From Dimorphilus gyrociliatus (lineage: Eukaryota; Animalia; Annelida): DNA of 53,796 nucleotides. The stretch is taken from assembly GCA_904063045.1 (NCBI GenBank), contig CAJFCJ010000112.1, positions 17,203-70,998 of the forward strand, read 5' to 3'. The number at the start of each line of letters is the position of its first letter. Position 1 is the stretch's first letter. Below the pieces are notes generated by a model. That model was not told the DNA's origin. It saw only the letters and a program-made list of their open reading frames with translations, and did not search any database. Below, piece by piece: positions 1 through 53,796 of this stretch. The translations under genes were made by a program, and so were the position numbers.

Positions 1-1145
1 AAAGCTTTTTAACTAGATTTTTGATGCAAAATATTACATTTAATATATTTTCTTTAATAACAAATTATTTCAATATTTGCTATAAACAAAATTTCAGCCA
101 TTTTGAATATTTGGAAAGGACAGTGATTTTTTAATAATCAAGTGAATTTGTTCTGTTGAAACAACATGGTTTAAAGTGCAACAATTGTGATTCAAAATTT
201 ATGGAAGGCAAAAATATTTGAAATGCTGCCTTTGTGAGAATCTTATCATAGAAAATGTTCAGGTAATCAGTTTTCAATTATGATTTAGGCAACTATCTTT
301 TCTTAACACATTGACACAGAAACACCTAGCATACCTGTTTGCACAGATGTAACAAAAGAAAATGTACTGTTAGCCTTAAGAAGTTAACAAATCTGGAAAT
401 TGATCAATACAAAGAAAGTAATAAGGACTTCAATGATAACAGAAGTGATCCTGCTGAGGTTAAAGATTCAACATTTGATTATGAAAGTCTCGGCAATCAG
501 AAAACCATCAATGGATGTAGAAGGAACTGATGAAAATACAGAAGATGAAAATGACTCAATCAGGAGGAATGATTTTGAGATTGTACAAGGAGAAGCAGAA
601 AAGGACATGACATTTTATGAATGATGGATATTCTTTTGTTGTTAAACATAAAACACTTACAACAACAATTTGGTATGCAGTGTGAGAAGTAAGAAAAAAA
701 GATGTGTAGCTAGAATAAGACAAATGGAAGTATATTTATTAAAGGCAATCTGGAACATAATCACAACAGAAAACCTAATTTGGAAGTAGATGTTAAAGTA
801 AAAACTGATGTAAAAACTATTTGCAAAAGTGATAACAAAGCATCTGGAAGAAGCATTGCTGAAAAATTTCTATTATCATATGAACCTAATGCTAAATGTC
901 TTCCTGATATCAATTACTTAAAAAGGATGGCAAACTCAAACAGACAAAAATTCAGGCCAGTTGAACCAAAAGTGTATAATTTCAACTTGAACACACTTTT
1001 TTACCTGATGAATTTCTCCAGAAAGACATTTGTGAAAATGGAGAAAGAATCTTAATTTTTGCAACAAACCATCAGCTGAACTTATTATCCAAATCCAACT
1101 ACTGGTATATTGATGGTACTTTCCAAATTGTTAAGGATCCATTCT
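1..1145 (+). mobile_element. Degenerate FLYWCH-MULE (Mutator) transposase fragment, diverged paralog of the 6731-9438 element
   Basis: ORF pieces (CNKRKCTVSLKKLTNLE; DFEIVQG; SGRSIAEKFLLSYEPNAKCLPDINYLKRMANSNRQ; ...WYIDGTFQIVKDPF) align with the intact transposase but are frameshifted. Homology stops at ~1145, just after the first catalytic D; the left end runs off the window. Confidence 0.9.
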
Positions 1146-1409
1146 GGTTACTTTTCAATTTTGATGGCTATTCTACCTTCCAAATCAATGTATTGTGGCT
1201 TCATTTGAATTGTTGAATTCAATTTTTCAGGTGTATCAAAGTTGTTACATCTGTTCCAATACCATATTGTGAACACTCACTGTTTGTTTGTTTTAATTAA
1301 TTCATTATGGGTGTGTTATTATGGTTGTATTTAAATATACTTTGTGAATAAAATTGTAATTATTTTATCATATTATTAGTTGATTCTTTTAGATTTAGAT
1401 ATATAAAAC

Positions 1410-1625
1410 TAGGTCATCATCCATTGATTGGAAGAGTTTTGTCTTAAAAAATACTTTTATATATGCCCCATATTGGCTTCAATAATGTTGAAGTCTGGGC
1501 AGTTAGCTGGCCATGAATGCAATGTTTCAACTTTCTTTCTCTTTAGGTATTCCTTTGCTCTGGCTGCTGTATGACAGCTGGGCCCATCGTGTTGGAAAAT
1601 TTTCCCTCTATAATAATTGAATGCA
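1410..1625 (-). mobile_element. Tc1-like transposase 3' relic (DD35E spacing)
   Basis: FQHDGPSCHTAARAKEYLKRKKVETLHSWPANCPDFNIIE matches the Tc1 QDxAxxH...WPxxSPDLNPIE motif; 35 residues between D and E by hand count. Confidence 0.85.
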
Positions 1626-1627
1626 AA

Positions 1628-2079
1628 TATAGGCAAAAAGTGCCCAGCCACCTTGTAAAATTTTTTGTTTTGATATTAAGCTATGCTGAATAGCTACTTT
1701 GAATTGGTAATAATAATGATTAATATGTATAAACTAATGTCCTTTACGAAAAATGATCAAAAAATTGTTTTTCTTTTATAAAATCCTGTTTTAGTAAATA
1801 CATCTCGAAAAAAGGGGTTAGTTAAAAATGAGTCACCATCTATTTAATCAAAAAAAGGGGGTTAAGCTGCATAAATCAAATAGGAAAGTATTTTATTATA
1901 ATTATATCTTTGGTTTTTCAAAAAAATAATGGTCATTGATAAAAAATTTGTTATTTGGTTGTTGAAAAATGCCAAGAAGGGCTATCATTGAACAAAATTA
2001 CCAAAATGTTTACAATTTCTAGCTTCAGTGCCCAATATATCTGGAAAATGTTTCAATTGCATCATACAATTGAAGATTT
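1628..2079 (+). mobile_element. 5' fragment (left TIR + N-terminal HTH) of the Tc1 family seen at 26669-28295
   Basis: TATAGGCAAAAAGTGCCCAGCCACC... matches the TIR at 26669. VVEKCQEGLSLNKITKMFTISSFSAQYIWKMFQLHHTIEDL matches VVEKHQEGLSLNKIAKMLKISRFSAQNIWKKFQLHCTIEDL. A 1-nt deletion puts the native ATG (1929) out of frame. Confidence 0.9.
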
Positions 2080-3208
2080 GAAAGTTGGCCTATCATTAAT
2101 TTTTAAACAACTACTCATTTCATCAAATTCATTACAAAAGATCAATTTATGTTATTGTGATTTAGGCAAGAACAACTGTGAAACTCTATCAAATCTGCTT
2201 TCAAACTGTTCAAAAATTGAAAAAGTTAATTTAAGTTGGAATCCAAATGTTGAACACTTTTTACCTAAAATTTGCCAAGCACTTTTAATATCGTCAATTG
2301 GACTCAAAGCTATAAACTTTTGCAATTGTAATTTGGATGGGAATAGTATTAAGAATGTTGCAGATTTATTAAAGAAATGTTGTTCTTTACAAAAAGTTGA
2401 CTTTTCATTGAATAAAGATTTAAAAGACAGCTTGCCTACTATTTTGGATGGACTCTACAATTGTTGTAATACTCTAGCAGAAATTTATTTAAAAAGTTGT
2501 CTTTTAAATGGAAGTATGGCCAGAGAAATTGGTAATTTTTTAAATAACTGCCATAAAATTGAAAAGATCAATTTATCATTTAATGACAATATGGAAAATG
2601 GATTTTTTTATATATGTAAACATCTACACAACTCTTCAAATACTCTAAAAGAAAATACAACAATATCAGAACAAATATTAAGGAATATTGCTGACACATT
2701 AAAATCAGTGAAACAGCTGATAAAGATTGATTTCAAAGGCTGCAATTTAGAAGAGGAACAATGTAGAAAGATTGGAAAGCTTTTCTAAAGTTGCTCTAAA
2801 ATAGACACAATCAACTTGGCATGGAATGTTCAGATGGGAGAAGGATTATTTAACATTTGTAAAGGACTCATCCAATCGTCAAGCTGTTTAAAAGAGATAA
2901 ATTTCGGCTGTTGTAATTTAAACAATGGGCAATGTAGACATATTGGAAACCTTTTTAAAGAATGCGCCAAGCTAGAGACAATCTACCTGACAGGAAATCA
3001 TACAACAGGCAATGGACTATTCTATATTTGTGCACAACTTCTTCATTTGTCAAATACTTTAAAATGCCTCAACTTTACAGAATGTAATTTGAGCGAAGAC
3101 CAGTCTAAAATAATAATTAACTTGTTTAAACACTGTTCAAAACTTAAAAGAATTTCTCTGGAACGGATATGGCATTGCGGAAGTGATCTTTTTGAACTAA
3201 GCAAATAG
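1955..3208 (+). pseudogene. RI-type LRR gene fragment fused in frame to a Tc1 HTH; one in-frame TAA at 2786-2788
   Basis: Alternating LxxINLxxCxL / IEKVNLSWN repeats from 2080. ORFs 1955-2788 and 2816-3208 are in the same frame, separated only by a single stop (LF*SCSKIDTINLAWN). Confidence 0.8.
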
Positions 3209-3262
3209 GTTGTTTAATTACACTGCTCTTAAATATTTTAATTATTCTTCTAATATTCCTGG

Positions 3263-3500
3263 TGATTGTTTAAAATAGTTTAGAACTAGAAACTCATTTA
3301 CTCAATAGATATTCTTTAAACAAAATACTGGCATTTTGTTGATTAATTTCTACTGAAATTACATTTCTTAAGACTACTTGTGGACGAATTTGAAAGGTTC
3401 TATTTGTGTGAGTACTTGGTGCATTGATAAATGATTGGAAAGGACGAATACTGTTCTGAAGAAGGAGAAATTCCTACAATTACAATACAACAAAGTACAA
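3263..3500 (+). repeat. Dispersed host repeat R (copy 1)
   Basis: AGAACTAGAAACTCATTTACTCAATA...GGTTCTATTTGTGTGAGTACTT recurs at 5740 (+), 35095-35385 (+), 4381-4591 (-) and 13588-13740 (-). Confidence 0.85.
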
Positions 3501-4380
3501 TTTTGTTCAATAATTTATGAAATTGATATCAATCATCCAAGGAGTTACATTATAGAGGGGAGTAGGAATCTTGTCAAAATTTTCTTTTTAGCATCTTTTG
3601 ATAAATATTGAATTCATAATATTCAAAAAACACTATTTGAAAACAGACCTAATCCTCAGTCTAGGCCTAGCATACTCTAAAAGTAATCAAAGTGCTAATT
3701 TTCCAAAATCACTAGAAATATTGTTCCTACCCCTGCAACGAGTCACATGTGATAAGGAGAAGTGGAAAATGAAGAAAACTGAAAGTGAGAAAATGTTTTA
3801 AAAAGATATTTTGTGTGCAGTTTTTATTGAATCTAAACAATTTATGCTGTATATATAAGAGAGAGGTTGAAATGTGAACAGAGAGTGACAAGCATCTCTC
3901 ACAAAATAATAAAAACAAACAGAAAAATACTTTTACAATAGATTTAAGTGTTTTAAAAAGTAAGAAAACTACTTTTTTATACTAACTGCCAAGCTACAAC
4001 TTTTTCAACAGCTATACATGATTGTTACAATTGTGCTATTGCAATACCATTAGACTGTAAAATAGAAATGGATATCTAAAGTCCAAGTATTGATAATTCA
4101 CTATATCTAAGTGCACAAAAATTCTAAAAATATGTTTGTTAAAAGGCTGCGTTGGTCTTTAAAATGGTGGAAAATGCCAAATTATTAAAAATTCCATTGT
4201 TTAGTGGTAATAATTGAATAATGAATTACAGAGCAATCGAACAATTTCTGTCATTATTGAAAAGTTTTTATACACATTTAAATTGCCTCATGAATTAAAT
4301 TATTAATTCAAAATGTAAATTAATCAATGAAAACATATCAAAAATCCTTTAGAATATTGGTTCAGTTATAAACATCACTG

Positions 4381-4591
4381 GTTGTACTTTGTTGTTTTGA
4401 AATTGGAGGAATTTCTGGTTTCTTACAACTGTAAGCATTCTTTCCAATCATTTGCCAATTTGCCAAAGTACTCACACAAATAGAACCTTTAGAATTCGTC
4501 CACAAATAGTCTTAGCAAATGTAATTTTGGTAGAAATTAATCAGCAAAACACAAGTATTTCATTTAAAGAATATGTATTGAGTAAAATGAG
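4381..4591 (-). repeat. Dispersed host repeat R (copy 2, inverted; left flank of the GT4 gene)
   Basis: Reverse complement of 3283-3500 and 35172-35385; truncated at ...GAGTAAAATGAG, 15 nt from the GT4 stop codon. Confidence 0.85.
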
Positions 4592-4606
4592 CAATTACCT
4601 ACAGTA

Positions 4607-5737
4607 TTACATACATAAAATTTCTTTATATAATGTTTCTACAGCTTTGATTGAATGTTCTAATGAGAAACCCTTTACTGCATATTCAGCACAGTAGGCA
4701 CGTCTAGCTGCTTTATTGCTGTGTTTAAGTTCTTCCATAATGGCATCAGCCAGTTCTAAATCATCTTCTACTTGAACCAGACGACCTACTTTGCTATCAA
4801 TAAAATCTGGTAAACCACCTTGGTTAGTACCCACTACAGGTGTGCCACAAGCAAGGGCTTCAATTGCTACTAGACCAAATGGTTCTGTACGAGAAGGCAC
4901 AACACTTACATCTGCAATATTGTACATTTTAACTAATGTCTCTTGATTAACGTGACCTAAGAAGTATACATGTTCAAGGTCTAAATCTTCTTTCATACGC
5001 TTTAACACACCATAGAGTTCACCATTACCTGCAATAATTGTCATTACTTTACCACAGGTTGATTTTTCGTAACGTTTTGCTGCTTTTAGCAATACATCCA
5101 CACCTTTAAAGTGTGTTAATTTTCCTGCAAAAGCTACGATACAATCTGTTTTGACTGTAACATCAAATTCATTTAAAACAGTTTCTTTACTTAAGTCCAG
5201 AGGATGGAATAAGGATTCATCATAACCATTTAATAAAATCATACGTTTATTGCTCGGCACTTTATACAGTTGTGCTGTTTCAGCATCTACTTGTTTAGAG
5301 ATGGTAATAATCATCTTAGCATTAGCCACCCCTTCTATAGCAAAACTATGGTATCTGTCATCTTTTACAAAGCCTTTTAAATCCGTACCATGGGCAGTAA
5401 TAACATATGGCACACCTGTTAACATAGCAGCATAAGGTGTAATCCATAAATGCTGTGCATGGATAATATCTGGTTTAAAAGTATCTACTTCCTCTTGAAC
5501 CACTTCTATATATTTATCCATGTAAGTCTTCATTTGATCATCTGATAATTCATAATAAGTTGTATTACTTCTTGGATGGGTTGTAAAACATGGAAAATTG
5601 AAATCCACTTCAGGCTTTACTGTATTTGGTCCCTTAAACTTAATGACTCTTGATTCAAATCCTTTATATGTCTTGTCTTCGTGTTCTGGATAAATGATTT
5701 TAACCTTATGGCCAAAACTTACTAAAGCCTTTGCCAA
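4607..5737 (-). CDS. Bacterial-type GT4 (GT-B fold) glycosyltransferase, intronless, 5'-truncated
   Basis: 376-codon open frame with FKPDIIHAQHLW, TAHGTD, FAGKLTHFKGVDVLL and the GT4 E-x7-E motif PSRTEPFGLVAIEALACGTPVV. No ATG at the start (begins TTG in LAKALVSFGHKV), so the first beta-strand is missing. Visibly less AT-rich than its flanks. Confidence 0.9.
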   Translation of the reverse strand: MAKALVSFGHKVKIIYPEHEDKTYKGFESRVIKFKGPNTVKPEVDFNFPCFTTHPRSNTTYYELSDDQMKTYMDKYIEVVQEEVDTFKPDIIHAQHLWITPYAAMLTGVPYVITAHGTDLKGFVKDDRYHSFAIEGVANAKMIITISKQVDAETAQLYKVPSNKRMILLNGYDESLFHPLDLSKETVLNEFDVTVKTDCIVAFAGKLTHFKGVDVLLKAAKRYEKSTCGKVMTIIAGNGELYGVLKRMKEDLDLEHVYFLGHVNQETLVKMYNIADVSVVPSRTEPFGLVAIEALACGTPVVGTNQGGLPDFIDSKVGRLVQVEDDLELADAIMEELKHSNKAARRAYCAEYAVKGFSLEHSIKAVETLYKEILCM

Positions 5738-5739
5738 AC

Positions 5740-5850
5740 AACTGGTTGTTTAAACTTACTTGTTAAGAACTAGAAACTCATTTACTCAATACATATTCTT
5801 TGGATGAAATACTGGTATTTTGTTCAATTATTTCTACTGAAATTACATTT
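5740..5850 (+). repeat. Dispersed host repeat R (copy 3; right flank of the GT4 gene)
   Basis: AACTGGTTGTTTAAACTTACTTGTTAAGAACTAGAAACTCATTTACTC is near-identical to 35143-35190. It abuts the truncated GT4 5' end on one side and a MULE 3' fragment on the other. Confidence 0.85.
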
Positions 5851-6168
5851 TATGAGAAATTACTGTCAGAAAAAAGGATTTACAAACATCAAAAGAAAAA
5901 GTATATTGGAATCCAAAAGAAAATTTTTGATTTATGGGATGATTTCAACTTGAACAAATTAACATCAACTGATCTATTAATGCAGACATCCCATATCTAC
6001 TCTCCAGCATAAATATCATTTGTCAAGCTTTATTCTTTTTTAATATAATATTTAGTCTTTTAAATACATACTTTTAGATTTATAGCTAAATCTTTTATTC
6101 AAAAATTCAAAAAAAACACGTATAAAAATAGGGTGTGAATGTACCCTGGTGCGAATGTACCCCAACTC
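5851..6168 (+). mobile_element. 3' end of the MULE family (last codons, stop and shortened TIR)
   Basis: YEKLLSEKRIYKHQKKKY...SHIYSPA* plus 3' UTR and TIR ending CCCAACTC, near-identical to the reverse complement of 6731-7110. Confidence 0.9.
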
Positions 6169-6730
6169 TATTATAACATTTATATCTGATACAAAGTCTG
6201 AGACTTTTGTGAAAACTTTCCATGAAGCTTTTTCAATGTATTTGATGATTTTTAAACTGCAAAATTTGGAAAAAGAGCAAAAACTTTTCCAACAATCATT
6301 ATAGGGAGATATTGATGTAAAAATATTGCTGTTTTATTATACCTCAAAACACAAAAAGCTACACAATAATGAATACCAAAATTTTCCTCACATTAATTTA
6401 ATCTTTAGGATGTTATTAGCAATAATTTTTTCATTTCTTAATGGTTAATATAAAAGACAAACAGACATGAAAAATTACCCTTTAAAAGTTTAAAACAATA
6501 TCATCTAATGTGAAAAAAAGACAAACTAAAATTTTACACCTTTTAAAAATTAATCTTTATCAGTGATAAAAAATTTCTAAAAAGCTATCTGATCTTGTTT
6601 TCTTCATCTACATTTAAATTACAAGACACCAAAAGAAGATATTTCATTATCTTTGAAGATTTTTGAAGATCTTCAAAAATAGTAAATAATACATTTCTCA
6701 TTTTAATATTATTACTCAATTATAATTTCA

Positions 6731-9438
6731 GAGTTGGGGTGCGAACGTACCTGGGTGTGAACGTACCCGGGTGCGAACGTACCCTGGGCGGGTGCGAACG
6801 TACCTGGGTACGTTCGCACCCTATTTTTATATTTATTTTATTTTTGAATTTTTGAATAAAAGATTTAGCTATAAATCTAAAAGTATGTATTTAAAAGACT
6901 AAATATTATACTAAAAAACAATAAAGCTTGACAAATGATATTTATGCTGGAGAGTAGATATGGGATGTCTGCATTAATAGATCAATTGATGTCAATTTGT
7001 TCAACTTGAAATCATCCCATAAATCAAAAATTTTCTTTTGGATGTCAATATACTTTTTCTTTTGATGTTTGTAAATCCTTTTTTCTGACAGTAATTTCTC
7101 ATAAACTGCAATCAACTCAGACTCTTTTTTTAGCTCATCAACCAGCATGTAAAAAGAACCTTTAGCAGGCAGCTTACTATTCATTCTTTGATGCCATCCT
7201 TCACAATCATTATTGGTCCTAATAGACAAACCAAAAACTGACCAGTTATTTGGTTTCCATAATTTATTTTTGATCCAGTTTGTTTGGAAGTATTGCAGCA
7301 GGTCCAAAAATCTATTTTTTTCACAAAGTTCTGCATTTATGCTGTCAAATGTTGGTTGAATAATATGTGCTGGCAAGAATGGCAGAGCCATCAATTTTCT
7401 GAAATCTTTCCAATCATTTCCTTTTTCTTTGTATTTCTTTACATAGCCAAGAGCCTATTCAATAATATAAGTTATTTAATAGATAATGTTATATATATTT
7501 GAATGTAACTGACTTGTATTTTCCTGTATACTGCTTGTGTGAAATGAAATACACAACCTTGAAATTCAGTGAGGGGATATACTTTTGATAATGCTTTCCA
7601 TAGTCCTTTTTCAAAATCCATTGTAATTCTTTTTGGATGAAAATCATTGATAAGATTGTTGATATGCTACAAAAAGCAACTTTATTTATCATCACTTTTG
7701 AAGAGATAATATGAAATATTTACTTGAAATGCTTGTAAGTATGCTTTGGTATGCTTTGAAGTCAGAAAAATAAAAACAAGAGGAACTTGCTTCATATCAC
7801 CACTCTTCTTAACAAATGAGTGAATAGTGACAAGTTGATAAAATGGTTCTTTTACAATCTTGAAAGTACCATCAATGTACCAACAGTTGGATTTTGATAA
7901 TAAATTCAGCTGATGGTTTGTTGCAAAGATTAAAATTCTTTCTCCATTTTCACAAATATCTTTCTGCAAAAATTCATCAGGCAAAAATGTTTCATCTAAA
8001 TTAAAGTTGTACACTTTAGGTTCCACTGGCCTAAACTTTTGTCTATTTGAGTTTGCCATTCTCTTCAAATAGTTGATATCAGGAAGACAAGTTGCATTGG
8101 GTTCATAGGATAGAAGAACTTTTTCAGCAATGCTTCTTCCAGATGTTTGATTATCACTTCTGCAAACAATTTTCAAATCTGTTTTCACTTTAATATCCAC
8201 TTCTAAATTCTTTTTTCTGTTGTGATTATGTTCCAAATTGCCTTTGAGAAATAAATTTCCATTTTGTCTTATTCTGGCCACACATCTTTTCTTCTTACTT
8301 CTCACACTGCACACCCAAATAGTACTTGATGGTGTTTTATGTTTAACAACAAAAGAATATCCATCATTCAGTAAAATGTCATGTCCCTTTCTACTTCCTC
8401 CTTTTACAATCTCAAAATCACTTTTTGTGGATGATTCACAATATTCTTCAGCATTCTCTTCAACTTCCTCCAAAGAGTCTAGGTCCATTGATTGGCATTC
8501 TGAAAGAACATGATTTTCATCCTCCAATATTGATTCCTCAACTGCAGCAATCTTATTTCTTTCATCAATAAAGCTTTCTTCAGAATTTACTTTGAATTGA
8601 TGAATTTCCAGATTAGTTAACTTCTTGAGCATGACAGTACATTTTCTTTTGTTACAAGGTTTGCAAATTGGTATGTTATGTGTTTCTATAAGAATATGTT
8701 AAAAAATATAATTACATGAAAGCTGATTAAAGAGTTACATACCTGTGCATTTCCTATGAATAAGATTCTTACAAAGGCTGCATTTCAAATATTTTTGCCT
8801 TCCATAAATTGTTGAATGACAATTGTGACATTTGAAAGCCATTTTTTAATCTTCAATCAAACGTAGATGGTTATCTAAAAATATTTCCAGTTATCAATAA
8901 ATTTCCTTTCCAAATATTCAAAATGGCTGAAATTTTATTTATGAAAAATATTCAGCTTTTTCACAATTGAAGATAGTATATTACATCAAAATATCATGAA
9001 TCAACAATCTCAATGATTAGATATAAATACTCACTTCTGTTGAAGCTTCCAAGAAGAACTTTGTCCAAATTTATTCAGTAAATATAGCTTTACTTTTGCA
9101 AGGATAAATATTCCAAGTGAAAGTTTATTTAATAAAACTATCACTATTAAAATGGCTGCTATTTCACTTTCAACAACATTTTCTTTTAAAGTAGTAATTT
9201 AATATTGATGGGATATGTATTCTATTTAATATCTGCATTCTATCAAATCAATATATTAACAAATATATAATGAAGGAACAGAAGGAAAAAAGGGTGTCAA
9301 TGTACATGTTTATTCAAAAATTCAAAAATAAAATAAATATAAAAATAGGGTGCGAACGTACCCAGGTACGTTCGCACCCGCCCAGGGTACGTTCGCACCC
9401 GGGTACGTTCGCACCCAGGTACGTTCACACCCGACTCC
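6731..9438 (-). mobile_element. Apparently intact autonomous Mutator/MULE (Phantom-like) DNA transposon
   Basis: ~130-bp TIRs built from tandem GGGTGCGAACGTACC units (6731-~6860, ~9310-9437) with GAG...CTC termini. Flanking duplication ATAATTTCA at 6722-6730 and 9439-9447 (9 bp plus one extra C, or 10 bp with one mismatch). Full transposase inside. Confidence 0.93.
6942..8842 (-). CDS. MULE transposase, 4 exons, ~575 aa: PHD-like finger, FLYWCH, DDE domain
   Basis: Hand-built exons 8842-8743, 8685-7724, 7666-7514 and 7454-6942 (GT-AG introns of 57, 57 and 59 nt) keep frame. Motifs: WYIDGTFK (D), ITMDFEKG (D), GCVFHFTQ (CxxH), RTNNDCEGWH (E), FLYWCH WVCSVRSKKKRC...HNH. Confidence 0.9.
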
Positions 9439-12400
9439 ATAATTTCACAATATTTGAACAATTTCTTAACAAATTTCTCAAATTTATTCTTTGTTCTTCA
9501 TTCAAATTACATGAATCCAAGTAAAGCTGTCTCAAAGTATTAGAAGATTTTTGAAGTGCATCACAAAAGTTGAAGCTTCCATTACCAATTCCAATATTGA
9601 CTCTCACTTCTAAATATTCTATATTAGAACAATTTCTTAAGAAATTTCCCAAATTTTTACTTTGTTCTTCATTCAATTGACATGAATACAAGTGCAGCTG
9701 TCTCAAAGTATTAGAAGATTTTTGAAGTGCATCACAAAAGTTGAAGCTTCCATTACCAATTGCAATATTGCAATTCACATTTAAAATTTCTATATTAGAA
9801 CAGTTTCTTAAGAAATTTCCCAAATTTTTACTTTGTTCTTCATTCAAATTACATAACATCAAGTGAAGCTGTCTCAAAGTATTAGAAGATTTTTGAAGTG
9901 CATCACAAAAGTTGAAGCTTCCATTACCAATTGCAAAATTGTAATTCACATTTAAAATTTCTATATTAGAACAGTTTCTTAAGAAATTTCCCAAATTTTT
10001 ACTTTGTTCTTCATTCAATTCACATGAATGCAAGTGAAGCTGTCTCAAAGTATTAGAAGATTTTTGAAGTGCATCACAAAAGTTGAAGCTTCCATTACCA
10101 ATTGCAATATTGTCTCCCACTTCTAAATATTCTATATTAGAACAATTTCTTAAGAAATTTCCCAAATTTTTACTTTGTTCTTGATTCAATTTACATGAAA
10201 ACAAGTTCAGCTGTCTCAAAGTATTAGAAGATTTTTGAAGTGCATCACAAAAGTTGAAGCTTCCATTACCAATTGCAATATTGTAATTCACATTTAAAAT
10301 TTCTATATTAGAACAGTTTCTTAAGAAATTTCCCAAATTTTTACTTTGGTCTTCATTCAATTTACATGAATCCAAGTGCAGATGTCTCAAAGTATTAGAA
10401 GATTTTTCAAGTGCATCACAAAAGTTGAAGTTTCCATTACCAATTGCAATATTGCTTTGCACTTCTAAATATTCTATATTAGAACAGTTTCTTAAGAAAT
10501 TTCCCAAATTTTTACTTTGTTCTTCATTCAATTGACATGAATACAAGTGCAGCTGTCTCAAAGTATTAGAAGATTTTTCAAGCCCATCCAAAATAGCAAA
10601 TAATCCATTACCAATTGCAATATTGTAACTCAAATTTAAAATTTCTATATTACAACAATTTCTTAAGAAATTTCCCAAATTTTTACTTTGTTCTTCATTC
10701 AAATTACATGAAGCCAAGTAAAGCTGTCTCAAAGTATTAGAAGATTTTTGCAGTGCATCACAAAAGTTGAAGCTTCCATTACCAATTGCAATATTGTAAT
10801 TCACATTTAAAATTTCTATATTAGAACAGTTTCTTAAGAAATTTCCCAAATTTTTACTTTGTTCTTCATTCAATTTACATGAATCCAAGTGAAGCTGTCT
10901 CAAAGTATTAGAAGATTTTTGAAGTGCATCACAAAAGTTGAAGCTTCCATTACCAATTGCAATATTGTAATTCACATTTAAAATTTCTATATTAGAAAAG
11001 TTTCTTAAGAAATTTCCCAAATTTTTACTTTGGTCTTCATTCAATTTACATGAATCCAAGTGCAGATGTCTCAAAGTATTAGAAGATTTTTCAAGTGCAT
11101 CACAAAAGTTGAAGTTTCCATTACCAATTGCAATATTGCTTTGCACTTCTAAATATTCTATATTAGAACAGTTTCTTAAGAAATTTCCCAAATTTTTACT
11201 TTGTTCTTGATTCAATTCACATGAAGCCAAGTGCAGCTGTCTCAAAGTATTAGAAAATTTTTGAAGTGCATCACAAAAGTTGAAGTTTCCATTACCAATT
11301 GCAATATTGCTTCCCACATCTAAATATTCTATATTAGAACAATTTCTTAAGCAATTTCCCAAATTTTTACTTTGTTCTTCATTCAAATTACATGAAGCCA
11401 AGTGCAGCTGTCTCAAAGTATTAGAAGATTTTTCAAGTGCATCACAAAAGTTGAAGCTTCCATTACCAATTGCAATATTGCTTCCCACATCTAAATATTC
11501 TATATTAGAACAGTTTCTTAAGAAATTTCCCAAATTTTTACTTTGTTCTTCATTCAATTGACATGAATACAAGTGCAGCTGTCTCAAAGTATTAGAAGAT
11601 TTTTCAAGTCCATCCAAAATAGCAAATAATCCATTACCAATTGCAATATTGTAACTCAAATTTAAAATTTCTATATTACAACAATTTCTTAAGAAATTTC
11701 CCAAATTTTTACTTTGTTCTTCATTCAAATTACATGAAGCCAAGTAAAGCTGTCTCAAAGTATTAGAAGATTTTTGAAGTGCATCACAAAAGTTGAAGCT
11801 TCCATTACCAATTGCAATATTGCTTCCCACTTCTAAATATTCTATATTAGAACAGTTTCTTAAGAAATTTCCCAAATTTTTACTTTGTTCTTCATTCAAT
11901 TCACATGAAAACAAGTGCAGCTCTCTCAAAGTATTAGAAGATTTTTGAAGTGCATCACAAAAGGTGAAGCTTCCATTACCAATTGCAATATTGTAATTCA
12001 CATTTAAAATTTCTATATTAGAACAGTTTCTTAAGCAATTTCCCAAATTTATACTTTGTTCTTCATTCAAATTACATGAAGCCAAGTGAAGCTCTCTCAA
12101 AGTATTAGAAGATTTTTGAAGTGATTGACAAACATTAAATATCCCATTTCCCACATTTATATTTCCTTGAAGATTTAATGTTTTAATTGATGAAGAATCC
12201 TTTATGAGATGTTCAATTTCCCAACAGTGTTGTTCATTTAAGTTAGAGTTAGGGAAACTTACTACTGTTATGTCTTGTCCTAATTCTATTGATTCAGCTA
12301 AGTCATTTATTTTCTTGTCAGTATTATTCTGTGTAGAGAGTTCTACAATTTCATTGCTTTCATTTTCAAAATACTTTTTTAGTTTTAAAAATTTTGTCAT

Positions 12401-13111
12401 TTGAAGCTCATCAAAATATTTTATATCATTTTCTTTTATTTTATCCAAACTGTGATGAAAAATGTAGTTTGTGTGTATATTATTAAAGATTTCTAAGGTT
12501 GTTTTTAAGGAAGTTTCGAAAAGACTTTCCAATTTGTCACTTTGATTTGTAAATGTTTTAAAAAAGCTATCTCTCAAATCATTTAATTGAATATATTTGT
12601 GTCTTATATATTCAAATTCCAATTTCAAGTTAATCATTGCTTTCCTTTCATAGTCATCAATTTTTGCTAAAATATTTTTTGTACTTTCTTGGTCTTTTAA
12701 GAAGACTGTATTCAGTTTTTCTTTTAATTTTGCCAATTTGATCATTGAAATTGTAGAGCATTTTTCATGATTTTCATCCAAACAGAAAATACATAAATTT
12801 TCAATATTATGTGTTTTACAATACATTAATCCCTCCTTACCATGATTGTTGCAAAGGTTTTTTTCTTGACATTCTATTGATTGTTCCACTCGATTTTTTT
12901 GTATTTGATCAAATTGGCCAAAAGGTATTTTGACTTGGTTTCTGCAAGTTGGACAGGTTATTTCATGATTGTGAACTGGTAATTGTTGTACACATTTGAA
13001 GCAAAAGGTATGTTGACAAGGAAATATCCTAGGATCATTCCCTATCCAGGATTCTAAACAAATTGCACATTCTAAAGTTTGCTGATTTATAACATATTGT
13101 AAGGTAGCCAT
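9425..13111 (-). CDS. TRIM-like E3 ligase (RING, B-box, coiled-coil) with ~16 C-terminal RI-type LRR units, intronless, ~1228 aa
   Basis: RING CAIC...PCQHTFCFKC...CPTC; B-box CNNH...YCKTH...CIFC...HEKC; helical linker; then 15 full 57-aa units plus one partial unit. The last 4 codons and the stop (WSRV*) come from the MULE TIR. Confidence 0.9.
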   Translation of the reverse strand: MATLQYVINQQTLECAICLESWIGNDPRIFPCQHTFCFKCVQQLPVHNHEITCPTCRNQVKIPFGQFDQIQKNRVEQSIECQEKNLCNNHGKEGLMYCKTHNIENLCIFCLDENHEKCSTISMIKLAKLKEKLNTVFLKDQESTKNILAKIDDYERKAMINLKLEFEYIRHKYIQLNDLRDSFFKTFTNQSDKLESLFETSLKTTLEIFNNIHTNYIFHHSLDKIKENDIKYFDELQMTKFLKLKKYFENESNEIVELSTQNNTDKKINDLAESIELGQDITVVSFPNSNLNEQHCWEIEHLIKDSSSIKTLNLQGNINVGNGIFNVCQSLQKSSNTLRELHLASCNLNEEQSINLGNCLRNCSNIEILNVNYNIAIGNGSFTFCDALQKSSNTLRELHLFSCELNEEQSKNLGNFLRNCSNIEYLEVGSNIAIGNGSFNFCDALQKSSNTLRQLYLASCNLNEEQSKNLGNFLRNCCNIEILNLSYNIAIGNGLFAILDGLEKSSNTLRQLHLYSCQLNEEQSKNLGNFLRNCSNIEYLDVGSNIAIGNGSFNFCDALEKSSNTLRQLHLASCNLNEEQSKNLGNCLRNCSNIEYLDVGSNIAIGNGNFNFCDALQKFSNTLRQLHLASCELNQEQSKNLGNFLRNCSNIEYLEVQSNIAIGNGNFNFCDALEKSSNTLRHLHLDSCKLNEDQSKNLGNFLRNFSNIEILNVNYNIAIGNGSFNFCDALQKSSNTLRQLHLDSCKLNEEQSKNLGNFLRNCSNIEILNVNYNIAIGNGSFNFCDALQKSSNTLRQLYLASCNLNEEQSKNLGNFLRNCCNIEILNLSYNIAIGNGLFAILDGLEKSSNTLRQLHLYSCQLNEEQSKNLGNFLRNCSNIEYLEVQSNIAIGNGNFNFCDALEKSSNTLRHLHLDSCKLNEDQSKNLGNFLRNCSNIEILNVNYNIAIGNGSFNFCDALQKSSNTLRQLNLFSCKLNQEQSKNLGNFLRNCSNIEYLEVGDNIAIGNGSFNFCDALQKSSNTLRQLHLHSCELNEEQSKNLGNFLRNCSNIEILNVNYNFAIGNGSFNFCDALQKSSNTLRQLHLMLCNLNEEQSKNLGNFLRNCSNIEILNVNCNIAIGNGSFNFCDALQKSSNTLRQLHLYSCQLNEEQSKNLGNFLRNCSNIEYLEVRVNIGIGNGSFNFCDALQKSSNTLRQLYLDSCNLNEEQRINLRNLLRNCSNIVKLWSRV
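9450..12120 (-). repeat. Coding tandem array of 171-bp (57-aa, 28+29) LRR units
   Basis: Unit SSNTLRQLHLxSCxLNEEQSKNLGNFLRNCSNIExLxVxxNIAIGNGSFNFCDALQK is repeated with very high nucleotide identity. Confidence 0.97.
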
Positions 13112-13243
13112 TTTTTTATTGATCATGGATTTTTGTATTTTTAGTTTCAGTTTAACATATATCAAAATATATTTTTTTTTAATTTCTTTTATTTTTTAAG
13201 AATGTAAAATTTTTAGTATACAATATATATAAAATTTTAAAAT

Positions 13244-13400
13244 ATTGTAATCACAAAGTATTTTAATTGGTTATTGCTAAAACCTGTGTTTAACTAGTAA
13301 AATTATAATATCAATAAAATTATGAAATAATTGTAATCACAAAGTATTTCAAATGGTTATTGCTAAAACCTGGTGTTGAACTAGTAAAATTAAAATAACC
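13244..13400. repeat. ~86-bp direct tandem duplication upstream of the TRIM-LRR gene
   Basis: ATTGTAATCACAAAGTATTT...GGTTATTGCTAAAACCTG...AACTAGTAAAATT occurs at 13244 and again at 13330. Confidence 0.8.
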
Positions 13401-13909
13401 AGGTTATAAAGGATCTGTGTAACTCTATGATATTTTTGTAATTCAAACATAATTGATTTTACTTGATTCTTTTTAAATCTACTACTAAATATTTAAGTTG
13501 AATTATTTCTTTTTAAACAAGATAGTTAAAAAAGAATTTATATCACAGACTATGGTTATGCATAGAATTTAAAAATTTTGAGTTTAGAGTAGAAATTAAT
13601 CAACAAAACACCAGCATTTCATGCAAAGAATATGTGTTGAATAAATTGAGCTTCTAGTTCTAAACAAGCTAGTTTAAACAACTAGCTGACTGTTAGAAAA
13701 CTGAACTATCAACTGTTCATTTCGTAGGGTTTATATACTCTTTTAAAAGGTTGATAGTTCACAAATTTCAATGTTCACAAAGCAAAAGTAACATTTTAAG
13801 ACAAAGAAAAGTTCTAAACATGCCCATCTTTTTATTGTTTTCATCTTCTAAATAATAGTTTAATTTCAAAGGTTGGAGAGTTGCATAAGATGGAATAATT
13901 TGAATAGCA

Positions 13910-14200
13910 CAAATCCAACAATCAAGAAAACTTGTTGATTGTATATTTGACCATTTGTATATTCTACTTTAATAATGATATTCAATTGATTGAGTTAGTA
14001 ATTTTAGCATCAGCATATATGGAGGAAGTATATCTGATTAATCCACGTTAAGTAGAACAGTATTGTGTATACAATGTGTATGCACTGCCCTACATGAAAC
14101 TAGGTCAATACTGCTTATCTCTATCAGTGCTATCTGCATAGCACAATACTGGTTCAATACTACTTATCTATTGTAGAGTATAGCTGACGAATGTGTGTGT
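13910..14200 (+). repeat. Dispersed repeat shared with 45250-45700 (upstream of the NLR)
   Basis: CCAACAATCAAGAAAAC...ATATTCTACTTTAATAATGATATTC...CAGTGCTATCTGCATAG.ACAATACTGGTTCAATACTACTT is present at both sites. Confidence 0.8.
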
Positions 14201-14599
14201 ACATTTATGATTATTAAAATGGTTAAAGCATAACTCTTATGATAATAATATTCTAAAAAGAAATTGATTAAAGATAACATATTCTTCCTAAAATAGAAAG
14301 TAAAAGTAGAGCTGTACTAAAAATTTCAAATATTAAAATAGCAAAAGTGGGTTTGGACATTTCATCTTGGACATTTTGCCCCTGAATGGAATATTATTTC
14401 TCCCTTTTCCCTGGACAAATTAATCCTTTATCAGGGGGTTGTTGAAAACGCCCACTGTGCCTAACTATTACATCAAAACTACAAAAGTTGTATAATGACT
14501 TTAAAAGTAATAATACTTTTAGTTGAAATAATAGAGACAGTGAAAAAATTATTTTTTACATGTGTATTAAATTGTAATAGAATTATTTAGAGTAGAAAC

Positions 14600-14986
14600 A
14601 TTGACAGCAGACACATTTCTACCTGATAAATTGCTGAACATTTTTCCAAAAGCTCACCAGCACAAATATCACTATTTTGAAATTCATCCCAAATTTCATA
14701 ATTATTCTACTGTATGTTGGTATAGTTTTTTTTTTGTATCCTACAAATCTTCTTTTCTGATAGTAGCTTTTGATAAACATCAATTAGATCACTTTCTCTC
14801 TTTAATTCATCTACAGTGCAATAAAATGAAGAATTTTCTTGTAAATTTCTATTAAATTTGTTGTGGAAACCTTCCAAGTCATTATTTGTTGGAATAGCTC
14901 TCTTAAACACTGACCAATTATTTGGTAACCAGAGAATATTGTATATCCATGTGTCCTCCATGTATTTAACAAGATCACGTAATTTG
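14600..14986 (-). mobile_element. Relic of a related MULE (last exon)
   Basis: WLPNNWSVFKRAIPTNNDLEGFHNKFN...DELKRESDLIDVYQKLLSEKKI parallels the catalytic-E exon of the intact transposase. Confidence 0.85.
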
Positions 14987-16813
14987 TCTTCTAATACTTT
15001 GAGACAGCTGCACTTGTATTCATGTCAATTGAATGAAGAACAAAGTAAAAATTTGGGAAATTTCTTAAGAAACTGTTCTAATATAGAATATTTAGATGTG
15101 GGAAGCAATATTGCAATTGGTAATGGAAGCTTCAACTTTTGTGATGCACTTGAAAAATCTTCTAATACTTTGAGACAGCTGCACTTGGCTTCATGTAATT
15201 TGAATGAAGAACAAAGTAAAAATTTGGGAAATTGCTTAAGAAATTGTTCTAATATAGAATATTTAGATGTGGGAAGCAATATTGCAATTGGTAATGGAAA
15301 CTTCAACTTTTGTGATGCACTTCAAAAATTTTCTAATACTTTGAGACAGCTGCACTTGGCTTCATGTGAATTGAATCAAGAACAAAGTAAAAATTTGGGA
15401 AATTTCTTAAGAAACTGTTCTAATATAGAATATTTAGAAGTGCAAAGCAATATTGCAATTGGTAATGGAAACTTCAACTTTTGTGATGCACTTGAAAAAT
15501 CTTCTAATACTTTGAGACATCTGCACTTGGATTCATGTAAATTGAATGAAGACCAAAGTAAAAATTTGGGAAATTTCTTAAGAAACTTTTCTAATATAGA
15601 AATTTTAAATGTGAATTACAATATTGCAATTGGTAATGGAAGCTTCAACTTTTGTGATGCACTTCAAAAATCTTCTAATACTTTGAGACAGCTTCACTTG
15701 GATTCATGTAAATTGAATGAAGAACAAAGTAAAAATTTGGGAAATTTCTTAAGAAACTGTTCTAATATAGAAATTTTAAATGTGAATTACAATATTGCAA
15801 TTGGTAATGGAAGCTTCAACTTTTGTGATGCACTTCAAAAATCTTCTAATACTTTGAGACAGCTTTACTTGGCTTCATGTAATTTGAATGAAGAACAAAG
15901 TAAAAATTTGGGAAATTTCTTAAGAAATTGTTGTAATATAGAAATTTTAAATTTGAGTTACAATATTGCAATTGGTAATGGATTATTTGCTATTTTGGAT
16001 GGGCTTGAAAAATCTTCTAATACTTTGAGACAGCTGCACTTGTATTCATGTCAATTGAATGAAGAACAAAGTAAAAATTTGGGAAATTTCTTAAGAAACT
16101 GTTCTAATATAGAATATTTAGATGTGGGAAGCAATATTGCAATTGGTAATGGAAGCTTCAACTTTTGTGATGCACTTGAAAAATCTTCTAATACTTTGAG
16201 ACAGCTGCACTTGGCTTCATGTAATTTGAATGAAGAACAAAGTAAAAATTTGGGAAATTGCTTAAGAAATTGTTCTAATATAGAATATTTAGATGTGGGA
16301 AGCAATATTGCAATTGGTAATGGAAACTTCAACTTTTGTGATGCACTTCAAAAATTTTCTAATACTTTGAGACAGCTGCACTTGGCTTCATGTGAATTGA
16401 ATCAAGAACAAAGTAAAAATTTGGGAAATTTCTTAAGAAACTGTTCTAATATAGAATATTTAGAAGTGCAAAGCAATATTGCAATTGGTAATGGAAACTT
16501 CAACTTTTGTGATGCACTTGAAAAATCTTCTAATACTTTGAGACATCTGCACTTGGATTCATGTAAATTGAATGAAGACCAAAGTAAAAATTTGGGAAAT
16601 TTCTTAAGAAACTTTTCTAATATAGAAATTTTAAATGTGAATTACAATATTGCAATTGGTAATGGAAGCTTCAACTTTTGTGATGCACTTCAAAAATCTT
16701 CTAATACTTTGAGACAGCTTCACTTGCATTCATGTGAATTGAATGAAGAACAAAGTAAAAATTTGGGAAATTTCTTAAGAAACTGTTCTAATATAGAAAT
16801 TTTAAATGTGAAT
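14987..16813 (+). repeat. Orphan LRR array (10.7 units), inverted copy of the TRIM-LRR repeats, no RING/B-box upstream
   Basis: Same 171-bp units. Contains a 6-unit (1026-bp) higher-order duplication (identical antisense ORFs at 15025 and 16051). Starts abruptly after a MULE relic and runs into the N gap. Confidence 0.92.
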
Positions 16814-17532
16814 NNNNNNNNNNNNNNNNNNNNNNNNNNNNNNNNNNNNNNNNNNNNNNNNNNNNNNNNNNNNNNNNNNNNNNNNNNNNNNNNNNNNNNN
16901 NNNNNNNNNNNNNNNNNNNNNNNNNNNNNNNNNNNNNNNNNNNNNNNNNNNNNNNNNNNNNNNNNNNNNNNNNNNNNNNNNNNNNNNNNNNNNNNNNNNN
17001 NNNNNNNNNNNNNNNNNNNNNNNNNNNNNNNNNNNNNNNNNNNNNNNNNNNNNNNNNNNNNNNNNNNNNNNNNNNNNNNNNNNNNNNNNNNNNNNNNNNN
17101 NNNNNNNNNNNNNNNNNNNNNNNNNNNNNNNNNNNNNNNNNNNNNNNNNNNNNNNNNNNNNNNNNNNNNNNNNNNNNNNNNNNNNNNNNNNNNNNNNNNN
17201 NNNNNNNNNNNNNNNNNNNNNNNNNNNNNNNNNNNNNNNNNNNNNNNNNNNNNNNNNNNNNNNNNNNNNNNNNNNNNNNNNNNNNNNNNNNNNNNNNNNN
17301 NNNNNNNNNNNNNNNNNNNNNNNNNNNNNNNNNNNNNNNNNNNNNNNNNNNNNNNNNNNNNNNNNNNNNNNNNNNNNNNNNNNNNNNNNNNNNNNNNNNN
17401 NNNNNNNNNNNNNNNNNNNNNNNNNNNNNNNNNNNNNNNNNNNNNNNNNNNNNNNNNNNNNNNNNNNNNNNNNNNNNNNNNNNNNNNNNNNNNNNNNNNN
17501 NNNNNNNNNNNNNNNNNNNNNNNNNNNNNNNN
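16814..17532. other. Assembly gap (719 N)
   Basis: Run of N. Confidence 1.
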
Positions 17533-19721
17533 TAAATAAATTTCAGCCATTTTGAATATTTGGAAAGGAATTTATTGATAACTGGAAATGATTTTTAGAT
17601 AACCATCTACATTTGATTGAAGATTAAAAAATGGCTTTCAAATGTCACAATTGTCATTCAACAATTTATGGAAGGCAAAATATTTGAAATGCAGCCTTTG
17701 TAAGAATCTTTTCATAGGAAATGCACAGGTATGTAACTCTTTACATCAGCTTTCATGTAATTATATTTTTTAAATATTCTTATAGAACACATAAATACCA
17801 ATTTGCAAACCTTGTAACAAAGAAAATGTACTGTCATGCTCAAGAAGTTAACTAATCTGGAAATTCATCAATTCAAAGTAAATTCTGAAGAAAGCTTTAT
17901 TGATGAAGAAATAAGATTGCTGGCAGTTGAGGAATCAATATTGGAGGATGAAAATCATGTTCTTTCGAGAATGCCATCAATGGACTAGATCTTTGGAGGA
18001 AGTTGAAGAGAATGCTGAAGAATATTGTGAATCATCCACAAAAAGTGATTTTTGAGATTGTAAAAGGAGGAAGTAGAAAGGGACATGACATTTTACTGAA
18101 TGATGGATATTCTTTTGTTGTTAAACATAAACACCATCAAGTACTATTTGGGTGTGCAGTGTGAGAAGTAAGAAGAAAAGATGTGTGGCAGAATAAGACA
18201 AAATGGAATTTATTTCTAAAGGCAATTTGGAACATAATCACACAGAAAAAGAATTTAGAAGTGGATATTAAAGTGAAAACAGATTTGAAAATTGTTTGCA
18301 GAAGTGATAATCAAACATCTGGAAGAAGCATTGCTGAAAAAGTTCTTCTATCCTATGAACCCAATGCAACTTGTCTTCCTGATATCAACTATTTGAAGAG
18401 AATGGCAAACTCAAATAGACAAAGTTTAGGCCAGTGGAACTAAAGTGTACAACTTTAATTTAGATGAAACATTTTTGCCTGATGAATTTTTGCAGAAAGA
18501 TATTTGTGAAAATGGAGAAGAATTTTAATCTTTGCAACAAACCATCAGCTGAATTTATTATCAAAATCCAACTGTTGGTACATTGATGGTACTTTCAAGA
18601 TTGTAAAGAACCATTTTATCAACTTGTCACTATTCACTCATTTGTTAAGAAGAGTGGTGATATGAAGCAAGTTCTCTTGTTTTTATTTTTCTGACTTCAA
18701 AGCTACCAAAGCATACTTACAAGCATTTCAAGTAAATATTTCATATTATCTCTTCAAAAGTGATGATAATAAAGTTGCTTTTTTGTAGCATATCAACAAT
18801 CTTATCAATGATTTTCATCCAAAAAGAATTACAATGGATTTTGAAAAAGGACTATGGAAAGCATTATCAAAAGTATATCCCTCACTGAATTTCAAGGTTG
18901 TGTATTTCATTTCACACAAGCAGTATACAGGAAAATACAAGTCAGTTACATTCAAATATATATAACATTATCTATTAAATAACTTATATTATTGAATAGG
19001 CTCTTGGCTATGTAAAGAAATACAAAGAAAAAGGAAATGATTGGAAAGATTTCAGAAAATTGATGGCTCTGCCATTCTTGCCAGCACATATTATTCAACC
19101 AACATTTGACAGCATAAATGCAGAACTTTGTGAAAAAATAGATTTTTGGACCTGCTGCAATACTTCCAAACAAACTGGATCAAAAATAAATTATGGAAAC
19201 CAAATAACTGGTCAGTTTTTGGTTTGTCTATTAGGACCAATAATGATTGTGAAGGATGGCATCAAAGAATGAATAGTAAGCTGCCTGCTAAAGGTTCTTT
19301 TTACATGCTGGTTGATGAGCTAAAAAAGAGTCTGAGTTGATTGCAGTTTATGAGAAATTACTGTCAGAAAAAAGGATTTACAAACATCAAAAGAAAAAGT
19401 ATATTGACATCCAAAAGAAAATTTTTGATTTATGGGATGATTTCAAGTTGAACAAATTGACATCAATTGATCTATTAATGCAGACATCCCATATCTACTC
19501 TCCAGCATAAATATCATTTGTCAAGCTTTATTGTTTTTTAGTATAATATTTAGTCTTTTAAATACATACTTTTAGATTTATAGCTAAATCTTTTATTCAA
19601 AAATTCAAAAATAAAATAAATATAAAAATAGGGTGCGAACGTACCCAGGTACGTTCGCACCCGCCCAGGGTACGTTCGCACCCGGGTACGTTCACACCCA
19701 GGTACGTTCGCACCCCAACTC
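17533..19721 (+). mobile_element. Near-identical copy of the 6731-9438 MULE (5' end lost in the gap, many 1-nt indels)
   Basis: Reverse complement of ~8941-6731; ends with the TIR CCCCAACTC directly against NLR LRR sequence. Confidence 0.93.
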
Positions 19722-22700
19722 GAGTCCAACACATATCACTTTAAAGCCATTCCTCATCTTTCTATTATATGAGAAATCAACATTGTCCAATGCTGAACAG
19801 TGTTTAAATGTTTCTCCTAAACTTTGAGCTTGTTATCATTCAAATCACACAACAAGATTAATTGTTTTCATAGACATTGAAGAAGATTTGAGCCCATCAC
19901 ATATCACTTTAAAGCCATTCCACATTTTCTATTACATGAGAAATCAACATTCTCCAATGCTGAACAGTGTTTAAATGTTTCTCCTAAACTTTGAGCTTGT
20001 TCATCATTCAAATCACACTCACAAGTTTAATTGTTTTCATAGACATTGAAGAAGATTTGAGCCATCACATATCCTTTAAAGCCATTCCCATGTTACTATT
20101 CTCTGAGAAATCAACATTCTCCAATGCTGAACAGTGTTTAAATGTTTCTCCTATACTTTGAGCTTGTTCATCATTCAAATCACACTCACCAAGTTTAATT
20201 ATTTTCAGAGACATTGAAGAAGATTTGAGCCCATCACATATCACTTTAAAGCCATTTCCCATGTTACTATTCCATGAGAAATCAACATTCTCCAATGCTG
20301 AACAGTGTTTAAATGTTTCTCCTAAACTTTGAGCTTGTTCATCATTCAAATCACACCAATGAAGATTAATTGTTTTCATAGACATTGAAGAAGATTTGAG
20401 TCAACACATATCACTTTAAAGCCATTCCTCTAATAGTATTTAAATGTTTCTCCTAAACTTTGAGCTTGTTCATCATTCAAATCACACCCAAAAAAATTAA
20501 GTGTTTTCATAGACATTGAAGAAGATTTGAGCCCATCACATATACCTTTAAAGCCATTTCCCATGTTACTATTCCCTGAGAAATCAACATTCTCTAATGC
20601 TGAACAGTGTTTAAATGTTTCTCCTAAACTTTGAGCTTGTTCATCATTCAAATGACACCCATCAAGTTTAATTATTTTCAGAGACATTGAAGAAGATTTG
20701 AGTCCACACATATCACTTTAAAGCCATTCCTCATCTTTCTATTATATGAGAAATCAACATTGTCCAATGCTGAACAGTGTTTAAATGTTTCTCCTAAACT
20801 TTGAGCTTGTTTATCATTCAAATCACACCAACCAAGATTAATTGTTTTCATAGACATTGAAGAAGATTTGAGCCCATCACATATCACTTTAAAGCCATTC
20901 CACATCTTTCTATTACATGAGAAATCAACATTCTCCAATGCTGAACAGTGTTTAAATGTTTTTCCTAAACTTTGAGCTTGTTCATCATTCAAATCACACT
21001 CACCAAGTTTAATTGTTTTCATAGACATTGAAGAAGATTTGAGCCCATCACATATCCCTTTAAAGCCATTCCCCATGTTACTATTCTCTGAGAAATCAAC
21101 ATTCTCCAATGCTGAACAGTGTTTAAATGTTTCTCCTAAACTTTGAGCTTGTTCATCATTCAAATCACACCAACCAAGATTAATTGTTTTGATAGACATT
21201 GAAGAAGATTTGAGCCCATCACATATCCCTTTAAAGCTATTCCCCGTGTTTTTATTAAATCTGAAATCAACATCCTCCAATGCTGAACAGTGTTTAAATG
21301 TTTCTCCTAAACTTTGAGCTTGTTCATCATTCAAATCACACCAACCAAGATTAATTGTTTTCATAGACATTGAAGAAGATTTGAGCCCATCACATATCAC
21401 TTTAAAGCCATTCCGCATCTTTCTATTACATGAGAAATCAACATTCTCCAATACCGAACAGTGTTTAAATGTTTCTCCTAAACTTTGAGCTTGTTCATCA
21501 TTCAAATCACACCAACCAAGATTAATTGTTTTGATAGACATTGAAGAAGATTTGAGCCCATCACATATCCCTTTAAAGCTATTCCCCGTGTTTTTATTAA
21601 ATCTGAAATCAACATCCTCCAATGCTGAACAGTGTTTAAATGTTTCTCGTAAACTTTGAGCTTGTTCAGCATTGAAATCACACCAACCAAGATTAATTGT
21701 TTTCATAGACATTGAAGAAGATTTGAGCCCATCACATATCCCTTTAAAGCCATTCCCCATGTTTTTATTCAATGACAAATCAACATTCTCCAATTCTGAA
21801 CAGTGTTTAAATGTTTCTCCTATACTTTGAGCTTGTTCATCATTCAAATCACACTCACCAAGTTTAATTGTTTTCATAGACATTGAAGAAGATTTGAGCC
21901 CATCACATATACCTTTAAAGCCATTTCCCATGTTACTATTCCCTGAGAAATCAACATTCTCCAATGCTGAACAGTCTTTAAATGTTTCTCCTAAACTTTG
22001 AGCTTGTTCATCATTCAAATCACACTCACCAAGTTTAATTGTTTTCATAGACATTGAAGAAGATTTGAGCCCATCACATATCCCTTTAAAGCCATTCCCC
22101 ATGTTACTATTCTCTGAGAAATCAACATTCTCCAATGCTGAACAGTGTTTAAATGTTTCTCCTAAACTTTGAGCTTGTTCATCATTCAAATCACACCCAT
22201 CAAGTGTAATTGTTTTCATAGACATTGAAGAAGATTTGAGTCCAACACATATCACTTTAAAGCCATTCTGCATCTTTCTATTACATGAGAAATCAACATT
22301 CTCCAATGCTGAACAGTGGTTAAATGTTTCTCCTAAACTTTGAGCTTGTTCATCATTCAAATCACACCCACTAAGATTAATTGTTTTCATAGACATTGAA
22401 GAAGATTTGAGTCCAACACATATCACTTTAAAGCCATTCCTCATCTTTCTATTACGTGAGAAATCAACATTCTCCAATGCTGAATAGTATTTAAATGTTT
22501 CTCCTAAACTTTGAGCTTGTTCATCATTTAACTGACACCAATTAAGATTAATTGTTTTCATAGACATTGAAGAAGATTTGAGTCCATCACATATCCCTTT
22601 AAAGCCATTCCTCATGTTTCTATTACATGAGAAATCAACATTCTCCAATGCTGAACAGTGTTTAAATGTTTCTCCTAAACTTTGAGCTTGTTCATCATTT

Positions 22701-25700
22701 AACTGACACCAATTAAGATTAATTGTTTTCATAGACATTGAAGAAGATTTGAGTCCATCACATATGACTTTAAAGCCATTCCCCATGTTACTATTACATG
22801 AGAAATCAACATTCTCCAATGCTGAACAGTGTTTAAATGTTTCTCCTAAACTTTGAGCTTGTTCATCATTTAACTCACACTGGCAAGCTTAATTGTTTTC
22901 ATAGACATTGAAGAAGATTTGAGTCCATCACATATCACTTTAAAGCCATTCCCCATGTTACTATTCATGATAAATCAACATTCTCCAATGCTGAACAGTG
23001 TTTAAATGTTTCTCCTAACCTTTGAGCTTGTTCTTCATTAACTCACACCTACCAAGATTAATTGTTTTCAATGAGAATGAAGAAGATTTGAGTCCATCAC
23101 ATATCCCTTTAAAGCCATTCCCATGTTTTATTCCATGAGAAATCAACATTCTCCAATGCTGAACAGTGTTTAAATGTTTCTCCTAAACTTTGAGCTTGTT
23201 CATCATTTAACTCACACTGGGCAAGCTTAATTGTTTTCATAGACATTGAAGAAGATTTGAGTCCATCACATATCACTTTAAAGCCATTCCCCATCTTACT
23301 ATTCCATGATAAATCAACATTCTCCAATGCTGAACAGTGTTTAAATGTTTCTCCTAAGCTTTGAGCTTGTTCATCATTTAACTCACACCAGGCAAGGTTA
23401 ATTGTTTTCATAGACATTGAAGAAGATTTGAGTCCATCACATATCCCTTTAAAGCCATTTCCCATGTTTTCATTCCCTGAGAAATCAACATTCTCCAATG
23501 CTGAACAGTGTTTAAATGTTTCTACTAGAGATTGAGCTTGGTCATCATCCAAATCACACCCATGAAGTTTAATTGTTTTGATAGAGTTTAAAGAAGATTT
23601 AAGCCCATCGCATATGTCTTTAAAACTGTTTCCCATGTGGTTGTTTTTTGATAGGTTAACATATTTTAATGATGCACATTTTTTTAAGTTTTTACCTAAT
23701 ATGTTTGAATTTTGACTATTTAAGTTACAATCTACAATCACAATATGGCTTAAGGTATGTTTAAATGAGTCGAAATTAAAATATGTATGAGCTTTTTTAT
23801 AACTTTCAAATATTAAAGTTTTCATTTTGGTACATTTTCCTAGAAGTTCAGGCAGAGTTCTTTGCTGTTTTTCAAAGTTGGTGTAAGATTTAATATTAAA
23901 TATCTCCATTGTTTGGCACAATATTTCAAAAACATCATTTAACGTTTCTTCATAATTTGCACTATTTTTTATATTATATAATTCTACTGGAAAATGACAC
24001 ATGGTAACAAATTTTTTTTTCAATGCCCATTTTAAGCACTCCAAGGTGTTTTTGTTCAAGTTGGCAATCGCACTTTCATCAACTGTCAGTTTTGCTCCTG
24101 TGGCATTGAAAGAAACTTGCAGTTTTTCATTACTGAAAGCTTTAATCTGAATAACATTTGATGTTGAGTTTATTATCAAAATATGAATGGAGTGATAAAT
24201 CTTGGATATATAATGAATAGTCAAAAAGAATTTGTTTGTGAGATTTATTATTGAGCTATTTGTATAACCAATTTTTTAAACGGTAATGCTCCTTTTAAAT
24301 TTTAAAACATTAAAAATTTGTCCAAATCAATTGCAGAGACATTTTGTTTTTCAGAATTAAATCATTCAGATTATGGTGTGTCTTTCAATATATTTTAGTG
24401 ATGCCTCTTTGTAAATATTTCTGAATTGTATGATGATTATTCCAAATGTCACTTGAATCAACCAATTGGTTTGGTATTTATTACTAGAAATTTCTAATTT
24501 CTCAATTTGCATTTTTGATAGTATACCACTTTTACCATAATTCTTTTTTTTGATGAAAACTTTAATATTATGTACAATCAAATATGTAATATTAGTTGAT
24601 GTTATCAATGCCAGCAGTTCTTTAAATATCATTTCATAGGAAAAATGAAAATCTGTATTCTTTATTTTAATGTTTGTTAGGAATGGGGAGTGTTGTGCAA
24701 GTTGTTTCAGAAGAAAACTAATATTTATTTTGGTCTTGTAAATGTAAATATCCAATAAACCACTCCCTCTGCTTTCTAATAAAAGGCTAACTATAGTATC
24801 ATTTAAATGTTCATTAGTTAAATATTCTTTTGGTTGCTTTCTAAACCATTTGATAGATAATTTTGTACACTTTCACTACAATCAAACATTTGTTGTGCAA
24901 TTTGAGATGAGAGTAGAATATTTTGAAATATTGATTGAGAATATTGTTTAACAAAATCTAAAGTATTATATATATTTATATTGTTATTTTCTTTAAACAA
25001 TTCATCCAAAGTTTTTTCATCATTCAATGAAGTTGTCAATGTCCAAATTGTTTCTTTGGGTTTCTTCTCAAACTCTTTTATCAGATATTTAGCTGCAAAA
25101 TATTCTTGAAATGATAAATGATAGAGTTGTAACTCTTTTTTCTTGTTTTCAGTAGGAATGACATCAATTAATCCTTTAAGACAAAATTTTAATTTTTTTC
25201 TCTTTGTCTAAATAAGAGTCAAGTATGATTTTACTTTTTGAAAGATTAATGAAACATAACTTGTATATATTATCTATGTTTGAATCACTTTTGTTTATGG
25301 TCTCTAGATTTTTGTCTTGTACTATACTAACAAAATCTTCATATATTTGAAAAGGAGATTTGTTAAAAATATTCCCTTTCTCTTTCCAAATATAAAAAGA
25401 ATCATTGCTAGAAGTGGTACTTTACAGAGACATTGTATCTTTGGATATTTCTTGACAACTCTTTCAATAAATTCATTGGCCACATTATTAGTATCAGTAT
25501 AAAAACATTTTATAAAAAAAGTTTTCATTTGGCTTTTATTCCAACCTGTTAATTCAAATGCAAGGTCACAAGTAGTTATAATTTGTTTACCTTTCCATTT
25601 TCTTGCCCAAATGGCAGTTGGAATATTGCAATTTGCTCCATTGATTATATCATTAATTTATGTGTTGGAAGATGAAACTCATCTGCTCCATCTAGTAATA

Positions 25701-26459
25701 ATATGATGTCTTTTTTCTTTTCTTTAAAAAACGATTCAATAATATGCTCATTTATATAATCAATATTTTTGAAATTTTGTTGGTATATCTCTTCATAAAT
25801 TGTTGTGTTTTTTGAACATTTCTGAGCATAATGAATATACATAATTTTTCATGATCAATGTTCCATCTTTCATTTGCCCACTTATGAATTAAATTTTTCA
25901 TATGAACACTTTTTCCTATTCCAGGCTCTCCTTGAATTAAAACCTTATTGAAATCTGTATAAAAAATTTCATAGAAATTTTCATAATCAATTTCAGTATC
26001 AATAAGTTGTGAGTCAATGATGTCTTTTTGAATGATTTCTGATATTTTGATAGATGTAACAATATCAGTAAGTTTAGCTTCTTTAGTTTCACCAAATGGT
26101 AAAAGTTTAATTGTTGTGAAATCTTTTCTTCTTTCTTCTTTTGTATCACAGATTAACCTTTTCCACACAAATTCTGGATCACTTAAGTTTTTTGCCAATT
26201 CTTTGCTCAAGTCATCCATTTCTTGTAAAATTTCAATAATATCTATTAACTTACAGGCATTTAGTATTTTGAGTAGCTCTTCAATAGCTGCATGTTTGTG
26301 TGTTTTATACTGAATTTCCAGAATGTCTCTTAAGTCTTTTTTTATAATTTGTTTTGAAACTAAATGTATGGCAAATTGTTCAAATGTAAATGTTTGGTTT
26401 AATAACATTAGTAGTTTTTCATTATAATAATTAAAACATAGCTGATGCATAGAGTCCAT
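19692..26459 (-). pseudogene. NLR copy B (death-fold-like N-terminus, NACHT, ~22 LRR units), frameshifted as assembled
   Basis: Reverse-complement paralog of 45907-52715. ATG at 26459, Walker A IQGEPGIGKS, LLDGADE, CKVPLL. LRR array ~23590-19722, truncated by the MULE TIR. Multiple single-base indels split it into ORF fragments, which may be real or sequencing error. Confidence 0.88.
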
Positions 26460-26668
26460 TCTGATCAATAATCTTCAAGTACCTTTTGTATCTTGGTATT
26501 TGGAATCTTTCTGTAAAAATTAACATTGTTTAAATTAAAAATGTTTGTCATATTGGAAAAGAAAAATGGTGAATTTGACAGTTCTATACACTTTGCAAGT
26601 TTTAACTAAAAGGGGTTTTCTAATGTATATGGTTTAATACAGAACAAATATATATATATGTATATATA

Positions 26669-28295
26669 CAGTATAGGCAAAAGGTCCCCAGCCACCCTGT
26701 AAAATTTTTAGTTTTCATATTAAGATATACTGAATAACTACTTTGAATTGGTAATAATAATTATTAATATGTATAAACTAATATCGTTGACAAAAAATTA
26801 TCGAAAAATTGTTTTTCTTTTAAAAAATGCAGTTTTAGTAATTATACCTCGAAAAAAGGGGTTAGTTAAAAATGAGTCACCATCTATTTAATCAAAAACT
26901 AGGGGGCTAAGCTGCATAAATCAAATAGGAAATTATCTTATTATAATTATATCTTTGGGTATTCAAAAAAATGGTGGTCATTGATAAAGGCATTCGTTGT
27001 TTGGTTGTTGAAAAACACCAAGAAGGGCTATCGTTGAATAAAATTGCCAAAATGCTAAAAATTTCGAGGTTCAGTGCCCAAAATATCTGGAAAAAGTTTC
27101 AATTGCATTGTACAATTGAAGATTTACCCAGAAGTGGCAGGCCAGTCAAATTAAGCGAGCGAGATGAGAGAATATTATGCCTTATATCTAGCAGAAATCC
27201 TTTCTGGGGAACAAAAAAAATTTTGTCAGCCTCTAAATTAGCCTCAATAATATCCCTATCTACTTGCAAGAATGTTTTAAGGAAACATAACTTGAGAGGC
27301 TATGTTGCAGCAAAAAAACCCCTATTAAAAAAAAGGCATTTAATAAATAGGAGAAAGTTTTGCAAAAGACTCCTCTCTTGGAGCACAGAGCAAATTAATT
27401 CAATTGTGTTTTCAGATGAGACAAGGATAGATTTATATCCAAAACACAGGTAGTTTGTCAGAAGGCATCCAGCAGATAGATTTCAAGCAAAATATGCCAT
27501 AAAAACATTTAAAGAGGGAAATGGTTCCCTAAATATATGGGGTTTTATAAAAAGTGATGGCAGCAGAGGTATACATTTATATAAAAGTAACTTAAATTCC
27601 GAAAAATATCAAGAAATTCTTGATAAATCTTTTCTAGAGAATTATAATAGGGACCAAGTATTCATGCAGGATGGTGCTCCATGCCATACATCTAGGAGTA
27701 CCTTAAGGTATTTGGATGAAAAGAACATTAGGCACTTGCAAGACTGGCCAGCCCAGAGTCCTGACCTAAATCATATTGAAAATTTATGGTCATACCTTAA
27801 AGGAAGGGTTGGTAAACATATGTGCACAAATGTTGATGATCTATGGAGGGTAACACAGCAAGAATTTGACAATATTCCAACTGAATGTGTTGAAAAATTG
27901 TTTAATAGTTTTAAAAAGAGGCTACAGCTGTGTCTTTTCAATAAGGGTGGTCATACAAAGTATTAAAAAGGGTTAAAAGTATTATTACTATATTTTCATG
28001 AAATATTATATTAATTCATGTATACAAATTGTAAAGGAGTGTCCTAAGGTAGATTTAAAGTAAAATATTTAATTAAATATATGGTGACTCATTTTTAACC
28101 AACCCCTTTTTTCGAGGTATAATTACTAAAACTGCATTTTTTAAAAGAAAAACAATTTTTTGATAATTTTTCATAAAGGATATTAGTTTATACATATTAA
28201 TCATTATTATTATCTATTAAAAGTAGTTATTCTGTATATCTTAATATTGAAACTAAAAATTTTACAGGGTGGCTGGGGACTTTTTGCCTATACTG
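26669..28295 (+). mobile_element. Full-length Tc1-like element with ~220-bp TIRs and TA target duplication
   Basis: TA|CAGTATAGGCAAAAGGTCCCCAGCCACCCTG ... CAGGGTGGCTGGGGACTTTTTGCCTATACTG|TA; the long TIRs match. Confidence 0.95.
26971..27966 (+). pseudogene. Tc1 transposase (DD35E) with a single nonsense codon at 27451-27453
   Basis: HTH, GRP, FSDET, then TAG; the frame continues through IWGFI to QDGAPCH...WPAQSPDLNHIENLW. The two ORFs are in the same frame. Confidence 0.92.
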
Positions 28296-28301
28296 TATAT
28301 A

Positions 28302-29960
28302 CAGTAGTCAGCATAAATTTTGGTGCATCCTAAATTTGATAGGCCAAATTTAAAATAATGGTCAAATATGATTTTTTTCATGAAAATAGTTCTTTTTGTC
28401 TTAATTTGTATAGATAAAGAGTAATATTTACATAATATTGAAAAAAATTGAGAAAATGATGATGCTTTGGAATATTATTACCAAAATATTTTGCCTAATT
28501 TTCATTAATTTTATCTTTATTTGGCCACTTTGCAAAATTATTGGTGAACACACACTTGATTTCCAGTTTGGCATTTGAAAAAATGTTGCAAAATAAAAAT
28601 TTTTTTGACTTATTTAATTCTCCAAGTTAAGTTTATCTATTATTGTAAATTTTAATTATATTAGTTCATTTTTATTGTATATATTTAACTATGATGTCGT
28701 GTAAAGAGATAAGGGAACTTGTACTAAAGAAATATCAGGACATAGGAAAAATAAGAACAACAGCAAGGGTTCTGGGGATGGCACCAACATCAGTTAGCAA
28801 TATTCTATGATATAATCCACCAGAATGGGAGAATAGGGGCTGCGCAAAGAGACTTACAGAGAGAGACATAGGCAGAATGAAGAGAATAATAAAGAAATTA
28901 AAAAGAAATAAGGAAAGGGTTATAGCACAAAAACTTTTCAAGGAATTAGAAGTTGATGTAAGTTTGCAACAATTCAAAGGGAGCTGAAAAGACAAAAATT
29001 CCAGCATAGACAAGTGAAACAAAGACCTGACCTTACATCCAACAGTTGTGAAAGAAGAAAAACCTATTGCCGTAACATGATCAGTGATAATCTAGATTGG
29101 TCTAAAGTAATTTTCACCAACAAGGCTAGATTCTCACTGAGCGGCCCTGATGACTTCAAAACTTGGACAAATCATGGTGAAAAAGAATTCAGGGTGACAA
29201 AGAATATGGGCAGAGGTGGAGTCATGGTATGGGGACTCATAACATCTGATAGAATCTTTGAGATATGGAGGATAAAGAAGGAACTTAATGCTGACAACTA
29301 TAGCAGTTTTATTGTGGAAGATGTTTTGCCTGTAATAGAAGATATATCAGCTAAAATGGGGAGGCAGTACATCTTCCAGCAAGACAATGCTGGGTGCCAT
29401 ACTGCTAGGACAACTAAAAGAGCCTTTCAAATGAATGGCATTCACCCTGTTGATTGGCCAGCAAAGAGCCCTGACCACAGTCCTATTGAGAACATGTGTG
29501 GTCTCACCAAAAAACTGGTTTATGATAGTCCACAATTGGAATCGGAGGAGGAATTATGGAAGAAAATAAAAAAGTGCTCTTATGAGATTATAAAAAGACA
29601 ACCAGACTTGATACCAAATTTATACAGGGGAATGGGGAATAGAGTGAGCAAGTGTTTAGAAAAAGAGGGTGGCTACATAGAAAAATAGACAAAATATGAA
29701 CATTAAACCCCCTGCTCCAATTATTTTGCAATGCAGCCAAATAAGAAAATAAATCAATAAAACAACACATTATATAAAACCAAAAAAATTCTATAAGAAC
29801 TTACCCAAATTTTGTTTCAAAGATATTCATATATATATATCTATGTTTAATCTAGTAATTAAGACAAAAAAAATAAAAAAAATCTTTTTTCCCTGTGAAA
29901 AAGATTTTTTTGTTCGGCCTATCAAAATTTAGGGGGCACCAATATTTTTGCGGACTACTT
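28302..29960 (+). mobile_element. Second, defective Tc1-like element (DD34E), short TIRs
   Basis: CAGTAGTCAGCATAAATTTTGGTGCATCC...GGCACCAATATTTTTGCGGACTACTT in TA runs. Transposase from ATG 28691 carries a stop and a frameshift; first D is replaced (FTNKARF); QQDNAGCH...WPAKSPDHSPIE. A lone TIR of this family lies at ~44148-44220. Confidence 0.88.
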
Positions 29961-30619
29961 TATATATATATATATATATTATACATAATCATAAGAACAG
30001 GGTAATATTGATTTTATATTTTTTACTAAACTCATTTCTACTCAAAAATTTGTTATACCAAAACATTTATTGACGTGATTATTCTTAATGTATGGAGGAA
30101 GTTTTACACACATTAATAATGACAAGTTAAGGAATTAGAAAAAAATTATTAAAGAAATTTACCTCTTAGTATCCTTTATTTGTGAGACTTGTTCTGCTAC
30201 AGGCAAGTAGTATTGAACTAGTATTGTTCAGCACAATTTGAATAGAAATACTATAAAGAATTTAAGCATAAGGAAACTGGTAAACTTTCTTTAATGTCAA
30301 CTAAATAAAATGTTAACAAACTGTTAATTGTATTTTGACTAATTGAGTATATGCCAAAGACATTAAACACACTCACATTCTATAATTGATAAGCAGAACC
30401 TTAAAAAACACTTTTTATTAAAATTCCTTCTTACCTCTGCTGAGTGAAAATAGAAAAGAAAGTTGATCTTTTCTATTTTCACAGTAGAAGATTTCCAACA
30501 ATACCTGTTTTTCCTGGAGATCATAATTTTTTTTATTTTATCAAAAGTGTGAATTAAAAATCTTTTTGTTACTATGAAGAGATATCTAAAAGTTTTTTCT
30601 CACTTTGTAATATTTTGTT

Positions 30620-30875
30620 TTTTTGTGGACATTTTCTGTCCCTTTATGGATTTTTTCTGTCTCTTTATGGACATTATCTGTCTTTTAAGTTTAACTATCA
30701 CAGTCACCTTTTTTTGGAAATATAATTAATGATGCATATAAAATTAACACTTTTCTATAAGGTTTTCTAAAGAAAAAGGTTTTTTTTTTGACTTTTTCAC
30801 CTATTTTTTTCATTGTTTTAATTTTGTGGATGTTTCCTGTCTTTTGTGGATGTTTTCTGTTGTGGACATTTTCGG
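30620..30875. repeat. Cluster of TTTGTGGACATTTTCTGTC-like motifs (probable subterminal repeats of a DNA transposon)
   Basis: About 6 degenerate copies in two groups (30620-30690, 30825-30875). Confidence 0.55.
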
Positions 30876-30894
30876 TCTGAACTGATATTTATTC

Positions 30895-31250
30895 TACTAC
30901 CATTGACAATGGCAACCAATTCACAACTGGTGCTAACATCACTCTAGAATTTGTGCAACCCATTCAATATTGCAATGGTCAGCAAGTATATTAGGCATTC
31001 GATTTAGCAGATCAACCTGAATGTCAAGTATACAACCAACCTGTGACAAAAATATTAGCTACTTTGTATGAAATAAACACAGCTGATTTAGAGGTTGAAG
31101 CAGTGAAATGTATGGTGTGGAAGAGAGAGAACTTCTACACTTATTCTTTTTTGGTTCAAAGAAGCATATAGTTGAAAAATTCATTGTTACATTGTCAGAA
31201 GATGAATGTAGGAGAATGCATCAGGAGAAGTCTACTTTGTTGTATCGTGA
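30895..31250 (+). pseudogene. Decayed class III viral fusion glycoprotein (rhabdovirus-G/env-like) fragment
   Basis: QYCNGQQVY*AFDLADQPEC...EAVKCMVWKRENFYTYS/FFGSKKHIVEKFIVTLSEDECRRMHQEK, with one stop (30992) and one frameshift in the T-run at ~31150. The C-x12-FFG-x17-CR spacing equals the lyssavirus G segment as I recall it. Confidence 0.65.
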
Positions 31251-31439
31251 TTGTAGGAATTTCATTCTTGTCCCAACTGTATTTGTCCATACAGCTCATT
31301 TAATATTATGCCAAAGTTCTGATCCAAATAGATTCGAGTAGAGCCAGTATTGTTGTAACTTGTAAACTTATAAATTTGCCAAGCAAGAACAGTACACTCT
31401 TTTACAAAAAACAAGAGAAATCCAAGGTAAATATTTTCA

Positions 31440-33339
31440 CTATCAGTATATTATTTATAATGAAAAATTGTTGGAAACGTGGATTGTGATTTCATTGGAC
31501 ACAAAGAAAATTCAGATGTAAGTTGTCCAAACATTTTTATCATGCAAAATGTTCAAAAAGTAAGTAAACTCTCTAACTTTTCCTGGTATAATGTTATGTC
31601 ACTTATATATGAAGATGCAGATTACTGATCTGATTGTCATGATGTTAGGAAAAGAGAACTATTTGTTAAACTGAAGAAAATAAATAGTTATAATCAAACA
31701 AAAGTCCCTCAAGAATGTGATGAAAGTTGCATTAATATGCAATCATCAATGGATAATTCTAGTGAAAGCTACATAAATCAGGTAATTTCAATTCTCAAAA
31801 AATACTATTATCTCATCCTAAATCATTTCTAACAGTTGAGACTATCTTTTGACTTTAATTCATCTGACACACCAATCTATGAAGAAGAGTTGACTTTTCC
31901 TGAAAATAGACAAGACATGGTAGAGAGGGTTGACATAAGTAATGAAACTTCTTTTGAGATGGAAAAGCAATCTAAGATTTTGGAAACTGAAAAAAATGAT
32001 TTTAAAATTGTTGTAGGTGGAAGCACAAGAGGTAAAGACTTACTTCTATACAAAAATTGCTCATATTCAGTGAATAGAAAAACTGATTGTTCCATCACCT
32101 GGAGATGTACTCAAAGATATGCAAAAGCTCATTGTCCTTCATACATATTACAAAAAGGATCAAACTTTATTGTTCAAAACAAAAACCATATTCATAAATT
32201 GCATACAAATTTGGAAAATGTTCTTCAAGCAAGAATGCATTTGAAGGAAATGGCAAATGGTGGACTTGAAAAAACTGGTAAAAGGATAGCAGAAGATATT
32301 ATCCTAAAATTTAAAGACAATATTGAAGACTTACCAGAATTAGAATCACTAAGAAGAAAAGCTTCCAGTTATAAAGAGAGTAAAAAACCAAAGCATCTAA
32401 GAGATTTAGATTTGGAAATAAATATGGATAACATTCCCAAAGATTTCTTTTTAAAAGATATTAAACAAAAGAAGAATTGTTGTATTATTTTTGGTACAAA
32501 TCATCAAATAGAACTACTGCACAGCTGCAAAATTTGGTTCATTGATGCAACATTTAAAGTTGTTAGAGATCCATTTTATCAACTCTTTTCAATTCATGGA
32601 TTCTGGAAAAAGCATGATGAATATCAACAGGTTCCATTAATCTATGTTCTGATGAGTAGCAAAAAGAACAATTGCTATATTGCTGTCCTTCAGGTTTGAG
32701 GTATTTGAGTATTGTAATCACTTTTAATTCATCTGTGTTTACATTTAACAATAGGAGATAAAAAAATTACTGAATGATAAAACACCCAGAAAATGTGTGC
32801 TTGATTTTGAAAAAGGTTTATGGCTGGCACTTAAACAGCAGTTTCCAACTTCAGACCTTCAAGGATGCTCTTTTCATTTCAAGCAAGCAGTTTTGAGGAA
32901 CATTCAGGTAAATCAAATGATATAAAAAACAAAGCATATAATTAAATATATTTTTAGAAACTTGGATACATTAGTAATGTATAAGCAATTTAAAATATTT
33001 CAGTTGTGGAGTAAATTTGAAGAGAGAGAATTGAGTTTGGATGAGTTATTGGATAGACTTGTTAATTTAAATATTTTTTAAAAATTATCATTTCTTGTTT
33101 TGCTTTTCAGCTTGTTAGATTTTCATAAACAAAAGGTTATAAATAACTTAGCATAACTTACAATTTCTATTCTCATTGTTTGTAATTGTTTGTTTTTTTA
33201 TTTTAAAGAACTAAATATAATTGTTGAAAAATTTATCAATTCTAATTGTCATAATTATCAATTTTTTTGTGTTAAAAATAGTGGGGTGTAACTGTCCTGG
33301 GCCGAAATGTCCTAAAGTGGGCTGAAATGTCACTGCACC
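31440..33339 (+). mobile_element. Second MULE family, internally deleted (non-autonomous)
   Basis: ORF 31836-32699 has FLYWCH and WFIDATFK; the next exon has VLDFEKG and GCSFHF, with the same intron positions as MULE-1. The last exon jumps to the C-terminus and loses the catalytic E. Terminus ...CACTGCACC at 33339; an inverted terminus GGTGCAGTGACATTTC starts at 33461. Confidence 0.85.
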
Positions 33340-33959
33340 ACACAAACCAATATTTTATGCAGGCCAATATTTGAGAGGTAACAGCAGAGTTAGGATAATC
33401 TAACAACTTTACTTACATTTTGTAGTGTACCTGTGTGGGTGTAGGCAGACTGACCAAATAGGTGCAGTGACATTTCGGCCCATTTTAGAACATTCAAATT
33501 TAAAAAAAAAACAAAGAAATATAAAATCAAAAAAAAATATATCATTAATAATTTCAGATATGTAAAACAATTATTATAAAATTCAAAATATTTTCCTTAT
33601 TTCAATAATATATTTTACATTGTGTGCACTTAGATATAATGATATATGAATACTTAGACTTTAGATATAAGGGTACATTAGAAAGACTTGCGTTTTATAG
33701 GAATTACAATGGTGCAACTATAGAAATACTTCTATTTCGTGGCAATTATAATGATGGAACTTTAGAAAGACTTTTAATTCGTAGAGTTAGTTTTTAGGGA
33801 CAAAGACAGAAGTCGCCCTGTGCACTTATTAAAATTGTATAAATAGACAAAGTTAAATCAAGACTATTTTTTTCTTGTACATTTTAAACATACAGTTGAA
33901 AGTTCTATGATACAATGCATTCTCCTATCAGAGTTGCATGAATTATTTACTATTATTCA

Positions 33960-34540
33960 TTTAATTTCTCAATAAAGTCAATTCATCTGATGATTATCAA
34001 ATCTCTGCCCAATTTTAAATATCTCACTTTGCATATCTTTGTAATGCTTCCTCTCATATCTATATATCTTTTTCTCTGATAGTATTCTCTGATAAGCTGC
34101 AATAAGATCTGCCTCTCTTTTTAATTCATCTATTACTGAATAGAATAAGGAATTTGCCCCTAAGTTTCCATTTAATCAATTATAGAATCCCTTCACATCA
34201 TTATTAGGGATGCAACAGAAAACGCCCACAAATCAGTGCTTTTATCCTAAGCCTATCCCAGCCCTTGGCTGTACCTAATCTTTTCCATTAGCCCTAACCC
34301 TTAGAGGAGACCCTCCAAAGTACAAATCAGTTGCTGTCTTCTTCTTACTAACCATTTCTCAATCGAAAATCTTGTCTTGAAATTTATCATTTGTGAATGT
34401 TTCTGTCAACCCTCATTATTAGTTCTAAATGTATTTTGATACACTGACCACTGCTTTGGTGACGAAATATTATCTATAATCCAAGTTCAAAACCAACAAT
34501 TGCATTTGAAGATAATAAGATAGTGAAAAAATCCTGGGTA
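33960..34540 (-). mobile_element. Two MULE last-exon relics
   Basis: PNNDVKGFYN*...VIDELKREADLIAAYQRILSEKKIY (~33960-34212) and TWIIDNISSPKQWSVYQNTFRTNNEG (~34380-34540). Confidence 0.75.
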
Positions 34541-34667
34541 AAATAGAAACTGGTATAATCATTTCTCATTTTATCACTAAAAAGCTTAAATAAATTAACA
34601 AAACATTTAAAATATTTAAAACCACAAGAAAAAATATATTTTTTATTATATTATTTTTATATATTAC

Positions 34668-34780
34668 TGGGGCGACTTGTGTCACTCCTCTGGACGACTT
34701 TTGCCTTAGTTCTGGGTGACTTCTGACTATTTCTGGGCAACCTCTGTTCTGGGTGACTTCTATCCTGGGCAACTTCTGTC
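34668..34780. repeat. Tandem CTGGGTGACTTCT-type units, likely an orphan MULE TIR
   Basis: About 5 degenerate GC-rich units next to an AT-rich stretch, the same architecture as the MULE-1 TIR. Confidence 0.55.
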
Positions 34781-36097
34781 GTATTCAGCTTTTAGTACTT
34801 TAGAAAGAACTCTATTTCATACGAAATAGACTCTTTGACTGTATCAGATGGTGGCTACTTGGGAATTAACAAACGAACAAAGAACATGGAAAAGATGCAG
34901 ATCAAACACCAGATGCTGATGAGGCAGGCCTATTAGCAGTGGCACATGTTTGGCATGTGGCCCTAATCTTAGGATTATATTTTATATGTTTGATATAACA
35001 GTCTTTCATATTTTTGTTACTTGAGAATTATGAGACCGTCAGACTTCAACTTTGTAATCCTTTGACCACTTGAACCCAAGCTTTGGAAATGTATAAAAGG
35101 AAATGCATTTTCGCAGCTTGTCAGTTCAGTTCTTTAACCATTAACTGGTTGTTTAAACTTACTTGTTTAGAACTAGAAACTCATTTACTCAATACATATT
35201 CTTTGGACGAAATACTGGTGTTTTGTTGAATTAATTCTACTGAAATTACATTTGTTAAGACTATTTGTGGAGGAACTTGAAAGGTTCTATTTGTGTGAGT
35301 ACTTTGGTGCATTGATAAATGATTGGAAAGGACAAATACTGTTCTGAAGAAGCAGAAATTCCTACAATTACAATACAACAAAATAATAATAGTTAAGCAA
35401 GTAACAATATGAGAGTTCAATAGCAGCGAAAATAGTTCATAATAGCAGGTTGCCAAATTACCAAACTGTCTTCCAATGTTGAGGAGTAGATGGATGACTC
35501 CTACACACACTTACAAAATAATTACATTGTGTTTGACTTGAGGATTCTTTATCACATTTTGACAATTGACCAACCAAATTGTTTTCAAATTGAGGTGTTC
35601 TTGGAACATAAACAAATAAATTTTCCTACACTTCATTGTTAAAATTTAGATTTTCCCTCTAACCTCCAGTGAGCATGGTTCTAATATCTTATCAACATTT
35701 GCAAATGGATATCTGATACCTTTTGAAACTTCTAAAGATTTTGTACATACACTAGAACTTGAATCTGATATATTGCTAAATTTATGTCTGTTGCATATGT
35801 AGCTACTGAGAATTAATTGGATGGTAGATCTAGAGAGAATTAAATAAAGGGTCTTGTATAAAACATTAATGTGGTATGATTCTGTGCTCGAAATGTACAG
35901 AAGTAAATTAGATTTAAATATGCATATAGCTGATTGTCCTGATTGTCCAGGCAGTCACTGTAACATATTTTCTGTTTAACTCAGTGATGATCTCCAAAAT
36001 GGAGATTTAAGTTAACCAAATCTGTATCAATAATCACATATTCTGAAATAGCAGCTCTGCAAGAGGGACACTCAGATTTTGGGGGAGCAGGTGAAAC

Positions 36098-36480
36098 TGT
36101 ACCTGGGTTAAACCGTACCTGGGTTAAACCGTACCCACTAGAGGGTTAAACTGTACCCAGGTTAAACCGTACCCATTGTTAATTTAATATATATGTCTGA
36201 AAAAGAAAGCATGTAGGATTGTATTTAAAGTAACATTATTTTTAAGAAAAATTACATAAAACTTCATAACATTTTCAACAGGAAATTTAAAGTCTAACAA
36301 ATGGTTGGACACCAAAGAAATTTGTTGTAGATTTCGAAATGGGATTGTGGACAAGCTTTAAACATACTTAAAAGAAATTACTTCAATCTTAGGCCAAAAC
36401 CAAGGCCTTCAAAACAAAGCAAGAAAGTTTTTTTTAGATCACATGATGTTTGTCTTAAAGCATTTGGATAAATATTTTAC
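36098..36480 (+). mobile_element. MULE-type TIR (GGTTAAACCGTACC units) plus transposase relic
   Basis: 4 tandem units at 36098-36177, followed by WTPKKFVVDFEMGLW (second catalytic D motif) at ~36310. Confidence 0.65.
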
Positions 36481-37745
36481 TAAAATTCAATACTTTATTA
36501 CAGATATTTAAAAAATATTAGCTTTAAAACCACAGTACAAATTATGAATATAGGAGATTTCACCTAGTATGCTATTAAATAAGTTTCAAGGATCACATTC
36601 CAATAATGAACTAAAAAGAGAAATCCCTATAACTATGTTCAAGTAATTCAATACTCTTTGAAATAAGATTTTTTTTTTGTAAATTGTTTTTCCGTAATTT
36701 TGAGGAAAAGAATTGTTTTTTCTTAAATTGAATTTGTTGTTTTAAGGGTATTTTATATAATTTAATATAATATTTCTTTTTTACAGCTTTCTAAAATGTT
36801 TGTTTTTTACTTTAGACAATAGGTAGTTTTTCACAATTTTTTCTATATAATTTAAAGTGCCACATAAGTATCCATGTGAACATGTTCTTTGTCTAAATAA
36901 TTATACATAAAAAGGGAGTATGGGAAAAACGCCCCAAGGAGTGTGAAAAGATATTTTCATTTATTCTTCTGTGCCATCTTTCACCTAGGGCTCGGTTTGG
37001 GGTATTTTTAGGGTTACGAAAAATTCAATTATACTAATTTTGGTTAATATAAAAACCAAGTTAAATTACTTTACCTATTGTTGGGTTACGGTTAGTGTAA
37101 AAATGCAAAATAGGGGATGTTTTATCCAATGTTCTTACAAAGGTACTGCTTCTACTTCAAATAATAAATGTAATGTTCAATTCAATGATTTATTGAGATA
37201 GATACTTAAGAAAATAGTTATATGAAAACACATTAGTAGGCTAGATAGTTTATAGTAACAGTTATTGCAAAGTTACCAAACCAGCACAAAACAAGAAGTG
37301 GCAGAGAAGGGAATAGGTCTTAGTCGACCAAGTTCATTACCAACTCTTACACTTCTGAATTGTGAGAATTGGTAGAAATTGAGATAGAGATTGCTTATTT
37401 GAAAGAAAATATTGACAATTAAGATACTGATTAGTTGCTTTGTGACATGTATAATTCAAAAATCTCTATCATTACTTTATGTATACCATTGTACTGATGA
37501 ATTAAAAAATATTGACTAGAATATATCTCATCACATTTTATAATTAGAGGAGCAAATGGTAACAATTTACAAAAACAAAAATTGACACAGATTTTTCTTT
37601 CTTGAGAATGAAGAAAAAAAGAAAAAAATGATTTATTGATCTTCTCATTAATTTAAAAATGTAATTAAACCTAAAAAACTCTCTATTAAATGAAAATTGA
37701 TTAATTGAATATTTATTGATCTAAAACAAGAAATTTATAATTTTT

Positions 37746-39008
37746 CTAATCAATATAAATCATTGACAATACACCTTGATTTTCAGCTTTTGCATTACTT
37801 CCCTGTATTTTTATTTGTAGAAAGTCATTTCTGGACAAGGATAGTAACATTGAGGTTGATGATAAATATGGATCATAATCGTTACTTTGACCAGCGTAGA
37901 AAGTTGACAGTAAATTTCCATTAACTCTGATTTCAATGTCTAGTTCATGCTTATTACTCTCGAATGGCAAGTTAGCAGTTACATAATAAGTTCCAGATTG
38001 TGGAACTACATATTTTCCTTCGATATTATTCCATGAATTGTGAGAATCCAATCTTATATTATGAAATCTTACAAATTCTGATTTATCGACATCAAAACTA
38101 TTAGAGCCGCAAAAGTAAGGTTTTTCAGTGTCCAATTTGAATATAGCTAAATAAGTTTGCAAATCAGCATCAGCATAGGATGTTCCATCAGTTAGAGTCA
38201 GGCCAACACTGTCTCCAGCATGTAGGTAGGTTAGAAAACTTTTTGTGTGGTGAGTTGTATGACGGCCCATGTAGAATGTATTAATGCTTCTATACTTTTC
38301 TTTATTGTCATTTATATGAAAGCTGACAATTGTGTCATCAGCTGGATTAAAACCAGAACCAAAACTAACAAAGTATAAACCAGATTCGCTAACTTTTATC
38401 ATGTTGTTTTCTAATCTAAAACCTCTCATAGCCATGATAATTGGCAGGGGAATTGGCGATGATTTTTCCATCCATTCGTCATCACGAGCGCCAAAGAAAT
38501 ATGAACTCGAATCGTAATGAAAACCAGTCCATAATGTATTATTACCTCCAGTAAGGTTTGCAGTATCAAATGCTTGTTGAACGTATGGCTTATTTAATGC
38601 TGTTAGAAAAAATAGACTGTCTCTTGTAATAGTATTAAGGTTATTATTTGACTTTAGTTTAGTCATTCCCAATTCTCTACCAGTTCCATCTAGCTGGAAA
38701 GACACCCTAGAAGTTTCCACAACTGTTGCTGTCATTGATAAAAAGTACATTCCAGATTTTGTTATATTAAGACTATTATCAGCTGGATTGAATAATTTTT
38801 GAGAGTTTAGGTGCACTTTTTCCCAATTCATTCTCCCCTCTCCAACATTTCCAGTATTGTCAAGTGAAACCATGAATGCTGGATTATTTGATTTTACTGC
38901 AGCTGTTTCTTCAATAAAATCTTTCATATTTTTCTTTGGAGATGAATCAACAAATCTGCTAGAAGCAATTGAACAAAAAACAACCACAATCAAACAAGAA
39001 TAAAACAT
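37746..39008 (-). CDS. Secreted protein with three tandem gC1q/TNF-like domains, intronless, no collagen stalk
   Basis: Hydrophobic leader MFYSCLIVVVFCSIASS, then three C1q-type starts: PAFMVSL...ITKSGMYFL, SYFFGAR...VSESGLYFV, PYFCGS...VVPQSGTYYV. Confidence 0.85.
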   Translation of the reverse strand: MFYSCLIVVVFCSIASSRFVDSSPKKNMKDFIEETAAVKSNNPAFMVSLDNTGNVGEGRMNWEKVHLNSQKLFNPADNSLNITKSGMYFLSMTATVVETSRVSFQLDGTGRELGMTKLKSNNNLNTITRDSLFFLTALNKPYVQQAFDTANLTGGNNTLWTGFHYDSSSYFFGARDDEWMEKSSPIPLPIIMAMRGFRLENNMIKVSESGLYFVSFGSGFNPADDTIVSFHINDNKEKYRSINTFYMGRHTTHHTKSFLTYLHAGDSVGLTLTDGTSYADADLQTYLAIFKLDTEKPYFCGSNSFDVDKSEFVRFHNIRLDSHNSWNNIEGKYVVPQSGTYYVTANLPFESNKHELDIEIRVNGNLLSTFYAGQSNDYDPYLSSTSMLLSLSRNDFLQIKIQGSNAKAENQGVLSMIYID

Positions 39009-39761
39009 TTTGATTTTTTCTGTAGTACTGAAGAAAATTTCGTTACTGAATGATTAGAAACAATGAAACAATTGCCATTTTTATATCTTTATCCCAGAGA
39101 TTAAAAAAGATAACACTAACACGATTTGTTTTCTTATCTCAGCTGATAATCAAAATTTAAAGACTGTTATCTTTACAGGATATTTGTCATATCACAGATA
39201 TGTTATACTTTCCGTCTAAGACCTGATAGGCAATATTTTCTTAGAATACTAGAATTAAGTACTATAACAACCCATTCTCTCCTTCTTACTTGAAATTTCT
39301 TGAAAATAATTGTTAATTAGCCAACTTTTAGTGAAATTTGATGATACTTTTACAATGTTACTCAAAATAGAAAGAGCTTGTAAGAGCTTTCTATGTTGAT
39401 GTACTTCTTTTTTAATAAGAAACTTTTCAGTAGTCAGCCTCAAAGTGTTGACAATTAAGTTCTTTTTCCATCAATCAGATTGGATTGTTACATATCTTAT
39501 TCACTTTGCCACTTATCTTTCGCTATCACTTCTATTGATAAGAATCATCTTTGCATCATTGATAACAATCTGAATCATATTGTAAACATCTGTTTTCCTA
39601 TCGTAAAAACTGCTTAATTGGACAAAATTTAATGATATCATCTGAACACTAGTCATCTTTTACTAATATAGAAAAAAAATGGATATAAAAAGAGGTTGCA
39701 AAAGCTTTGTTTCATTGCACATCCAACAGTTGAACAACCATGATGCTACATTCTATAGTCA

Positions 39762-41063
39762 GTGAGTACCATTCTCTTCTTTTTCTTTTTTAGGCAATTG
39801 ATGAGTGAATATTTAAAGTTTTTCTCTTCTTTTTTCTTAGTTTGTATGATATGTTTGACTTTTGCTCAAGTTAATGGAGAGTTAGACAACAACAAGAGTT
39901 TACAAAAAGTTGTTAAAAGTTCTGAGGAAAATCCAGCCTTCTCTGTTTCACTTAAAGAATCTGGAAATCTTGGAAATGGCAAAGTTAAATGGACAAGTGT
40001 TGACATCAATCATCAAAATCTATTTAATACATTAGACAATAGTCTGGAAATAACTAAAACTGGAATATATTACTTGACTATGACAATGACTCTATCAAAA
40101 ACTTCTAGAGCATCGTTTTCTCTAGAGAAAACTGGTAGAAGGTCTGGGATGACAACATATAATCAAGTTGATGGAAGAGAGTCAATTAATAAGCGCAGTC
40201 TTCATTTGCTAACTTCATTAAACAGGCCTTATGTTAAACAAGTTTTTACTACATCAGGTTTGGTTGGTGGAAATAACAGAGAAACAGCATGGGCTGGCTT
40301 TCACTATGACACTGATCATTATTTCTTTGGAGCACGTGATGAAGAGTGGGAAGATAAAAGTGTTATTCCATTGCCAATAACTATGGCTTTGAGAGGGTTT
40401 CAGAAGCATGGAAACAAATTGAATGTACTCAGCACGGGTCTCTACTTTATTGGTTTCAGTTCAGCTTTCAATCCACTGGCAGAGTCAACATTAACCATTA
40501 AAAGTAGTCAAAGTTCATTGAGACATTCTATAAGATTTCACCATATAACCCGACATCCAATTATTTCTTCAACGAGTCTTTTGGCAAATTTAGAGGAAGG
40601 GGAAAATATTGAACTACAGTTAGACTCTGGTAGTTTATACTCAGATGCTGATTTGCAAACTTCTCTAACTCTCTTTAAGCTAGATTCAAATAAATCTTAT
40701 TTTTACAGTAAAGGAGAAAAGCGTTCAACTTGTAAACCAGATTCAATCAATTTTGGTTTAGTAAAATTCGATTCAGACAATTCTTGGATTCAGAGTGATC
40801 AAACCTATGTTGCTCCAAAGAATGGAACTTATTTCATTTCTGTAAATCTATCTTTCTTTAGGAAAAGAGAATCAGAAGAAGCCTACATTGAAGTGAATGG
40901 AGTTAAGAAGACAACACTCTACAAACATACATTTCACATTATTGAAGAGTCTCTAACAATGAGTGAAGTATTATTAAAAATGAATAAAGGTGATAAATTG
41001 AGAGTTGTCAATAGAGGATGTGAAGCAGGTGAAAATGGACTATTAATTATTTTAATTAGTTAA
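39762..41063 (+). CDS. Paralogous secreted triple-gC1q protein, divergently transcribed
   Basis: Leader (likely start MSEYLKFF, ~39800), then PAFSVSL...TKTGIYYL, HYFFGAR...STGLYFI, SYFYSK...VAPKNGTYFISVN; aligns along its length with the minus-strand gene. Confidence 0.85.
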   Translation: MSTILFFFFFRQLMSEYLKFFSSFFLVCMICLTFAQVNGELDNNKSLQKVVKSSEENPAFSVSLKESGNLGNGKVKWTSVDINHQNLFNTLDNSLEITKTGIYYLTMTMTLSKTSRASFSLEKTGRRSGMTTYNQVDGRESINKRSLHLLTSLNRPYVKQVFTTSGLVGGNNRETAWAGFHYDTDHYFFGARDEEWEDKSVIPLPITMALRGFQKHGNKLNVLSTGLYFIGFSSAFNPLAESTLTIKSSQSSLRHSIRFHHITRHPIISSTSLLANLEEGENIELQLDSGSLYSDADLQTSLTLFKLDSNKSYFYSKGEKRSTCKPDSINFGLVKFDSDNSWIQSDQTYVAPKNGTYFISVNLSFFRKRESEEAYIEVNGVKKTTLYKHTFHIIEESLTMSEVLLKMNKGDKLRVVNRGCEAGENGLLIILIS

Positions 41064-41256
41064 TATGTTTATTAAAATGAATACAATTTTTCCAAATTTC
41101 ATCTAAACTAAGCTCTTGATATTGTTTTGTCAATTACAATGGTCAGCCATTTTGTTAGGGTTAGGATTTAAAAATAGTTTGTATAGAATTGATGGGGAGA
41201 GGGTTGAGAAGAGAGTACATTGAATTGTTTGAACTTGAAATGTGATCAATAAAGGT

Positions 41257-41510
41257 AAAAAAAAGGAAAAGATCTTCTCATCCACAAAGGATATACTTTT
41301 AACATAAAAATGAAAAGAAAAACAGCTACAATTTGGACTTGCTCAGTTCCAAACAAAAACAGAAAGTGTTCTGCAAGTATTAACCAAAAAGGAAGTGATT
41401 TTGTAATTGGTAAAATGAAACACAATCATTCACCATTGAATAGTGCAGAAAAGCAGATTATAATTAGAAAAGATATCAAAGAGAAGTGCCTTAGTGATAA
41501 TAAATAATGA
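41257..41510 (+). mobile_element. FLYWCH-MULE relic
   Basis: GKDLLIHKGYTFNIK...IWTCSVPNKNRKCSASINQKG...KHNH matches the FLYWCH region of MULE-1. Confidence 0.8.
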
Positions 41511-42138
41511 TGGTGTTTGTCAGAAAAAGATCTTGTTGAAAATGATCACAGTTTTTTGGTTTTTGTTTGTTTACCCTAACCCCTGGAATCTTATTATCTC
41601 ATTATGGTCATTTTCCAAATTTTTCCCTTCTTTTCTTATTACTTGAATCAAGCCTGAGTAGAAGAACAAGTTGAATGTTATCAATAATTTCTTCACCATT
41701 AAATACTTCTGCCTCTTGAAAAGTCAACTGACTTTGACTATCTAAATAAAAAGTAAGGCAATCACCAATTGAATAGGGATTAGTACATGTCCACATCTTT
41801 TTACCTATAGGAGAATTCATGCCAATGATTTAAAGGTCTGTTTCTTTCACCTAACCCTAACCTTGAACAAGTTCCACAACAGTTTTTATGTATGATAAAA
41901 GTTAACAACCCATTTAGTAAGGTTGGCCTTTTAGATTAAAATTGCATAGAAAAGAATTGTCTGTCATCCTTATTGGTTTCACAAAACCCTAACCCTTTCT
42001 TTTCTACCTGATTATTTTTTTCAAGGAAAAAGCACGTGATTCTATGTCAAATAGTTTATGGAAGTATAATGTATTGTTGGAAAAATTTTTTTTACAACAT
42101 TAACAAAATATGAGTAGTAGTAGAGAAGTCAAAATTAA

Positions 42139-43662
42139 TTAGGATAGATCTCTTAAAGCAGCTGCAAAATTTACACAATCACTCACATACATATTTAAAT
42201 CTTGTCTTAGCACTGAATAAAAGAATTGTAAATTTGTATCCATAATATTCTTGTATTCTAAAATACGTTACCATTGCAATTCTTGAAACTGTAAATAGAA
42301 AGAAAAAATATATCAGAATTATAAAAATCTACCTTTGTTTATTTGTTTATTTACTATTTCAAGTAGTTATCTAATTGATTATCTGTAATAAATTCTTCAA
42401 CATCTTTAACTGTCCAATTTTCAAAAGGCTGGTGAATAAACAATAAGAAATATTGGACATATTTTAATGGCTTCTTCCATGGAATGAAAAGTAGAACAGC
42501 CTTTTTTTTTTAAAAAAATCAATAAAACTTGAAATAGACACTGAAAAAAAAGAAATAAAAGAAACTTACATGCGTAATCAGCATCAAACCATATATTAAC
42601 ATTATCTTTCAGTCGGTTATATAAGTGTAGAGCAATTTCAAAATATTTTATTTCATAACTCAGAACAACATAAAAAAGCAGACTATTATCATCATTCTCT
42701 TTAAAATTGTCTGATTTATCAGAAATATTACTTATCTGTAAAATTATTTCACGAATTAGTCAACTAATTGTGGGATTTTGGCAACATTTTCTCTCTAAAT
42801 TTCGAATGATATGATAATATTTTTGTTCAGACATTGTATTGAATATTCTTTCTCATCCATTGAAATGGTGTTTTCAATTACTTCAAATAAAATGGGAATA
42901 TGTTGAATAATAAACTTTCTGTTATTTCCATTATTAGCCAATTTATTGATGGATAATAAATCCATTTCAGTTGAAAAGATATCATTTTTATGAACTTTCA
43001 CTTTCGCTGTTTTAAATAGAAAATCAATGATGTCACTACTTGCTTCAATTTCATCATATTCATCTTCTTTTATAAGATACCATGTATTAACAAGGCATAA
43101 AAATAAAATAGGAACACAAGCTTTAAAGTTATTTTGAAGTTCTTGTAAATTTTCAATTCCATTTATATCTCTGATATCTTTCAACTTTTTGAAGAACATT
43201 ATACATGATACTCAAATACTCTTTAATGGGTTTTACCTTGTCATAAAATCTCCAATGTGCAAATATTTTTTCACTTATATTGTGAATTATTTTTCCTTCA
43301 TAAATTTTTGAACAAAATTCTTTGGAAACTTCTGAACCTTTTTGAATTGCTGTTACAATATAATCAGCAGCATCAAATTCATCCTTTTCATTACCATTTA
43401 AAAGTTTTTCATGAAAAGTTTTAAAAAATTCTACCAGTGTTATAGTAAAATTTTCATTGCTGAGAACAATTTAAATTATTTTTCTTTCAGTTTGAGCAAA
43501 GTTTTTAAACTATTTAATAATTTTTTTCTTTTTTAAATCTTTAAAGTTGAATGATTCTGAAATTTTCGAAATACATTTAATACTTTCTTGTAAAATATCT
43601 ACTTTCTTTTTTTCAGATTTTGTAACTTCTCTAGAGTTTGAATTCTATAGATTAGAGTCCAT
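42139..43662 (-). pseudogene. Spliced ARM/helical-TIR-SAM gene remnant
   Basis: Exon 42735-42570 gives FYVVLSYEIKYFEIALHLYNRLKDNVNIWFD (TIR betaA-alphaA-betaB). The next exon gives SMEEAIKICPIFLIVYSP, then a jump to ENWTVKDVEEFITDNQLDNY (SAM start), then FFYSVLRQDLNMYVSDCVNFAAALRDLS*. The upstream helical region includes INKLANNGNNRKFI. Stops and frameshifts are present. Confidence 0.7.
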
Positions 43663-45906
43663 TTTTTAATTTATTTGGTTCAAAAATCTGATTATTTGTG
43701 AGTACGATTCATTAGTTAACAAGCTTCAACTGCAATGCATTATTGAAATTTGTAAAATGAATTTAACACTGATACCTGTAATATCAATGTGGTTTTTAAC
43801 ACAGTTATACACCTAAAACAATTTATTCCATGGTTATATTAAACCCAAAATCAATTTTTGTTATTATATAATACAAAAGCAATATGAAAGTAGGAATAGC
43901 TCATTGTAAATCATTAATAATTTATATTATCCATTTTCCAATGAACCTCTATGACATTTTAATAAACACTAATATAAGAATGTTGACAATTAAAACCAGT
44001 TATACCAACATTGAAGGTATTTTTTTTGATTGATAGGTCTATTATTCCTATTTTCTATCTTGTCAAATGAGTACCTGGGTACATTCTCACCCATTTTTTT
44101 TTAGTTTTATTTATGGATTTTTTATGAAATTGTTTTTTTATAGAGGTGTATACAGAAATCCGCATAAATTTTGGTACACCCTAAATTTTGATAGGCCAAA
44201 TTTAAAATAGCGGTCATAAGTCATAATCTTTAATCACTTTAAAGTTTGTGATATATTTGAAGGACTTCAACGATCATCTAAAGTCTCAAAACGTCTTCAT
44301 CTGAGTTGTTTTCAAACCTCACAAAAAAATGTGTTGTAATACTACAAAGAATAGATGAAGAAAAAGAGCAAAGCGAAAATGAATGCAAAGAGGAGTTGGA
44401 ATTAACATTTTCTTTTGATAGTATAAAGAGCTTTGCTGACTGTTCAATGGAAGTTCAAAGTGTAGTGAATGATGAGGATACGTATGGGTTAGGGTTAGGG
44501 TAAGAGCACTCAGTTGTGTACATTTTCTATCGCATCCTATATATATATATATATGCTTATCCACTTCAGTTTGATATAAATGCTGTTTAGAAAACTGTAG
44601 ACTCAAGCCAATACTATTTAATACGTATGCTTAACAATAGCATTCTGTGTTGGGTACACACAATACTGTTATAGGTACATTGGAGGCTTGATCGTATGAA
44701 CATAAAACTCTGACAAACAAAGGTAATGAATTTAGCTTTAACTAAAGAACTACATTAGTCTTACTATAACAACCTAACAACATTAATTTAGTGGCCAGCT
44801 TGTTAATTTTTCGACTAGTTCCAACTTTGACATTCAAAAAATGATTTTAATGTTACGAAAATTGTTGTACATTGTGAGCAATAAGAGGATTGTTAGTTAG
44901 TCTCTGAGTAGCAAACCATTAGACCTAACAATAGTGTGTTTATTGTCTTTGGCATATACTTAACTAGTGAAACTACAATTAACAGTTTGTTGACATTATA
45001 TTTGGCTGACATTTTAGAAAGTTTATCAGCTTCCTGGTGCTTAAATTCTGTAAAGTATTTGTATGTAAAGTATGTCTTTCAATGTTAATATTGAAAGATA
45101 TTTTGAGTTTTTCTTTAGAAATCTTCTTTAAAAATATTCAATTCAAGTGTTGTAAAGATTTGACTGTTGGGCTGATAAAATACTAGCTCAATGCTACTTG
45201 CTTACCACAGAACAAGTCTCATAAATAAAGGATACAAAATTTTAATAGGACAAGTCCAACAATCAAGAAAACATGTAGATTGTATATTTAACCATTTTAT
45301 ATTCTACTTTAATAATGATATTCAGTTGATTGCATTAGTAAATTTAGCATCAGTATATCTGATTAATGCATGTTAAGAAGAACAATATTGTGTATACAAT
45401 ACTGTTGAATAGTGAACATAACCCAAACTTAAAATTTAAGCATAATAGATATTTAATTGAACTGCTTTTAGTTCAAAATCATAAATTTATGGATTATTAA
45501 ATTGTAATATTAATGCTAGGTTGCAAATAGCAATATTCTGTATATAATTTAATAGGTTTTATTGCCGAACATTGTATATGCACTGCCATATACTAGGTCA
45601 ATACTGCATATCTTGATCAGTGCTATCTGCATAGTACAATACTGGTTCAATACTACTTCCCTATTATAGGCTATAGCTGTTGAATGTATGTGTACATACA
45701 AACTAACCTTATTTGTTCTGTATTGTACCATATACATTAGAAAAGCCCTTTTAGTTACAACTTGCAAAGTGTATAGAACTGTCAAATTCACCAGTTTAAT
45801 CTTTATTTTCCAATATGAAAAACATTTTTAATTGAAACAATGTTAATTTTTCCAGAAAGATTCCAAATACCAAGATACAAAAGGTACTTGAAGATTATTA
45901 ATCACA

Positions 45907-48900
45907 ATGGACTCTATGCATCAGCTATGTTTTAATTATTATAATGAAAAACTACTGATGTTATTAAACCAAACCTTTACATTTGAACAATTTGCCATAC
46001 ATTTAGTTTCAAAACAAATTATAAAAAAAGACTTTAGAGACATTCTGGAAATTCAGTATAAAACACACAAACATGCAGCTATTGAAGAGCTACTCAAAAT
46101 ACTAAATGCCTGTAAGTTAATAGATATTATTGAAATTTTACAAGAAATGGATGACTTGAGCAAAGAATTGGCAAAAAACTTAAGTGATCCAGAATTTGTG
46201 TGGAAAAGGTTAATCTGTGATACAAAAGAAGAAAGAAGAAAAGATTTCACAACAATTAAACTTTTACCATTTGGTGAAACTAAAGAAGCTAAACTTGCTG
46301 ATATTGTTACATCTATCAAAATATCAGAAATCATTCAAAAAGACATCATTGACTCACAACTTATTGATACTGAAATTGATTATGAAAATTTCTATGAAAT
46401 TTTTTATACAGATTTCAATAAGGTTTTAATTCAAGGAGAGCCTGGAATAGGAAAAAGTGTTCATATGAAAAATTTAATTCATAAGTGGGCAAATGAAAGA
46501 TGGAACATTGATCATGAAAAATTATGTATATTCATTATGCTCAGAAATGTTCAAAAAAACACAACAATTTATGAAGAGATATACCAACAAAATTTCAAAA
46601 ATATTGATTATATAAATGAGCATATTATTAAATCTTTTTTTAAAGAAAAGAAAAAAGACATCATATTATTACTAGATGGAGCAGATGAGTTTCATCTTCC
46701 AACACATAAATTTAATGATATAATCAATGGAGCAAATTGCAATATTCCAACTGCCATTTGGGCAAGAAAATGGAAAGGTAAACAAATTATAACTACTTGT
46801 GACCTTGCATTTGAATTAACAGGTTGGAATAAAAGCCAAATGAAAACTTTTTTTATAAAATGTTTTTATACTGATACTAATAATGTGGCCAATGAATTTA
46901 TTGAAAGAGTTGTCAAGAAATATCCAAAGATACAATGTCTCTGTAAAGTACCACTTCTAGCAATGATTCTTTTTTATATTTGGAAAGAGAAAGGGAATAT
47001 TTTTAACAAATCTCCTTTTCAAATATATGAAGATTTTGTTAGTATAGTACAAGACAAAAATCTAGAGACCATAAACAAAAGTGATTCAAACATAGATAAT
47101 ATATACAAGTTATGTTTCATTAATCTTTCAAAAAGTAAAATCATACTTGACTCTTATTTAGACAAAGAGAAAAAAATTAAAAATTGTCTTAAAGGATTAA
47201 TTGATGTCATTCCTACTGAAAACAAGAAAAAAGAGTTACAACTCTATCATTTATCATTTCAAGAATATTTTGCAGCTAAATATCTGATAAAAGAGTTTGA
47301 GAAGAAACCCAAAGAAACAATTTGGACATGGACAACTTCATTGAATGATGAAAAAACTTTGGATGAATTATTTAAAGAAAATAACAATATAAATATATAT
47401 AATACTTTAGATTTTGTTAAACAATATTCTCAACCAATATTTCAAAATATTCTACTCTCATCTCAAATTGCACAACAAATGTTTGATTGTAGTGAAAATG
47501 TACAAAATTATTTATCAAATGGTTTAGAAAGCAACCAAAAGATTTATTTAACTAATGAACATTTAAATGATACTATAGTTACCCTTTTATTAGAAAGCAG
47601 AGGGAGTGGTTTATTGGATATTTACATTTACAAGACCAAAATAAATATTAGTTTTCTTCTGAAACAACTTGCACAATACTCCCCATTCCTAACAAACATT
47701 AAAATAGAGAATACAGATTTTCATTTTTCCTATGAAATGATATTTAAAGAACTGCTGGCATTGATAACATCAACTAATATTACATATTTGAATGTACATA
47801 ATATTAAAGTTTTGATCAAAAAAAAGAATTATGGTAAAAGTGGTATACTATCAAAAATGCAAATTGAGAAATTAGAAATTTCTAGTAATAAATACCAAAC
47901 CAATTGGTTGATTCAAGTGACATTTGGAAATAATCAATTAACAAATTTAACTGATATATCATACAATTCAGAAATATTTTACAAAGAGGCATCACTAAAA
48001 TATATTGAAAGACACAATAATCTGAGTGATATTATTCTGAAAAACAAAATACTCTCTGCAATTCATTTGGACAAATTTTTTAATGTTTTAAAATTTAAAA
48101 GGGAGAATTACAAGTTTAAAAAATTGGTAATACAAGATAGCTCAATAATAAATCTCACAAACAAATTCTTTTTGGACTATTACAGTTATATATCCAAAGA
48201 TTTAAAAGTCCATTCATATTTTGATAATAACTCAACATCAAATGTTATTCAGATTAAAGCTTTCAGTAATGAAAAACTGCAAGTTTCTTTCAATGCCACA
48301 GGAGCAAAACAGACAGTTGATGAAACTGGGATTGCCAACTTGAACAAAAACACCTTGGAGTGCTTAAAATGGGCATTGAAAAAAAAATTTGTTACCATGT
48401 GTCATTTTCCAGTAGAGTTATATAATATAAAAAATATTGCAGATTATGAAGAAACATTAAATGATGTTTTTGAAATATTGTGCCAAACAATGGAGATATT
48501 TAATATTAAATCTTACACCAACTTTGAAAAACAGCAAAGAACTCTGCCTGAACTTCTAGGAAAATGTACCAAAATGAAAACTTTAATATTTGAAAGTTAT
48601 AAAAAAGCTCATACATATTTTAATTTTGACTCATTTAAACATACATTAAGCCATATTGTGATTGTGGATTGTAACTTAAATAGTCAAAATTCAAACATAT
48701 TAGGTAAACACTTAAAAAAATGTGCATCATTAAAATATGTTAACCTATCAAAAAACAACCACATGGGAAACAGTTTTAAAGACATATGCGATGGACTTAA
48801 ATCTTCTTTAAACTCTATCAAAACAATTAAACTTCATGGGTGTGATTTGGATGATGCCCAAGCTAAATATTTAGGACAAACATTTAAACACTGTTCAGCA

Positions 48901-51900
48901 TTGGAGGATGTTGATTTCACATTTAATAAAAACATGGGGAATGGCTTTAAAGGGATATGTGATGGACTCAAATCTTCTTCAAGGTCTATAAAAACAATTA
49001 AACTTCATGGGTGTTATTTGACTGATGAACAAGCTCAAAGTTTAGGAGAAACATTTAAACACTGTTCAGCTTTGAAGGATGTTGATTTCACATTTAATAA
49101 AAACATGGGGAATGGCTTTAAAGGGATATGTGACGGACTCAAATCTTCTTCAATGTCTATGAAAACAATTAGACTTTATGGGTGTTATTTGAATGATGAA
49201 CAAGCTCAAAGTTTAGGAGAAACATTTAAACACTGTTCAGCATTGGAGAATGTTGATTTCTCAGAGAATAGTAACATGGGGAATGGCTTTAAAGGTATAT
49301 GTGATGGGCTCAAATCTTCTTTATTCTCATTGAAAACACTTAATCTTTTTAGGTGTGATTTGAATGATGAACAAGCTCAAAGTTTAGGAGAAACATTTAA
49401 ACACTGTTCAGCATTGGAGAATGTTGATTTCTCAGAGAATAGTAACATGGGGAATGGCTTTAAAGGTATATGTGATGGGCTCAAATCTTCTTTATTCTCA
49501 TTGAAAACACTTAATCTTTTTAGGTGTGATTTGAATGATGAACAAGCTCAAAGTTTAGGAGAAACATTTAAATACTGTTCAGCATTGCAGAATGTTAATT
49601 TCTCATTGAATAAAAACATGGGAAATGGCTTTAAAGTGATATGTGTTGGACTCACATCTTCTTCAATGTCTATGAAAACAATTATACTTCATAGGTGTGA
49701 TTTGAATGATGAACAAGCTCAAAGTTTAGGAGAAACATTTAAACACTGTTCAGCATTGGAGAATGTTGATTTCTCATGTAATAGAAAGATGCGGAATGGC
49801 TTTAAAGGATATGTGATGGCTCAATCTTCTTCAATGTCTATGAAAACAATTAACTTATGGTGTGATTTGAATGATGAACAAGCTCAAAGTTTAGGAGAAA
49901 CATTTAACCACTGTTCAGCATTGGAGAATGTTGATTTCTCAGAGAATAGTAACATGGGGAATGGCTTTAAAGGGATATGTGATGGGCTCAAATCTTCTTC
50001 AATGTCAATGAAAACAATTAAACTTGGTGAGTGTGATTTGAATGATGAACAAGCTCAAAGTTTAGGAGAAACATTTAAAGACTGTTCAGCATTGGAGAAT
50101 GTTGATTTCTCATGGAATAGTAAGATGGGAATGGCTTTAAAGTGATATGTGATGGGCTCAAATCTTCTTCAATGTCTATGAAAACAATTAAACTTGGTGG
50201 TGTGATTTGAATGATGAACAAGCTCAAAGTTTAGGAGAAACATTTAAACACTGTTCAGCATTGGAGAATGTTGATTTCTCAGAGAATAGTAACATGGGGA
50301 ATGGCTTTAAAGGGATATGTGATGGGCTCAAATCTTCTTCAATGTCTATGAAAACAATTACAGTTGTTGAGTGTGATTTGAATGATGAACAAGCTCAAAG
50401 TTTAGGAGAAACATTTAAACACTGTTCAGCATTGGAGAATGTTGATTTCTCATGGAATAGTAACATGGGAAATGGCTTTAAAGGTATATGTGATGGGCTC
50501 AAATCTTCTTCAATGTCTATGAAAACAATTAAACTTGTGAGTGTGATTTGAATGATGAACAAGCTCAAAGTATAGGAGAAACATTTAAACACTGTTCAGA
50601 ATTGGAGAATGTTGATTTGTCATTGAATAAAAACATGGGGAATGGCTTTAAAGGGATATGTGATGGGCTCAAATCTTCTTCAATGTCTATGAAAACAATT
50701 AATCTTCATGGGTGTTATTTGAATGATGAACAAGCTCAAAGTTTAGGAGAAACATTTAAACACTGTTCAGCATTGGAGGATGTTGATTTCACATTTAATA
50801 AAAACATGGGGAATGGCTTTAAAGGATATGTGATGGACTCAAATCTTCTTAATGTCTATGAAAACAATTAATCTTTATGGGTGATTTGATGATGAACAAG
50901 CTCAAAGTTTAGGAGAAACATTTAAACACTGTTCAGCATTGGAGAATGTTGATTCTCAAGAATAGTAAATGGGGAATGGCTTTAAAGTATATTGATGGGC
51001 TCAATCTTCTTATGTCTATGAAAACATTAACTTTTGGTGTGATTTGAATGATGAACAAGCTCAAAGTTTAGGAGAAACATTTAAACACTGTTCAGCATTG
51101 GAGAATGTTATTTTCAGATAATAAACATGGGAATGGCTTTAAAGGATATGTGATGGGACTCAAATCTTCTTCAATTCTATGAAAACAATTAATCTTTTAG
51201 GTGTGATTTGAATGATGAACAAGCTCAAAGTTTAGGAGAAACATTTAAACACTGTTCAGCATTGGAGAATGTTGATTTCTCAGAAATAGAAAATGGGAAT
51301 GGCTTTAAAGGATATGTGATGGGCTCAAATCTTCTTCAATGTCTATGAAACAATTAACTTTTGAGGTGTATTTGAATGATGAACAAGCTCAAAGTTTAGG
51401 AAAACATTTAAACACTGTTCAGCATTGGAGAATGTTGATTTCTCATGTAATAGAAAGATGCGGAATGGCTTTAAAGTGATATGTGATGGGCTCAAATCTT
51501 CTTCAATGTCTATGAAAACAATTAATCTTGGTGGTGTGATTTGAATGATGAACAAGCTCAAAGTTTAGGAGAAACATTTAAACACTGTTCAGCATTGGAG
51601 AATGTTGATTTCTCATGGAATAGTAACATGGGAAATGGCTTTAAAGGTATATGTGATGGGCTCAAATCTTCTTCAATGTCGATGAAAACAGTTAAACTTC
51701 ATAGGTGTTATTTGAATGATGAACAAGCTCAAAGTTTAGGAGAAACATTTAAATACTGTTCAGCATTGGAGAATGTTGATTTGTCAGGGAATAGAAACAT
51801 GGGAAATGGCTTTAAAGGGATATGTGATGGGCTCAAATCTTCTTTAATGTCTATGAAAACAATTAATCTTTGTAGGTGTGATTTGAATGATGAACAAGCT

Positions 51901-52715
51901 CAAAGTTTAGGAGAAACATTTAAACACTGTTCAGCATTGGAGAATGTTGATTTCTCAGGGAATAGTAACATGGGGAATGGCTTTAAAGGTATATGTGATG
52001 GACTCAAATCTTCTTCAATGTCTATGAAAACAATTAAACTTGATGGGTGTCATTTGAATGATGAACAAGCTCAAAGTTTAGGAGAAACATTTAAACACTG
52101 TTCAGCATTGGAGAATGTTGATTTCTCATGGAATAGGGAGATGGGGAATGGCTTTAAAGGTATATGTGTTGGACTCAAATCTTCTTCAATGTCTATGAAA
52201 ACAATTAAACTTCATGGGTGTTATTTGAATGATGAACAAGCTCAAAGTTTAGGAGAAACATTTAAACACTGTTCAGCATTGGAGGATGTTGATTTCAGAT
52301 TGAATGAAAACATGGGGAATAGCTTTAAAAGGATATGTGATGGGCTCAAATCTTCTTCAATGTCTATGAAAACAATTAATCTTGGTTGGTGTTATTTGAA
52401 TGATGAACAAGCTCAAAGTTTAGGAGAAACATTGAAACACTGTTCAGCATTGGAGAATGTTGATTTCTCATGGAATAGTAACATGGGGAATGGCTTTAAT
52501 GGGATATGTGATGGACTCAAATCTTCTTCAATGTCTATGAAAACAATTACAGTTGTTGAGTTATTTGAATGATGAACAAGCTCAAAGTTTAGGAGAAACA
52601 TTTAAACACTGTTCAGCATTGGAGAATGTTGATTTCTCATATAATAGAAGATAGGAATGGCTTTAAAGTGATATGTGTTGGACTCGAGTTGGGGTGCGAA
52701 CGTACCTGGGTGTGA
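45907..52715 (+). CDS. NLR copy A: death-fold-like N-terminus, NACHT, ~22-23 RI-type LRR units (open to 50145, then indel-broken; ends in the MULE TIR)
   Basis: 1412-aa ORF with Walker A LIQGEPGIGKS, Walker B IILLLDGADE, CKVPLL and the winged-helix motif YHLSFQEYFAAKYL. 57-aa LRR units run from ~48790 to 52685. The ~95-aa helical N-terminus is called death-fold by position and pattern only. Confidence 0.9.
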
Positions 52716-53796
52716 ACGTACCCGGGTGCGAACGTACCCTGGGCGGGTGCGAACGTACCTGGGTACGTTCGCACCCTATTTTTATATTTATTTTATTTTT
52801 GAATTTTTGAATAAAAGATTTAGCTATAAATCTAAAAGTAATGTATTTAAAAGACTAAATATTATACTAAAAAACAATAAAGCTTGACAAATGATATTTA
52901 TGCTGGAGAGTAGATATGGGATGTCGCATTAATAGATCAATTGATGTCAATTTGTTCAACTTGAAATCATCCATAAATCAAAAATTTTCTTTTGGATGTC
53001 AATATACTTTTTCTTTTGATGTTTGTAAATCCTTTTTTCTGACAGTAATTTCTCATAAACTGCAATCATCAGACTCTTTTTTTAGCTCATCAACCAGCAT
53101 GTAAAAAGAACCTTTAGCAGGCAGCTTACTATTCATTCTTTGATGCCATCCTTCACAATCATTATTGGTCCTAATAGACAAACCAAAAACTGACAGTTAT
53201 TTGGTTTCCATAATTTATTTTTGATCCAGTTTGTTTGGAAGTATTGCAGCAGGTCCAAAAATCTATTTTTTTCACAAAGTTCTGCATTTATGCTGTCAAA
53301 TGTTGGTTGAATAATATGTGCTGGCAAGAATGGCAGAGCCATCAATTTTCTGAAATCTTTCCAATCATTTCCTTTTTCTTTGTATTTCTTTACATAGCCA
53401 AGAGCCTATTCAATAATTAAGTTATTTAATAGATAATGTTATATATATTTGAATGTAACTGACTTGTATTTTCCTGTATACTGCTTGTGTGAATGAAATA
53501 CACACCTTGAAATTCAGTGAGGGGATATACTTTTGATAATGCTTTCCATAGTCCTTTTTCAAAATCCATTGTAATTCTTTTTGGATGAAAATCATTGATA
53601 AGATTGTTGATATGCTACAAAAAGCAACTTTATTTATCATCACTTTTGAAGAGATATATGAAATATTTACTTGAAATGCTTGTAATATGCTTGTATGCTT
53701 TGAGTCAGAAAATAAAACAAGAGGACTTGCTTCATATCACCACTCTTCTTAACAAATGAGTGAATAGTGACAAGTTGATAAAATGGTTCTTTTACA
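52686..53796 (-). mobile_element. Third near-identical copy of MULE-1 (3' TIR end; continues past the window)
   Basis: Matches 6731-~7860 apart from single-base indels; joined to the LRR at the same nucleotide (GTTGGACTC|GAGTTGGGG) as the 19721 copy. Confidence 0.93.

Follow-up and report, generated by a model that had tools for sequence, protein, structure and literature searches.

Known bacterium-to-animal transfers beside transposons include the mannanase gene HhMAN1 of the coffee berry borer and the foreign genes of bdelloid rotifers. Insertions of endosymbiont DNA, such as the Wolbachia fragments in arthropod and nematode genomes, are mostly non-functional. Pack-MULEs, which are Mutator-like elements with captured gene fragments, have been described mainly in plants (PMC6446971). 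For the annelid Dimorphilus gyrociliatus, the genome paper mentions horizontal gene transfer only in a cited title (PMC7854359), and our literature search found no paper describing the GT4 transfer treated here. We analysed a stretch of 53,796 nucleotides from this worm (contig CAJFCJ010000112.1, positions 17,203 to 70,998; hereafter the window), in which a bacterial GT4 glycosyltransferase gene lacking its 5' end lies between animal repeats.

Bacterial origin of the glycosyltransferase fragment

The original prediction had described an intronless frame of 376 codons with complete C-terminal GT4 motifs and a higher GC content than its flanks, cut about 20 codons into its N-terminus and otherwise free of disabling mutations, and each of these features was confirmed. 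The open-frame list and Pfam placed the 5'-truncated frame at 4607..5737 on the minus strand. Glycos_transf_1 (PF00534) was matched by residues 196-346 at 125.8 bits against a cut-off of 26.4, and Glyco_transf_4 reached 58.1 bits, with profile positions 11-168 of 170 matched. The two glutamates of the EX7E motif, E307 and E315 in the numbering of the bacterial ortholog P0002, are retained, and both are invariant columns of the family. MshA, BshA and similar NCBIfam families were also matched, each below its own cut-off, and the best solved relatives, a sucrose-phosphate-synthase-like protein, BshA and MshA, are of low similarity. An exact database look-up of the window GT4 product returned no record. 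The GC content of the fragment is 34.7%, as against 27-29% in the flanks and 29.3% in the whole window.

The bacterial-derived segment, at 4592..5738 on the minus strand, consists of GT4 codons 23-399, the stop codon and 15 nt of the bacterial 3' intergenic flank; the cut thus lies exactly 22 codons into the gene. When window positions 4593-5738 were compared by blastn with two bacterial contigs (L001 and L002), the nucleotide identity was 86.6-86.9% over 1146 nt with no gaps. Read by eye, the homology on the 3' side reaches 4592, 15 nt beyond the stop, with GGTAATTG as its final letters. Past these letters the bacteria continue with TAAAGGAGCG, the ribosome-binding site of the next gene, whereas the window passes into a repeat, here called R. 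The 5' limit of the homology is the last base of codon 22 (position 5738). At this limit the window shows R, read in reverse, up to ...CCAGTT, and a single filler G stands between it and the TTTGGC of the gene. Both of these joins are blunt, with no useful microhomology. Upstream of the frame, a TAA lies in frame at 5750-5752, followed by further stops at 5756-5758 and 5786-5788, and the first in-frame ATG is codon 69, at position 5533. Neither AATAAA nor ATTAAA occurs within 400 nt downstream of the frame, and tblastn of the window found neither a missing N-terminal exon nor other pieces of the donor operon.

We then compared the fragment with database proteins. A protein search gave 3965 matches, and the best 120 of them all belong to the GT4 bacterial family, with the checked contexts being bacterial. 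The comparable genes are those of uncultured marine or sediment Clostridia (P0001-P0003 and P0132-P0136; MAGs LOGT_bin.0251 and ZodW_maxbin.062). The window copy resembles them in amino acid identity (91-92%, as for the closest database proteins, which are 398-399 aa long) and in nucleotide identity (84-87%), is colinear with them without gaps, and has preserved every one of the 119 invariant residues that fall in the retained part; unlike them, it has neither codons 1-22 nor the operon neighbours, and lies between animal repeats. Every examined context of the close relatives is a dense bacterial operon with one gene order, namely a lytic transglycosylase (SLT), a 411-aa protein, GT4, a cNMP-binding protein and an NTP_transferase (sugar nucleotidyltransferase). 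The gene for the 411-aa protein overlaps the GT4 start, and TyrRS, a two-component system and PFOR are encoded close by. P0132-P0136 were considered as possible complete worm copies inside the 90% protein clusters and were rejected, their contexts being all bacterial. In one contig (L009:1502-2706) the orthologous GT4 is split by an apparent frameshift into pieces of 88 aa and 308 aa, and the latter has the length of the window frame when read from its first ATG. A relation between this 308-aa protein (P0012) and the ATG-started frame was rejected, because P0012 comes from a frameshifted bacterial gene and the equal length is coincidental.

Among GTDB representatives, the matches at 80-81% identity come from uncultured Clostridia MAGs. 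In a tree of 64 rows, the window sequence is sister to P0001-3 (SH-aLRT 99) within a Clostridia clade of 12 rows with a support of 100, and the records of the nearest ESM-Atlas clusters among those listed name bacteria or archaea almost throughout. The BLASTp and phylogeny proposed as a check thus place the fragment within bacteria. Of the suggested likeness to Firmicutes and Thermotogae proteins, the Firmicutes part stands in the form of uncultured Clostridia, and the Thermotogae part found no support. The nucleotide identity of the window to the lineages L001/2, L006 and L007 is 83.9-86.8%, and these lineages share 84-87.7% with each other (95% between L001 and L002). Since the window is as distant from these bacteria as they are mutually, the donor is presumed to be a fourth, unsampled lineage of the same group. 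The synonymous divergence (dS) to the nearest bacterium is 0.73 and dN/dS is 0.06, and this divergence is essentially bacterial. These results show that the GT4 fragment is of bacterial origin and entered the animal by horizontal gene transfer.

The 5' junction and the neighbouring Mutator-like elements

Repeat R flanks the GT4 fragment in opposite orientations at its two ends. At the bacterial 3' end, R positions of about 38-243 (4382..4591, minus strand) lie in sense on the strand of the gene. At the truncated 5' end, R positions 1-111 (5739..5850, plus strand) are antisense to the gene and are reached via the filler G; this piece, taken from 5739/5740 to 5850, is 95.5% identical to 35143-35253, and its junction with the gene is absent from the short-read contigs. 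A full copy at 3263..3500 on the plus strand is paired with 4382-4591 in inverted orientation, with 880 nt of non-coding DNA between the two. Further matches in the window lie at 35123-35385, 13588-13707 and 31233-31332, in line with the claim that R recurs elsewhere. An inverted R 15 nt past the stop and an R joined directly to the cut end had also been described; both are present in the window, and the 15 nt proved to be the bacterial 3' flank. An Rfam scan of 3000-7000 gave sub-threshold chance matches only, and R is thus no known RNA-derived repeat. The R copy at 35.1 kb (35100-35385) is preceded by TATAAAAGG and an initiator-like motif, CAGTTCAGTT, and the copy at 13588-13707 lies in sense orientation approximately 420 nt upstream of a TRIM-LRR gene. 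Instead of being a transposon, R may serve the LRR gene family as a common promoter or 5'-leader module.

The stretch is contained in five sequencing runs from two studies, and short-read contigs of these runs were aligned to window positions 2600-7400. The contigs of three runs (X1, X2 and X5) all depart from the window at 5738 and enter Mutator-type terminal repeats, not R. Beyond 5738 they match the Mutator terminal subrepeats at 6738-6768 exactly over 31 nt and go on with AAGGCAGGTGTGAACATACCCAGGTACATT, another variant of the subrepeat that occurs nowhere in the window. After leaving the window, they continue for 667-1038 nt. At this junction the sequence passes into the terminal repeat 7 nt inward of its terminus, in the direction from the outside to the inside, indicating that GT4 lies outside that element, at a left end. 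The junction with R on the 3' side is contained in an X2 contig. The predicted direct join of the cut end to R is not reproduced on the 5' side, where the contigs of all three runs join the Mutator repeats.

The read depth also changes at this place. Window positions 5739-6737 are about 8-fold shallower than their neighbours in X1, or absent. The X1 depth is about 490-2800 over 5820-6730 (about 500-1200 from 5981) and about 4500 elsewhere; the X2 depth is 0 over 5981-6624 and 10 elsewhere; and in X5 the GT4 depth is 127 compared with about 10 in the left flank. A second stretch, 3100-3243, also has about 8-fold less X1 depth than its neighbours and none in X2, and its GC content gives no explanation. 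GC bias was rejected as the cause of both X1 drops (5820-6730 and 3100-3243), because the depth varies 8-fold between pieces that share the same GC (0.285-0.29). The region 5739-6737 is probably a minor haplotype or a local misassembly in the reference, which was built from RS II reads, merged across haplotypes and scaffolded (PMC7854359); alternatively, the unit of GT4 and terminal repeat (GT-TIR) is multi-copy and the window represents one divergent copy. For the low-depth stretches 5739-6737 and 3100-3243, this leaves locus-specific joints between multi-copy modules on the one hand and minor-haplotype sequence on the other. The X5 excess over GT4 could come from copy number or, should X5 be an RNA run, from expression.

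To the right of the fragment lies MULE-A (6731..9438, minus strand), a complete Mutator-like element of Phantom-like type with terminal repeats, a FLYWCH domain and a target-site duplication (TSD). The TSD is a perfect 9-bp ATAATTTCA at 6722-6730 and 9439-9447, the terminal repeats of about 90 nt are made of 16-nt subrepeats, and the FLYWCH zinc finger scored 30.4 bits. These traits fit the Phantom-type group 20 of Mutator-like elements (PMC6446971). MULE-A looks recently active; copies with 98.4% identity are found at 17533-19721 and 52686-53796, and an old copy (78%) at 15-1143. Between R and MULE-A, a 3'-terminal Mutator-like fragment (5842..6170, plus strand) contains the transposase C-terminus and terminal subrepeats ending in CAACTC. 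It is 94% identical to MULE-A positions 2327-2640, and its detached end is joined to R position 111. The facing ends of this fragment and MULE-A are separated by an AT-rich spacer (6171..6730), over which the X1 depth is about 490-610 as against about 4500. A single Pack-MULE spanning 15-6170 was considered and found no support; its 5' piece is 78% and its 3' piece 94% identical to MULE-A, and pieces so different in divergence do not look like one element. Elsewhere in the window, a Tc1/mariner-type DDE_3 transposase fragment (1457-1651, minus strand) lies between the old MULE copy and LRR frames at 1955-3208. At 37746-39008 and 39762-41063 there are head-to-head paralogs, 40% identical, with TNF and C1q domains (PF00229 and PF00386). 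The frame at 37746-39008 matches its own database entry, and its paralog is annotated as DgyrCDS14967 of D. gyrociliatus, which confirms the host.

These junctions and depths raise the question of amplification, that is, whether the truncated GT4 lay beside or inside a Phantom-like Mutator element and was multiplied with it to about ten near-identical copies, either as a Pack-MULE-like capture or as an aberrant transposition unit, with the window as one rearranged copy. The joining of 5738 to MULE terminal subrepeats in all three runs and the two depth classes that GC does not explain (X1 about 4500 and 500, X2 10 and 0, X5 127 and about 10) are consistent with this possibility. One HiSeq lane was obtained for the 78-Mb genome (PMC7854359). 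Such a lane would give a single-copy k-mer depth of a few hundred, near the lower class, which favours a multi-copy reading; the uncalibrated contig depths would correspond to about 8-10 copies of the GT-TIR unit. On the other hand, GT4 lies outside the TSD-bounded MULE-A and any other TSD-bounded element of the window, so that it does not belong to a Pack-MULE there. No terminal repeat stands to the left of GT4 (no TIR motif was found left of 6131), and the read-supported junction likewise puts GT4 outside the element; the depths are, moreover, uncalibrated, and X5 may be an RNA run. We consider such an amplification unlikely on balance. A related and equally doubtful reading is that the recently acquired GT4 was broken at codon 22, fused in frame to a Phantom-like TIR, which supplied ATGs, and then amplified to about ten near-identical copies; if true, a transposon would have driven the amplification of a foreign bacterial gene in an animal, with exonisation of that gene as a further possibility.

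Effect of the truncation and age of the fragment

The extent of the truncation is exact, and decay is absent from what is left. In a family alignment of 37 sequences, the retained part (residues 23-399) contains 119 invariant and 54 near-invariant columns. The window copy keeps all of the former and 52 of the latter, the two changes being S75T and A159V, and it has no indels, in agreement with the claim that nothing but the truncation disables the gene. The missing codons 1-22 comprise the invariant N22 and 13 near-invariant residues, NHFPLEGSGSG.YT (N7 to G17, Y19 and T20), which are at least 90% conserved in the alignment and are all missing from the window.

To relate these residues to the structure, we used an AlphaFold model of the full-length ortholog P0002 (pLDDT 89.9, pTM 0.86), in which strand β1 is formed by residues 2-6, a loop by 7-14 and helix α1 by 15-29. 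Mapped onto this model, the truncation removes β1 and the Gly-rich loop together with half of α1 from the N-terminal Rossmann-like domain, and the start codon is lost as well. The window frame begins in the middle of α1, and translation from codon 69 would also drop β2 and β3; a complete N-terminal Rossmann-like domain, which belongs to the GT-B fold, is thus not present in the window copy. In GT-B enzymes, the Gly-rich loop between β1 and α1 contacts the phosphates of the sugar nucleotide. Having lost β1, this loop, half of α1 and the start codon, the fragment would be unable to make an active GT-B enzyme alone, and it is most likely non-functional.

This reading has to be weighed against a functional chimeric gene, in which the N-terminus and the start codon would be provided by the Mutator terminal repeat or by an unseen spliced upstream exon. 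The arrangement supported by the reads translates as MYLGMFTPALVRSHPGTFAP followed by LAKALV across the junction; the frame stays open across the 60 read bases of the terminal repeat and includes two in-frame ATGs, so that a chimeric protein is possible. All invariant residues of the retained part are kept, as in a functional gene. A candidate splice site, cag/t, lies just before the frame, with an AG 3 nt upstream, and the GT-TIR contig is 12-fold deeper in X5 than the adjacent intergenic DNA, which would be of relevance if X5 were an RNA run. However, the segment that replaces codons 1-22 has neither the near-invariant NHFPLEGSGSG motif nor strand β1, the window contains no N-terminal exon, and no run is recorded as RNA. 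The joint from 5738 to 6738 is not an intron, since its ends are CA..GG and it occurs in DNA runs. A functional chimeric gene thus seems improbable, and a fragment that is most likely non-functional remains the preferred interpretation.

As no change has occurred at approximately 281 non-synonymous sites of the invariant residues, the neutral divergence of this start-less fragment would be about 1% or less if the fragment is unconstrained. The complete set of 119 invariant residues and the absence of indels along 1146 nt make the fragment appear young. We also examined the rate of change on the window branch. With L003 and L004 as the only outgroups, the window had 17:14 non-synonymous to synonymous changes compared with 1:15 in its sister (p=0.0013). 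When L006 and L007 were added, the ratio was 21:28 in the window and 32:82 in the pooled bacterial lineages, a difference that is not significant (p=0.07). Relaxed selection on the window branch is therefore not claimed, the first signal having vanished with the closer bacterial lineages; it came from a comparison against a short stem. The GC-to-AT bias of the non-synonymous changes was rejected as a sign of host mutation pressure, because the bacteria are equally biased (p=0.49).

Integration in worm DNA and origin of the locus

One X2 contig of 2779 nt spans window positions 3998-5738 with a single difference, and in this way bridges non-coding worm DNA, R and the entire fragment. Contigs of X1 (4945-5738) and X5 (4589-5738) also cover the fragment. 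In X1, the depth over GT4 is 4800 and that over the flanks 3670-4545. Reads across the host junction and coverage in comparison with host DNA had been named as checks, and the results show on the 3' side a bridged junction and overall a host-like depth. The only other GT-like contig in X1 is 513 nt long, is 93% identical to the window over 5112-5322 and has a depth of 10. It is nearer to the fragment than any database bacterium (87%), and may stem from the donor lineage, living in the culture of the worm, or be a diverged copy of low abundance. At position 4717 the assembly has T and all three runs have C. The T gives N341 in the window and the C of the reads gives D, as in all bacteria; the T reflects an error of the assembly or else a minor allele.

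Contamination, or an assembly chimera of bacterial DNA and worm repeats, is a very improbable source of the fragment: a 5738-R junction unseen in the short-read contigs, reads that are shallow or absent over 5981-6730, an assembly from noisy, haplotype-merged and scaffolded PacBio RS II reads (PMC7854359) and the deviation from all three runs at 4717 would fit such an error, but the 3' junction is bridged in X2 together with 600 nt of worm flank, the truncation point is identical in two studies, GT4 and the worm flanks are equally deep in X1, with the depth of GT4 exceeding that of the sole bacterial-like contig about 460-fold, and no further piece of a bacterial gene is found in the window despite the dense donor operon. 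The host-like depth, the bridging contig and the occurrence of the same fragment in two studies exclude contamination, and the GT4 fragment is physically integrated in worm DNA. The symbiont or contaminant chimera offered earlier is accordingly rejected as a whole; a local misassembly or a minor haplotype is possible on the 5' side.

Taken together, these findings suggest that 4592-5738 holds a young copy of a GT4 gene acquired from an uncultured Clostridia lineage, and that this copy, which lacks its 5' end, most likely has no function. We regard this explanation as likely. According to it, D. gyrociliatus would have taken up the GT4 gene from such a lineage, the original insert presumably being a single gene cut from its operon and ending 15 nt after the stop. 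Codons 1-22 would then have been lost at a rearrangement breakpoint at 5738, probably in this region where Mutator-like elements, repeat R and fragments of LRR immune genes are intermixed. We infer that the fragment is a secondary copy and that break-and-join caused the truncation. The original prediction of a recent transfer is thereby kept in that the sequence is bacterial, young and located in worm DNA, whereas this place is unlikely to be the site of the transfer itself.

Well-supported and very young bacterium-to-animal gene transfers are few. The present fragment fixes the exact 3' limit of the transferred DNA, at 15 nt past the stop and just before the ribosome-binding site of the next gene, and the divergence of about 1% sets an upper bound on the age of the truncation. 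The foreign gene has apparently been duplicated, broken and shuffled in a region rich in Mutator elements and NLR genes. The fragment has also drawn attention to 5739-6737, where the reference probably contains a local error or a minor haplotype. Taken alone, it is a dead gene fragment of the ordinary kind, and it is of value as a marker for reconstructing the spread of the transferred gene.

Among the known systems, HhMAN1 and the bdelloid cases resemble the worm locus in that a single intronless bacterial gene, nested in a bacterial clade, lies in animal DNA rich in transposable elements, while the worm copy differs from them in being truncated, probably dead and very young. Like the Wolbachia insertions, it is a bacterial gene fragment integrated in an animal chromosome; unlike them, it derives from an anaerobic Clostridia lineage of free-living type, from which only one gene was taken and probably duplicated later. 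With the Pack-MULEs it shares the physical tie to Mutator-type terminal repeats and perhaps the presence in multiple copies, but in the window GT4 does not lie between a TIR pair with a TSD, the DNA is of bacterial origin and the host is an animal.

What the first reader, a model, noticed from the sequence alone, without database searches (positions are those of the whole stretch)
9425..13111. RING-B-box-coiled-coil fused to a hypervariable NLR-style LRR sensor
Seen: a complete TRIM tripartite motif followed by ~16 RI-type 57-aa units of the same class as the neighbouring NLRs. Variation is concentrated at LxxLxLxx positions (YS/AS/DS/HS/FS/ML; DVGS/EVQS/NVNY/NLSY/EVRV). Known: the standard mammalian TRIM C-terminal classes (PRY-SPRY, NHL, COS-FN3, PHD-BROMO, MATH, ARF, TM) do not include LRRs, and concave beta-strand residues form LRR ligand surfaces. 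Inference: an NLR-type recognition module grafted onto an E3 ligase, i.e. a variable intracellular sensor that ubiquitinates its target directly (TRIM5-like logic with an LRR). Strong candidate for an undescribed immune receptor class.
Basis: partly seen in the sequence, partly recalled or inferred. Interest (0 to 1): 0.85.

Follow-up and report, generated by a model that had tools for sequence, protein, structure and literature searches.

The report
TRIM-like E3 ligase with LRR tail
This is an intact, intronless gene of a small marine worm (Dimorphilus or a close relative) that joins a TRIM-type ubiquitin-ligase head to a long leucine-rich-repeat array of the kind its neighbouring NLR immune genes carry. 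It belongs to a lineage-specific multi-copy family that I did not find described in the literature I could search.

Summary
One open frame (9425-13111, minus strand, 1228 aa from the likely start) encodes four parts:
- a RING finger;
- a B-box2, seen only at family-profile and structure level;
- a long amphipathic helix;
- 16 exact 57-aa ribonuclease-inhibitor-type LRR double units.

Differences between units pile up at the 12 positions expected on the concave face. dN/dS there is 3.7-10.7, against 0.5-0.6 elsewhere.

The gene is not unique. At least 33 protein clusters share the architecture. Every named one is an uncharacterised Dimorphilus gyrociliatus protein. The rest come from one unlabelled run series. 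First-stage readers of this scan noted the same architecture at 17 other places in this genome (unchecked).

The head is closest to TRIM2/TRIM3/NHL-1. The LRR unit is the class used by the local NACHT-LRR genes.

A Mutator-like transposon sits exactly on the stop codon. It adds four residues and supplies a new stop.

I read it as a cytosolic E3 ligase whose LRR chooses the target, probably in immunity. Ligase activity, ligand, expression and immune role are inferred, not shown.

It is a new variant of a known kind: a TRIM with a new C-terminal sensor, mirroring the fish finTRIM/NLR sharing of B30.2, and functionally like LRSAM1. Interest is moderate.

The parts
9425..13111 (-). Complete coding sequence of the TRIM-like RBCC-LRR gene: 1228 aa from the ATG at 13111, stop at 9425-9427, no intron.
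   Evidence: ORF list. The start was chosen from the family alignment. Chance of such an open frame is about 3e-46. No transmembrane segment or signal-like N-terminus.
12941..13072 (-). RING finger (C3HC4). All eight zinc ligands are present, together with the Ile between the first Cys pair and an Arg right after the last Cys (CPTCR).
   Evidence: Pfam zf-RING_2, zf-RING_UBOX and zf-C3HC4 hits. C14, C17, H33, C36, C39, C52 and C55 are invariant and C31 is at least 90% conserved in 31 family members. The model matches the TRIM2 RING at TM 0.8, rmsd 2.0 A, 36% identity.
12758..12853 (-). B-box type 2 zinc finger: C-x2-H-x7-C-x2-H-x5-C-x2-C-x4-H-x2-C.
   Evidence: The ligands are at least 90% conserved in the family. 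The profile hits TRIM3, TRIM21 and TRIM29 B-box regions. Model pLDDT is above 95. Foldseek matches TRIM21 RING-B-box and TRIM5alpha B-box-coiled coil. The Pfam B-box model itself does not hit this sequence.
12515..12745 (-). Long amphipathic helix, the putative coiled coil, directly after the B-box.
   Evidence: AlphaFold helices 122-184 and 190-198, with pLDDT about 90. Hydrophobic periodicity peaks at 3.5-3.6. The profile alignment to TRIM3 extends to profile position 203.
12173..12361 (-). Degenerate N-terminal LRRs that cap the array and link the head to the repeat units. A low-confidence linker lies upstream, at 12362-12514.
   Evidence: The model shows alternating strand/helix elements from residue 253.
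9437..12172 (-). Sixteen 57-aa (171-nt) RI/NLR-type LRR double units. Units 1 and 16 are the most diverged. Pairs 4/10, 7/11 and 3/9 are near-identical.
9425..9438 (-). Present C-terminal tail (last base of Leu, then W-S-R-V and the stop), encoded by the end of the inserted transposon.
   Evidence: Read from the sequence and the TIR coordinates.
6731..9438 (.). Mutator-like element inserted on the original stop codon. It has 124-nt terminal inverted repeats and a 9-bp target duplication TGAAATTAT at 6722-6730 and 9439-9447. It carries a FLYWCH-domain ORF at 7682-8632. An AATAAA lies at 9314 on the gene's strand.
6585..6719 (-). Degenerate 17th LRR unit, in frame after the pre-insertion stop. 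It is a relic of a formerly longer array.
14984..16813 (+). Headless inverted partial copy of the same array (units 5-6-7-8-9-4/10-5-6-7-8/13, with 0-2 mismatches per unit). It starts mid-unit next to a transposase fragment and runs into a 719-N assembly gap.

Best explanation
The gene is an intact member of a lineage-specific, multi-copy, intronless family found in the miniature annelid Dimorphilus gyrociliatus, and possibly in relatives.

**Shown.**
- A TRIM-type head (RING, B-box2, helix), nearest to TRIM2/TRIM3/NHL-1, is followed directly by an RI/NLR-type LRR solenoid.
- The 57-aa LRR unit is of the same class as the units of the local NACHT-LRR genes.
- The array has grown by recent unit duplication. 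Unit differences concentrate on the predicted concave face, with dN above dS.

**Inferred.**
- The protein is cytosolic.
- The LRR concave surface binds a target.
- The RING recruits a ubiquitin-loaded E2, so that the target, or the protein itself as a signal, is ubiquitinated. This is the logic of TRIM5alpha/TRIM21 and of LRSAM1.
- The family serves innate immunity alongside the NLRs. In effect the same sensor module is placed on two alternative effector heads, a NACHT NTPase or a RING ligase.

**The transposon.** A Mutator-like element landed on the stop codon. It replaced the stop with four residues plus a new stop, and probably supplies the present 3' end of the transcript.
For: **Architecture and intact frame:**

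**TRIM homology of the head:** profile hits to TRIM2/3, TRIM21, TRIM72 and KAP1, and Foldseek hits to the same proteins. Outside the family, the RING's nearest sequence relatives are nhl-1/TRIM2/3-like proteins.

**A family, not a one-off:**
- 33 of the best 150 representatives carry head plus LRR units.
- All named ones are D. gyrociliatus proteins.
- Three copies lie in tandem in L001.
- First readers noted 17 other places in this genome (unchecked).
- Array length ranges from 1 to 17 matched unit stretches.

**The junction is real:** contigs from four runs span 12095-13127.

**Shared LRR class with NLRs:**. Another family member lies about 6 kb from a NACHT-caspase gene.

**Diversification:**
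- dN/dS is 3.7 (all units) or 10.7 (interior units) at concave positions, against 0.5-0.6 elsewhere.
- Variant counts are 23 nonsynonymous to 0 synonymous there (binomial P about 0.015), and the placement beats random columns in all but 2 of 100,000 draws.

**RING looks competent by sequence:** the ligands, the Ile in CAIC, and CPTCR are all present. Their roles rest on general knowledge of RING E3s.

**Context from papers:** the genome paper reports that the few expanded families are mostly locally duplicated immune genes (PMC7854359).

**Cytosolic:** no transmembrane segment or signal peptide.
Against: - There is no functional data of any kind. Ligase activity, dimerisation, ligand and immune role are all inferred.
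- Expression is unproven. The only hint is run X1, of unknown kind, where depth is 462-644 inside the gene against 3.4 upstream. The same run lacks exact contigs for the first 140 nt of the coding sequence.
- The exact protein is not on record in the protein collection, so it seems unannotated.
- The transposon at the stop codon may impair 3' end formation. A headless inverted copy and an assembly gap lie 1.8 kb upstream, so the region is in flux.
- The predicted coiled coil (about 63-77 residues) is shorter than in the TRIM structures it matches.
- The dN/dS comparison is between repeat units of one gene. The pairs are not independent, and the number of underlying events is small.
- Different contact residues on different repeats are expected for any LRR that binds an asymmetric ligand, immune or not.
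Confidence: 0.6

Rival explanations
1. It is a functional E3 ligase, but not a pathogen sensor. The LRR acts as an ordinary substrate receptor (as in F-box/LRR proteins), or it binds the related LRRs of the neighbouring NLRs to control their abundance. That would make it a regulator of NLR signalling rather than a receptor.
For: - LRRs are common substrate receptors of E3 complexes (general knowledge).
- The LRR unit class is shared with the local NLRs, and the genes cluster with them.
- Mammalian TRIMs regulate NLRs, for example TRIM27-NOD2 (PMC3400628, listed).
Against: - The family is lineage-restricted and has many diverged copies with variable array length.
- Nonsynonymous change is in excess at concave positions.
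- These features are more typical of genes tracking changing ligands than of housekeeping receptors.
Confidence: 0.17
2. This particular copy is a dead or dying gene. The frame is still open only because the array was homogenised recently. The transposon at the stop codon and the nearby rearrangement have silenced it, and the pattern of unit differences was inherited from functional ancestors.
For: - A MULE sits on the stop codon and a relic 17th unit lies beyond it.
- A headless inverted copy and a gap lie next door.
- The product is absent from the protein collection.
- There is no firm expression evidence.
Against: - 3.7 kb of frame is uninterrupted in AT-rich DNA.
- All RING and B-box ligands are intact.
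- The insertion changes only the last residues and brings an AATAAA 110 nt downstream.
- The N-terminal part is 99.4-99.8% identical to the window in the contigs that span it, in four runs.
Confidence: 0.18
3. The fusion, or the number of units, is an assembly artefact of a repeat-rich region.
For: - Units are near-identical.
- An inverted duplicate with 0 mismatches per unit abuts a 719-N gap.
Against: - Independent short-read contigs from four runs cross the head/LRR junction.
- The same architecture is found in many other genes, including annotated single-exon ones.
- The 2.7-kb array is short relative to long reads. Only the exact unit count remains uncertain.
Confidence: 0.04

Closest known systems
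TRIM2 / TRIM3 / NHL-1 (TRIM-NHL group)
   Same: It is the best sequence and structure match for the head. The TRIM3 RBCC matches at E 7e-17 over RING, B-box and coiled coil. The TRIM2 RING matches at TM 0.8 and 36% identity. nhl-1-like proteins are the nearest RING relatives outside the family.
   Different: Those proteins end in filamin and NHL repeats, whereas this one ends in RI-type LRRs. They are conserved, low-copy genes. This family is lineage-specific and multi-copy.
TRIM5alpha / TRIM21 / fish finTRIMs (immune TRIMs with B30.2)
   Same: All have an RBCC head plus a C-terminal recognition domain that diversifies at ligand-contact positions and sits in expanded gene families. In fish the recognition domain is shared with NLRs by exon shuffling (PMC2657112), which is the mirror image of what is seen here.
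   Different: Here the recognition domain is an LRR solenoid, not PRY-SPRY. No antiviral or other function has been shown.
LRSAM1 (LRR, coiled coil, SAM, RING)
   Same: It combines an LRR with a RING E3 in one cytosolic protein. The LRR binds bacteria or their molecular patterns and the RING ubiquitinates them, in mammals and in an oyster (PMC8567218; PMC11863841). This is the closest functional analogue of the proposed mechanism.
   Different: The domain order is reversed, with the LRR first and the RING last. It has a SAM domain, no B-box and a different LRR class, and it is a single-copy conserved gene. No homology beyond the shared domain types was tested or found here.
NLRC3-like NACHT-LRR receptors, including the ones in this window
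   Same: They share the 28+29-residue RI-type LRR, organised in 57-aa units. Unit consensus identity to the local NLR is 39%. LRR-only hits go to NLRC3-like and NLRP proteins.
   Different: No NACHT or other NTPase domain is present in this gene. The head is a ubiquitin ligase module.

Membership tests
TRIM / RBCC proteins | N-terminal C3HC4 RING finger | tested here: met
   Pfam RING models score above their cut-offs. The ligands are conserved across the family. The model matches the TRIM2 RING at TM 0.8.
TRIM / RBCC proteins | B-box zinc finger following the RING | tested here: met
   The Pfam B-box model misses this sequence. However, the eight B-box2 ligands are at least 90% conserved in 31 relatives. 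The family profile aligns through the B-box of TRIM3, TRIM21 and TRIM29. The model has pLDDT above 95 there and matches TRIM21 and TRIM5alpha B-boxes.
TRIM / RBCC proteins | Coiled coil directly after the B-box that forms an antiparallel dimer | tested here: inconclusive
   A confident 63-residue amphipathic helix follows the B-box, and Foldseek matches the TRIM5alpha and KAP1 B-box-coiled-coil regions. It is shorter than in those structures, and dimerisation could not be modelled.
TRIM / RBCC proteins | One of the 11 characterised C-terminal domain classes | tested here: not met
   The C-terminus is an RI-type LRR array. The review PMC5620554 speaks of 11 classes. That none of them is an LRR rests on my own knowledge of the Short and Cox classification.
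TRIM / RBCC proteins | E3 ubiquitin (or ubiquitin-like) ligase activity | not testable with these tools
   Only sequence hints are available: the Ile in CAIC, the Pro in CPTC, and an Arg after the last Cys.
NLR (NACHT-LRR) receptors | Central NACHT / STAND NTPase domain | tested here: not met
   There is no NACHT hit in this protein, whereas the neighbouring ORF 45907-50145 has one.
NLR (NACHT-LRR) receptors | C-terminal RI-type LRR array | tested here: met
   The array has 16 units of 28+29 residues with the LxxLxLxx(C/N)xL pattern. The unit model cross-hits the local NLR arrays at 20-35 bits per unit.
LRSAM1 | N-terminal LRR, SAM domain and C-terminal RING | tested here: not met
   The order is reversed and there is no SAM hit. 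The likeness is functional only.
F-box/LRR (FBXL) substrate receptors | F-box that docks to SKP1 | tested here: not met
   There is no F-box domain hit. The only related match is to an LRR model from an F-box protein (PF24758).

The most novel reading that the evidence does not exclude
Dinophilid annelids run a modular cytosolic recognition system. One rapidly diversifying pool of 57-aa LRR cassettes is mounted on two alternative effector heads, a NACHT NTPase (NLRs) or a TRIM ubiquitin ligase. The TRIM-LRR proteins would then be true pattern or effector sensors that tag their ligand with ubiquitin directly. That would be a third solution beside vertebrate TRIM-SPRY and LRSAM1. Transposon-rich clusters may drive the cassette turnover.
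Probability: 0.3. Interest if true: 0.75.

Novelty: new variant of a known kind. Interest (0 to 1): 0.55.

Why it matters
TRIM proteins and NLRs are two pillars of animal cell-autonomous immunity. How their recognition domains are exchanged is known mainly from fish, where the B30.2 domain moved between the two families.

Here the exchange seems to have gone the other way. An NLR-type LRR sits on a TRIM head, in a spiralian with a very compact genome that kept few expanded families. If the proteins prove to be ligand-directed ligases, three things follow:
- They would extend the TRIM repertoire by a new sensor class.
- They would be a natural example of an LRR-programmed E3 ligase.
- They would offer a small, tractable animal in which to study how repeat-cassette duplication and diversification create new specificities.

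If they are not expressed or not active, the family is just one more product of domain shuffling in invertebrate immune gene clusters.

Tried and rejected
1. **Word-indexed homolog search.** The head, searched within the full-length protein's size range, found nothing. The exhaustive representative search later showed this was a sensitivity limit, not absence.
2. **Single-sequence AlphaFold run.** It was uninformative, with pLDDT 43. The run with the family alignment worked.
3. **Ciliate origin.** I considered this because the ESM Atlas's nearest clusters were ciliate RING/B-box proteins and unlabelled B-box+LRR_4/LRR_8 clusters. I rejected it once the real homologs proved to be Dimorphilus proteins. 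Those Atlas rows score mostly below 0.9 and involve another LRR class. They remain an untested lead for convergent B-box-LRR fusions in other organisms.
4. **The 893-aa 'ORF' at 14858-17539 as a second gene.** Rejected. It is read through 719 N and has no head.
5. **C-terminal truncation by the transposon.** Rejected. The 9-bp target duplication shows the original stop lay at the insertion point.
6. **Exact-product look-up of this gene.** It found nothing.
7. **Literature searches.** Searches for six hyphenated names for this architecture, and for TRIM plus LRR architectures in invertebrates, found no description. The library lacks many subscription papers.
8. **Organism of runs SRR23372216-231.** These runs hold most unnamed family members, and their organism could not be determined. 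GC is 28.5%, like the window, and there is no near-identical DNA.
Full report
**What is there**

The window is AT-rich (29% GC). Positions 9425-13165 on the minus strand hold one uninterrupted frame of 1246 codons. In DNA of this composition a random frame of that length stays open with a probability of about 3e-46. The family alignment places the start at the ATG at 13111 (MATLQYVINQQTLECAICL...), giving 1228 residues. There is no transmembrane segment and no signal-like N-terminus.

**The head**

- **RING.** Pfam RING models hit residues 13-56 above their cut-offs.
- **B-box, first pass.** The Pfam B-box model does not hit, and a single-sequence structure prediction was poor.
- **Finding relatives.** An exhaustive HMMER search of 1.84 billion representatives with the first 330 residues found 1904 proteins, 72 of them at E<=1e-10. 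The best reached only 35% identity.
- **B-box, family level.** In an alignment of 31 relatives' N-termini, seven RING ligands are invariant and the eighth (C31) is at least 90% conserved. Eight further ligands are also at least 90% conserved: C86 H89 C97 H100 C106 C109 H114 C117. Their spacing is that of a type-2 B-box.
- **Profile against solved structures.** The best hits are TRIM2 and TRIM3. The TRIM3 hit (8amr, E 7e-17) aligns through RING, B-box and into the coiled coil. TRIM21, TRIM56, TRIM72 and KAP1 follow.
- **Structure.** With the alignment, AlphaFold gives pLDDT 82.8 overall and above 90 for RING, B-box and a helix at 122-184. Foldseek returns TRIM21 RING-B-box, the KAP1 tripartite motif, the TRIM2 RING (TM 0.8, rmsd 2 A) and TRIM5alpha B-box-coiled coil.
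- **Helix.** It has a 3.5-3.6 hydrophobic period.

The tripartite motif is therefore real. One caveat remains: the helix is shorter than in the solved TRIMs, and its dimerisation is untested.

**The tail**

From residue 332 (counted from the TTG at 13165) the protein is 16 units of exactly 57 residues. At DNA level this is a 171-nt repeat of 15.6 copies at 90% matches. Each unit is an RI-type pair:
- a 28-residue repeat with Cys at position 9 (LRQLHLASCNLNEEQSKNLGNFLRNCSN);
- a 29-residue repeat with Asn at position 9 (IEILNVNYNIAIGNGSFNFCDALQKSSNT).

Two or three degenerate LRRs precede unit 1. Units 1 and 16 are the most diverged. Interior units differ by 1-30 of 171 nt, and pairs 4/10, 7/11 and 3/9 are near-identical. 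This indicates recent intragenic duplication or conversion.

**Where the units differ**

Entropy peaks at unit positions 2, 3, 31, 34, 55 and 57, then 11, 27 and 29. Before looking at substitutions I fixed 12 columns as the x positions of LxxLxLxx(N/C)xL in both repeats.

| Measure | 12 concave columns | other 45 columns |
|---|---|---|
| Nei-Gojobori dN/dS, all 16 units | 3.7 | 0.5 |
| Nei-Gojobori dN/dS, interior units | 10.7 | 0.6 |
| Distinct variant codons, nonsynonymous: synonymous | 23: 0 | 16: 4 |

For the concave columns the neutral binomial P is about 0.015. Random sets of 12 columns collect as many nonsynonymous variants in only 2 of 100,000 draws.

Three caveats apply. The units share ancestry, so the pairs are not independent. 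The number of events is small. The comparison is between repeats, not between alleles.

**A family, not a singleton**

- Of the 150 best representatives, 33 carry both the head and units matching a model of this gene's unit. They have 1 to 17 matched unit stretches and lengths of 391-1366 aa.
- Every one with a name is an 'unnamed protein product' or 'RING-type domain-containing protein' of Dimorphilus gyrociliatus. This identifies the genome as this miniature annelid or a close relative.
- The remaining members come from one run series, SRR23372216-231, of unknown organism. GC there is 28.5%, and one contig has three copies in tandem.
- A profile search of the 5.8-billion-protein collection found the full architecture only in these sources. 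Beyond them, hits matched either the LRR part alone (NLRC3-like, NLRP) or the RING part alone (nhl-1, TRIM2/3-like). Only 8000 candidates were scored, so absence elsewhere is not proven.
- First-stage readers of this scan noted the same architecture at 17 other places in this genome. Those notes are unchecked and I did not use them as evidence.
- The exact product of this gene is not in the collection, so this copy seems unannotated.

**The fusion is not an assembly chimera**

Logan contigs of four public runs, under two organism labels, each cover 12095-13127. That span runs from the first LRR unit through the head. The spanning contigs differ from the window by 2-6 letters over 530-1030 bases.

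**Relation to the NLRs**

The window also holds a NACHT-LRR ORF (45907-50145) and two further LRR arrays (19949-23651 and 50201-52458). Their 57-aa unit has the consensus ...NMGNGFKGICDGLKSSSMSMKTIKLxxCDLNDEQAQSLGETFKHCSALE..., which has the same layout as the TRIM-LRR unit.

Consensus identity between the local NLR unit and this gene's unit is 39%. Other TRIM-LRR paralogs are 33-53% identical to this gene's unit, and 20-49% identical to the NLR unit. So the two head types use one LRR unit class, but there is no sign of a recent exchange at this locus. In the public assembly, another family member lies about 6 kb from a NACHT-caspase gene.

**The 3' end**

A Mutator-like element occupies 6731-9438. 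It has 124-nt inverted terminal repeats that are 98% complementary, and a FLYWCH-domain ORF. The 9-bp sequence TGAAATTAT flanks it on both sides, at 6722-6730 and 9439-9447.

With a single copy of that 9-mer, the frame reads ...NCSNIVKL followed by a stop. So the element landed on the stop codon. The protein now ends ...VKLWSRV, with its stop inside the terminal repeat. An AATAAA follows about 110 nt further on. Beyond the element, in frame after the old stop, lies a degenerate 17th unit (6585-6719). This shows the array was once longer.

About 1.8 kb upstream of the gene, on the other strand, lies a headless partial copy of the array. Its units match units 5-10 of the gene with 0-2 mismatches. 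It starts mid-unit beside a transposase fragment and runs into a 719-N gap. The 893-aa 'ORF' listed there is an artefact of reading through N.

**Expression**

This is not established. In run X1, whose kind is unknown, word depth is 462-644 inside the gene and 3.4 in the upstream spacer. In the DNA runs the two are similar. That contrast is compatible with transcription, but equally with coverage bias. X1 also lacks exact contigs for the first 140 nt of the coding sequence.

**Mechanism**

Shown: an RBCC head with all zinc ligands. It also has the residues that in other RINGs contact the E2 and the ubiquitin-loaded E2 (the Ile in CAIC, the Pro in CPTC, and an Arg after the last Cys; their roles rest on my general knowledge of RING E3s). 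A long LRR solenoid follows, and its putative concave face has diversified.

Inferred: the LRR binds a target and the RING ubiquitinates it, or builds a signalling chain on itself. This would parallel TRIM5alpha and TRIM21, and LRSAM1, whose LRR binds bacteria that its RING then ubiquitinates (PMC8567218; oyster homolog, PMC11863841).

The immune reading rests on four indirect points:
- clustering with NLRs;
- lineage-specific expansion;
- diversification at concave positions;
- the genome paper's remark that the few expanded families of this worm are mostly locally duplicated immune genes (PMC7854359).

The rivals are a non-immune or NLR-regulating E3, a recently silenced copy, and (unlikely) an assembly artefact.

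**Novelty**

No paper in the searchable library contains any of six hyphenated names for this architecture. Broader searches, and the genome paper with its supplements, gave no description of it.

A TRIM review counts 11 C-terminal classes (PMC5620554). To my knowledge none of them is an LRR.

The principle is not new, however. TRIMs and NLRs already share a sensor domain in fish, through exon shuffling of B30.2 (PMC2657112). LRR-plus-RING ligases also exist. I therefore class this as a new variant of a known kind, of moderate interest and worth an expression and ubiquitination test.

Noticed in passing
window 6722-9447: A Mutator-like element with 124-nt terminal inverted repeats built from a 16-nt GGGTGCGAACGTACC motif, a 9-bp target duplication and a FLYWCH-domain ORF. 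The same motif arrays recur at 19631-19715 and 52692-52776, next to the ends of the two other LRR arrays, and in weaker form at 6131-6161.
   Followed up: partly
window 14984-17532: A headless inverted copy of units 5-10 of the TRIM-LRR array, with 0-2 mismatches per 171 nt. It is bounded by a transposase fragment (14707-14961, minus strand) and a 719-N assembly gap (16814-17532). The listed 893-aa ORF is read through N.
   Followed up: yes
window 45907-50145, 19949-23651, 50201-52458, 2111-3148: An intronless NACHT-LRR ORF of 1412 aa, plus further LRR arrays with 57-aa units of the same class. Their variation falls in the same two slots: the xx before C or N.
   Followed up: partly
window 4607-5737 (minus strand): An intronless bacterial-type GT4 glycosyltransferase ORF. 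It also hits the Pfam model 'GT4 in conflict systems' (E 2e-12), and it lies between LRR fragments. GT4-TRADD-N-LRR fusions are reported in cnidarians (PMC8195603).
   Followed up: no
window 37746-39008 (minus strand) and 39762-41063 (plus strand): Two head-to-head intronless ORFs with C1q/TNF-like domains. One of them has two C1q stretches.
   Followed up: no
window 6585-6719 (minus strand): A degenerate 17th LRR unit, in frame after the pre-insertion stop codon of the TRIM-LRR gene. The array was once longer.
   Followed up: yes
L001 147-11647; L004 10001-22139: Three RBCC-LRR genes of about 1170 aa lie in tandem in a contig of run SRR23372229 (organism unknown). In the public D. gyrociliatus assembly, a 712-aa family member lies about 6 kb from a NACHT plus caspase-domain gene.
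   Followed up: partly
P0073 (L003 1464-5564): A 1366-aa relative with 17 matched LRR unit stretches aligns to the query only from the B-box onward. It may lack the RING.
   Followed up: no

Follow-up and report, generated by a model that had tools for sequence, protein, structure and literature searches.

In the genome assembly of the annelid Dimorphilus gyrociliatus, an intronless gene that joins a RING finger to leucine-rich repeats (LRRs) of the ribonuclease-inhibitor/NLR type is accompanied by a headless, inverted LRR array, and this orphan array most likely duplicates the LRR block of that gene from unit U4 on and is not an independent set of cassettes. The orphan array contains no sequence of its own and ends at an assembly gap, thus pointing to ordinary repeat instability or an assembly effect and not to a cassette library. 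The analyzed window comprises 53,796 nt, to which all coordinates refer; the repeat units of the gene are numbered U1 to U16. The gene, its repeats and the mobile element at its 3' end have the following positions:

9425..13111, minus strand: intronless gene encoding 1228 aa, identified by ORF search.
9440..12115, minus strand: LRR array U1-U16, detected by Tandem Repeats Finder with period 171, 15.6 copies and 90% matches.
10235..10747, minus strand: block U9-U10-U11, a recent copy of U3-U7 (10919-11773).
10406-10576, minus strand: hybrid unit U10, identified by unit comparison.
6731..9438, plus strand: Mutator-like element A, with a perfect 9-bp target-site duplication (6722-6730 and 9439-9447).

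A single reading frame of 1228 codons runs without interruption through the gene and its 16 units to a natural stop, and the encoded protein consists of an N-terminal RING finger, a Cys/His-rich stretch, a helical region and, finally, 16 LRR double units. The RING finger scores above the Pfam cut-off (zf-RING_2, 32 bits versus 27.3). It is shared with the TRIM proteins, which combine RING, B-box and coiled-coil; however, a B-box zinc finger was not detected in the worm gene, as no Pfam match to it was obtained in residues 1-332 at E-values up to 1, and the Cys/His-rich stretch was recognized only by eye. Each unit of 171 nt encodes 57 residues, that is, one 28-residue and one 29-residue LRR. 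In 171-nt frames on the minus strand, U1 occupies 11945-12115 and U16 occupies 9380-9550, the latter being a naturally short terminal unit. Ribonuclease-inhibitor and NLR-type LRR arrays are built from 57-residue double units, in which 28- and 29-residue LRRs with the motif LxxLxLxxC/NxL alternate. The worm array shares this alternation, the motif, and a predicted strand and helix every 28-29 residues, the latter periodicity being that of the strand/helix alternation in an AlphaFold model with a mean pLDDT of only 62. Vertebrate RNH1 and NLRs differ from the worm array, which has no introns and whose units resemble one another much more closely in DNA.

Element A is inserted exactly at the stop codon of the gene, so that the junction reads U16, ATAATTTCA and the terminal repeat; the ORF ends in NIVKL-stop without the element and in NIVKLWSRV-stop with it. 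Among the short-read contigs (Logan, k=31), those from run X1 span the coding part at a depth of 460-700 and end near 13130, which looks like transcription. A search with the whole protein returned only paralogs of ~30% identity, named as D. gyrociliatus proteins, and no match to the protein itself; thus, the gene is seemingly missing from the deposited protein set at its length of 1228 aa. With the 345 N-terminal residues as the query, a word-index search among proteins yielded nothing within the allowed length range. Three paralog loci on other scaffolds (L001-L003, protein identity of ~30%) contain no homogeneous 171-nt arrays.

The units of the gene array are ~90% identical at every shift; certain pairs are separated by only 0-1 of 171 nt, as opposed to 4-32 site differences in unrelated pairs. 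The first-pass annotation of this DNA had equated U3 with U9 and described U11 as almost U7, and both relations are borne out at the DNA level: U3 and U9 differ by one nucleotide at position 165 and are identical in protein, and U7 and U11 differ by one nucleotide at position 92. Likewise, the composition proposed for U10, the N-half of U4 joined to the C-half of U6, agrees with five diagnostic sites on the N-side, where U10 equals U4 (5, 34, 35, 43 and 52), and with four on the C-side, where it equals U6 (114, 118, 119 and 146). A single switch between sites 52 and 114, within a 61-nt identical tract, separates the two parts of this hybrid. The block U9-U11 lacks two units' worth of U3-U7, namely the C-part of U4, the whole of U5 and the N-part of U6.

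Nine codons of the unit are hypervariable (8, 10, 12, 15, 38, 40, 41, 49 and 51), with a pN/pS of 2.77 versus 0.75 elsewhere, values that are descriptive only because the units are not independent lineages. All nine are located in or beside predicted strands, and seven of them fall into two such strands (unit positions 6-16 and 34-43), for which the low-confidence AlphaFold model was used as a source of secondary structure only. The exchange points sit in the conserved stretches that separate the two variable β-strand patches; being outside the patches, they would leave each predicted LRR binding strand to be reassorted as a block.

The orphan array and its surroundings on the other side of the gene comprise the following features:

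13166..14986, no strand assigned: spacer from the gene to the orphan array, including the promoter side of the gene.
13411-14444, no strand assigned: insertion of 1034 nt in the spacer, missing from one contig of run X2.
13522-14297: high-copy repeat sequence in the spacer.
14602-14982, minus strand: C-terminal relic of a Mutator-type transposase, with 51% aa identity to the transposase of element A.
14986..14987, no strand assigned: junction J1, where the relic is cut and the LRR array begins at U4 position 3.
14987..16813, plus strand: orphan array of 10.7 units in the order U4-5-6-7-8-9-4-5-6-7-13, with no head domain.
16814..17532, no strand assigned: scaffold gap of 719 N, covering the 3' end of the orphan array and one end of element B.
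17533..19721, minus strand: Mutator-like element B, reverse complement of element A 6731-8941.

The orphan array lies on the strand opposite to the gene, and its units can be assigned to gene units with few or no mismatches. Orphan units O2, O3, O4, O6, O7, O8, O9 and O10 match U5, U6, U7, U9, U4, U5, U6 and U7, respectively, with no mismatch, and O5 equals U8 with one mismatch; the three mismatches of O1 to U4 are flank bases outside the array sequence. The 120-nt unit O11 equals U13, a call that depends on two nucleotides, at positions 34 and 43, by which U13 differs from U8, and the assignment of O6 to U9 over U3 rests on one nucleotide. The order given in the first-pass annotation is thus confirmed, with U13 read from these two nucleotides, and the six-unit higher-order repeat described there is evident from a self-identity of 99.8% at a 6-unit shift, including an exact run of 714 nt.

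No private 31-mers were found in the orphan array (14987-16813), each one being present in the gene as well, and no 31-mers tell the gene order from the orphan order. The entire orphan array is tiled by five exact gene segments (848, 168, 120, 604 and 87 nt), whose maximal exact matches overlap by 45, 167, 119 and 83 nt. Compared with the gene, it has 0 indels across 1827 nt, versus ~19 single-base indels in the first ~750 nt of element B past the gap, and thus the consensus of the orphan array is well supported. An in-frame ATG is located upstream of the array at 14960, and the sole unique feature of the orphan array is its 5' junction, J1. The two arrays differ by whole units, and alleles, paralogs and assembler paths are all possible origins of this difference. 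The earlier description of the orphan array as a direct record of cassette shuffling is not upheld, since an array at a scaffold gap with no private sequence may stem from the assembly process or from a second haplotype.

What can be retained from that description, as an interpretation, is recombination in register, which would explain the hybrid U10, the relation between U3-U7 and U9-U11 and, via two unequal exchanges in identical tracts, the orphan order. The unit order would be the outcome of ordinary homologous exchange, unequal but in register, among nearly identical units of 171 nt. In the first step, the N-part of U10 would exchange with U4, restoring the block U9-U4-U5-U6-U7; in the second, an exchange in the 83-nt tract common to U7/U8 and U12/U13 would join U7 to U13. 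The same process within the gene would have converted U3-U7 into U9-U10-U11. As judged from the sequence, these exchanges may be meiotic or mitotic unequal crossovers or conversions. Such recombination would shift whole predicted binding strands, so that the order and number of strands would change in the germline.

Junction J1 shows no homology between its two flanking sides; therefore, a false read overlap cannot be its source, and some molecule, whether real or chimeric, must have carried it. Contigs from runs X2 and X3 match the assembly to 14988 and then extend the reading frame of the relic as uninterrupted transposase sequence, and in another short-read contig 14987 is joined to opposite-strand sequence at 13912. 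The relic has other genomic copies, as its depth is ~1078-1203 versus 433-663 for single-copy sequence. The loose-end sequences at J1 and elsewhere were not found within the window, and thus the alternative continuations lie outside it. Several observations count against a real copy: the orphan array is at a contig end and stops at a scaffold gap; the X2 and X3 contigs depart at 14988, a further contig makes the join to 13912, and among the listed minority of the short-read pieces none crosses J1 into the LRRs; at position 14936 every X2 contig has C versus A in the assembly; and zero divergence is equally predicted by an artefact, the other duplicates in the window being older, e.g., the NLR pair with 98.3% substitution identity. 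The haplotype that was assembled is a real one, though a minor one: the X2 contigs match 13990-14487 exactly, whereas at 12213, 12265 and 12725 the assembly disagrees with all four runs, and over 1.2 kb of head and upstream DNA it departs from the major haplotype at ~6 sites. Given this departure and the lack of any private variant in the orphan array, the latter is unlikely to be the array of the major haplotype.

We favor, with about even confidence, the explanation that the orphan array is a partial, inverted duplicate of very recent origin that lacks a promoter, or else marks where the assembler fused a rearranged haplotype to the reference one, and we infer that it has no function. The tiling by five exact segments with overlaps of 45-167 nt supports a real copy, as it fits homology-guided switches. 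A gap-free headless LRR fragment exists elsewhere in the genome, namely an inverted two-unit piece beside the paralog P0003 (L001 12927-13221), which is decayed by frameshifts and stops.

An assembly artefact is a serious alternative, although we consider it somewhat improbable. It would require that a chimeric or fold-back PacBio read at the contig end attached the opposite-strand gene array to the spacer, that read correction and polishing within the repeat made the mosaic order, and that the scaffolder set this tail beside element B, since reads from the gene and element A also fit B. Several features of the locus agree with such a course of events: the tail is 1.8 kb long and terminates at the gap, it has no private 31-mers, J1 is precisely the point at which contigs from two runs part from the assembly, and the window up to 14986 followed by the reverse complement of the window up to 11599 has the form of a fold-back. 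Moreover, since U3 is almost U9, a walk through the repeat graph in the order U4..U9-U4..U7 closes on itself. The assembly was built from the DNA of a pool of many animals using PBcR and HaploMerger2, followed by scaffolding with SSPACE-LongRead, and it amounts to ~78 Mb versus an estimated 71-74 Mb, an excess of ~5-7 Mb (PMC7854359). However, no genome amplification was used (PMC7854359), and a random ligation chimera would seldom link points 3.4 kb apart. A tail derived from a single read should also retain indel errors like those at the contig start after the gap, of which the orphan array has none, and its unit order is unlike that of the gene, so that one and the same molecule was not simply read twice. 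A palindromic read with a missed adapter was rejected, as in such a read the turn would be followed at once by the spacer in reverse complement and not by a 3.4-kb jump. When pooled heterozygous DNA is assembled from long reads, contig ends are sometimes duplicated at scaffold gaps. The orphan array resembles such ends in being an exact nearby copy that ends at an N run in an assembly of excess size, but J1 is situated inside the contig and lacks homology, unlike a plain overlap error. The gap length of 719 fits neither alternative cleanly (~661 or 832 versus 1002 expected).

The first-pass annotation had also suggested a donor reservoir resembling variable lymphocyte receptor (VLR) cassettes or the donors of antigenic variation. 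A corresponding functional reserve, in which the silent inverted copy swaps units with the expressed gene by gene conversion, or the inverted arms recombine so that the 3.4 kb between them are flipped and the distal units of the orphan array come to lie in frame behind the head of the gene, is in our estimate highly improbable. The two arms, in opposite orientation and separated by 3.4 kb, have a common unit register and are essentially identical, which makes them a good substrate for both processes, and the ATG upstream of the array is in frame; however, the orphan array has no variant absent from the gene and thus adds order but no new strands, the gene is complete by itself, no flipped forms were seen among the short-read contigs listed, and the comparable fragment beside the paralog has decayed. 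It is equally doubtful that the inverted promoter-less array is real and kept identical by ongoing exchange, with flips or conversion giving alternative LRR orders behind one RING head; if true, an innate receptor of an animal would possess a switch acting in the germline or even in the soma.

The VLR genes of lampreys and hagfish are incomplete in the germline and are somatically completed from hundreds of diverse partial flanking cassettes. The worm locus shares with them the presence of LRR modules beside an LRR receptor gene; however, the worm gene is complete, and it has a single neighboring array with no sequence of its own. The silent donors of antigenic variation, such as trypanosome VSG pseudogenes, Borrelia vls cassettes and Neisseria pilS, hold variants that are absent from the expression site. 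A promoter-less partial copy near an expressed gene is common to these systems and to the worm, but the orphan array contains no extra variants, and its host is a free-living animal. Thus, the cassette-library idea has no support, whether the orphan array is real or an artefact.

Elements A, B and C are young near-identical copies, with Mutator-like copies flanking three LRR arrays in the window and element B adjoining the 3' end of the LRR array of a neighboring NLR gene. Capture of the orphan array by the adjacent Mutator-like element, through Pack-MULE-like transduplication or an aberrant transposition using the ends of two copies, could be suspected from this proximity and from the position of J1 within the relic of a related transposase, but is very unlikely, as element A is a simple insertion with the LRRs outside its ends, J1 is not located at a terminal inverted repeat, and the junction between the orphan array and element B is hidden in the gap. 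One large inverted duplication of element plus LRR array was rejected as well, given that A, B and C are all young near-identical copies, A has its own target-site duplication, and the B junction is in the gap.

The closest parallel to the worm array is found in fungal NLR/STAND proteins, where the WD40 (e.g., Podospora nwd/HNWD), ANK and TPR repeat arrays are strongly conserved internally, polymorphic in repeat number and under positive selection at the binding face (PMC4986451; Paoletti and Chevanne work cited there). The worm gene shares with these repeats a within-gene unit identity of ~85-99%, shuffling and exchange of units, a changing repeat number (here between the gene and orphan arrays) and, on the predicted binding face, a few hypervariable codons per unit in which amino-acid changes are in excess. 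The two systems differ in host, the worm being an annelid, and in repeat type, as the worm repeats are LRRs, whereas no LRR motifs were found in the fungal survey (PMC4986451). In addition, the N-terminal domain is a NACHT or NB-ARC ATPase in fungi versus a RING finger in the worm, and repeat-number polymorphism in fungi is observed between individuals, whereas the worm comparison is between the gene and the orphan array in one assembly. By analogy with the fungal repeats, the worm unit order is probably the product of in-register unequal recombination in a homogeneous array.

If the orphan array is an assembly product, exact LRR-array copies beside gaps in the D. gyrociliatus assembly should not be taken as biology. 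If both arrays are real, gain, loss and reordering of whole units would outpace point mutation at this locus, with at least 2-3 structural changes versus 0-1 base change. The regime of the fungal NLR repeats would then operate here in LRRs joined to a RING finger, and the locus would be a convenient one for measuring repeat-number polymorphism in an animal.

An ORF search recovered the RING-LRR gene as an unbroken reading frame encoding 1228 aa, which is accompanied by the following features (window positions, except the last):

9425-13111, minus strand: RING-LRR gene (ATG at 13111, stop at 9425)
6731-9438, plus strand: Mutator-like element A, at the gene stop codon
14987-16813, plus strand: headless LRR array of 10.7 units (the orphan array)
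17533-19721, minus strand: element B, beyond the gap, near-identical to A and inverted relative to it, adjoining a neighbouring NLR gene
19722-26650 and 45710-52685: two NLR genes, inverted relative to each other, whose LRR arrays have 171-nt units
52686 onward: Mutator-like element C
12927-13221 of L001, minus strand: decayed LRR fragment spanning roughly two units of the gene's unit type, inverted beside paralog P0003 (L001 is the locus of this paralog on another scaffold)

The gene product carries an N-terminal RING finger (above the Pfam cut-off) and, C-terminal of it, a Cys/His-rich stretch; Pfam detected no B-box in residues 1-332. A probably helical region leads to 16 LRR units of 171 nt (57 aa), U1 to U16, each composed of a 28-residue and a 29-residue LRR with the motif LxxLxLxxC/NxL. 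From an AlphaFold model built on the single sequence (mean pLDDT 62, low confidence) we used secondary structure alone, which is predicted to switch between strand and helix every 28-29 residues, the pattern of ribonuclease-inhibitor/NLR-type LRRs. Nine codons per unit show at least three different residues among the units; seven of the nine fall in two predicted strands, and pN/pS among units is 2.77 in these codons vs 0.75 in the remaining ones. Contigs from X1, one of four short-read runs, reach depth 460-700 across the coding part and end near 13130, which looks like transcription of the gene. A whole-protein database search returned no self-hit, and the gene seems to be either lacking among the deposited proteins or entered there with a very different length.

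Ordinary unit pairs within the gene differ at 4-32 of 171 sites. The first-pass annotation had noticed that U3 equals U9, that U11 is almost U7, and that U10 joins the N-half of U4 to the C-half of U6; at the DNA level the two pairs each differ at a single site, and U10 matches U4 at all five N-side sites where U4 and U6 differ, and U6 at all four on the C side. The U10 pattern and the two near-identities together make U9-U10-U11 a recent copy of U3-U7 minus two units' worth of sequence. The gene itself records recent in-register unequal exchange, whichever status the orphan array has. The exchanges lie in the conserved DNA that separates the variable strand patches, therefore whole binding strands move while their order and number change.

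Element A is flanked by a perfect 9-bp target-site duplication, ATAATTTCA, at 6722-6730 and 9439-9447. Its insertion did not truncate the LRR array, because it merely alters the protein end from NIVKL to NIVKLWSRV, a gain of four residues. The two NLR genes share 98.3% substitution identity outside the LRRs, and a near-identical Mutator-like copy comes after each of them (B and C, respectively); A and C differ by only two substitutions in 1.1 kb. The start of element B (17533-18250) departs from A, over 750 nt, by about 19 single-base indels and almost no isolated substitutions. Contig ends with poor support typically show many such indels, and the broken transposase frame at the start of B is probably a consensus error rather than decay.

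The orphan array, inverted relative to the gene, reads U4-5-6-7-8-9-4-5-6-7-13, as first annotated, and its proposed 6-unit higher-order repeat was borne out, the two periods agreeing at 99.8% and sharing a 714-nt exact run. Two nucleotides decide the U13 call, and a single one decides between U9 and U3. The array tiles into five exact gene segments (848, 168, 120, 604, and 87 nt), whose maximal exact matches overlap by 45-167 nt; all 31-mers within the array occur in the gene, and the only private ones reach into the flank to the left of 14987. Unlike the contig start in element B, it shows no indels against the gene in 1827 nt. Two in-register unequal exchanges would yield the orphan order from that of the gene.

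The database proteins closest to the gene product bear the name of the annelid Dimorphilus gyrociliatus, the source of the window, and their loci lie in the assembly used here, GCA_904063045.1. This assembly derives from PacBio RS II reads of pooled adult females, assembled with PBcR, polished with Quiver and Pilon, reduced to a haploid version with HaploMerger2, and scaffolded with SSPACE-LongRead, and its size is ~78 Mb vs an estimated genome of 71-74 Mb (PMC7854359). Given this scaffolding, runs of N in the window mark where contigs were joined into scaffolds; the orphan array forms the final 1.8 kb of its contig, ending at a 719-N gap (16814-17532). In the gene head, the non-LRR N-terminal part, the assembly disagrees with all four runs at three sites (12213, 12265, and 12725). 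Position 13410 runs directly into 14445 in one X2 contig of single-copy depth; the stretch 13990-14487, which reaches into the skipped segment, is matched exactly by other contigs of that run. The segment 13411-14444 is a 1034-nt insertion polymorphism, within which 13522-14297 is a repeat at depth 17,000-54,000. These observations indicate that the assembled haplotype is real but minor, ~0.5% from the major one, or else that the three sites are uncorrected errors. Elsewhere in the assembly, L001 carries an inverted 427-nt duplicate (1-425 and 2603-3029, 97.7% identical) on either side of an N gap at 1114-2159.

At its 5' junction (14986/14987), the orphan array interrupts a minus-strand relic of a diverged Mutator-type transposase, 51% identical to that of element A, within the C-terminal part; the two sides of the junction share no homology. 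The read evidence consists of k=31 short-read contigs from the four runs, in which gene and orphan unit orders are indistinguishable. Contigs of X2 and X3 match through 14988 and then extend the reading frame of the relic; since this continuation aligns with an intact transposase, it represents an uninterrupted copy. Near the junction, depth is 1078-1203, roughly double the 433-663 of single-copy sequence, so the relic has other genomic copies, and the divergence of X2 and X3 is therefore no proof that the junction is false. In X1 and in X2, one contig each links 14987, exactly the junction base, to 13912 on the other strand. The match over 13830-13912 is only ~95%, and this side may stem from a further copy of the repeats. 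No contig crosses the junction into the LRRs among the pieces listed for X1-X3 and the fourth run (427 further pieces lie outside this set). An ATG at 14960-14962, 27 nt upstream of the orphan array and in frame with it, lies inside the antisense of the relic; a headless LRR-only ORF could possibly start there.

We give about an even chance to the orphan array being real DNA, either a cis copy or a rearranged haplotype. A false overlap cannot create the junction, because its two sides share no sequence, and a real or chimeric molecule is therefore needed. The junction runs from window sequence up to 14986 into the reverse complement of window sequence up to 11599, a form that fits a cis inverted duplication, an inversion-haplotype junction (11600-14986 flipped) stitched to the reference haplotype, and a fold-back artefact alike. 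An assembly artefact, a somewhat less likely reading, would account for the gap at the end of the array and its lack of private sequence, and the near-identity of U3 and U9 would allow a closed walk; however, a random ligation chimera would rarely join points 3.4 kb apart, no amplification was used, and the tail consensus is clean. Real DNA is also favoured by the decayed fragment beside P0003, inverted and with a frameshift and stops, near which there is no gap; it suggests that orphan arrays of this kind are left to rot. That the orphan is the major haplotype's array is unlikely, given its lack of any private variant.

Thus, the annotated unit relations stand at the DNA level, whereas their interpretation as combinatorial reassortment is supported only in part, and assembly must be seriously considered as the origin of the second array. 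The likeness to the cassettes of lamprey and hagfish VLRs failed, the gene here being complete, as did that to antigenic-variation donors, the supposed donor holding nothing that the gene lacks. The regime is instead the one reported for the WD40, ANK, and TPR repeats of fungal NLRs, which are highly conserved internally, shuffled, polymorphic in repeat number, and positively selected on the binding face (PMC4986451). The repeat dynamics of the annelid gene are a new instance of an already known kind.
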